Assembly: GCA_964016885.1 (NCBI GenBank)
Contig: OZ024742.1
Span: 99,944,001-100,008,000 of the forward strand
DNA from: Eledone cirrhosa
Taxonomy: Eukaryota
Reading direction: 5' to 3'
Length of the DNA: 64,000 nt
The notes below the pieces were generated by a model, which had not been told where the DNA came from, did no database searches, and saw nothing but the letters and a program-made list of their open reading frames with translations. The position numbers and the translations under genes were made by a program. Each line of letters starts with the position of its first letter. Position 1 is the stretch's first letter. Shown piece after piece: positions 1-64,000 of the stretch.

Positions 1-74
1 AATCATACACCTCTTACGTTTATAATCATAAGGGTAATTTAGTGAAAAGGTGTTTCGAAAATACAACAATCTCG

Positions 75-81
75 TATATAC

Positions 82-136
<55 letters not shown>

Positions 137-175
137 CATACATATATATATACACATACATACATATATATATAC

Positions 176-252
<77 letters not shown>

Positions 253-286
253 CATACATACATATATATATACACATACATACATA

Positions 287-328
<42 letters not shown>

Positions 329-393
329 CATACATATATATATATATATACATACATATATATATATATATACATACATATATATATATATAT

Positions 394-466
<73 letters not shown>

Positions 467-495
467 CATACATATATTTATATACATACATACAT

Positions 496-534
<39 letters not shown>

Positions 535-628
535 CATACATATACATACATACATATATATATATATATACATACATACATATATATATACATATATGTA
601 TATATATATATATACATACATATATATA
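75..628. repeat. (TA)n microsatellite with TACA interruptions
   Basis: Direct reading; explains the YI-repeat ORFs on both strands. Confidence 0.98.
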
Positions 629-806
629 TAGAGAATTTAGTATATCTACTAACATATGCGTACAGATGTACGCTAATGCTAGCAAATACACAGGTTATGT
701 CATAGTACCTATGTGGTTCAATGCAGGAGGATGCAGAACAATAATATAAAAGACGTAAAATAAGAAAATTTTAAAAAATTAAAAAAATTAACTTACTAAA
801 ATTTTC

Positions 807-888
807 ACTCCAACTAATTAGTTTCTGCAATGGGATAAAGACAGTTACGTAATCTAACTGTCGAGAATTCATTGCGTCATCAGGGAGT
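807..888 (-). ncRNA. Type I hammerhead ribozyme (family A, copy 1)
   Basis: Minus strand: actcc CTGATGA cgcaatg..cattgca GAAAC taatta GTT ggagt; 5-bp stem I, palindromic loop III. Confidence 0.7.
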
Positions 889-1852
889 CTATTCTCAGCT
901 AAGTCTCCAGGCAATGCGCGGACACTGGGGACTCATATAAAAATAATAATCATTCGGTAGATGGAACAGCTAGCGGGGATTGGATTCCATGCACTGAAAA
1001 GCTCGCTGTAACTGGTCAAATGGCAGATTCTAAAGAATCAATCACGTGACACTGAGGCTAGTCGGTAGGAGTGGGATGGTAAAATGACAGAAGCCTACTA
1101 TTACACCAATAAATTAGTAGTGGTTTTGGCAGGTTTGCTCGACAAATAAGTAATTTGGAGATAAGTATAGAGAATTTAGTATATCTACTAACATATGCGT
1201 ACAGATGTACGCTAATGCTAGCAAATACACAGGTTATGTCATAGTACCTAGGTGGTTCAATGCAGGAGGATGCAGAACAATAATATAAAAGACGTAAAAT
1301 AAGAAAATTTTAAAAAATTTAAAAAATTAACTTACTTACTAAAATTTTCACTCCAACTAATTAGTTTCTGCAATGGGAGTGAAAATGGAGTGAACATTTT
1401 AGTAAGTAAGTTAATTTTTTTAATTTTTTAAAATTTTCTTATTTTACGTCTTTTATATTATTGTTCTGAATCCTCCTGCATTGAACCACCTAGGTACTAT
1501 GACATAACCTGTGTATTTGCTAGCATTAGCGTATATCTGTACGCATATGTTAGTAGATATACTAAATTCTCTATACTTATCTCCAAATTACTTATTTGTC
1601 GAGCAAACCTGCCAAAACCACTATTAATTTATTGGTGTGATAGTAGGCTTCTGTCATCTTACCATCCCACTCCTACCGACTAGCCTCAGTGTCACGTGAT
1701 TGATTCTTTATAATCTGCCATTTGACCAGTGACAGCGAGCTTTTCAGTGCATGGAATCCAGTCCTCGCTAGCTGTTCCATCTACCGAATGATTATTATTT
1801 TTATATGAGTCCCCAGTGTCCGCGCATTGCCTGGAGACTTAGCTGAGAATAG

Positions 1853-1934
1853 ACTCTCTGATGACGCAATGAATTCTCGACAGTTAGATTACGTAACTGT
1901 CTTTATCCCATTGCAGAAACTAATTAGTTGGAGT
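1853..1934 (+). ncRNA. Type I hammerhead ribozyme (family A, copy 2)
   Basis: actct CTGATGA cgcaatg..[gacagtta/taactgtc hairpin]..cattgca GAAAC taatta GTT ggagt. Confidence 0.7.
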
Positions 1935-2134
1935 GAAAATTTTAGTAAGTTAATTTTTTTAATTTTTTAAAATTTTCTTATTTTACGTCTTTTACATATA
2001 AAATACAATATATAACAGTTTTATAAATAGACATTGACGTACCCTTTTAAAAATTGACCGTTGCTTTTGGAGGCCATCAGGATAGTCATTTGTTTACTTT
2101 AGTAAGTCATAGTGTTAAGAGTAAGTAAAAAGAT

Positions 2135-3696
<1,562 letters not shown>

Positions 3697-4354
3697 ATTG
3701 GAAAATAGTAAAATCGAATCTCTGGCGGTTTTCATGTAAATTCGGCCTACTTATATGAAATGATGAGTTAGCAAAGCACTCGATAAGTTGGGGCCTTAGA
3801 GTAATAACATACGTTTAAATAGCTTGACAAATCGAACATTGTGGTAGGCGAATCCAACACACAATATATACCAAAGAAACGATAGAACTAATCAGGTTGA
3901 GAAAAATACACCCGGACAAATTAAACGATCAATCGTTTAAAGTGTTTCTTTGAATCCTAAATCAAATATCATATATTGCTTCTCAACCACATGTTTCCGG
4001 GTTCAGTCCCACTGCCCGGGCCGACCAAAGCCCTGTGAGTGGATTTGATAGACCGAAACTAAAAGTAGCGCGTCTCGCATAAATGTATATATGTCTGTGT
4101 TTGTCTTTGCGTTTGAGTTTGCCCTCCCACCAATGTTTGTTGGTTTGATGACGTCCCCCATAACTTACCAAACAGATGCTCCAGCATGGGTGTAGTTCAG
4201 AGGCTGAAAACCGTAAAGTGTATATATATATATATGTGTGCCTGTATGTGTGTGTGTGCAGAAGAGGGGTCTCAAACTGAAGGATATAAAAGGGCCATTA
4301 CGTCCTGGAGGAGAGGCACAGTGGGCCAAACGTGGTGGTGGTTGATGATTTTCA

Positions 4355-4562
4355 CTAGTTTCTACTATAGGAACAAGGCATGAAAATTAGGGTTTAGGGT
4401 CCCGTCGATTACATCGATCCCAGTTCACAACTGGTACTTAATTTATCGACCCCAAAAGGATGAAAAGCAAAGTTGAGATCGGCGGAATTTGAACTCGGAA
4501 CGTAAAAGGTACCGCTAAGCATTTCGCCAGATGAGCTAACGATTCCACCAGCTCACCGCCTT
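4355..4562 (-). mobile_element. tRNA-derived SINE
   Basis: Minus strand reads aaggcggtgagctgg (A-box-like), gagttcaaattcc (B box) and the conserved cctttt/cggggtcgataaattaagtaccag core shared with many copies in the window. Confidence 0.8.
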
Positions 4563-4721
4563 ATTTTCACCAGTTATAATGGAATCTGAAATATTGGTTC
4601 TACCACGGGCCATAGGAAAGTAGTTCGCAGGCCGCATGTTTGAGCCCCCTGTTGGAGAGATGGATAGATAGACGTGTACCAAACACACACACACTCATTT
4701 CTTATTCCCTCTGTCTCTCCT

Positions 4722-4772
<51 letters not shown>

Positions 4773-4775
<3 letters not shown>

Positions 4776-5025
4776 GATGGCGTAGGACAGAACAAAGGAG
4801 AGGCACAAAAACAAAGAAAAGAATGCCCAGTCACTGTAGAGGTCACAAAATGTGTGACGAAAGAACTTTGACAATATATGAACAATCATTTGGTTGTGGA
4901 ACCAACCAACCAACCGGAAATTTATAAATTCCTAAATTTATAAATGTATTATAATAAATTGAAGTGAAATCAACTGGTACGTGTGTTTCTTATTGGCAAC
5001 ATGACCCTCCCAAAGTATAACAATA
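4773..5025 (+). mobile_element. Family C copy (hammerhead-containing, degenerate core CTGTAGA)
   Basis: Homologous to 29472-29725; flanked by (TA)n on both sides. Confidence 0.75.
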
Positions 5026-5034
5026 TATATATAT

Positions 5035-6897
5035 GAAAACAGGGAGAAAGAGACGATTATGAGGAAGAAAAAATTTTTTTTTTCCTTTTTTGTTTCTCTC
5101 GCTCTCTTTTCTGGGTTAGAAAATGATTAAAACGAAATGTTTTACTTTGTGTTAAGGTATTAGTTGATTTATTTATTATTTAACAATGGCATTTATTTAT
5201 CTATTTATATATTTAATTATTGTCTATTACCGGTTTCAGCATTTATATGCATTATCAAATGATAGTGAAAAGTATTAGTGTGGTGTCGCACATGTTAAAC
5301 AGAAGGTGCAGAAAGAATAATGTTATTTACAAACAAGGTTTAAGAAGTGAAAAGAAAAAAAGAAAAAGGAAAAAAAACGTGCATAATGTGGAACGTGAAA
5401 AGTCAATGTGGGAGAAAAAATAATGTTATTTACAAGCACAGTTATTGAAGTTAAGCAGATCAAAATGTATTAATATAGCAAGAGTGCTTAGTTGAACCAT
5501 GGTTCCGTGATGGAGGCAAATGGTGGACTGAGGTTTGATATGATTTCCCTTTTTAGAGAGTTAATATGCAGGGGGAAGCAATTCTTGCTGGGTGATATTT
5601 AATTTATTTAAGAAAAAGGATTGGGTAGGGTGTGAGGGAGGTAACTCTTGTAAATGCTTGATGGTTTGTTGTAGTTTTAGATTGGTCCAATTTTTAGATC
5701 ATTGAGTAGTGGTTGAAATTTATGAATGTGTTTCCTTATTGGTACGTTGGATGAAAGTAGCGTTGTCTATGAATTTGTAAATGGGGAAAATTTTAAAGTT
5801 TGGATGTTGGTTGAGAGAACAATTGGGGATATGTTCACTATATGCAATCTATCTGTATTCCTGTATTTTAATTTGTGATTTATGGACGGTTATACGCTGT
5901 TTTTTGTCTGTCCTATGTAGTGTTCTTGACAACCTGAGCAGGTCAAAACATAGATAAGGTTTTCAGATGCACATGTAAAATTGTGTTTAACTGTGAAACG
6001 CTGTCCTTGTTTTAAATCGAATGTTGAACCTTCTATTAGATTTATGCATATGCCACAGTTGGGCCTTCCGCATTTTGTTACTGTAGGGTTCTTTGTGAGG
6101 ATTAGTTGAATTTTGACTTGTGTGAGGATGTTTTTTATGGATTTGGGTTGTCTTTTTCTCTTTATGATGTTGTGTGTTTGGAGGATATTGTTCATTCTTG
6201 GGTCTCTTTTTAGTAAAGGAATGTTCTGGAGGATGGTGTCGAATGCCTCATTGTTGAGGGGGTTGTGTGTGGAGATGTATGGTAGAGTTTATTGTTGCGG
6301 TTCATTCCTGGGTTTGGGGTGTCTGAGTTCCTGGATGTCTAGTTTTAGGGCACGTTGGAATCCATTGGTGATTAGGGATGGTGGGTAGTTTCTGCTGATA
6401 AGTGTATTTTTTAATTCTTCTAGTCGTGTGTAGCATGTGTATTTATCTGAAACTATTGTGCAGATCCTTCTGGCTGGGTTATAAGGAATTGCCATTTTGG
6501 TGTGTCTAGGGTGGCACGAGTTGAATGGAAGGTATTGTTTGGGGTCTGTGGGTTTGTAGTATATGTCTGTTTCTATTTTGTTCAACACATAGAAAAGAAC
6601 TGGAAGAGATATCTGGACGACTGCTTCATCCTATGGCATGAAAGTATAGATAGACTGTTTGAGTTCAAAACACTAACTTACAATTCACAATGGATTACAG
6701 ATATGAACAACTCCCTTTTCTCGACATCCTCATCAAGAAAACAAGCAACAAAATAGAAACAGACATATACTACAAACCCACAGACTCCAAACAATACCTT
6801 CCATTCAACTCGTGCTACCTTAGACACACCAAAATGGCAATTCCTTATAACCTAGCCAGAAGGATCTGCACAATAGTTTCAGATAAATACACATGCT
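5035..6897 (-). mobile_element. Penelope-like retroelement, Neptune-like, 5'-truncated with an inverted 5' segment
   Basis: Minus strand: RT thumb (TDIYYKPTD..YLPFNSCHP), Cys linker (KCGRPNCGIC), GIY-YIG (LIYVLTC..HYIGQT). Plus strand 6586-6897: RYLDDCF and LPFLDILI RT motifs. Confidence 0.85.
5697..6585 (-). pseudogene. Disrupted PLE RT-thumb / GIY-YIG endonuclease ORF
   Basis: ORF fragments 6289-6588 and 5890-6195, interrupted by stops and frameshifts. Confidence 0.8.
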
Positions 6898-6936
6898 ATA
6901 TATGTATATCTGTGTTCGTTTTTCATTTTTGTTCAG

Positions 6937-7006
<70 letters not shown>

Positions 7007-7116
7007 TTTTCTCCGGATTACTTTTGGAACTACAACTGGAACCGTCGAGCAAACTCTACGTGAGCTGATAATCTACTGTGTGTAATATTTATATTACAAC
7101 ACAACGGAAAAAACTG

Positions 7117-7149
<33 letters not shown>

Positions 7150-7155
7150 GCTATA

Positions 7156-7186
<31 letters not shown>

Positions 7187-7192
<6 letters not shown>

Positions 7193-7766
7193 CTGAACAA
7201 AAAAGAAAAACGAACACAGACATATACATATATGTGTTCAAATCGTAAGGGACCTTTGATATATTCGGCTACGTTAATTCGGCGAGCTAATTCAAATGTC
7301 GAGTAAACTCGGCTGCTATTTTTTGTGGTGTGAGTTTGTGAGACACGTTAAGTTCGGATGCCATGTGCGTTGTTATATTATTCAGTTTTTTAATATACTT
7401 AGAAGTGACCAGGATGCTAATAATTCTTCACCCGCTGATGAGCAAGAATTCGCATTCCTCTTCACAATTAATATTGCGAAACAATATTTTCAAAGCTGTC
7501 CGGGTGATTGGTAGATACCACAATTCCTATTTGTATTTACTTTCTTGATTTATTCTTAAATTGAGTCTGGTAAACCCTATTGTGTATAGTTAGTATTCTC
7601 TTCACCTCAGCGAATCTGCTCCCTTACGATTTGAACACGTATATGCATATGTCAGTGTTCGTTTTTCTTTTTTGTTCAGTTATATGATACGGCTCGGAAA
7701 AATCTCTTTCCTAGAGGTAATTTATTGTAAGTAACTGTTTTGAGTTTCTAACTCAGTATATACCTT

Positions 7767-7770
<4 letters not shown>
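7187..7770. mobile_element. Family D: hammerhead-containing repeat with a short inverted arm
   Basis: 7187-7250 is the reverse complement of 7621-7685; another fragment at 6898-6940; TA-flanked. Confidence 0.7.
7428..7507 (+). ncRNA. Canonical type I hammerhead ribozyme (family D)
   Basis: tcacccg CTGATGA gcaa..ttgc GAAAC a..t GTC cgggtga; perfect 7-bp stem I, GUC cleavage triplet. Confidence 0.85.
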
Positions 7771-7834
<64 letters not shown>

Positions 7835-7872
7835 AAATAAAATAAACAAGTTAAAATTTGGCTTCGTTTATT

Positions 7873-7927
7873 ACTGCTATATATATTTCGGTGACAGCCA
7901 TCTTTGGCTGTGACCTCTTCAGGCAGT
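7873..7927 (-). ncRNA. Minimal type I hammerhead ribozyme (family I)
   Basis: Minus strand: actgc CTGAAGA ggtcacagcca aaga tggctgtcacc GAAA tatata TA gcagt; palindromic loop III. Confidence 0.75.
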
Positions 7928-8080
7928 CTGAATTTTAAACATTTGACTTATTTATTTTATTTTATTTTACATTACTCCGGAGTAACCAAACGAACCTGCG
8001 CACTTGGTCAAGTGCTCCAATCTGCATACTGAGGTGTTGGTATACAACCAACATATACTAAAAAAAAAAATATATATATA

Positions 8081-8305
8081 TATTGTTATGCTTTGGGAGG
8101 GTCATGTTGCCAATAAGAAACACACGCACCAGTTGCTTTCACTCGAATTTATTATAAATTTAATTTATAATAAATTGGAGTGAAAGGAACTGGTGCGTGT
8201 GTTTCTTATTGGCAAATGACCCTCCCAAAGCATAACAATATCGGTTTCAACACACGTTTTCAGATAAAGAATCTTGCTAAGCAAATCCAGAAACGAAATA
8301 TATAT
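8081..8305. mobile_element. Family C 3' end as a near-perfect fold-back
   Basis: Arms ~8081-8160 and ~8162-8241; the tail matches 29056-29115 in reverse complement. Confidence 0.75.
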
Positions 8306-9046
8306 TGGCGTTGTTATTTGACGTTGTTGAAAAGAGCAGTGGCCATTGACCCGGCAATAAAAACTGGAGACAAAATTCTTTCTCTACCCAAATCAAGGCT
8401 CACACAGACACACACAGCACACACACACAAGTTTGTTTGTATGTGTGTGAGTGCGTGTGCATGCGCGCTCACGTGTATGTGTGTGTGTGTGTGTGTGTAT
8501 CTATCTATGTATATATATAAGGGATACAGATATTGTTTGCTCACTGTCACTAAGCATCTCAATGCATTCGTTCCAACTAAGTTTGTGATCGAGACACTTT
8601 ATTTTGGAAGGTACTACTTTTCCCTCGAGTTTGTGATTCCAGAGAAAGGTAAGAAATTCTTCATATATTGCATCTTTTGTATTTTGACTTTACAGTTTGA
8701 ATTGTAGAATTGTCTATCCACTCAAAATATTCCAACAGCTAGCAGTGAAATATAGAATTTTAAAAAAAAAGCTTTTTCGACTGAGATCAAATCTTTTGAG
8801 AACATTCACGTCTATTTTTCAAAAATATATAATTTTAAATAGCTTGCTTTTGTTTCGGACTTCTTTGTATTTAATTCATACGAGTGTTTTTTAAAAAGTT
8901 TTTTAAATATTCTAACATAACTTGATTTGGCCCAGTAATCTACTGATAGCAAAATCAGTAGTATATTGAAAAATGGAAAAATAGGGTAGAGGGCGTTTCG
9001 GGATTTCGAGGGGCAAAGGTGTGGCAGAAATGGGTTGAGAACTTTT

Positions 9047-9090
9047 GGTGTAGTGGTTATCACACGTGAATTCGAAACTCCCTGGAACCT
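9047..9090 (+). pseudogene. tRNA-Val fragment (anticodon arm deleted)
   Basis: ggtgtagtggttatcacac..ttcgaaactccctggaacct matches the D arm, T arm and 3' acceptor of the copy at 10156. Confidence 0.6.
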
Positions 9091-9780
9091 AATTAGACCG
9101 TTTTTAGAAACTTTTATTTGCATCTTTTTTTCGTATTACCTGACCACATACTCTTCATACAGAACAACTACATTAAAGATCTTAGAACTAAACCGAGTTT
9201 TATAAACACATCCATGTAAACCGCGAGTTCGAAACCCAAAGGAATATTTTGTGTGAATTCATTTTGAAGAAAATAAGGCTAACTTAATTAAAATGTGATT
9301 TGAAAGATAATAAATCTCGAGTTTGGTTGGTACTAGCAAATATTTTATCACACGTTTGCTGGAACTGGGCTGACCAGCGATATAAAATAGTTAGAGTCGT
9401 AGAAGCTAATAATAGGTAACTGATCATTCATAGATCGTTAAACAAATGTTTCTAAATTTACACATCTTTCACTGAATTAAATCAAATATGATGTATGCTA
9501 TGAGGCAATATTTGTACCGAAGGTCATGAGTTCGAATCTTAATGAAATTGTGTTAGTAATCAAGTATTTTTAGAGACTTTTTATTTGTATCTTTTTTATA
9601 TTGCTTAAACATATACTCCCTATATAGAACGACTACATTAAATATGTTAGAGATAAACTGAGCTTTATAAACACTTAAAGTTGAATATACAATCACGCAA
9701 GCATTTCTAAATCATGAGCATCGGGATAAGTCTAAGTCAAAAATAAAATGTTTAGAGTCCCAAGATAATAATACAGAATT

Positions 9781-9845
9781 GGTTCCATAATGTAGTGGTT
9801 ATCACGTCTGCTCCATCGGCAGATGTTTGAAATTCGCTGGAACCT
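9781..9845 (+). pseudogene. tRNA-Val pseudogene
   Basis: ggttccataatgtagtggttatcacgtctgc..gcaga..gctggaacct; T arm partly deleted. Confidence 0.65.
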
Positions 9846-10155
9846 TTGATCCTCTGGATCATATACAATCATGAATTTCATTTCCAAACCTACTCTGTAT
9901 ACATTGTACGACATAGGGGTAAGCAACAACGATAAATATCTACATTTTACAGAAAGCTTTAGAAACGCATTCAGGTTTTTATACTGCTACATTAGCTTTT
10001 CTGTGTCGAGAGTGTCCTTATGAATGTATATCGAGAATAAATCTTTTACACTCAAATGTTACGTATAATACAAAATCATTTGGACAAATGTACGTAAATG
10101 ATTTCATATGGCAAAAATCTTCTGTAAAGCTTTGTTTGTAATAGTATTCTCCTCC

Positions 10156-10228
10156 GGTTCCATGGTGTAGTGGTTATCACACCTGTTTAACATGCAGAAG
10201 ACCGTGAGTTCGAAACTCGCTGGAACCT
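10156..10228 (+). tRNA. tRNA-Val(AAC)-like gene or recent pseudogene
   Basis: 73 nt; acceptor GGTTCCA/TGGAACC; A box; anticodon loop TT AAC AT with one stem mismatch; T stem GTGAG/CTCGC with TTCGAAA; oligo-T terminator follows. Confidence 0.7.
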
Positions 10229-10491
10229 ATTTTTTTATGCAATTTTATTCGTCTAATAAATTACTGAGGTAACTTTCAGTCATACTTTTCTTTCACATTT
10301 TGATTTCTGCCTCATCTCTCTCAAATACTTTCTGACTTGTTATCATGGTAATTTTAACCCCTTTGCATTGTACGGCTTCCTAAACATACGCACTTTTCAT
10401 TTCCATATACCACAATGCTTCATGCGAACTACTACACGTTTTACATATATATGTATGTGTGTATGTGTGTGTGTGTGTGAGTGTGTGTGTG

Positions 10492-10627
10492 TCGGCTTCA
10501 ATCGGGGGTAACCACAGTAAGTAAGTTACACAATACATTAGTAGAGTTTAAACATCAAATTAAATATAGAAATGGCTTCTACAGGACTAGACTTGACTCA
10601 TTCGCAGGAATCATTAGGAAAGAACTG

Positions 10628-10628
<1 letters not shown>
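10492..10628 (-). mobile_element. Family F degenerate copy
   Basis: Homologous to 28840-29012 and 53415-53480 (gaaatggcttctacaggactag..atcat[t/c]aggaa). Confidence 0.6.
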
Positions 10629-10681
<53 letters not shown>

Positions 10682-10934
10682 GAAGTGGTTACACAACAGT
10701 TAGTTCACCATACCGAGAACAATTGTTTCACCTTAGCAGATCCTGAGCTCGTAATGGACATGGTTATACGAAAAAGGAAGAATAACCGTACGTGTCGCGC
10801 ATGCGCAGAAACGATCACTTCACACGGGCAATACTAAAATGCGTGCGAGAGGTGTAAGGGAAATAACTGCGAAAGTTCGAAAAGTTTCTAGTTGATAAGA
10901 AAATTAGGATGTTGTTGTAATTCAATCCGGAGCT

Positions 10935-12889
10935 GTGTAGTTATGTAAGAGGTGTTTCCAGACGTGTGGACAAGGTGTGAAAATTCATTTCTCGTGTTTA
11001 GGCAATCACTATTGCGTAGTCACTTTAAAATATTTATTCGTTCATCAATACGCATTTCCCCTTGCGTATGGCTTGGACTTGGTGATGGCTTTCCATTGAA
11101 TGGAGTAGTCTATACTTAAGTCCTTGAGAGACGATACGTGGCTCGCGAGTTTCGTTGATGAACGTCTGTTCGAGTAGCTAAAGGTCGACTGGTGGTTCAG
11201 GAGCGTTCCTTAAATCGGCCCTCCACCATACGAACATAGGATTTGACCTCCTGTGGTTGATTTCGTCGGTTGGAAGTGACCATAGCTTCATAAAGTAGAG
11301 CGGGTGTGTTGCATTGCTGTTGAAGGGGACAAACTTCGGGCTTTTGGCAAGAGCACCCTGGTGGGGTGTTGCTCTTAGGGCTGTTGGTGATGTGGGCCTT
11401 CATGTTCTTAGCGCAGGAGTATCCTAGTTTTACTTTGTGTCGGTTAAAGATGGAGCGGTATTTATGACCTATGGGAAAGTGTCTATTTAAGAGGGCTAGA
11501 AACCTTTTGCCTACATTGGTTTTAACGTTGAGTGAGAAGTGAGGAGAGAAACAGATAGTTTGTCTATTGTTACGCTTTCTTTTCTTATTGCCGTTGTTGA
11601 TAGTGAGAGAGTAAGTGAGAGGTTGCGAGAAGCCGTCGTTAGCTAACGCCGTGTTATAGTAGGGTGCCACCCTGTCAAAGATAGCTTTTTTAGAGGATAT
11701 TCTAGTATTGATATTATTTACTAAGTTTCTAAAAACAGTGGGGGGGGGTGGCATGTGTCCTTGTGAATGTAATTGAGTTTTTCGTTTAGCTTATGGAAGG
11801 GTCTGTAGGTGTGTGTGCGAAGGTCTAAATTAATGTCTAAGAAATCTACGTTAGAGAGGTTGGTAGCTACTGATATCCTAGGTCCTAACTCATTGAAGGT
11901 AGAAGCTAAGTCTTTTTTAAACCAGTCGAGGTCGTGACCACTTTTATGGCTCGATAAGATCAGTCCATCATCGCGGTATATTCCCGTGTGGAAGTCCGGG
12001 CATCTAACACGTAATATGTCTAAAATAAATAGGCCAACCAAGTTGCATACGTCAGCACTGTCAAACGATCCCATGGAGATGTCGAATATTTCTGAAGTTG
12101 TTGACTTCTTTGCCCAGGCTACTCCATCGTTGAAGAGGAGGGTTTTCCGGCAGTGAGCGATGAATTCCTCGTCTAAATCATCAACGGTAGTGTAAGTGGT
12201 AGCAATATTCAACACTTTGTTTAACAGGGTATCTGAGATCGATGGGTAAAAATCAACAATGTCAAACTGTGTGAAGTTCGCTTTTTGGGATTTTAAGGAG
12301 TTAAACCACTTAATTACGGAGTTCTCCCACTGGGACAGGTTGGACTTGGTCCTAATGGTCTTAATTATGTTTCTAAGTATGGCCTTACTGACTAGTCCCA
12401 TATCTGTGCGTGCTGGGTTTATTAGTCTACATGTGGGGTTAGAAGTAAAGTCTACCTTGTGATCTTTCAGGGTGAGGAACGCCTCCTGCTTAGCTAGATA
12501 TTGTAGCTTCTTATCTACCTTAAGGGCAGCGGCAAGTTCTTTGGCTTCCGTATTAATGTCGTGGTAGGCCATAGGGTTAGCTTTCTTATATTTTGAAGTA
12601 ATAGCGTTATGGGCCAGGTGGCGGAATATCGTATTGTCGACTTTGTAAATATTATTAGTTTTGTCGGAAAGAACGAAAGTGTTATTAGAAGACCTAAATT
12701 TCTTAATATCATTTCTAAGTTTAGTTTGAAAGGTGTTAGGGTGTTTGCGAAAGGAAATGTTAGCGACTAAGTCAAGAAGGTCCGCCTCGAAAGGATCAAG
12801 TTCAGTTACCTTATGAGGGCAGGCTCTCGATTTCAGGTTGAAGGTGTTATGGGTGTCTGTAATTTTGCCATCAAAAGCTAGGGTTCGCC
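10935..12889 (-). pseudogene. Frameshifted PLE RT + GIY-YIG ORF
   Basis: ORF pieces 11721-12572 and 11197-11754 plus adjacent frames. Confidence 0.85.
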
Positions 12890-13256
12890 ATCTTAAGCGT
12901 CTGACGACATCTTCCGCTTTTTGTAGGAGAAGCTTTGGGTAAACATGGTTGGAGGGAGTGGTAATGTTCCCTCGGGGAGTAATCCAGTTCGTATAAATCC
13001 AGACTGACGTTGATCAGACACAAAATTGTGTAGGAGACGAGGATATAGATAGCGCTCACAGGGTAGGAAGCCAAACTCGCACGTGGTGAAGAATCTACTA
13101 AAAGCCAAACTTCTACGTAGTGAAGAGAATCTACTGACCGTTGCTGGAGACGTATATAGTAGTAGAACACTGGAAGGTAATATCCGTAGTGGTAGAGCAC
13201 TCAGTCCATGGGACGAGTTAGGTAGAAGTGGTTACACAACAGTTAGTTCACCATAC

Positions 13257-13294
13257 CGAGAACAATTGTTTCGCCTTAGCGGATCCTCAGCTCG
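13257..13294 (-). ncRNA. Minimal hammerhead ribozyme in the PLE pLTR
   Basis: Minus strand: cgag CTGAGGA tccgctaaggc GAAAC aatt GTT ctcg. The sister copy at 10714-10751 has a mutated core (CTCAGGA). Confidence 0.7.
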
Positions 13295-14329
13295 TAATGG
13301 ATATGGTTATACGGAACAGGAAGGACAACCGTACGAACGCGCATGCGCAGAAACGATCACTTCTCACAGGCAATACTAAAATGCGTGCGAGAGGTGTAAG
13401 AGAGATAACTCCGAAAGTCCGAAAAGTTTCTAGTTAATATGAAAATTAGGATGTTGTAATTCAATCGGGAGCTTTGTAGTTATGTCACAGGTGTTTCCAG
13501 ACGCGTGGACAACGTGTGAAGAATTCATTTCTCGTGTTTAGGCAACCACTATTGCGTAATCTCTTTAGAATATTTATTCGTTCATCAATACATAGTCCAC
13601 ACGACGAGTTGCCCCTTGCGTATGGCTTGGACTTAGTGATGGCTTTCCATTGAATGGAGTAGTCTATACTTGAGTCCTTGAGGGACCATACGTGGCTCGC
13701 GAGTTTCGTGGATGAACGTCTGTCGGGTACCTAAGGGTCGACTGGTGGTTCAGGAATCGTTCATTACATCGGCCCTCCGCCATACCCACATAGGATTTGA
13801 CCTCCTGTGGTAGATTTGGTCGGTTGGAAGTGACCACAGCCAGCTTCATAAACTACAGTGGGTGTGTTGCATTGCTGTTGAAGGGGACAAGCTTCGGGCT
13901 TACGGCAAGAGCACCCTGGTGTGGTGTGGCTCTTAGGGCTGTTGGTGATGTGGGCCTTCATTTTCTTGGCGCAAGAGTATCCTAGTTTTACTTTGTGTCT
14001 GTTAAAGAATGAGCAGTATTTATGACCTCGGCCTCTTAAATAGACACTTTCCCATAGGTCATAAATACTGCTCCATCTTTAACCGACACAAAGTAAAACT
14101 AGGATACTCCTGCGAAGGAACCTGCAGCCGTAGAATCAACCAGGATCCATACAGTGATCATGTCTCGAGTTACCTGCCGGCGAAACAATTGTAACATGCA
14201 ATAAACTGAGACCAGATGCATCACTGATTTTTCGTTTTTTTATACTATTCACACACTGCTCTGTATAAATATTGAGTTCTAATTTTGGCATACCGCCAAT
14301 GGAAGCACCATAGCTACCATTATACACAC

Positions 14330-14366
<37 letters not shown>

Positions 14367-14369
<3 letters not shown>

Positions 14370-15146
14370 GTACATACATATATGTATACAGACGTACAGT
14401 AGTATGTATATATATATATATATACATACATGCGCACATATATACATGTACGTATGGATTCACCGAACATTTATTATAATGCTCGGTGTGTTTGTAAACA
14501 AACATCCCGAATTAAGCCGTACAGTGTCTAGCAACCATCGTTGCTCATTTGTTCAACACTGACAAAGGAACGCTGTACTAGTTTCAAGCTTATTAGCTTT
14601 CGTCAGCAACGTATACCTTCCTGCCATATGATTCAACGTCTGAAAGTATATACTTCCATTATGCATATTAACGGCTGAGCAGCCTAATTTGCATATCGAG
14701 TGAGTTAATCGGCCGGGCGTACCGAAAACGATAAACGGGAAAAATGAAACGAAATTTCATTTCTCACTCTTCGTACGGCTGTTACTTAAATATAAGTATG
14801 TATACGTACAAACATATATGTATACAGACGTACAGTAGTATGTATATATATATACATACATGCACACATATATACATGTACGTATGGATTCACTGAACAT
14901 TTATTATAATGCTCGGTGTGTTTATAAACAAACATCCCGAATTAACCCGTAGTATCTAGCATTATAATAAATGTTCGGTGAATCCATACGTACATGTATA
15001 TATGTGTGCATGTATGTATATATATATATATATACATACTACTGTACGTCTGTATACATATATGTATGTACGTATACATGCTTATATTTAAGTAACAGCC
15101 GTACTAAGAGTGAGAAATGATTTCGTTTCATTTTTTTTTCGTTTAT
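14367..15146. mobile_element. Family E: hammerhead-containing repeat (436-bp monomer), tandem plus fold-back
   Basis: Direct repeat at 14367 and 14803; inverted arm 14958-15146; TA-flanked. Confidence 0.8.
14570..14612 (-). ncRNA. Minimal type I hammerhead ribozyme (family E)
   Basis: Minus strand: acgttg CTGACGA aagc taataa gctt GAAA CTAG TA cagcgt; palindromic tetraloop. Confidence 0.8.
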
Positions 15147-16308
15147 ATATATATGCAATCGTTCCAATTGATATTTAGTGTTTGTATTTACTTTAAAGGT
15201 CATAACATCTATTCTTATATCTAACAACTTCGTTTTTCTTCCCAAACCTCTGGGTATGCTTTATTCAATCAGTGTTCAATACTTTGTTTTCATTTATATT
15301 CATAGCTAGCTATAAATGCCATTTTAATGTTCCGTTTTCTTCATTTCCTAAGACTATCTGAAATGAGAAACTCGGAGTAACAATTACCAATAAAATAGGA
15401 CAAGACAATCTGCCTTCCTTCAGTGTAAAGTACTAAAATTATTTTGACCCTATTTCAAATGACCGACTGAGATCGAACAACATGAGGGTGATTTTGATTG
15501 CTATAAACAAGACTTAATCATCACATCAGTATCGGTAACATATTCTTCGGTAATCTGTGTTCCTTTTTAACCAATGTTTTAGATGAAATGTTAGTACTAG
15601 TCATATACTCGAAGGAACTTGTGATCTTGTGTAAGTAATCTAAAATTCAGATAATTTGCTGTTCGGATAACTGACGTGTGGCTGTATTACCTTTTATCGA
15701 AGTAGAACCATGTCAGTTTCCTCAAATTTTAGTATTTCACTACCATGGTGAAGTTATATTTAATGATTTATTCATCAGTATTACATGAGGTGCAGAGATG
15801 GTTATGTTTCACTGATGAGGTCAGAATATGATAAAACATGTCCTGAGTCGTCTTCCATGGTCGCCACGGAAATAAAAATATAAGTTGTCAATGACTAATA
15901 ACGTTATTTCTTCTTTTTTCCGCACTGCATATATTTATTTCCAATTTGACCCGTGCATTAAATATCTTAACAATAATTTACCTATTTATCTTATATAAAT
16001 ATATACAATCACCAATATACGAATGCGGCATCTAACACCCACATATATACATAGAATAACACATTGCATTTTAACATACGTATGTAAATATACACTTACA
16101 CACATATAAGTATTTAACATTCAGCAACCACAACTCTTTCACACAGTTATCTTCTATTTTCAATGATTCTATTATCTCTTCATGATGTTGTCTGGAAGTA
16201 AATGAATTTTTTTTTTCCATTTAGTTATGTCTGTATGTATGTGTGTATGTATGCATATATATATATACTTATATATATATATATATATATATATATGTCT
16301 TTGTATGT

Positions 16309-16379
<71 letters not shown>

Positions 16380-16607
16380 TTTGTATATCTTTATATATAT
16401 ACATATATATATATATACATCTGTATGTGCTCCTTTACATAGTTTAAGTCTTGCTCAGCAGAATATACGTACGTGTGCCAAGTGTGTGGTGTGTCTGTTA
16501 TAGTAATTCACATTCTACTGATGCTAAACAAATGACTATCTCACCCTATCACTTTTTGCCATCATCATCATCATCTTCTTCACATTCACATTCATATTCC
16601 ATTTCTT

Positions 16608-16643
<36 letters not shown>

Positions 16644-16656
16644 ATACTACTACTAC

Positions 16657-16693
<37 letters not shown>

Positions 16694-17016
16694 ACTCACT
16701 TAACCTTCCTTTTCTTCTGTTTTTTTTTTGTTTTTTTTTGCCAATCTCTTTTCTTCTCTGTCTCTATCCTGCTTTAGTCACTTTCGTCTCTTTTACAATT
16801 TATCACATCCACTTATCTCCCCTTTCATGGCATTGCCATGGTTTTTTTTTTCTTTTTCCCCGGTTTAAAATTATCTATCATCGTCTACTCTCTCACCACC
16901 CACTTCTTTTTCAATCAATTTATCAATTTATCTATCTATCTCTTTCTTTCGCTTGATATCTTATCTTCTATTTACATGTTTTTTGCAATCTACATCTACC
17001 TCTCGTGCAATTCCTG

Positions 17017-20630
<3,614 letters not shown>

Positions 20631-23600
20631 TTATAAAGCTTTGTTTCAAGCGAAATCTTATTTCTTTTATATATATATATATTTATTTATTTGAAAAGGT
20701 GTCCTGCACGGCTAAGATCATACATAAATCAAGAACTGCTTCGTGACCTAGAATAGGTGAGACGTCTGTACATTACACTTATCAAAGTAGCACGTCGTCT
20801 AATTACTAACCTAGAAAAGGCTGCACGTCTGAAGGTTACTTGCAGAAAAGCGAGACGCAGTCTTTTTGCTGTCCTCTAATTTTCTTCTTCCTTGCTCGGT
20901 TAGGTTTGACCTGAAAACCTTAAAGGGCGGTGACAGTATACCACAATTTATTTCAGGTTGGCGTTCTAACAATTCTGTCAGTCTTCTTCACCTGGGGTGG
21001 GTGGTGATTTGATCAATTGAACTTCTGGCTTTCCTTTGTCAATAATCTCATTCTTGTCTGTTTGAACTATCGATTAAAATGTATGAATTAACTGATCAGT
21101 TTAAATGTAAAAGTGTAAATAATTTGTAAATCTATATCATTTGAAATTAAGTCCTTATTAAATTAACCACTGTTTCTAGTTGAACGTCGTGTATTTTCCT
21201 TCTTACATTAATTCTAGTAAAAGCGCGCAGCCTAGTGACAGGGTGCTAGGCTCAGGATTACAATGTTGAGGATCCCATTGCTGGATTAGGCGGTACGTTG
21301 TATTGGTGAAGAAGTTACTTCTTTTTATGATACTCTAGTCTAGTCAGCTGAAAATTGATCCCAGCAACCGCTGGAGGTTAACCTTGTAATAGACTGTTGT
21401 CCCATCCAGATGGATATCTTTGTACTCTTAGTTGCTTATGTTAACGAGAATGGGATAGACTTGCCTAATGAGACAACAGGTTTGGGATAGAGTTTAATCA
21501 TTTTCATTAACATTAATTTCGAACCCCAAACTCTCGAAACCATTAATTCTATTTTCCAATTACCAATCTATTTTTATCTTACCATCAGTATTGCCTTTCA
21601 TCCTTACGGGGTCGATAAAATAAAGTACCAGTAATGCACTGGGTAATTGCTGGCCTTGTGCCTAAAGTAGAAACAAGTATTATCAATCTTAATACAAACT
21701 GAGATTTACTCAAAAGATTAAATGTTAAAAATAGATATATTTATAAACATAAAAAATATAGGAAAATAATATTGACATATATTAGAGGATTACTATTACT
21801 GTTTGTAATTAATTTATGTATGATATTTTTCTTCTTCCACTTAGAAATCGTATATCTATATATCCTATATAAAATGTAAAATGAACATATAGGTTATACT
21901 TGCTTATGTTGGCACTGTTGGTAGAGCGTCGGACAGATGCTAAGAAGTATTTGTTCTGGTTCTTTACGTTCAGAGTACATCCTTCCGCGGTGGAGAAATA
22001 GGGTGGATATAAACTACATGGGTAGATTTAATAGACGTTCACTAATTTCTGACCTTGTGCCTATGTTAGGGACCATTGGAATGGAATGGATCTCCGTCAG
22101 TTTCTCTAATATTGTTCATTAAGGAACAAGGTGCTGACACGTATTTCCTTAACGTAATTTTATGGAAGATTCAGTGTCACGGTGTTTAGCAAGCCCGCAG
22201 CTTTAGTCCATCCGATTTTCTTCCAAATAGTTTCCGTCTACTAAATATCATTCACAAGAAACGGTACTGAACCCAGTACCTAATGATTGTAAGACAAACT
22301 CCTTTCCCATTCGGCAACGCTGCCACCATGCAAATGATCTGATTATTTATATATACACCTTCATCCAATTTATAACAAAATTATCCACATGAATATAAAA
22401 AGTAAATTATATAGATATCTATTATATAGATATCTTCTATATGGATATCTATAATAAAGCTATACATCATATAATATTTAGATGCTTATTTCACATACAT
22501 GTACATTATCACATTCCTATCAGCTATGTATACATTTTGATTAAATGCATCTCACATTAAATTAACATATATTTATGTAATGGATGACGGCAATAAATTT
22601 TCGGTTATCATCTTTCTAGTGAAATACGTAACCCAAGTGTTTCAATTAAACTGAAAATAATACAGAATATAGTTTAACATTTTCATTGGAACATTATTTA
22701 ACAAAAGGTTCATACATTAAATGATGATATAGGATTCATGATTTAAATATGAACAGTTTAAAACGAGTAATTTTGTGTCATAAAACCAGACTCTGTTTCA
22801 GATAGGTTGGTATCAAAAGAGTTGAGATGATTATTACTCTCATTTGAACGATTCTGTTTGATGCTCATGCTTCATACTAAGGAATTCAGCTATTTCCATA
22901 TCCTTTATTGCAGTAACAATAGTCTTTAAAAATTCGCAGTACAGTTTCCCATTATTTGCATGAATGAAATGAAACGGAATGGACATCCGTCGGTTTCGAA
23001 TGCGTGTTTAAACCACGAAAGAGCTTTCTCCTGTTTCACTCCACATAAAAGTGTAAAATTAACGGGATACAGTATGTGTCAAGGCTAGCCTTTAAATTAA
23101 AGGTGCAGTTCATATGAATGTCTTCTAAAGAGTTTCTGTCTTCCCAATTTCATTCACAAAACATCGGTCAACCCGTAGCCATGGTAAATTACACTTGCCT
23201 AAGATGCCACACAGTGAAATCGATCACGGGGCCTAATAATTATGAAGCGAACTCCTTAACCATTCGATCATGCTGTGACCACATTCCAGTAGTAGTATTA
23301 GGAATCTATTTCTGTATGTGTATTTCTAAATGTTTGTCTCCGTATGTGCCGATTTAACCGCTTGGTTTCTTATATCCAGACAATGAAGGCCAGTTATGCC
23401 AGTTGATAACTGCATCGTCTCAATGGCGTGAGGGCGATTCCCAGACTGGCCAGGCTTTCAATTTTCTTTCTGTTGTTTCTTTTTTATCGGTGCACGCAGG
23501 GTTATAACTTTTCTTCATTTTTGTTAAAAAATCATCGAACGCAGGAAACTAATGTGCTTTATTAGTCAACTGTCTTATCTTAGTGTATATAGCTCATCAC

Positions 23601-24600
23601 ACTCTATATTCAATTCGATTGAATTTTACAAATGTATTAATAAATAAATAAGCAATGAATCAACGGAACACTTGGCTCAGCCGTAGAGTGGTTGCTACCT
23701 CTGCGCAATCGTGAGTTCGGACTCAATATTCACTAATTCTTGATAACATTGTTACTTTTTTTCTCATCCTTTTTTGCATCATGTTTTAATATTACTGTTA
23801 ACAAATCTATCTACAATCTCATGAAACAACTATCTGTCTCTGGGTGGAACAGGACCAAAGCCCTAAAGGCAATAACATAGTGAGATATGTGGTTTTAGTT
23901 GTTCTAGGACAACCGGTACAATTCTAACTGGAACAACTAGAATGAAAACTAACAAGAAAAACACAACAAAAATAACTGAAGAATGTACTTGATATTTCAT
24001 ATTTCAGAGTTAAAATCTCTTTTACAAAGAGAAATGAAACGGGGTGTGATGTTGATAGTGACCAATGCTGGGGAGATCTACGTGTACAGATCGTATAGCA
24101 CAAACATGTTAACAAATTGTTGAGCATTAAACAGACCAAACTTGGGGTCATGCCTTGTGGTATTTCTGATGGCTTTCTACACTTGAAGATCAAATCCAGC
24201 TGAAGTCACTTTATATTGATTTGTATTTTCTATCGATTATTTACATCTTCCGCTGACTCTTCCTATCTTATATTACCTCTGTCATTCTCTCTCCCTCCCT
24301 CTTTTTTTCTCTGTTTCAATTGTTTCTTCACACCTCCTCTCCCTGAGCCTTATTTTATTATTTTCATTCAATGTTTATTTTGTCTTTCTCACCCAGTTCT
24401 GACAACCCACGAACCATCACACACATATACACACCCCCACGGAGCTTTTTCTTCTACCACCATGTATTCCTTTTCTAATACAAACAAGCCATATGCCTTT
24501 GCATGTGCGCACATGCTCTGATAAATACATATACACACACACATATATATGTACGCATCAATAAACACAAACAACGAGTTTTATTATTAACTCACTCATA

Positions 24601-24823
24601 AAGAGCGGTGGATTGGCAGTATCCGTAGAGGGTCGGACGCCATGCTTTGCAGCGTAGAGTTGCAGCCCTTTATGATCTGAGTTCAAATCCCGCCGAGGTT
24701 AACTTTGCCTTTCATCCTTACGGGGTCGATAAAATAAAGTACCAGTCACGCACTGGGATCGATTTAATCAACTTTCCCTTCCCCCAAAATTGCTGGCCTT
24801 GTGCCTCTATAAGAAACCATTAT
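24601..24823 (+). mobile_element. tRNA-derived SINE, full length
   Basis: gcggtggattggcag head, gagttcaaatccc B box, cggggtcgataaaataaagtaccag core, ATT tail. Confidence 0.85.
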
Positions 24824-25364
24824 TAACCCATTCATACATGCCCCCGTGCACATTCACTCACATACAACACGCACAAAAGCATACATGCTCTCTCTCTATC
24901 TCTCTCTCTCTCTCTCTCAAACACATACACAGGCACTGCTTCCTCATTCTCACCACTCGTTCCTCACAAAATTATTTCTAACTATACTGGAACACACACA
25001 CACACACACACAGACCATAGACACATTATTTACACACATACAAACACACTCACTCATCCCTCACACACACATACATATATATACACATGCATGCGCTGAC
25101 ATCTACACAGGCAGAGAAACAGAGATTCCCCACCATCACCACCTCTGCTATTGTCCTTAAATACCGTCAGGGAATTGAAACTTGAAACTCTGGTTCTAAA
25201 CTGATACAGATGAAACTTTGGTTATTGTTGTTGTTGTTGTTGTTGTTGTTGCCTCTGTTGCTACTGTTATTTTTCCTATTGTTTCTGTTTGTTTCAGTTG
25301 GTTTTGCTGTTCTTGTATCTGTAGTTCTGCAGTTTCCCCAGGGACACACTCACACACACATACA

Positions 25365-25425
<61 letters not shown>

Positions 25426-25462
25426 GCATATATATATATATATATATGTATGTGGGGGTGAA

Positions 25463-25506
<44 letters not shown>

Positions 25507-25515
25507 CGTGTGTGG

Positions 25516-25546
<31 letters not shown>

Positions 25547-26385
25547 GAGATGTGTTTCATGTAGGAAACCTATGGCCTTGGAGAGGAAGAGTTTGGGAGG
25601 GGGAAGTGTATTGTGTGCGTGGGTAGACGGCAAAATACCAGATCTTTTTGCCAAAGTGATGTTTGTGGTGGGGTGTAGCAGTTGACTGAGGGGTACACGA
25701 GGAAAGAACGAATTAATACTGAATAACCCTGGAAAAAAAAAATATATATATCTCCTATTTTGAATTTATATTCCAAAATCATAGTCATGCATGCTTTCTT
25801 TTAAACTACCATACAATAGACATCTCACCGTCAGGCCTGTTTTCTCCTTCTTACCTTTTCTACACCTCTATCCTTCTTTGTTTGCATGGTGAACAACAGT
25901 CCTTACTATCTTCAGTTTTACTATTTCTGTCCTTTCTATATTTTTCTCTTTTAGCTAAGCCCTTGCGCACTCTATATTTATGTAATTTGCCTAAAGGCAT
26001 AACTTGTCTCTACCTGGCATATCTCAATGTGCACTAGAATGAACGGAATCTACCTTAATACGACCGGAACGCTAGTGATTTCTATAGGTTGACTGAGGAT
26101 ATGGGACTGTCCGTCTTCCTGCTGTATTTTCCATTGTCTTTTTCCAGTCTGCCCCCTATTGAATATATATATATATATAAAAACTTTGGATAGACTATAT
26201 ATATATATATATTTATATCTGTATTTTTAAGCGTTGGTCAATCAATGATAAACATTGATTGCCAGATAAATTAACTATGGAGACATAAAAGATACAGAAG
26301 CGAAAACCAAACCAAACCAAACAGTGAGTGTGTTCTGTTATTATATTTCTGGCAATATTATAACAATATGACCCTCCCCAAATAT

Positions 26386-26496
<111 letters not shown>

Positions 26497-27087
26497 GGGT
26501 GTTTAAAGATATAGATATATAAATCGTCATAATATTCTTGGCAAATTATATCCTCTGTGTATTCAGTTTCGAAAAAAGAATACACCGTATAACTATGTGT
26601 TGTATGTGGTGATTAAAAGATCTGGCAACAGGACGGGCAAATAGTCGTAAACAATTTGACATAGAACCCATATGAAGATTATAACATATATCATGGAGCT
26701 AACATGGCTGGCAATGCTTACTTTTGTCTTAGCAGGTGAAATCACATTAAAACATTTGTCGTTGTTGTTATATACGTGGACAAACTCTAACTTCTATAAC
26801 ACCTCCCCCCTCTACAAACTAGCCTTCGAGTACCTATCCTGGATTTCCGGGTATTGAGACGAGTTGAAGTGAAGTAACAGCTACACTGTAAGAGAAAGAA
26901 CCTAGCTCACCTCCGCCGTGGCCTACACCCTGACCAACGAAGCAATATCTACGGAATAGTCACGGCTGTAATGTTTGTTCATAGATCTACTCGATTCTTT
27001 TTGACTTGGAACTGAACAACAAGAAATGAGAAAGAACCACAGCGAGGAAATCAAAAAGGAATGACGACACTTCTTCTTGAGTCGTCC

Positions 27088-27530
27088 CTATATCGATGGT
27101 GAATCATACAAAAATTTCTTGTTCCAGACTTCCCGATATCTCATTGCAGCAAGAATATCCCATCCATTGAGGCCAGTGTGCCTCATCAAAAGTCCAGATG
27201 GTTCTGTTTGAAGGGCACATTCAGCGCTTTGCATCTGATCACCAGAGAAGTAGTTTATTTGCAGGTTCATCATGGCGGGAAACATGACCAGTAAGAGCCA
27301 AGAGACGGGATCGAACTTTCGATGAAACCTGTAGCAGGTCACATTAAAGAACATTGTTGGTAGTGTGGCACTACGTCCATCATATTGATTATTGGTTGTT
27401 GGAGTATGTAGTGTGATCTTATTTTCAAGCATACAATGTCATATTGACTCTGGATTTGTCGATAGATATGTGGGCCATAGGCCAAACGTTCAGCCAACTA
27501 CTTCTGATAGAAAATTCTGCTCCATCAAAG
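27088..27530 (-). pseudogene. Highly decayed RTE-type LINE 3' end
   Basis: Fragments FDG..WLNVW..HIS, CYR..PVSWLLL and HTGL..LAAMRYREVW resemble the RTE C-terminus (from memory of the family, not an alignment). Confidence 0.4.
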
Positions 27531-27577
27531 ATCACTATACATTTCAATTACTACTGCTACTAATAATAATAATAATA

Positions 27578-28372
27578 ATTGTTTCTACTTTTGGCACAAG
27601 GACAGCAATTATCCCAGTGCATTACTGGTACTTTATTTTATCGGCCCCGTAAGGATAAAAGGCAAAGTTAACTTCGGCGGGATTTGAAGTCAGGGACATA
27701 ACTCTGTGCTGGAAAGTATGGCGTCCGACCCTCCACCGATACTGCCAATCCACCACCCAATCCACTAATAATAATAATAATTGTTTCTACTTTTGGCACA
27801 AGGCCAGCAAATATCCAATGTATTACTGGTACTTTATTTTATCGACCCCGTAAGGATGAAAGGCAAAGTTAACCTCGGCGGGATTTGAACTCAGAATGGC
27901 AAGGGCCGTAACTCTATAATAATAATAATAATAATGGTTTCTTATATAGGCACAAGGCCAGTAATTTGGGGGGAGGGGAAAGTCGATTAAATCGACCCCA
28001 GTGCATTACTGGTAATTTATTTTATCGACCCCGTAAGGATGAAAGGCAAAGTTAACCTCGGCGGGATTTGAGCTCAGATCATAAAGAGCCGTAACTCTAT
28101 GCTACAAAGCATGGCGTCCGACCCTCTACCGATACTGCCAATCCACCGCCCTTATAATAATAACAATAGTAATGGTTTATTATATAGGCACAAGGCCAGC
28201 AATATAAAGGGAAGGGGAAAGTCGATTTAATCGACCCCAGTGCATTACTGATGCTTTATTTTATCGACCACTTAAGGATGAAAGGCAAAGCCAACCTCGG
28301 TGGGATTTGAAATCAGAACGTAAAGTGCCTTAACTCTATGCCACGAAGCATTTTGTCTGTCACTCTACCGAA
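27578..28372 (-). mobile_element. Four head-to-tail SINE copies separated by (TAA)n
   Basis: Copies at ~27580-27755, 27780-27917, 27934-28153 and 28172-28372; same family as 24601. Confidence 0.85.
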
Positions 28373-28758
28373 TAATTACAAAAATTGCTAATACAATAGC
28401 AATAACCACAAATACTACTACACTACTAATACTACTACTACTACGTCAACTACTAGTACTACATAACAAACAACAACAACAAACGGCAACAATAGCGTCA
28501 CCAACAACAAAACCCCCCTTAGCAACGACAACACCACCATCATCACCACCATCACCACCAACAAAAACAACAAGATTATTTTGGTACTAAGTTTGTTTAT
28601 TTCCCTTCTGGACATGTTCACAGTATCAGCTTTTAGTATATTTTCAGTTACTGTTGTGCTCTCTTCCAGACATTCATGAATCTATCTACCTATCCATCTA
28701 TATCTACATGCATACATGGAAACCAATATGACGTGTATATATATATATATTCACATAC

Positions 28759-28839
<81 letters not shown>

Positions 28840-28840
<1 letters not shown>

Positions 28841-29012
28841 GAAATGGCTTCTACAGGACTAGAACTGTATCATTTGGGAGAAATCATCAGGAAGCTCTGA
28901 TTGAAACAGTTCTAGTCATGTAGAAGCCATTTCTATATTAAATATTTATACTCTGCTATGCATTGAGTACCTTACTTACTGTGGTTACCCCCGATTGAAC
29001 CCGGGATAAACA
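28840..29012. mobile_element. Family F fold-back with hammerhead (minus strand, 28847-28895)
   Basis: Minus strand: gcttc CTGATGA tttctcccaaat GA(t)A cag ttctagtc ctg TA gaagc; the inverted arm retains GAAAcag. Confidence 0.65.
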
Positions 29013-29055
<43 letters not shown>

Positions 29056-29059
<4 letters not shown>

Positions 29060-29720
29060 CGTTTCTGAATTTGTTTAGCAAGATTCTTTATCTGAAATCG
29101 TGTGTTGAAACCGATATTGTTATACTTTGGGAGGCTCATGTTGCCAATAAGAAACACATGCACCAGTTGCTTTCACTTCAATTTATTATATATTTACAAA
29201 TTTATAAATTTCTGGTTGGTTGGTTGGTTCCACAACCAAATAGTTGTTTATATATAGTCATAGTCCTTTCGCTACACACTCTGTGACCTCTTCAGTGACT
29301 GGGGATTCCTTTCTTTGTTTCTGTGCCTCTCCTTTGTTCTGTCCTACGCCATTTTGTTTCTGTGCGTGTGTTGTGTGCTCAGTTTGCGCATGCGCCACAT
29401 CCGGGTGTCTGTGTGTGTTTATGTTCATTTATCTATGCGCAAACTGAGCACACAACACACACACAGAAACAAAATGGCGTAGGACAGAACAAAGGAGAGG
29501 CACAGAAACAAAGAAAGGAATCCCCAGTCACTGAAGAGGTCACAGAGTGTGTGACGAAAGGACTATGACTATATATAAACAACTATCTGGTTGTGGAACC
29601 AACCAACCAACCAGAAATTTATAAATTTATAAATTTGTAAATTTGTAAATATATAATAAATTGAAGTGAAAGCAACTGGTGCGTGTGTTTCTTATTGGCA
29701 GCATGACCCTCCCAAAGTAT

Positions 29721-29725
<5 letters not shown>
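29056..29725. mobile_element. Family C large fold-back
   Basis: Arms ~29115-29392 and ~29435-29725, flanked by (TA)n on both sides. Confidence 0.85.
29526..29570 (+). ncRNA. Minimal hammerhead ribozyme (family C)
   Basis: agtca CTGAAGA ggtcac agagtgt gtgac GAAA ggac TA tgact; mirror copy on the minus strand at ~29256-29300. Confidence 0.7.
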
Positions 29726-29761
<36 letters not shown>

Positions 29762-31001
29762 TATATATGTATATATATCGTAAAACATGTCTATAGAATC
29801 ACCAGATAAAATATATACTATTTCCTCTCTCAATTAGCACAATTAACTATATAAAAAATCGAATAGACCAGGCTATAAGAATAAGGCTTCTATGAAGAAA
29901 TCTCCAACAAATAACCGAAACTAGCCCTTCGCGTCGGCCGCAACGGAATATTTATCGCTCCACATATGACGTATTATCTTCGTTTTTTCGTTCATTGCCA
30001 GAGAACGTCTCTATGCACCACCTAAGAGAACATTAGTCTATGACCTCTTTTATACCATAAACGTGGTTCTGTCTTTGCGCGTAATTGTTTTTCACCGCTC
30101 CTATTAATGACGTATTATTCGTTTTTTCCCGTTCTTTGCCAGCTAACGTTTCCACGAACCAAAGTATCGTCTTCCTGTCTTCCTCCGGTTGCAACGTTTT
30201 TTGAAATATCCAGTTCTGCGTTTTCAGATTGACTTTGTTAGTTTCAGAAGATCCCGTTAAGGGTGAAAGCAGCGATTCTTTGCTTAAACTTTAATCTGTT
30301 ATTTTAATAAATATTTGCTCTACGGTTCTTATATATTTGATATATATTTATCCTTATCGAGCCCTCTTTGGATTTTAGTCTTCAAATTTATTATTATTAC
30401 TATATATATATTATATATATATATATTATATATTTATATAGATATATATGTGTGTGTGTGTGTGTACATATATATGTATATATGTGTGTTAAAGTGTGTG
30501 GTGTGTATACGTGTGTAATTGATTAATAGTTACATCAGTTGATGTATAAAAAGAAAAGAATTGTATACAACAAAATTTCTCTAACTTCACCCCTTAAAAT
30601 CTGTGCGTCTTATAATGTACATATCTCCATGGATGTGTAAATCTGTCTCTCTGTACACCTGTGTATGTGTGTACGTGTGGGCACACAGACACACACATCG
30701 ATATTAGTGTAAAGAATTCAAAAAATAACACTTGGTTCTTAGTCATTCGATCTCGCCATCAATCATTGCTCTATCGTCAGCTCTAGTAACGTAGCAGTGG
30801 AGCCAACATTATGACACGAGCAACAATCAGATGGGCAATAAAACCAACACTTTACATTGAACATCTGATTCAGATTTGAATAATAGCTTTATCGTATGCA
30901 GTGTGAATGTAAGGAGGGAACATCGCAATCACACTTTTACATGTATACAATCCATTCTTTCTAAAAGTAGATTGGTTATATATATATATAATAAATATAA
31001 A

Positions 31002-31058
<57 letters not shown>

Positions 31059-31565
31059 GTATAAGTACATATATATATATGTGCGTGCGTGTGTGTGAGG
31101 GTGTGTGCGTGTGTATGCGTGTGTGTGTGTTTAGAGAGAGAGAGAAAGAAAAAAAAGGGAAAAAGGAGAGAGGAGAAAGAGGATGACTGAGCAACAGATG
31201 TTAAATTTGAATTGTAGATTTATGGTTGAAAATAACAAACGTTTACTGATAGAATGACTCCATAGCAAAGAAATGTTTATTGGTTGAGTGATACTCGTGT
31301 TTCACTGAGCCATCGGCTAATTCTCTGACTAAACACGAACGAGCTTTCCTTCTGTACAAAAAATATTTTATTCCTACTTCCTCTTTCTCTTAGAGTATCT
31401 TCTAATGAAAGAGTAGCTTCCGAAACTCTATGGCTCTGTTCTCCTATTTCAAGCGTCAAACTAACATATAGCATTGTACGGTATCGTTCGCCTGAGCTTA
31501 TTTTTCCCTGTGTACGTTTCGCATACGCGCGTGCGCGACACACACACACACACACACACACACAG

Positions 31566-31634
<69 letters not shown>

Positions 31635-31707
31635 AACACACACACACACACACACAGGCACACACACACGCACACGCACACGCACACACACACGCACACA
31701 CACACAA

Positions 31708-31768
<61 letters not shown>

Positions 31769-31914
31769 CATATTCAGGACTCCGATGACTGGGCTCAGAC
31801 CGTTTCGTCAGCTAGATCAGTAGCTGTCTTTTCATATTACCTACTCTACTACACCAAGTATCAAGTATTCTGGTGCGTCATGGTCCACCTTGTATCTTAC
31901 CACACACTTTTTGT

Positions 31915-34528
<2,614 letters not shown>

Positions 34529-35040
34529 ACATTATGAAGAGAGAAGAAACATTTAGATATAATTAGTAATAAAATGTATCATACCTAAACTGTTCCTAAA
34601 TTCCTCGACTACGTAGTTTCGTGGCATAAACAAAAACAATATATCAAAGATATAGAGTCCTTGCGAGGTCTGCCAACTTGAGACTAGTAAAATGAGGTAT
34701 CCTCTTGATAAGTTGGCAGACCTCGCAAGGACTCTATATCTTTGATATATTGTTTTTGTTTATGCCACGAAACTACGTAGTCGAGGAATTTAGGAACAGT
34801 TTAGGTATGATACATTTTATTACTAATTATATCTAAATGTTTCTTCTCTCTTCATAATGTATTTTTAACTCTGATACTGGTTCAGTCTGGTTCAAACTGA
34901 ATTGGTCTGTCCCGGTCATTCATTGAGCAACATCGGTGAAGTTGGCACCCTTAACTCACAGTCAGGTGCGGATGCATTAATGTATATATGTGTGTGTCCG
35001 CATGTATCTGTGTGTTTTTAAATATATATATATATATATG

Positions 35041-35089
<49 letters not shown>

Positions 35090-37805
35090 TTAGAAACACA
35101 CAGATACATGCGGACACACACATATATACATGAATGCATCCGCACCCAACTGTGAGTTAAGGGTGCCAACTTCACCGATGTTTCTCGACCGTTATATCGC
35201 GTGACTATCTCCCCCTCCGCCTTTTGAGATTCTTTCTCACGTCGTGTAGACGCGTTCTTGAGACTAGTAAAATGAGGTATCCTCTTGATAAGTTGGCAGA
35301 CCTCGCAGGGACTCTATATCTTTGATATATTGTTTTTGTTTATGCCACGAAACTACGTAGTCGAGGAATTTAGGAGCAGTTTAGGTATGATACATTTTAT
35401 TACTAATTATATCTAAATGTTTCTTCTCTCTTCATAATGTATTTTTAACTCTGATACTGGTTCAGTCTGGTTCAAACTGAATTGGTCTGTCCCAGTCATT
35501 CATTGAGCAACATCGGTGAAGTTGGCACCCTTAACTCACAGTTGGGTGCGGATGCATTCATGTATATATGTGTGTGTCCGCATGTATCTGTGTGTTTCTA
35601 AATATATTAATAACTCCCTCTGGTCGAGCAATCTTTGAAGTGTGGGGACAACTGGAAAGCTTCCATTACTCATACTTCTCGCCTTCTTCACTACCTCTTC
35701 TACGGCCTCGATATGAATACCCCCTCCGCCTCCGTGGTATTTTCTTCGTGGTTATAAGAGGCTTAGCTCTGTTTCTCGACCGTTATATCGCGTGACTATC
35801 TCCCCCTCCGCCTTTTGAGATTCTTTCTCACGTCGTGTAGACGCGTTCTTGAGACTAGTAAAATGAGGTATCCTCTTGATAAGTTGGCAGACCTCGCAGG
35901 GACTCTATATCTTTGATATATTGTTTTTGTTTATGCCACGAAACTACGTAGTCGAGGAATTTAGGAGCAGTTTAGGTATGATACATTTTATTACTAATTA
36001 TATCTAAATGTTTCTTCTCTCTTCATAATGTATTTTTAACTCTGATACTGGTTCAGTCTGGTTCAAACTGAATTGGTCTGTCCCAGTCATTCATTGAGCA
36101 ACATCGGTGAAGTTGGCACCCTTAACTCACAGTTGGGTGCGGATGCATTCATGTATATATGTGTGTGTCCGCATGTATCTGTGTGTTTCTAAATATATTA
36201 ATAACTCCCTCTGGTCGAGCAATCTTTGTAGTGTGGGGACAACTGGAAAGCTTCCATTACTCATACTTCTCGCCTTCTTCACTACCTCTTCTACGACCTC
36301 GATATGAATACCCCCTCCGCCTCCGTGGTATTTTCTTCGTGGTTATAAGAGGCTTAGCTCTGTTTCTCGACCGTTATATCGCGTGACTATCTCCCCCTCC
36401 GCCTTTTGAGATTCTTTCTCACGTCGTGTAGACGCGTTCTTGAGACTAGTAAAATGAGGTATCCTCTTGATAAGTTGGCAGACCTCGCAGGGACTCTATA
36501 TCTTTGATATATTGTTTTTGTTTATGCCACGAAACTACGTAGTCGAGGAATTTAGGAGCAGTTTAGGTATGATACATTTTATTACTAATTATATCTAAAT
36601 GTTTCTTCTCTCTTCATAATGTATTTTTAACTCTGATACTGGTTCAGTCTGGTTCAAACTGAATTGGTCTGTCCCAGTCATTCATTGAGCAACATCGGTG
36701 AAGTTGGCACCCTTAACTCACAGTTGGGTGCGGATGCATTCATGTATATATGTGTGTGTCCGCATGTATCTGTGTGTTTCTAAATATATTAATAACTCCC
36801 TCTGGTCGAGCAATCTTTGAAGTGTGGGGACAACTGGAAAGCTTCCATTACTCATACTTCTCGCCTTCTTCACTACCTCTTCTACGGCCTCGATATGAAT
36901 ACCCCCTCCGCCTCCGTGGTATTTTCTTCGTGGTTATAAGAGGCTTAGCTCTGTTTCTCGACCGTTATATCGCGTGACTATCTCCCCCTCCGCCTTTTGA
37001 GATTCTTTCTCACGTCGTGTAGACGCGTTCTTGAGACTAGTAAAATGAGGTATCCTCTTGATAAGTTGGCAGACCTCGCAGGCACTCTATATCTTTGATA
37101 TATTGTTTTTGTTTATGCCACGAAACTACGTAGTCGAGGAATTTAGGAGCAGTTTAGGTATGATACATTTTATTACTAATTATATCTAAATGTTTCTTCT
37201 CTCTTCATAATGTATTTTTAACTCTGATACTGGTTCAGTCTGGTTCAAACTGAATTGGTCTGTCCCAGTCATTCATTGAGCAACATCGGTGAAGTTGGCA
37301 CCCTTAACTCACAGTTGGGTGCGGATGCATTCATGTATATATGTGTGTGTCCGCATGTATCTGTGTGTTTCTAAATATATTAATAACTCCCTCTGGTCGA
37401 GCAATCTTTGTAGTGTGGGGACAACTGGAAAGCTTCCATTACTCATACTTCTCGCCTTCTTCACTACCTCTTCTACGGCCTCGATATGAATACCCCCTTC
37501 CGCCTCCGTGGTATTTTCTTCGTGGTTATAAGAGGCTTAGCTCTGTTTCTCGACCGTTATATCGCGTGACTATCTCCCCCTCCACCTTTTGAGATTCTTT
37601 CTCACGTCGTGTAGACGCGTTCTTGAGACTAGTAAAATGAGGTATCCTCTTGATAAGTTGGCAGACCTCGCAGGGACTCTATATCTTTGATATATTGTTT
37701 TTGTTTATGCCACGAAACTACGTAGTCGAGGAATTTAGGAGCAGTTTAGGTATGATACATTTTATTACTAATTATATCTAAATGTTTCTTCTCTCTTCAT
37801 AATGT
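34529..37805 (+). mobile_element. Family G: 591-bp tandem hammerhead repeat (retrozyme-like) with inverted 5' segments
   Basis: Ribozyme starts at 35281, 35872, 36463, 37054 and 37646, plus a partial unit at 34701. Inverted pieces at 34529-34678 and ~35087-35180. Embedded in a TA array. Confidence 0.9.
35280..35367 (+). ncRNA. Type I hammerhead ribozyme with U3-A8 core variant (one per monomer)
   Basis: tcctc TTGATAA gttggca..tgccac GAAAC tacgta GTC gagga. Confidence 0.75.
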
Positions 37806-38858
<1,053 letters not shown>

Positions 38859-38969
38859 TTCTGTGTTGTATACCACCAATGTTTAGCTCGCTACCACAGA
38901 GTCAAATATTTTCAGTTCATTAATGAAGAGAAAACTTCTAGGCACTGAAGACTCCATTATATTAGATTC

Positions 38970-39953
38970 AGTGTGCCTAGGCGCTCACGGCTCTCTGGCA
39001 GGCGGACCCGGGTGTCAGCGGAGAATCCACCTCGTCATTCTATAGAGGGCTGGTGGTTAGCAGGTGCGACGACGCCCTCGGAGAAGCCCTAGGCATGGAG
39101 GAAGACGAACTGGCCAACCTGTTCAGTAGGACATTCAGCCCGGGACCCATGGATAACTTCCAGAGGTCCCTGGCCTGGCAGTGTTACCGAGGGGCTCTGC
39201 CCGTTCGAGAAAGGTTCTACAGACACGGGCGTCCGGGTAGGGACCCCTCGAAAAAGATCTGTCTCAGATGCGTGTGCGACGAGGAAACCGTTGCACACGC
39301 ATTGGTACACTGCTCGGGCATTGCCGATCTGTGGGGCTATGTCGAACAACTGCTGTCAAGGGTGGGACCGATCCGGTTGACCACCGTGTCTATTGTAACG
39401 ATCAAGCCGCCTCCCCTCTTCAAAAACGAAGGAGAGGCGGTGTTTCTGTGCGTAATAGCCATGGCGAAAGAGGTTGCATGGTGGACGCGTCTGAAAGGAC
39501 TGAGGTCAGATACCATTCTCTCGGGCCAACAACTGGTCCGTTTCTTCCGATATCATTTCGGAAGAAGGATCAGGATGGAGAGAGAGGTACTGCACCCCAG
39601 CCGTTTTTATGAAAGATGGGTGAAAGTGGCGAGAATGGCCCGTGTGAATGGGCCTTCACTCTACATCAGACTATAGGTGAGGAAGATGAAGGACCAAGGG
39701 AGCACCCCCTCTCTGTGCTCCTGAGGAGAAGGGTTGCACACTTTTTTTCGGGGCTGTGTGCGGCCCCCAAGGCGCCTCCTCCCTATTGAGGATTTTGTTA
39801 TAAAATTTATTTTGTTATATTTTATTTTATTTTAATACTTTTATATCTTGTTATTGCCTCCTCCATATTGAGGACGCCTTTGCATGTAAACTCCCCCCCC
39901 CCCTCTTTGTACTTGTCCCATTTTTGATGCCCTGGTGGCAAATAAAAAGAAAG
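38970..39953 (+). mobile_element. 5'-truncated L1/Tx1-type LINE with 13-bp target-site duplication
   Basis: ORF 39053-39676 with C-terminal zinc finger (CLRC..EETVAHALVHC); aataaa and A-rich tail; TSD ttatattagattc at 38957-38969 and 39954-39966. Confidence 0.9.
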
Positions 39954-40625
39954 TTATATTAGATTCGGGTTTTTTGCTGTCATTGCCACATTCACAATGA
40001 ATCAACTGATATAATCAAGGAATGATCCATAATCCATTTATCTCTAGAAACTCCACTCCCAAATCTCATAGGCAACAAACACTGGCAAGTCTCTCAATGT
40101 GCTATATCCTAACCACGGTCATCCAATATGTATAGCTAAGCAGTACTAGTTCAAGCTAATACGATGTCTTGTCAGACTTCTACTCATGGTCCTTTATCTG
40201 ACCTGCCACACTCTCAACTAAACCTGTTATCAAACTAGGAATAAAACCGCAGAAAGTAGTCACACTTTACGCGAGGAAAAAGCCGCAGGGAAATAAATAA
40301 AAAGAATTAAAGTACCTTCGTTTTTCTTATTTTGCTTTTATCTTTATAAATAAGTTTCAACGGTCTTAATAATTTTTTTCTATTTTTTTTTTTAGCTCAA
40401 ATGTAATTCTTTTCTGTAGGATGTACTCCCATGAGTATTTTATTGTTCTCCTCGATTCACATGACATCTTATTAGTAACATTCATTGATTCTCCCTCTCC
40501 CTCCATCTTTCTCTCTCTCTCTCTCTCAGTCTATATATCTATATATCTATATATCTATATATATATTGTTATACTTAGGGAGGGTCATATTTGTGTAATA
40601 TTGCCAGAATTAATAACAGATATAT

Positions 40626-40852
40626 AGATAACATATATATATATAACAAAGGAATTGTGGTAAGGAAACAAATGGACCATAACGCACCAGAGTACTCAAT
40701 ACTTAGGGTAATAGAGGAAGAAATAGGAAAAAGTATAACCCCGACGGCAGAGCTCAAGCCGTTTCGACGGCTATTTCTGGACTAAAATTCTAATTTAGTC
40801 CAGAAATAGCCGTCGAAACGGCTTGAGCTCTGCCGTCGGGGTCATACTTTTT

Positions 40853-40857
<5 letters not shown>
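40626..40857. mobile_element. Family H fold-back (truncated, hammerhead 3' half only)
   Basis: Arms ~40723-40786 and ~40793-40857; a related diverged and rearranged copy lies at 31770-31915; TA-flanked. Confidence 0.65.
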
Positions 40858-40891
<34 letters not shown>

Positions 40892-41139
40892 GTCTCCCGC
40901 TTTCTCAATCACTATATCTCTTTCACTTTCACTCCCTCTTTTTCTATCTAACTATCTATCTATTTATTTATCTGTCTATCTATACCTGGGATGGACACAC
41001 GCGTAAAACTCTTGCTGGGTAAGTTGTACCTAAATTTCCATAGAAATTCCAAACTGTAAACTTTCATTTTTGTATCATTTTATAGAGGGACTGCCAGGTC
41101 AAATTTTGATCTGGTCAGTCTCTCAAATTATTCTACGCC

Positions 41140-44100
41140 TTTAGGCGAAATTGTGTTGAGAAAAAAATGTTTTATCTTTCGAAAAAATTCCTCCTTTGAT
41201 AAAAATGGCTGAAGCATCTTCACCAACATTCAATGAAAGAAAAGGGAAGCTAAACTCACAGCTTCCCCCTGCCACTGTCACAGCAACAGATGACCGACCT
41301 GCTGACCGACAACTTGATGCAGCCACAACTACACAAGAAACCGAAAATAACAACAACAACGACAACAACAGCAACAATAAAGACAACAAAAACAACAACA
41401 CCAACAACAATGATAACAACAACACCACAAACTACAACAGCAACGCAAACAAGGAAAAGGTCTCCTTCGCCCAGACGGCAAGGAAAACCCTCGACTATCT
41501 GCCAGTAGATATAACCAAAGCGAAGGAGTTACTGGCAGATGCCAAAAAATACATAGTGTACGGGGAAAATGGATAATTTTCGATCGCGTCATACTGGATG
41601 ACCAAACTTGTATCAACATTACCGTTGAGGGTAGGCGGCCCTCGTGTTACCTCTGTGGAGCCAGAGGTCACCTGACGGCTGTCTGTCCTCAACTTAAAAA
41701 GAAAACCCCAATCCTGCCTACACCACCAACAACTGCACAACCAGTACAATCACCACAACCACCACTACAAAAACAACAACCACAGCTCAAACCAAAACAA
41801 AACACTGCCCCCCCCCCCCCCACCCCACCCCACCCACACACACACTAAAAAAAACAAGACAATTTCCGAAACACCCGCACCGCAAACACAACCCGAAAAT
41901 CTACCCCTCCCCTCCAACGCGGAAGATGACCCTCGTTCGTCGTCAGACGAGGAGGAGCACTTCCACACAATCAAAAGAAAAAAAAAGAAAACACACCTCA
42001 GACACACAAATGAAAACAACCCCTCCCCAAAACATAACACAGACACCAACACAAAAGAGCACACAACAACAGCAAACAAAAAACACCACACAAAAACAAA
42101 AACATGCATACGCATACATAAACACAAGAAATAAAAAACTGCTAAACATTATATACAACAACAATTTAGTAAAAACCCAAGGGCCTAACTTCACCCAGGA
42201 AGGGGATTTCCCCCACCTCAAAATGATTAAGGACCCAGAGGCCACATATAAAACACTAAAAAACAACCTTAAATTGGACGTGCTCGCCCCCCCCCCCCCC
42301 CCTGCGTCGGGCCCATTAACCGCGTCCTCCTAAAAAAATTCCCCACCCCCTCCCCAAACACCCGCACAACTCCAAACACCCTAACCACACAACACACTGA
42401 TGCCCCTACACTTCCACAAACCACCACCCCACCCTCATGGAAATTGTGCAGCCCGATACCCGGGACGCACAGAGGTAAGTGCCTTTTCTCTTCACCACCA
42501 ACATGGCTATGCTAAGAGTAGGCTGTCTAAATGCGCGTCGCCTGGGCTCAACTTGGAAGCAAGCAATGCTTCTAAATGACCCCAGGTAACAACATATAGA
42601 TGTGATGGTTATTTGCGAGGCCCGGATCAGCAACGTGCGATAGCTGGCCCCCACCTTTGATGACTTTGAGATGCACGCATCTTTCTGTCAGCCCGGTGGT
42701 GGGGGTGGGGTTGTCGTTCTGCTGCAAAAACATCTGGGTCTGGCAACACAGACGGTACATTTGGACCCGGAGGGTCGACTAGAGGGTCGACCTTGGTAGT
42801 GGTGAAGGCGGAGCGTTTAGGCTGGTAGCCGTCTACGGCCGTTTCGGGTCAACGCAGCCGGAATTCTTCCATCGTCTGGAGACTTTTCTAGGGACGTCCC
42901 GCTCCTTGCTATTAGTGGGGGACTGGAATGGTATCCTAGATGCACGTTGGGACTACGTAGGGGCCTGTCCCGATAGAGAGGGGTGTAACAGCCTCAAAGG
43001 GTTAATCGGTCAATTTGACCTGGCCGATAGATATCGACTAGATTTTCCGACTGTGCCAACCTGGACTCGGGCAAACCGCAGCGGATCATCTAGGTCGTAC
43101 CTAGATAGGTTCTTAGTTAGAAATAAGGATAAGGACTTTTAAGTTGTCCAAAAATGCTCATGGCTGGCTATTCGGACCACAAGTTAGTGATCTGCCTGGT
43201 AAACCTTGACAGAACGCATAGACAGGGACCCGGTTACTGGAAGCTCAACTTGTCCTTACCGGCAAGTAAGGCTTACAGGGACCGGATTAGCACTTTAGTT
43301 AAGGAGCGGTTGACGGGCGCCATCGTCAACAGCAGGTAGTGGGGATCTCTCAAAAGAAAGATTAGAGTAGTCTCTATAGAATTTAGTAAGGAGTTAGACT
43401 CAAATAGAAATAGGAAGGAAAGGAAGTTGGTCGATAGTGTAGAAGAGGCAATTAGAAGCGGCGACGTGGCCAGACTGCTAGCGTCGAGAACGGCCCTGGG
43501 CCAGTTCTTCGACGCGAAACACGAAGGCTGCATCGTCCGAAGCAAAATACGTGTTCTGGGAAACGAGAGGACCAAAGCTGTTAGCTGGGCCCGCGTGACA
43601 GTAGCCAAAAGAAGGAGTAGATCCACTATCCGGTCTTTGCGAGACCAGGATGGACGGGTGATCCTTGAGCCTAAGCAGATGTGCGAGGCTTTTCAAAAGC
43701 ACTTTGCCAGATTGTTCGGAAGGGGCGGCGAACCGGTTCGGGAAGTGCACTTCGGTCCATACCTCGACGGCCTGCCGCGTATCTCGGACAGGGAGGAGAA
43801 GTCTTGCGAGGAGCCGATTTCAACCGCTGAGATAGAGGACGTGCTGAGCCAATGCGGCAAACGCAAATCCCCGGGTCTCGATGGTCTTCCATACGAACTA
43901 TATCTAGCTATGCCGGACTTGTTCCCCTATCTCCTCGAGGCGGTCTACTCCAACTGGCAACAGAACGGGAGAATACCCTGTGCTGTGACCAAGGGCGTAG
44001 TCACGCTAGTGAGGACGGACGAGAACAAGGGGGACGATATAAATAATTTCAGGCCCATAACTCTGCTAAATACAGAGTTACAGATTTGGGCCAAGGTGCT

Positions 44101-45360
44101 GGCAAAGAGGTTGGCGTTTGTCGTGGGAAACCTGGTGGGAGATGCGCAGACATGTGCTATCCCGCCCAGGTCCATCCACGACAACCTCCACCTCATGCGA
44201 TACATCATAGAGTGGGTTGGGAACGAACCCGGCTTTGGTGGGGCTCTGATCAACTTGGATCAATCTAAGGCGTTCGATAGGGTCGATCATGGTTACCTGG
44301 ATGCGGTGCTAGCGGCGGCAGGCTTCGGACCCGTTTTCAGGGGCTGGATCAATGCCATGCACAGCAGCCACATCTGCTCTAGGGTCAAGGTGAACGGTTA
44401 CTTCTCGGAGCCATTCGAAATCGCGCGGTCCATCCGACAGGGGTGCCGTCTCTCATCCCTTCTGTATGTAATGAGTCTAGAGCCACTGCTGCGGAAGTTG
44501 GAGTTGTTGCAGGGCATCCCGTTGGAACCGGGATTGCGGAAAGCGGTGTCGGCCTACGCCGATGACGTAACAGTAATGGTGTCGAGACGGCCTCGGAAAT
44601 CGGGGCGATCGGCATCTTACTGGGGGAGTACGAAAGGATTACAGGGGCTAATCTGAACCGGGACAAGTCGATCGGTCTGCAACTCGGCACGTGGAGGGGA
44701 AAATCGTTGCCCTCCGATGACGTCGTCGGGCGCTGGACGGAGGGCCCGGTGAAGTTGCTCGGAGTCTGGTTCGGACCAGACCTCCAGGTGGAGAAGAACT
44801 GGGGTGAGGTAACGAACAGGGTGTGTGCACTGACCCAGAAGTGGGCCGAGTGCAAACTGTCCCTGAGAGGTCGGGTGGAGGTGGTGAACACTTATATAGC
44901 GTCCGTCATCTAATACCGCCTGACCGTCGTGCCTTGCCCAAGGGAAACGCTCGCTAAAATGGAGCGCGCACTCTTCCAATTCCTTTGGAATAGCGGGCTC
45001 CTATGGTGAGGAGATCCATCTGCTGTCAACACCCTTCGAAAGGAGGGCTGGGGATGCCGTGGCTGATGATGCGTAAACACGCATTAAGGCTACGGCACCT
45101 CCAGGTATTCCTCACCTGTCAACCGTTGTGGGCCACGTTTGTGAGGCGAGCATTTCCCAGACTCGTCTCGCTCACCGAGCTGCAATCCTGGGTCAAGCAA
45201 AGACCGAGAAAACTGGGCGCCTGGCACACCGAGTGTTTTCAGGCGCTCACGGTTCTCTGGCAGGCGGACCCGGCTGTCAGTGGAGAATCCACCTCGTCAT
45301 TCTATAGAGGGCTGGTGGTTAGCAGGTGCGACGACGCCATCGGAGAACCCTAGGCATGGA
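41140..45360 (+). mobile_element. L1/Tx1-type LINE copy 1 (ORF1 + APE + RT, 3' end missing, disrupted)
   Basis: Low-complexity ORF1 from ~41205. APE motifs GCLNAR, GDWN, YLDRF, SDH. RT motifs FRPITLLN, DQSKAFDRVDH, RQGC, YADD. Confidence 0.9.
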
Positions 45361-48038
45361 GGATAAAGTAGAAGAGGCAATTAGAAGTGGCAACGTAGCC
45401 AGCGTGCTAGCAACGAGAACGGCCTTGGACCAGTTCTTCGACGCAAAGCATGAAAGCTGCGTTGTCAGAAGCAAAATACGTGCTCTGGGAAATGAGGGAG
45501 CCAAAGCTGTTAGCTGGGCCCGAGTGACGGAGGCAAAAAGTGGCAACAAGTCCACGATTCGGTCTTTGAAGGACCAAAACGGACGCGTGAACGTGAGCCG
45601 AAGCAGATGTGTGCGGCCTTTCAGCGGCACTTTGCTCAACTGTTCGAGCAGGGCGGCGCGCCGGGATGGGCTATGGATTTCGGTCCATACCTCGACGGCC
45701 TACCGCGACTCTCGGAGAGCGAGGCAAAGTTCTGCGAAAAGCCGATTTCAGCCGCTGAGATAGGGGACACGCTGAGCCAATGCGAATCTCCAGGTCTCGA
45801 CGGTCTACCCTACGAATTTTACGTAGCAATGCCGGACTTATTCTCCGGTCTCCTGGAAGCGGTCTTCTGCAACTGGCAACAAAACGGGAGAATTCCCAGT
45901 TCTGTGACCGGGTCACACTAATCAGGTAGGACGAGGATAAGGGGGATGACATAGCCACCTTCCGGCCCATAACTCTGCTAAACACAGAGTTACAGATTTT
46001 GGCCAAGGTGTTGGCAAAGAGGCTGGCGCTTGTCGTCGAGAACCTGGTGGGAGAAGCGCAGACATGCGCGATCCCGACCAGGTCCATACACGACAACCTC
46101 CACCTCATGCAATACATCAGAGAGAGGATAGGGTGTAAACCCTGCTTCGGTGGGGCCCTGATCAACTTGGATCAGTCTAAGGCTTTCGATAGGGTTGACC
46201 ATCGTTTCCTGGATGCGGTGTTCGATGCGGCAGGCTTCGGACTCGTGTTCAGGGGCTGGATTGCTGCAATGCACAACAGCAACATCTGCTCAAGGGTCAA
46301 GGTGAACGGCTACCTCTCGGAGCCTTTCCATATCACGCGATCCATTCGACAGGGATGCCCTCTCTCCTCCCTTCTGTATGTACTGACTCTCGAGCCACTA
46401 CTGCGGAAGTTGGAGCTATTACAGGGCATCCCTCTGGAACCGGGACTACAGAAAGCGGCGTCGGCCTACGCCGACGACGTCTCAGTAATGGTGTCGAGCG
46501 CCTCGCAAATCGAGGAAGTCGGCATCTTACTGAAGGAATACGATAGTTTCACAGGAGCGAAGCTGAACCGGGACAAGTCGGATCGTGGAGAAGCAAACCG
46601 ATGCCTTCCGATGGCGTCGTCGGACGCGGGACGGAAGGACCGGTAAAGCTGCTCCGGTCTGGTTTGATCCGGACCTCCTGGTGGAGAAGAACTGGAACGA
46701 GGTGACGGCCAAGGTGTTTGCACTCACCCAGAAGTGGGCCGAGTGCAAACTATCCTTGAAAGGTCGAGCGGAGGTGGCGAACACTTTTATAGCGTCCGCC
46801 ATCTACTACCGCTTGACTTGTCCAGCCAAAACGCTCACCAAAATAGAGCGCACGCTCTTCCAATTCCTTTGGAAGAGACGGGCTCCTATGGTGAGAAGAT
46901 CCATCTGCTGCCAACACCCTTCTAACGGAGCGCTGGGAATGACGTGGCTGACGATGCGCAAACACGCGCTCGGGTTGCGGCATCTCTACGTATTCCTCAT
47001 CGGACAACCGTTCGTGAGGCGTGCCTTCCCACGACTCGTCTCGCTGACCGAGCTGCAGTCCTGGGTCAAGCAAAGACCGAGGAAAATGGGCGACTGGCAC
47101 ATCGAATGTGCTCAGGCGCTCACAGCCCTCTGGCAGGCGGACCTGACGATCAGTGGAGACTCCACTTCGTCATTCTATAGAGGGTTGATCCGCAGCAAGT
47201 GCGACGACGCGCTCGGTGAAACTCTAGGCGTAGAGGAAGATGAAATGGCCAGTGTTCGGTAGGACCTTCCGCCCGGGACCGATATGACAACTTCCAAAAG
47301 TCCCTGGCATGGCAGTACTACCGAGGAGCTCTACCAGTTCGAGACAAGCTCTACAGATATGGGCGCCCGGGCAGGGACCCTGCAAAAAAGATCTGTCCGA
47401 GTTGCGTGCGAGACGAAGAAACCGTCGCGCACGCATTCATACACTGCCCGGGGGTCACCGACCTGTGGGGCTATGTAGAACGACTATTGTCGCGGTGGGA
47501 CCAATCCGGTTGACCACCGAGTCCTTTGTCATGATCAAACTGCCACCCTCCTTCAAAAACGAAGGAGAGGCGGTTTTCCTTTGTGTGATAACTATGGCGA
47601 AAGAGGTTGTATGTTGGACAAGGTTGAAAGGGCTGAGGTCAGACACCTTTCTCTCCGACCAACAACCGATTCTTTTTTTCAAATACCACTTTGGAAGAAG
47701 AATCAGGATGGAGAGAGAGGTGCTCTACCCCAGCAAGTTTTATGAAAGGTGGGTGAAAGTGGCGAGAATGGCCCGAGTGAATGGGCCTTCTCTCTATATC
47801 AGCCTGTAGGTTGAGGAAAAGGAGGAGGAGAGGAAGGGAGTACAAACTCTTCGTACTCCTGGAGCTGAGGGCTGCACATTTTTTCAGGGGTATGTGTTAC
47901 CTATATGAACTGTCTCCCCCTATTGGGGAAAATCGACTAATTTTTTTAATTGCATTTGTGATAATATTTTACACGTTTTTATTGTATGTAAACTTCCCTC
48001 TTTGTATTTGTCCCCTTCTTTTGTGCTAATAAATAAAC
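45361..48038 (+). mobile_element. L1/Tx1-type LINE copy 2 (5'-truncated, RT to 3' UTR, disrupted)
   Basis: Repeats the RT region of copy 1 from the position equivalent to ~43432; RQGCPLS, YADD; C-terminus ends at 47809; aataaa tail. Confidence 0.9.
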
Positions 48039-48149
48039 ATATCTATCAATCTATCTGTCTCTCCCTCAATCTTTCGCTAACTCTAACTTTCGCTCTCTTT
48101 TTCCCCCTCTCTTTCTATCAATCTACCTATCTATCTCACCCATACACAC

Positions 48150-48960
48150 AGATACAGGTTCGCACGCTTTCGTTCCGGTGATTAAAACCTTGAAGTTCGA
48201 TCTCACATAAGACGTCCATCCGACAACAATGCCGAGCAACTACATGAGTTGTTGAAAGCTGACCCACTCCATACATCACGTCAACTCTTCGGAGTCCTTG
48301 GAGCATCGAAAATAACCATTTTAATCACTTGCATGCGATAGGAAAGGTGACTAAGCTAGACCAATGGGTGCCCCATAATTTGACTTACTGTAATCGTGAA
48401 TATCGGGTGGTAGTTGAGAATTCTCTGCTCTCTTACCAAGGTAAAACTAACTGGTTACGTTCAATTGTCACTGATGATGAAAAATGGTGTCTCTACATTA
48501 ATGTCAAGCGCGGGCGATCGTGAGTTGATAAAGTGGGTGCGCCAGAACGGCAAGCAAAGGCTGGCCTCCACCATCGCAAGGCCCTGGTGGAAATGGAAAG
48601 GTTTCACCTACTACGAGGTGCTTCCATCGAAAACCAGCATAAACTCCGACGACTATTACCAACGTCTGTTAGATTATCGGAGAAATTTGGACAGCTGCGC
48701 ACACACCACGTTCCTATTCGACTCCTTCATGACAACGCTCGGCCGCATATATCAAGGATGTAACGAAAAGCTACTGGAGCTAGGTTGGTAGGTTCTGACC
48801 ATTCATCTTATTCGCCCGACCTCGCACCTACAGACTATCACCTTTCTCTCTCAACGAAGAACAGTTGAATAGGTTGCTTTGCTGAAGGATTTTTTTGAAT
48901 CGAAACCAGAGGAGTTCTAAAGGGATGGAATCATATGCCTTCCCAAACGATGGCAGAGGT
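48150..48960 (+). pseudogene. Decayed mariner transposase
   Basis: WVPHNL, TDDEKW, HDNARPH and YSPDLAPTDY motifs spread across frames. Confidence 0.8.
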
Positions 48961-48974
48961 TACAAAACGCCCCA

Positions 48975-49016
48975 GAGCTAATAAGACTCTGGAAAACGGC
49001 AAAAACCTTCTATCCA

Positions 49017-49102
<86 letters not shown>

Positions 49103-49575
49103 TGGACAGAAGGTTTTTGCCGTTTTCCAGAGTCTTCCAGAGCACCAATTCTAATTATATATATATATTGACTAATAAGACTCTGGAAAACGGCAGAGTC
49201 TTATTAGTCAATATATATATATAATTAGAATTGGTGCTCTAAAATAGCGATATATATATAAATGTATATATAGTGTATTTTGCAGTACACTGTATGCTTA
49301 ATTAAAAGCATTTCGAAGACCTTACGTTATTGTTTTAGAGTAGTGACAGTCTCACTTACTTTAAATGTTCAGCAAACAGGGGAGATAAAGCTGACAGAGC
49401 AATCAGTACTGATTGCTGACAGAGCAATCAGTACGAAACAGCGCTCTGTCAGCTTTATCTCCCCTGTTTGCTGAAAATTTAAAGTAAGTGAGACTGTCAC
49501 TACTCTAAAACAATAGCGTAAGGTCTTCGAAATGCTTTTAATTAAGCATACAGTGTACTGCAAAATACACTATAT
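48975..49575. repeat. Nested fold-back repeats around (TA)n
   Basis: Inverted pairs 48985-49022/49097-49136, 49140-49182/49196-49240 and 49267-49400/49443-49575. Confidence 0.85.
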
Positions 49576-49584
49576 ATACATATA

Positions 49585-49705
<121 letters not shown>

Positions 49706-50045
49706 GGTAAACAGAAATAACAACACAATGGGTACAGTATATGGAAGGAATATGTTAGGTTAACGCTTGATATAGCAGGACAGGGTCTTAATGTTTCGGA
49801 CGCTAGTCATTCATCAGAAGAAAGAATGAGAAATAAGATAGATTGAGAGGACGGGCGGGATGGAATTGGAAAAAATGTCTTCAGATAAAAATAACCGTTC
49901 CATTCATGTTGACATCTCTTGCAAAACCGTGCTGGCGTTTTGTGTTTGATTTATTTTTTAGAAAAGTGGATGATGGAGCGCGTCTACCTGAAATGGAAAA
50001 TAAACCGTTTTGTAAAAAGAGCTATACTTATGCACCTGCGTAAGC

Positions 50046-50076
<31 letters not shown>

Positions 50077-50454
50077 CGTGTATACAGTGGCGGACTGACC
50101 AGCTGGCTAGGTTGCCCAATGGCAAATGGGTTTCCAGGGGACCCATGGTAACATTGCAAGAGCCCACAGTAGCATTGCAGGGCCCACTGTAGTATTTCAG
50201 AGGCCAATGCTTTGCTTTTAAAATATACCTGAAATCTGAGAGAAAGAATAACATTTTTTTTTAAATAAATAAAACTATTAAGCAGAGCATTTGGTCAACC
50301 AATTCCCCAGGGAATTACTAGAAACCAAAACATGCGATAGTGCAAATAGCTGGAATCAGTGATGTATATTCTACTAAATCTAAAGTTTAGTTTATTCATA
50401 TATGCATGCAAACATACAAATATAGACACAGACACACAAGCATATATTTATATA

Positions 50455-50568
<114 letters not shown>

Positions 50569-50577
50569 GAGAGAGAG

Positions 50578-50621
<44 letters not shown>

Positions 50622-50625
50622 CATA

Positions 50626-50893
50626 TAGTGGTAGAACACTGGAAGGTAGGTAATATACGTAGTGGTAGAGCGCTCAGTCCATGGAACTAGTTAGGTAGAA
50701 GTGGTTACACAACAGTTAGTTCACCATATCGAGAACAATTGTTTCACCTTAGCGGATCCTCAGCTCGTAATGGACATGGTTATACGGAACAGGAAGCATC
50801 CCGTTCCGTATAACCATGTCCATTACGAGCTGAGGATCCGCTAAGGTGAAACAATTGTTCTCGGTATGGTGAACTAACTGTTGTGTAACCACT
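50626..50893. mobile_element. Non-autonomous fold-back derivative of the Nematis-like pLTR with two hammerheads
   Basis: Matches 13156-13320. Arms ~50700-50790 and 50803-50893. Plus-strand hammerhead 50826-50863: cgag CTGAGGA tccgctaaggt GAAAC aatt GTT ctcg. Confidence 0.85.
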
Positions 50894-51038
50894 GCTATAT
50901 ATATATATTGAAAGTCCCTGGATTTCGCAAAATACATAATATATTTTATTGGAGAAGGTAAGAAAATTTTCCGCAAAAATTTGATTGCACTATTTTATTT
51001 ACACTTCTGTATTTTTTGAAAATTAAATGATAGCATTC

Positions 51039-51075
<37 letters not shown>

Positions 51076-51173
51076 GTATATATATATGTAGGTGGGGCCC
51101 CCTTCATCTGGTAACCAATATTTTTAGACCTTATCCGCCAATTATTTAGACCTTATCCGCCATAATTATATAA

Positions 51174-51360
51174 TAGCGGTGGATTGGCAGTATCGGTAGA
51201 GGGTCGGACGCCATGCTTTCCAGAATAGTTACGTCCCTTTACGATCTGAGTTCAAATCCCGCCAAGGTTGACTTTGCCTTTCATCCTTACGGGGTCGATA
51301 AAATAAAGTACCAGTAATGCACTGGGTAATTGCTGGCCTTGTGCCTAAAGTAGAAACAAT
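51174..51360 (+). mobile_element. tRNA-derived SINE with TSD aattatataat
   Basis: Same family as 24601; duplicated flank at 51164-51174 and 51358-51368. Confidence 0.85.
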
Positions 51361-51937
51361 TATATAATGCCAATTATTTTAAGTTTGAATCTAACTGACA
51401 TTCAAAAACATATATATAGGAATAAGGTAAGCCCAAATCATAGTAGAGAAAGAGGAGGGGGGGGGTGAGGTGTAGCAAAAAAGGAATCATGGATTGCAGG
51501 TTAAAATGTAGTCTAGATAGATGGGAAACAAAACGAGGATGTAGTTTATTTTATGGAACACCCAAATGATTTAGAAGTCGTCTTAAGTATGAACAATAAC
51601 ATTAAGAAAGACATGAACGACACCACAACACTTTGTTTTGAAAATTTTGAAAGTAAGTTTATAAGTATGAATTTTCATAGTTGTCTCTGTGGCCTAGCGG
51701 TAGGTACTAGAGATGGTGGAGATCCTGGCCTTGGGTTCGATCTTTGTCAAGAGATACATGTAACCTTTTTCAGTTTTTCTTTTACATCTCATAGAAAAAT
51801 AAATGAAAAGGCTTACCGGGAACCCTACTCCAGAGCAGGATCGTACTTCAGACCAGGATCACCACCGTCTATGATTCCTCCAACTAGGCCACTGAGACAG
51901 CTACAAAAGTATAATGAAAATTAGAAACCTCTGAATC

Positions 51938-52075
51938 CGAGCTGAAGATCGGCTAAGGTGAAACAATTGTTCTCGGTATGGTGAATTAACTGTTGTGTAA
52001 CCACTTCTACCTAACTCGTCCCTTGGACGAGTGCTCTACCACTACGGATATTACCTTCCATTGTTCCACCACTAT
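51938..52075 (+). mobile_element. Solo pLTR fragment of the Nematis-like element beginning at the hammerhead
   Basis: cgag CTGAAGA tcggctaaggt GAAAC aatt GTT ctcg, running to ccactata(TA)n. Confidence 0.8.
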
Positions 52076-52095
52076 ATATATATATATATATATAT

Positions 52096-52430
52096 ATATT
52101 TAAAAACACACAGATACATGCGGACACACACATATATACATGAATGCATCCGCACCCAACTGTGAGTTAAGGGTGCCAACTTCACCGATGTTGCTCAATG
52201 AATGACTGGGACAGACCAATTCAGTTTGAACCAGACTGAACCAGTATCAGAGTTAAAAATACATTATGAAGAGAGAAGAAACATTTAGATATAATTAGTA
52301 ATAAAATGTATCATACCTAAACTGTTCCTAAATTCCTCGACTACGTAGTTTCGTGGCATAAACAAAAACAATATATCAAAGATATAGAGTCCTTGCGAGG
52401 TCTGCCGACTTATCAAGAGGATACCTCATA
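52096..52430 (-). mobile_element. Dispersed partial copy of family G (591-bp unit)
   Basis: Reverse complement of ~35272-35603; hammerhead at 52335-52420 keeps TTGATAA; TA on both sides. Confidence 0.9.
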
Positions 52431-52962
52431 TATATATATATAAAGAAATAGGATTTCGCTTCAAGCATAGCTTTGTACAATATGTATAGAAATGTTGTAT
52501 GTCTCTGTGTGCCGGTGTCTGCGTGCTAGGTATGCCTGTATGTGTGTTAAAATATTAATAAAGATTTTGATATAAATGTTGCTACGTTTGTTAACAATTT
52601 CGCACCAATCGACCTATGTAAAATAATTTCTTTATTAGATGATTAGGAATAGGCTTTAACTTTATTTAAACACCACAAAATAAACAAACGGTCACAAAAT
52701 ATATCTTACTGCACATAAAAAACAACTTTGTCGTCTCACTCCAAATACATGACATATATATGTTGAAAACCAATATTAATAAATATATAGAAATATATGT
52801 ATGTGTTTTACGTGTACTATATATATGTGTGAGTGTGGGTGTGTGGGTGTATGTATGTGTGTGCGTATATATATATATATATTAGCAGTGAACCAACAAA
52901 GCTAAATGAATGTATATATATATTAGCGGTGAACCAACAAAGCTAAATGAATGTATATATAT

Positions 52963-53056
<94 letters not shown>

Positions 53057-53572
53057 TTTAACTCATGACATTAGGTGCATAGAAAAATCAAATTATGGAA
53101 GTGAATCAAATGAAGTGGGTGAAAGATAGCCTATATACGTTACAAAAACAGCCACATAACCCGATCTATTTAAAAAAAGTTAATGAAGGTTCTATGTGCT
53201 CGCCTTTGAAATTTGCTTTTCCTCTTTACATCTCATTTGGCGACTCGAGCGCGCGTTCAAACACACACACACACAAGCACATACACACACATATATATAT
53301 ATATATATACATAGATACATATATATTCACCTACATACATATCGATGCGTGTGTGAGCAAGTATATCCGTATAGGCACATACACACATATACACACATGT
53401 GTGTGAAGTTTAATATAGAATGTCTTCTACGGGACTAGAACTGCTTCATTCAAAAGAAATCATCAGGAAAGCTGGCTGTCCTCGTAAAGATTATATTTAT
53501 GTTTGGGGAAATGGTGATTTTTATATATACAGAGGGTGGTGGGGCGATAGGAGATAAATATAAAGTTTGATT

Positions 53573-53611
<39 letters not shown>

Positions 53612-53637
53612 CTGTCTGTCTGTCTGTCTGTCTCTCT

Positions 53638-53698
<61 letters not shown>

Positions 53699-54096
53699 GT
53701 AAGTAGGTAGGTATATTGACTGACTTATTTAAATATATAAAAGAAGAAAAGTTTGAGGAAGAAAGGTTGAAAGAGTGAGATATAGAGAATGAGAGAATCA
53801 TAGCAAGGAGGGAAAAGCAATCAGATATATCAGAGCTAGAGAGAGAGAGAGAGAATTAGATCAGTGAGAAAGGGAACGGGAAAGGGTGTGATCAGAAAGA
53901 GTCCATGCAATAATCAGAGAGAACGATGTTTAGAGAGTGGTAAAAGAGGATAAGAAAGGGAGCTCCGTTGACAGAATATTAATTAAGGAATATCTATCTA
54001 TAAACAAACAAAAATAAACATCGGATGTTTCATAACCTTTGATCTGTCTTTTCTTTACAACCTCTTCAAATGGTTTTCTTAATTCAATATTATGTA

Positions 54097-55425
54097 CGAG
54101 GATAATCCCAAAAGTAAAGTCTCCAAAGCGATGGGGACGCAGAGAAACTGTTCGTACGGCTGTTGGCACCACTGTTGTGATTGGTGCTTCCTTCACTCGC
54201 AAACAAGCATGCGCGCGCTTCTCTGGGATGCTCAATCTTGGCTTGGCAGCCGTTGAGAATGGAGCTCCTGTTGAACGCTACCGCCAAGTGCGAAGTTCAC
54301 GCAGTTATTCGGTTTTTGAACGCAAAAGGCGTTGAACCGATTAAAATTCATCGCCAATTGACGGAAGTGTACGGACAGTCGTGCATGGATGTCAAAAACG
54401 TTCGCAAGTGGTGTAGAGAGTTTACAGCCGGTCCTACTGAAATTCACGACGAACAAAGAAGCGGGAGACCGTCAATTTCCGACGAGACAGTCGCAAAGGT
54501 TGATGAAAATACGCGTAAAAATCGGCGGATCACTCTGGATGCTCTCTGCATTTTGGTTCTTGAGGTTTCCCGAAGCACCATCCACAGGATTTTAACGGAA
54601 AAGTTGCAATATCGGAAGGTGTGCGCAAGATGGGTGCCACGAATGCTGACAGAAGACCGCAAACGGCAACGAGTTGATTATTCCCGCGAATCTTTTCGCC
54701 GCTATGCCGACGAGAAGGACAACTTCTTGGACTCGATTGCCACGGGTGACGAAACCTGGGCGTTCCACTTTACATCTGAGACAAAAACAACAATCACGCG
54801 AGTGGCGGCATCCCTCTTCACCCAAGCGCGAAAATTCAAACAAACACAGTCTGCCGGTAAAGTCATGGCGACTGCGTTTTGGGACCGGAAGGGGGTTTTG
54901 TTGGTCGACTTTATGCCTGCTGGGACCACAATAAACGCTGACAGGTACTGTGAAACACTGAAAAAACTCAGAAGGGCAATTGAGAACTGGAGAAGAGGAA
55001 TGTTGAGCAAGGGTGTAAGCATTCTCCACGACAACGCTCGCCCATACGTCGCCCGTCAAACCGTCGCTCTCCTGCAAAACTTTGGTTGGAACATCATCAC
55101 CCAGCCACCCTATAGTTCGGACTTGGCACCCAGTGACTACCACCTGTTCCCTAAGTTGAAAGAACATTTGTCCGGAAGGTGATTCTGCTCCGACGAAGAG
55201 GTGAAAGATGAGGTTCAACGCTTCCTGGAGGGCATGGCGGCGAGCTGGTATGACATGGGCATACAAAAACTGCCACAGCGTCTACAAAAAGGCATCGACC
55301 GAAATGGCGATTATGTAGAAAAATAAATAATTGTTCAACCTTTAAAATGATGCAAATATTATAGAAAATAAACGGTTGTTTGTATTTCTAAAAAAGAGGA
55401 GACCTTACTTTTGGGATTGCCCTCG
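54097..55425 (+). mobile_element. Mariner (DD34D) DNA transposon, full length
   Basis: TIRs cgaggataatcccaaaagtaaagtctcc / ggagaccttacttttgggattgccctcg; TA target duplication. Confidence 0.95.
54259..55326 (+). pseudogene. Mariner transposase with premature stop (55180-55182) and compensating frameshifts
   Basis: WVPRML, TGDETW, HDNARP, YSSDLAPSDY; reading continues past TGA to GDYVEK*. Confidence 0.9.
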
Positions 55426-56067
55426 TATATATATTTATATATATATATATATATATATAGTTTTAAGTTCAAACGAAAATAAAGGATAGTCAACATATCA
55501 GCAGCTTAACTGAACACCGCATTATCGGCTGTTTAAAGATGAAAAATAGGAAAACACACCAGAGGAGTTTTACGTTTTCGTTTTGAAACCACTGGTTGTC
55601 TAGCTTTAAGTCAATTTGTTAATATATTAAATTATTGTCTGCTCATTTGCTGAGGATAGTGTGCTTACCCATGATGGATTCTCGGTAATTGGGTGGCCTA
55701 TCAAGGATTCTAGTTACCTGCTATTACTGCCAAATGAGTGTGAGGTTCCAAAATTCAAAGACTCCAATGAGATGAATATGTAATAATTAAGTTAATCTAA
55801 TGTATGTTAAAAAAAATATCGGGGGTTAAAAAGATGACTAGGACTCCAGCTGTACCCTATATAATCTTTCGGGTGAAATGTAGGTTCATTCTGATTTCAA
55901 AATGTTTCTGGAGTGACACATTACACGTCGAAACTTCAGTCATAGTAACTTTCCTCTTCACTTGAGTACATTACACTGGGGAACAACTTTTATTCACTTC
56001 GTTGTTAAATCGGTTTCTGGGTGTATTGAGGTCACTGATTCTAAAATAACATTGGTTTGTATTATTT

Positions 56068-56247
56068 TGGCAGTATCGGTAGAGGGTCGGACGCCATGCT
56101 TTGCAGCAAAGAGTTACGGCCCTTTATAGTCTGAGTTCAAATCCCGCCGAAGTTAACTTAGCCTTTCATCCTTACGGGGTCAAGAAAATAAAGTACCAGT
56201 AATGCATTGGGTAATTGCTGGCCGTGTGCCAAAAGTAGAAACAATTA
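56068..56247 (+). mobile_element. tRNA-derived SINE
   Basis: Same family as 24601. Confidence 0.8.
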
Positions 56248-57631
56248 TTTTATTTTATTGTTTTGTTTTGTTTTTCATCACTTGTACTTACCAAGATATG
56301 ATATATATATCTATGTTTATATACAATATATATAATATACATTAGCGGACTGGCACTTACATTTTTTGCCAATTGATTACAAATATATGTTGAATATCAG
56401 CAAAAATAGTGTATTAAAATCAAACAAGCATATGGTGGGAATTTTTTTTTTTAATTCAAACAAGCTTGGGACATGAACGGCAAAAAGAAATTCAGTTTTT
56501 TTTTTAACATCTCTCATACACCACGTTTCTTCAATTTCCTGCGATGAGATATGCCTTGCTATTCAGGTTCAATTCTCCAGCAGTGAACTGAGTGTTCCAC
56601 TTCCGACATCATTTTAATTCACTCGGCTGGGAAAAAGAGAGTTGTACCTGTAATTCAAAGATCTAGCCTATGTCACACCAAATCTCCTTGAGAACAATTT
56701 TAATTTCAAGCGCAAGTTCCTCCATTTATTAAAAAACTGAAATACCCATCGTCGAAACCGATGAAGACCACCTTGTGATATAGTTTGCTGTGTACTACTG
56801 TATAGTGTACTACAGTAATCAGTAATGATATTATGTGAATATAGTGCATGTAGAATATTCAAATTTTAACGTTCTGTACTACATGAGACCAAATTAGTAA
56901 GATATTCTTCGTATCTACTAAGCATCAGAGTGACTGCATCACATGGATAATTAAAGCCGTTAAACAAAAATTACAAATGTTCACGACTATCTTTCCAGTA
57001 GTGAACATACTATAAATATCTAGATCATCCTGTTAAATTATCACAGGACATTAAGTGTTAAGGAAGGTGTACGAATGTTAAATCTGTGTTTAGGTGAAGC
57101 AAAAGCCCAATGCAATATAACAGTAAATTCATCATGTCGTGATTTTCAGCACTCTATGTAATACAAAGGAAGGAAAGGACCTAAACAGGCAAGAGGTTTT
57201 ACACCCATGAATGACAAACTGTGAGTTCGCCTTTCCGAGGCACAAGCCTGGAAAGGACACTTTGTGGAAAATCAGCAATCACCTATGTATGCGAATCTCC
57301 CCTCTCAACGACACCGATGTTGTCCAATAAAACCGCAAAGGCCGATACAGCTTGGCACCAGTCTCGTAACAACCAGTTATTCTTGAGTGGATTGGATCAA
57401 CATAAAATAAAGTGAGATTCAGTGTGTTACAAAGCCGAACCTTTGCATTACAGATACAGCTCATTTCCAATTGAGTGGACTGGAACTATGTGAAATGAAA
57501 TGTCTTGCTCGAGGACACGACGTACAACCCGTTCGCGGATTCTAACTGAAGACTTGAGGAACGTGAGACCAGCCTCCTAAACACTAAGAAACATGGTTTC
57601 AATGTAGAAATAAACAACTAATATTCTCACA

Positions 57632-57860
57632 TAAGAGCGTGATGGACATGCAGAATTGACAGGTAGAGCGTCGGATAAAATGTCATTTCGGCATTTTTTG
57701 TGACCCTTTAGATTATGAGTTCAAATTCCAGCGAGATCAAATTTTGCCTTTCGTTCTTCCGGCGTCGATTAAATAAAGCACCAGTCAAATACAGGAGTGA
57801 TTTAATCTTTGTTCTTGCCTAAAATTTGGTGGCCTTGTGCCTAAATTAGAAACCAATATT
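57632..57860 (+). mobile_element. Older tRNA-derived SINE
   Basis: gagttcaaattcc B box, gtcgattaaataaagcaccag core, ggccttgtgcctaaattagaaac tail. Confidence 0.7.
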
Positions 57861-58550
57861 CTCACATATGCACAACAATGAAACAAATAAAATATACAAG
57901 GGAACATTTGATGGAACGGAAACCCGTTCAATGTGAAGCAAAGTGACGAAAATGGTATGTAAAACGATGCAATGCAATGCAATACAAACTGCAGTGTTAT
58001 TTATTCGTCAGTTAGATAGATTTCCATGGAATTTGCTTAGAGAATGTAACTTAGGTTTGTTGAAATTGCTCAGAGAAAAGAGATCCACGTAATAACGAGG
58101 CGCATTATAACTGTAACCAAAACATTAGGAATATATTTATATATATATATATAAATATATATATACTGTAAAAATACACACATCCATGCACATATGCACA
58201 TATACACACGTCTATGCACACATATATCCATCCAAGTCAGTACACACATACACGCATCCATGCACACACACACATACATCCATGCCCATTCAAACACACA
58301 TATATACACATCCATGCAGGCACGCATATACACGTATACATGGGAAAATACGCGAAGAAGTAAAACGAAAATAAAGTAAAAAGAAAATAATTGTATTTAA
58401 CTTCTCCATTCAACCTAAGAAAGAGAAATAACAGCTACAACTACAGTGATACACACGGACACGGGCACCCCCCCCCCCACACACACACATTCAGGAATAT
58501 ATATATACATGTATATATACATATGTGTATATATATATATGTATATATAC

Positions 58551-58590
<40 letters not shown>

Positions 58591-58591
58591 T

Positions 58592-58626
<35 letters not shown>

Positions 58627-58969
58627 TTATTTATTTATTTATTAACGCCCAAACATACGGAATCACACACATACACATCCATATGTATAAAACAACTACA
58701 ATGATGTTGACAACAACAACAACTAAGAGAGTAAATATTTTCTGTGAAGAATCCACTTAGAAATTGGTAATTTGATCGAGGCATCGTGTGAAGAAAATCT
58801 GGGGATTCCACGGTGGAAGAATCACTGACAAAATGCCACTTGTTTTCCGTTGGAAATTACAGAGTTACAGAGGAGCTGGAAAGAATTAAACAAGGAAAGC
58901 AATTATTTACAACATTACGGCTCTTTGATAGCTATTGGCATCATAACACTTCTGTAACGTCGTCGACCG

Positions 58970-59640
58970 ACACCGTCATCGCCAGCAACCCCTCTGTTAG
59001 ACCCTCTGTTATCACTGCCAACTTCACCACCATAACCAGCAGTAGCAGCAACAGCCCAGTGCCAATGCCATCATCACCATAATCACCACTGCCAGACCCC
59101 CCACTCCAAACCCACTTGCAGCCCTGGTAACTTCACCCTTATCACCCCCCTCGTCTCCACCACTAAAATTACCATCACCCATGGCCCCAACAACAACACC
59201 GTCATTATCACCACTACCAGCAATCCCCACACCAGACAGCCCCCACCCCACACACCCAAAGTCTCTTTGATCCTCACCATCACCATCACTACCACCACCC
59301 TTACCAGCCAACCTAACCCCACCAACAACACCATTACCATCATCATCACGACCAGTATTACCAACTCCCAAACCTCACAAACAACATCACCATCACCGCG
59401 ATCACCATTAACAGCATCCACACCAACCCCACCACCATCACCGCAACCATAACTGCAATCATCCCCGACCCCACTGCTAACAGGTCCTCAAGCCCAACCA
59501 ATATCAACATCACCAACATCACCTCTTCCAACACATCCATCCCCATCAACAACATCACTGCCACCAACACCGCCACCACCACTACATCGACGGCATCATC
59601 ACCAACCACCCCATCATCACCACTATCATCCTCATCAAAA
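58970..59640. repeat. Low-complexity CAC/CAA/CAT-rich tract
   Basis: Direct reading; no continuous ORF. Confidence 0.8.
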
Positions 59641-61199
59641 CTACGAACACATCAATTCCTGGCACCATTACATTCACAAATTTCAGCATCCTGAGCGATA
59701 CTAACAACAGTACGCATGCGTACTAGAGCTGGATATTAAAGACTATTGCTCATCGGCAAGACTCGACACGAGTGCGTATGCTCAACACCCGGCGCAAGTG
59801 TACATCCGTAAGCCTCGACCTTACTACACATATGCGACCCGACTCTAGTCCCTACGTGCAAAACCCCGCATTAATGTGCATGCGCTAGAACAGACGCGAA
59901 TTTGAATTCATTAAGAATGTTTCGTTTTCATTGGAAACCGCACCACCTACCTCATCGGTTTAGAGATTAGCAATTTCAGTTGTCAGGGAGCCTTAGAAAA
60001 CAGAATGTATTGACAGTCTATTACAAACCTATATTACGGGGCCTGACCGACCGCTTCTTCTTTGCATCTGTTTCCGTCGAGAACTCTGGCGTCCTTGGTT
60101 CCCGCTCTGCTGATTTCACTCCTAAAGTCGGAAAAACAGTGGTCCTCTTGAGAAGAGTAATGTGGGGTGGCTGTTGCAGCGTGTGTCTCAGGCCATTCTA
60201 TGCGGTAATGCTTTTGCCGTTTTGTCCGGGGGGCCAGCACGACTGAGGCACCGCACAACCTGGGGTGTAGTGATTGTCGCTCCCACATACTTTTTCTTTC
60301 GTTGCTCTATCCTCCTTTCTTTATCTCCTTTTCATTTTCTATTTTATTCTTCCTCTTCTAGTGTGTTTTGGTTTTATTAGGCATTATCAGACTGTTTCCC
60401 GGTACCGGAATACCAGTTTTCCGTTGATCCATATATGTATTTTAATGAAATATATATGTAGTTACAAAAATAATTCTTTACCAATTGGTTTATTGACTAA
60501 TTTCTGCCTTTATTTTGACTTTTGAATTTACATTATCTGTATCTCTCTGTAGAACCCATTCCATAATGCCAATAATAATGCATTTGACATTCTCTTATGA
60601 ACCAAATATATAACATGAAGGAATAAAGAAGGCACAGCCACATTTTGTTTTAATTTGCGTGATATAGGTAAACATTTAGACACTAAATGTTATTTACACT
60701 TTGACGAATGTAGGGCTCATCGCATAACTTTGGGATTGTTTCAGATTTATATAAATACTTTATCGTTTTATTTACAATAAGCGCCATTTTGACAAAGTCA
60801 TTAGAGCGTCGAATTAAATGCCTCAGTATTTATTTCAGCTCCATCGACTTTGCGTTCAAATCTTTTACCGATAGATAAAGTACCAGTTCATGAGCGGTGG
60901 AGTGGTGGAATTGTTAAAGGATCGGGTGGGGTGAGAGGGGTCAAATATCCCTACTTCTGAAAAGGGATATGACTGGCAGATAATATTAGTAATGGAAAGA
61001 CTAGTGAAAACATTGCCTCCCTGGTGCAATCTGACAATCAACTCGTTTTCTTTTCTTGTTTGCTTTTTTTTTTTGCTTTTTTTTTTTAGTTAGATGTGAG
61101 AAAAGGGACCAAGAAATTATCCAGAATATACAACCTTTACTGTAGAAATAGTTATAGGAAATAATTAGCCAGAAGGTATGTTTCTGATATTCCACGCCA

Positions 61200-61700
61200 T
61201 TTTACAATTAAGGATGTATCTTTGATAGCTAAAGCATGGAAATCTGTGAAACCTGTCATTCTTGAAAATACGGAAGAAATTTTTATATATTTTCGTGCTT
61301 GGCAAATTCATTTCTGATGATGAAGATGGAGTTAACATTTATGGTTTTGATATAAGAGAAAATACAAACGAATTAATACATACACTACAAAAAACATCCA
61401 TAGAAGATCCATCAAATAATCCTGATGATAAACATATCAATGATTGGTTTGCAGTTGACAACCATATTGAATTGAAGCATTTTTTCTGGTCAGATCATAG
61501 ATATTGCAGTGAATCTTCAAAATAACGAAGCAACAATTTGTTCTGAAGAAGATGATGCTGGGTCTAAAACAAAATTCAAAATAAAACATAGATCATCATA
61601 CATGAATTCTATCTTGTTTTGAACGAAAACCAGATTAATGTGAAGCACATTATATAATCACAAATGCTTAAAATGCAAACGCTGGCTTAACTTTGACGTA
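61200..61700 (+). pseudogene. Possible pogo/Tigger transposase C-terminal relic
   Basis: IKDVSLIAKAWKSVKP and acidic INDWFAVD..EEDD segments resemble Tigger C-termini. Confidence 0.4.
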
Positions 61701-63251
61701 AATAGTCACTATTAATATTGAGTCTATATGTGTGGTGGATTAGCTGTATAGTAGAACGTCGGATAAAATGCTTTGCGGCATTTGTTCTTGCTCTTTACAT
61801 TCTGAGTTCAATTCCTGCCGAGGTCAACTTTGTATTTCATCCATTCTGGTTGATTTCGTCAACTTTACCCTTTCTCAAAATAATTACTGGCTTTGAGCCA
61901 ATTTTAAAAATAATTAAATTGACTCTATATACAACATATGAGTCTTTAATTCAGCGCATGTTTTATATGTTGAGTGCACAAACTCATAAAACAAGGATTA
62001 ATCACGATAATACACAGTTCGTAACGGGAAAGATTGATAAATAATTATATTGAAGAATGTGCATCTACAAATGAGTCATTCGTGTAGAAAAATATATTAT
62101 AGCTCTTTAGATATTTTTAAAATGTAAATATATTTATTTCATTTTTAAAAATTGTATCACTTTGTATTTATGTATTTTCTTTTCTTGCTATGGAATTATC
62201 ATATAAGTTATCTTAATTTACACTTGTGGTGTATGATCTTGATTTTGCTTTCAACATTTAAAGAATATATTATTAGTGATTTTGTTTTTTTAATTTAAAT
62301 GCTTTTTTGCGCAAATGTCTTACTGGCTTACACATTCTTATAGTCTACTCTCCGGTATGTCGGCGACAGAAGCAACTATTCAGTGCAGACGATTTGTAAA
62401 TGGCGTCTCTTTATGAATAGATGCTTTATGATAGACGGACCTCCATCGGTTTCGACAATGTGTGTTCCAGTTGTTTCATGAACGGAACAGCCTCTTTGTC
62501 AAAGTATTTTCATGTACAGACCATCTTGTATTATAATGTAAGTGGTTGAGTATTCAACAGACACGCATACCTATAACATCATTTTCAGGGAGAACCAGTG
62601 TGATACACTGCGTGAAAAGCATGGCAACGGTGACCCTTTGAATACAGTTTATCTAACGGACTTCCGAACAGTTTAATTTCACGCACGTGAATGGCAGCTT
62701 AAATGTAAAACGCAGTAGAATTGAAGGAGGAGTCATATTAGAAAACAAAATACTTAACCATTCAATATGCTGCGTTTAGATACTCTATGTAGCCTGATAG
62801 TGAATTATCATTGTTAGCGAGTGGGTTAATATATTTTTCAAGGAATCTTTATTCTAGTTTGCAGAACATTATAAACTACTCCGCAATAGTATGTTAGTTC
62901 CTTTATGTCTTTAATTATAATCCACTTTATGTTGGTATTGTTGACTTTTAACTCACTTTTATTTTTGTTTCAGCTAAAAGGTTGGTGGAGTTTCTAACTG
63001 GTCAAAAAATGATTTTTAACATACAAATGAACACACATTCACACGCATACCTACATACCTACAGACATACACATTTATATATACACTCACACACATATTT
63101 ACATACATACATACATATATACATACTTACAAATACACGTATACATATAGTTATTTACGAACATATATAAATACACATACCAATACCTACATAAAGATAT
63201 ACGCATACATATAGACATATATACATACTTAAATACATACATACCTACATA

Positions 63252-63894
63252 CGAGGGTAGGCTGAAATCAGTATAGAGTGACCATGAGGGAATGTTGTTA
63301 GAGCTATAAAATCATGCATGCATTAATTTCAACTCTTCTTATCTTTAACTACATTGATTCTTTCCAGCGACTATGTTAAAAATAAACCTTATTTCATCCT
63401 TCCATGAGAATATCTTGGTCACCCTATAAACTTTTCAACCAAGCCTTATACTTATATGCATAAATACAATCATAAATACATACACATAGGTGCATATACA
63501 CACAAGCATGAATGTATGTATATATGCTTGCATTATACATACATGCCGGTATACATCCATCCATACATCCATCCATAAAAGTTCATAGGCTGACCAAGAC
63601 ACTCTCATGCAATGACCAAATGAGGTTTATTTTTCAACATAATCCTGGGAATGAAACAATGCAATTATTAATTGTTTCTACTTTTGGCACAAGGCCAGCA
63701 ATTAATCCAGTGCATTACTGGTACTTTATTTTTTTGACCCCGTAAGGATCAAAGGCGAAGTTAACCTCGCCGTGATTTGAACTAAGACCGTAATGCAATT
63801 ATTAATAAGAAGAGTTGGAATTAATGAATGCAAGATTGCACAGCTCTAATATCAATTCTTCATGGTCACACTTGAACTTTTCAGCCTACCCTCG
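63252..63894. mobile_element. Mariner-type MITE copies, the second interrupted by a SINE (63665-63795)
   Basis: Termini ta-cgagggtaggctgaaa and tttcagcctaccctcg-ta. Confidence 0.65.
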
Positions 63895-64000
63895 TATACA
63901 CATGCATTAGACGATGTCTACCTCTATTAAACCATATATTGGACAAGTATAAATAAGCAGTTTCAAGCGAATGCTGCGGCTAAACTGAAAAAGTGTATCG

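What the first reader, a model, noticed from the sequence alone, without database searches (positions are those of the whole stretch)
1376..1995. Inverted arm of family A starts, twice, exactly at the predicted ribozyme cleavage site
Seen: the predicted cut is GUU/GGAGU. At the inversion junction the sense arm begins ggagtgaaaat (1376-1386), restarts ggagtgaac (1387), runs one full monomer to the next site (1930) and continues 65 nt further. Inference: the reverse-transcribed RNA had a ribozyme-generated 5' end, which is fossil evidence of in vivo cleavage of a multimeric or circular template. There is 1-2 nt of microhomology at the junction, so coincidence is possible.
Basis: partly seen in the sequence, partly recalled or inferred. 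Interest (0 to 1): 0.75.

Follow-up and report, generated by a model that had tools for sequence, protein, structure and literature searches.

The report
Ribozyme cut site fossilised in insertions
This is one of thousands of copies of a small non-coding jumping repeat with a predicted self-cutting RNA motif; across the genome its copies begin at the predicted cut 3 to 9 times more often than at control positions, which likely records cut RNA being copied into DNA in a minority of insertions, while about 98% of passes read straight through the site.

Summary
Observation confirmed: the sense arm starts at the predicted hammerhead cut (1376), restarts (1387), runs one 543-nt monomer and ends about 68 nt later. 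Junction microhomology is 3 nt, not 1-2.

The element is a non-LTR retrozyme with a Penelope-type footprint: (TA)n targets, head-to-head arms, 3' ends fixed at +72 or +186/197, one of each in 93 of 113 pairs and never the same.

Matched genome-wide patterns give 121 of 5,783 anchors (2.1%) starting at the cut, against 0.21% and 0.25% at two controls and about 0.6% at a third (1.6% before read-through variants were removed by eye). 91 of 100 inspected hits are true starts. Partner arms start near the cut too, and restarts recur at 5 other loci. So the peak is real but small (3-9x), and about 98% of passes read through.

Best reading: mostly uncut or circular templates, plus a minority with ribozyme-made 5' ends. 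Reverse-transcriptase stalling at the ribozyme helices is not excluded, and cleavage is untested.

The parts
75..630 (.). (TA)n microsatellite, left target flank
627..1378 (-). Antisense arm of family A: monomer position 520 through one full monomer to +186/189 (long-tail 3' end, into (TA)n)
807..888 (-). Complete type I hammerhead motif in the antisense arm; predicted cut between 812 and 811, read through
1376..1378 (.). 3-nt microhomology shared by both arms at the head-to-head junction
1376..1386 (+). Short restart piece equal to monomer +1..+11, beginning at the predicted cut
   Evidence: similar pieces in L211, L215, L246 and by eye L242, L280
1387..1929 (+). One full 543-nt monomer from cut site to cut site; 37% GC in the antisense-arm copy; longest stop-free frame 83 codons
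1853..1934 (+). Type I hammerhead motif: stem I 1853-1857/1930-1934; core 1858-1864 and 1916-1919; C.A mismatch 1865/1915; stem II 1866-1871/1909-1914 with inner hairpin 1879-1901; 3-bp palindromic helix III 1919-1928; predicted cut 1929/1930, read through
   Evidence: 94% of cells paired; two-sided changes in 5 of 22 pairs
1930..1997 (+). Start of the next monomer, ending at the family's short-tail 3' end (+72)
1998..2136 (-). Fragment of a second hammerhead-like repeat (family B) that forms the right flank, followed by (TA)n 2137-2894

Best explanation
The locus is a head-to-head insertion of a 543-nt hammerhead-motif repeat (a non-LTR retrozyme), likely pasted in by a Penelope-type reverse transcriptase, and its sense arm likely ends where it does because the RNA template had been cut by its ribozyme there. 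Shown: the two arms, their fixed 3' ends, the motif with covarying stems, and a 3-9x genome-wide excess of copy starts at -2..+1. Inferred: both ends of a break in (TA)n DNA prime copying, one at +72 and one at +186. Most templates are uncut multimers or circles, so copying passes the site about 98% of the time. In a minority the polymerase runs off a ribozyme-made 5' end, often adds a base, sometimes re-anneals a few bases downstream and runs off again (the double start here), and the two cDNAs are joined by 1-4 nt of microhomology.
For: Peak: 121 of 5,783 anchors at the cut against 10 of 4,726 at +100 and 11 of 4,488 at +308 (9.9x and 8.5x, p<1e-18), and 22-24 of 3,733 at +460 after removing read-through variants by eye (about 3x, p<1e-6). 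Of the 100 listed hits, 91 are true starts (32 at +1, 37 at -1, 22 at -2) and 9 read through. Neighbouring windows are not raised in 273 aligned arms: -11..-4 3 vs 6.2 expected, +2..+6 1 vs 4.0. Microhomology opportunity at the site is average. Where one arm starts at the cut, the partner starts at -1..+4 in 16 of 66 loci and at -1..+50 in 42 of 66, against 6 and 38 of 175 background arms, as a hard template end predicts. Perfect fold-backs at +1 in L223 and L296. Restarts recur: 3 of 91 by rule, 2 more by eye. Footprint: 83 of 100 and 10 of 13 head-to-head pairs have one short and one long tail, none two alike, matching the two initiation sites and the tail of Penelope-like elements (PMC11167929, PMC8557442). 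Precedent for junctions recording a ribozyme cut: R2 (PMC3774820).
Against: No cleavage assay and no RNA data. The third control gives only 1.16x (p=0.38) on raw counts, 59 of 3,733; the 3x needs my by-eye removal of 35 rows. In aligned samples the exact-site excess is weak: 3 vs 1.2 in 196 contig-1 arms (p=0.11), and 6 vs 2.4 in 273 arms (p=0.035), one of the six being this locus. 59 of 91 starts carry T or TT upstream, which fits an added base but equally fits a stop at -1/-2 on uncut RNA. Near-palindromic junctions also occur away from the cut (9 of 83 pairs within 5 nt; 12 of 50 vs 9 of 83, p=0.052). An invariant C.A mismatch at the base of stem II may weaken the ribozyme (inference). In PMC11167929, ribozyme mutants inserted normally in vitro and no RNA reads ended at the cut. 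No autonomous partner was identified.
Confidence: 0.62

Rival explanations
1. The excess comes from the reverse transcriptase stalling at the 3' edge of the ribozyme fold on uncut RNA: helix III, a 10-nt palindrome at -11..-2 that could pair between molecules, and stem I at +1..+5. No cut is needed.
For: 59 of 91 starts lie at -1/-2, the edge of helix III. The larger shoulder at +7..+15 (25 vs 5.4 expected) lies just 3' of stem I. Uncut RNA was the dominant substrate in vitro (PMC11167929).
Against: Other predicted helices show no clear excess: -21..-12, the 3' edge of stem II, 9 vs 7.6; +181..200, just 3' of the long hairpin, 8 vs 5.9. 32 starts begin exactly at +1. Both arms often stop at the same place.
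Confidence: 0.22
2. Random truncation plus microhomology joining; this locus and the peak are chance or sequence bias.
For: 3-nt microhomology at this junction, and partner arms starting at 520-525 recur in L222, L228, L280. End density correlates weakly with microhomology opportunity (rho 0.15-0.18), and the +7..+9 palindrome has 3-5x average opportunity. Only three control positions were measured.
Against: Opportunity at -2..+1 is average, yet counts are 3-9x those of controls. Starts there follow many different flanks (73 inverted, 12 (TA)n, 6 other of 91).
Confidence: 0.1
3. Linear, fully cut monomers are the main templates, and tandem arms arise by end-to-end polymerase jumps at the cut, not from circles or multimers.
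For: 60 of 90 cut-site starters read no further cut site. 9 of 100 hits are read-throughs, most with a small deletion ending at the cut. Restarts show that jumps occur there.
Against: Read-through is precise in about 98% of 5,783 anchors by the two marker bases. Arms pass up to 6-7 sites. Some of the small deletions can be slippage.
Confidence: 0.06

Closest known systems
Metazoan non-LTR retrozymes (Cervera and de la Pena 2020, PMC7229834, parts 2-4 of 6 read; Li, Clavereau and Pollet, bioRxiv 10.64898/2026.07.22.740005, parts 1-3 of 5 read)
   Same: Non-coding tandem monomers, one type I hammerhead each, under 50% GC, thousands of copies, short palindromic helix III as in axolotl.
   Different: 543 nt is above the 150-450 bp of the first paper and within the 51-972 bp of the second. 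The parts I read do not map copy ends or describe head-to-head arms. Expression and circles were not tested here.
Penelope-like elements and the PAc element of the anole (Craig et al. 2021, PMC8557442, passages read; Frangieh et al. 2024, PMC11167929, parts 1-2 of 4 read)
   Same: 5' truncation, partial tandems, inverted 5' copy, tail at one end only, microsatellite or AT-rich targets, two internal start sites downstream of the hammerhead cut.
   Different: No ORF. The tail is about 115 nt rather than 30-40. Frangieh et al. saw no need for cleavage in vitro and no RNA reads at the cut, whereas here genomic copies show a small excess of starts at the cut.
R2 retrotransposon with HDV-like ribozyme (Eickbush lab 2013, PMC3774820, passages read)
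   Same: Genomic 5' junctions record the ribozyme cut, with added bases and microhomology after the polymerase runs off the RNA.
   Different: In R2 the cut defines the 5' end of full-length copies. Here it accounts for about 2% of passes, the ribozyme is a hammerhead and the element is non-autonomous.

Membership tests
Type I hammerhead ribozyme | CUGANGA and GAAA core, three helices, NUH triplet, open helix I | tested here: met
   Core near-invariant in 20 copies; 94.1% of cells paired; two-sided changes in stem II and the inner hairpin. Shuffle control 0/500 for pairing and score, but 108/500 for the number of covarying pairs, and the rows are related. The core definition is recalled. Rfam gathering search gave no hammerhead match.
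Type I hammerhead ribozyme | Canonical pair closing stem II next to the core | tested here: not met
   C.A mismatch in 20 of 20 rows. PMC7229834 reports a U.U mismatch there in an axolotl motif that cleaves weakly as a monomer and better as a dimer.
Type I hammerhead ribozyme | Self-cleavage at the predicted site | not testable with these tools
   Only indirect support from copy starts.
Non-LTR retrozyme | Tandem monomers with one hammerhead each, at least two in a row | tested here: met
   102 of 244 arms exceed one monomer; arms with up to 6-7 sites; long array on C5.
Non-LTR retrozyme | No coding capacity | tested here: met
   Longest stop-free frame 83 codons on the circularised monomer.
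Non-LTR retrozyme | Expressed as linear and circular RNA | not testable with these tools
   No RNA run was listed.
Penelope-mobilised element | Inverted 5'-truncated arm, tail at one end only, microsatellite target | tested here: met
   93 of 113 pairs short+long, 20 with an irregular end, 0 same-tail; 3' flanks (TA)n or (CT)n.
Penelope-mobilised element | Homology to the terminal repeat of an autonomous partner | tested here: inconclusive
   No monomer match elsewhere in the window. tblastn of the window's Penelope-like frames hit a few held loci, which I did not link to family A arms. No genome-wide partner search was run.
Autonomous Penelope-like element | RT plus GIY-YIG ORF | tested here: not met
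   No ORF in the monomer.

The most novel reading that the evidence does not exclude
Genomic insertions of a hammerhead retrozyme preserve a countable record of ribozyme cleavage in the germ line: about 2% of passes end exactly at the cut, and up to about 7% if the +7..+15 shoulder is trimmed run-off. Both arms of an insertion stop at the same cut end, so one Penelope-type complex copies ribozyme-cut RNA from two fixed starts, with run-off, base addition and re-annealing.
Probability: 0.5. Interest if true: 0.7.

Novelty: new member of a known kind. Interest (0 to 1): 0.52.

Why it matters
The role of hammerheads in Penelope-like elements is described as unclear (PMC8557442), and the one in vitro study I read found cleavage dispensable and saw no RNA ends at the cut (PMC11167929). 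A genome-wide excess of copy starts at the cut would be evidence that cut RNA is a real but minor template in vivo, and that most templates are uncut or re-ligated. The counting method can be applied to any retrozyme or Penelope family. My six answered paper searches listed no paper whose title or the parts I read map retrozyme or Penelope copy starts against the hammerhead cut. Subscription papers such as Cervera and de la Pena 2014 are outside the library, and I read no supplements.

Tried and rejected
Full-monomer DNA search: its 30 loci are biased towards starts near +1 because the query began there. Loci reached only this way were left out of all rates.
Rfam at gathering threshold: only a tRNA.
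RNA runs: no RNA holder listed.
Contigs of four runs laid on 631-2136 gave no cover of 1345-1395, a stretch the tool skipped as repeat, so no verdict on the junction.
The +7..+15 shoulder (25 vs 5.4) was not counted as clean evidence because of a palindromic A/T stretch.
Control +460 is contaminated by subfamily substitutions (35 of 59 rows by eye, 13 from one array). Control +100 has below-average microhomology opportunity. Hence the range 3-9x.
A general correlation of partner starts holds only within 5-10 nt (9 of 83 pairs, p=0.0008 at 5 nt), not at 30-50 nt.
Single-sequence folds give an alternative fold, not the active hammerhead.
Pfam and PDB sequence searches found nothing for the window's Penelope-like frames; the protein atlas was unavailable.
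No pattern count was made for the positions just upstream of the cut, so peak sharpness rests on the 273-arm sample. 21 of the 121 cut-site hits were not listed and not inspected.

Full report
Observation. The window shows a head-to-head inverted insertion from 627 to 1997. Numbering the monomer from the predicted cut (+1), the minus-strand arm runs from position 520 through one monomer to +186/189 and ends in (TA)n. The plus-strand arm has +1..+11 (1376-1386), then a full 543-nt monomer (1387-1929), then the next monomer to the +72 end (1997). The arms are 98% identical over 612 nt. The microhomology is 3 nt, so the first start lies at +1..+4, and the second start is -1 or +1.

The ribozyme motif. 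It is a type I hammerhead at 1853-1934. In 20 copies, drawn from 19 of the 22 subfamily clusters, the core and the 10-nt palindromic helix III are nearly invariant. 94.1% of pair cells are standard pairs, with two-sided changes in 2 pairs of stem II and 3 of the inner hairpin. The rows are related, and the count of covarying pairs does not beat shuffles (108/500). A C.A mismatch closes stem II in all rows. Rfam did not detect the motif. Activity is untested.

The family. The genome is 3.0 Gb; exact 20-mers give 3,733 to 5,783 hits. In loci reached by short anchors, 3' ends cluster at +72/73 and +186..197 and run into (TA)n or (CT)n. Of 100 head-to-head pairs, 83 have one short and one long tail, 17 have at least one irregular end and none has two alike. 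13 further pairs give 10, 3 and 0. 102 of 244 arms exceed one monomer. This is the Penelope footprint as described in PMC8557442 (passages) and PMC11167929 (parts 1-2), on a non-coding tandem unit of the retrozyme kind (PMC7229834, parts 2-4; bioRxiv 10.64898/2026.07.22.740005, parts 1-3). Earlier notes of this scan report the same footprint for other families in this and other genomes. I had measured it before reading them.

The test, genome-wide. I counted exact 20-nt anchors whose upstream bases -3 and -10 both differ from the monomer, which captures starts at three positions. Cut site: 121 of 5,783, 2.09%. Control +100: 10 of 4,726, 0.21%. Control +308: 11 of 4,488, 0.25%. Ratios 9.9 and 8.5. 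Control +460: 59 of 3,733 raw, not different from the cut site (1.16x, p=0.38). By eye, 35 of those rows are read-through substitution variants, 22 are ends or internal deletions and 2 are ambiguous, giving 0.6% and a ratio near 3 (computed with 106 true starts). All 100 listed cut-site hits were read in their loci: 91 true starts (32 at +1, 37 at -1, 22 at -2; 73 with an inverted partner, 12 after (TA)n, 6 other) and 9 read-throughs with a small indel or variant. 21 hits were not listed. Arms of one locus count separately, so a few loci count twice.

The test, aligned sample. In 273 arms the mean truncation rate is 0.28% per base. Observed against expected: -21..-12 9/7.6; -11..-4 3/6.2; -2..+1 6/2.4 (p=0.035, including this locus); +2..+6 1/4.0; +7..+15 25/5.4; +16..+30 13/9.7. 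The contig-1 subset alone gives 3/1.2 at -1/+1 (p=0.11). In 244 arms, 282 cut sites were read through, 7 arms ended at -3..+1 and 20 at +2..+15. The shoulder overlaps a palindromic A/T stretch with 3-5x microhomology opportunity, whereas the cut site has average opportunity.

Signs of a hard template end. When one arm starts at the cut, its partner starts at -1..+4 in 16 of 66 loci and at -1..+50 in 42 of 66; background 6 and 38 of 175. Near-palindromic junctions also occur elsewhere (9 of 83 pairs), so part of this is general. The restart seen here recurs: +2/+3..+11 pieces in L211, L215 and L246, and longer pieces from +1 in L242 and L280 by eye. Of 90 starters, 60 read no further cut site, 25 one and 5 two. 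This locus belongs to the one-site class.

Mechanism. Shown: architecture, fixed 3' ends, tail asymmetry, the excess of starts, partner correlation, restarts. Inferred: a Penelope-type enzyme primes both ends of a break at +72 and +186. Most templates are uncut multimers or circles. A minority have a ribozyme-made 5' end, from which the enzyme runs off, often adds an A, sometimes re-anneals at the U run at +11, and the cDNAs join by microhomology. R2 gives a precedent for junctions that record a ribozyme cut (PMC3774820, passages). A circle already paired with cDNA could hardly refold and cut, so this arm more likely came from a partly cut multimer or a jump between cut monomers (inference). 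The main rival is stalling at helix III or stem I on uncut RNA. It explains the -1/-2 starts and the shoulder, but other helices show no clear excess.

Verdict. Observation confirmed; interpretation partly supported. The element is a new member of a known kind. The added value is a quantified, modest peak of copy starts at the hammerhead cut, which bears on the open question of what these ribozymes do in retrotransposition. Confidence in the cleavage reading 0.62; interest 0.52. The host looks like a large, microsatellite-rich animal genome; I did not test its identity.

Noticed in passing
G000 C5 about 84,645,800-84,726,600 (L271-L275; two 20-kb gaps not fetched): Tandem array of an older family A subfamily, about 81 kb if continuous, unit about 525 nt; 13 sampled units 92-100% alike; ends at the canonical long-tail 3' end in (TA)n. 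Possible source of multimeric RNA or a later expansion.
   Followed up: partly
window 1998-2136 and 2895-3367: Family B: a second hammerhead-like repeat (core motifs at 3082 minus and 3271 plus) as an inverted pair between (TA)n tracts; a fragment abuts the 3' end of family A.
   Followed up: partly
window 10680-14114, minus strand: Penelope-like element by recalled motifs (RT-like 430-aa frame 11721-13013, following frame 11197-11790), with direct terminal repeats, an inverted 5' piece, and a minimal hammerhead near 13290 that also has a palindromic helix III and a GUU triplet; terminal-repeat copies near 50600-52100. Pfam and PDB gave no match.
   Followed up: partly
window 5890-7085: Fragments resembling a Penelope-like RT and endonuclease in an inverted arrangement (recalled motifs, no Pfam hit).
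   Followed up: no
window 34527-37807: 591-nt tandem array with an inverted end between long (TA)n tracts; related copy near 52070-52430.
   Followed up: no
window 4774-5034, 8070-8305, 29050-29738: Another small inverted-pair repeat, with hammerhead-like cores at 29295 (minus) and 29531 (plus).
   Followed up: no
window about 41000-47800: Degenerate LINE-like frames with endonuclease- and RT-like stretches (recalled).
   Followed up: no
window 54181-55182: Mariner-like transposase frame of 333 aa (recalled).
   Followed up: no
window 10156-10228: tRNA-like match, 55 bits.
   Followed up: no
L230, L235, L259, L262, L267: Read-through copies with small deletions ending exactly at the predicted cut; could be ligation of trimmed RNA, polymerase jumps or slippage.
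   Followed up: partly
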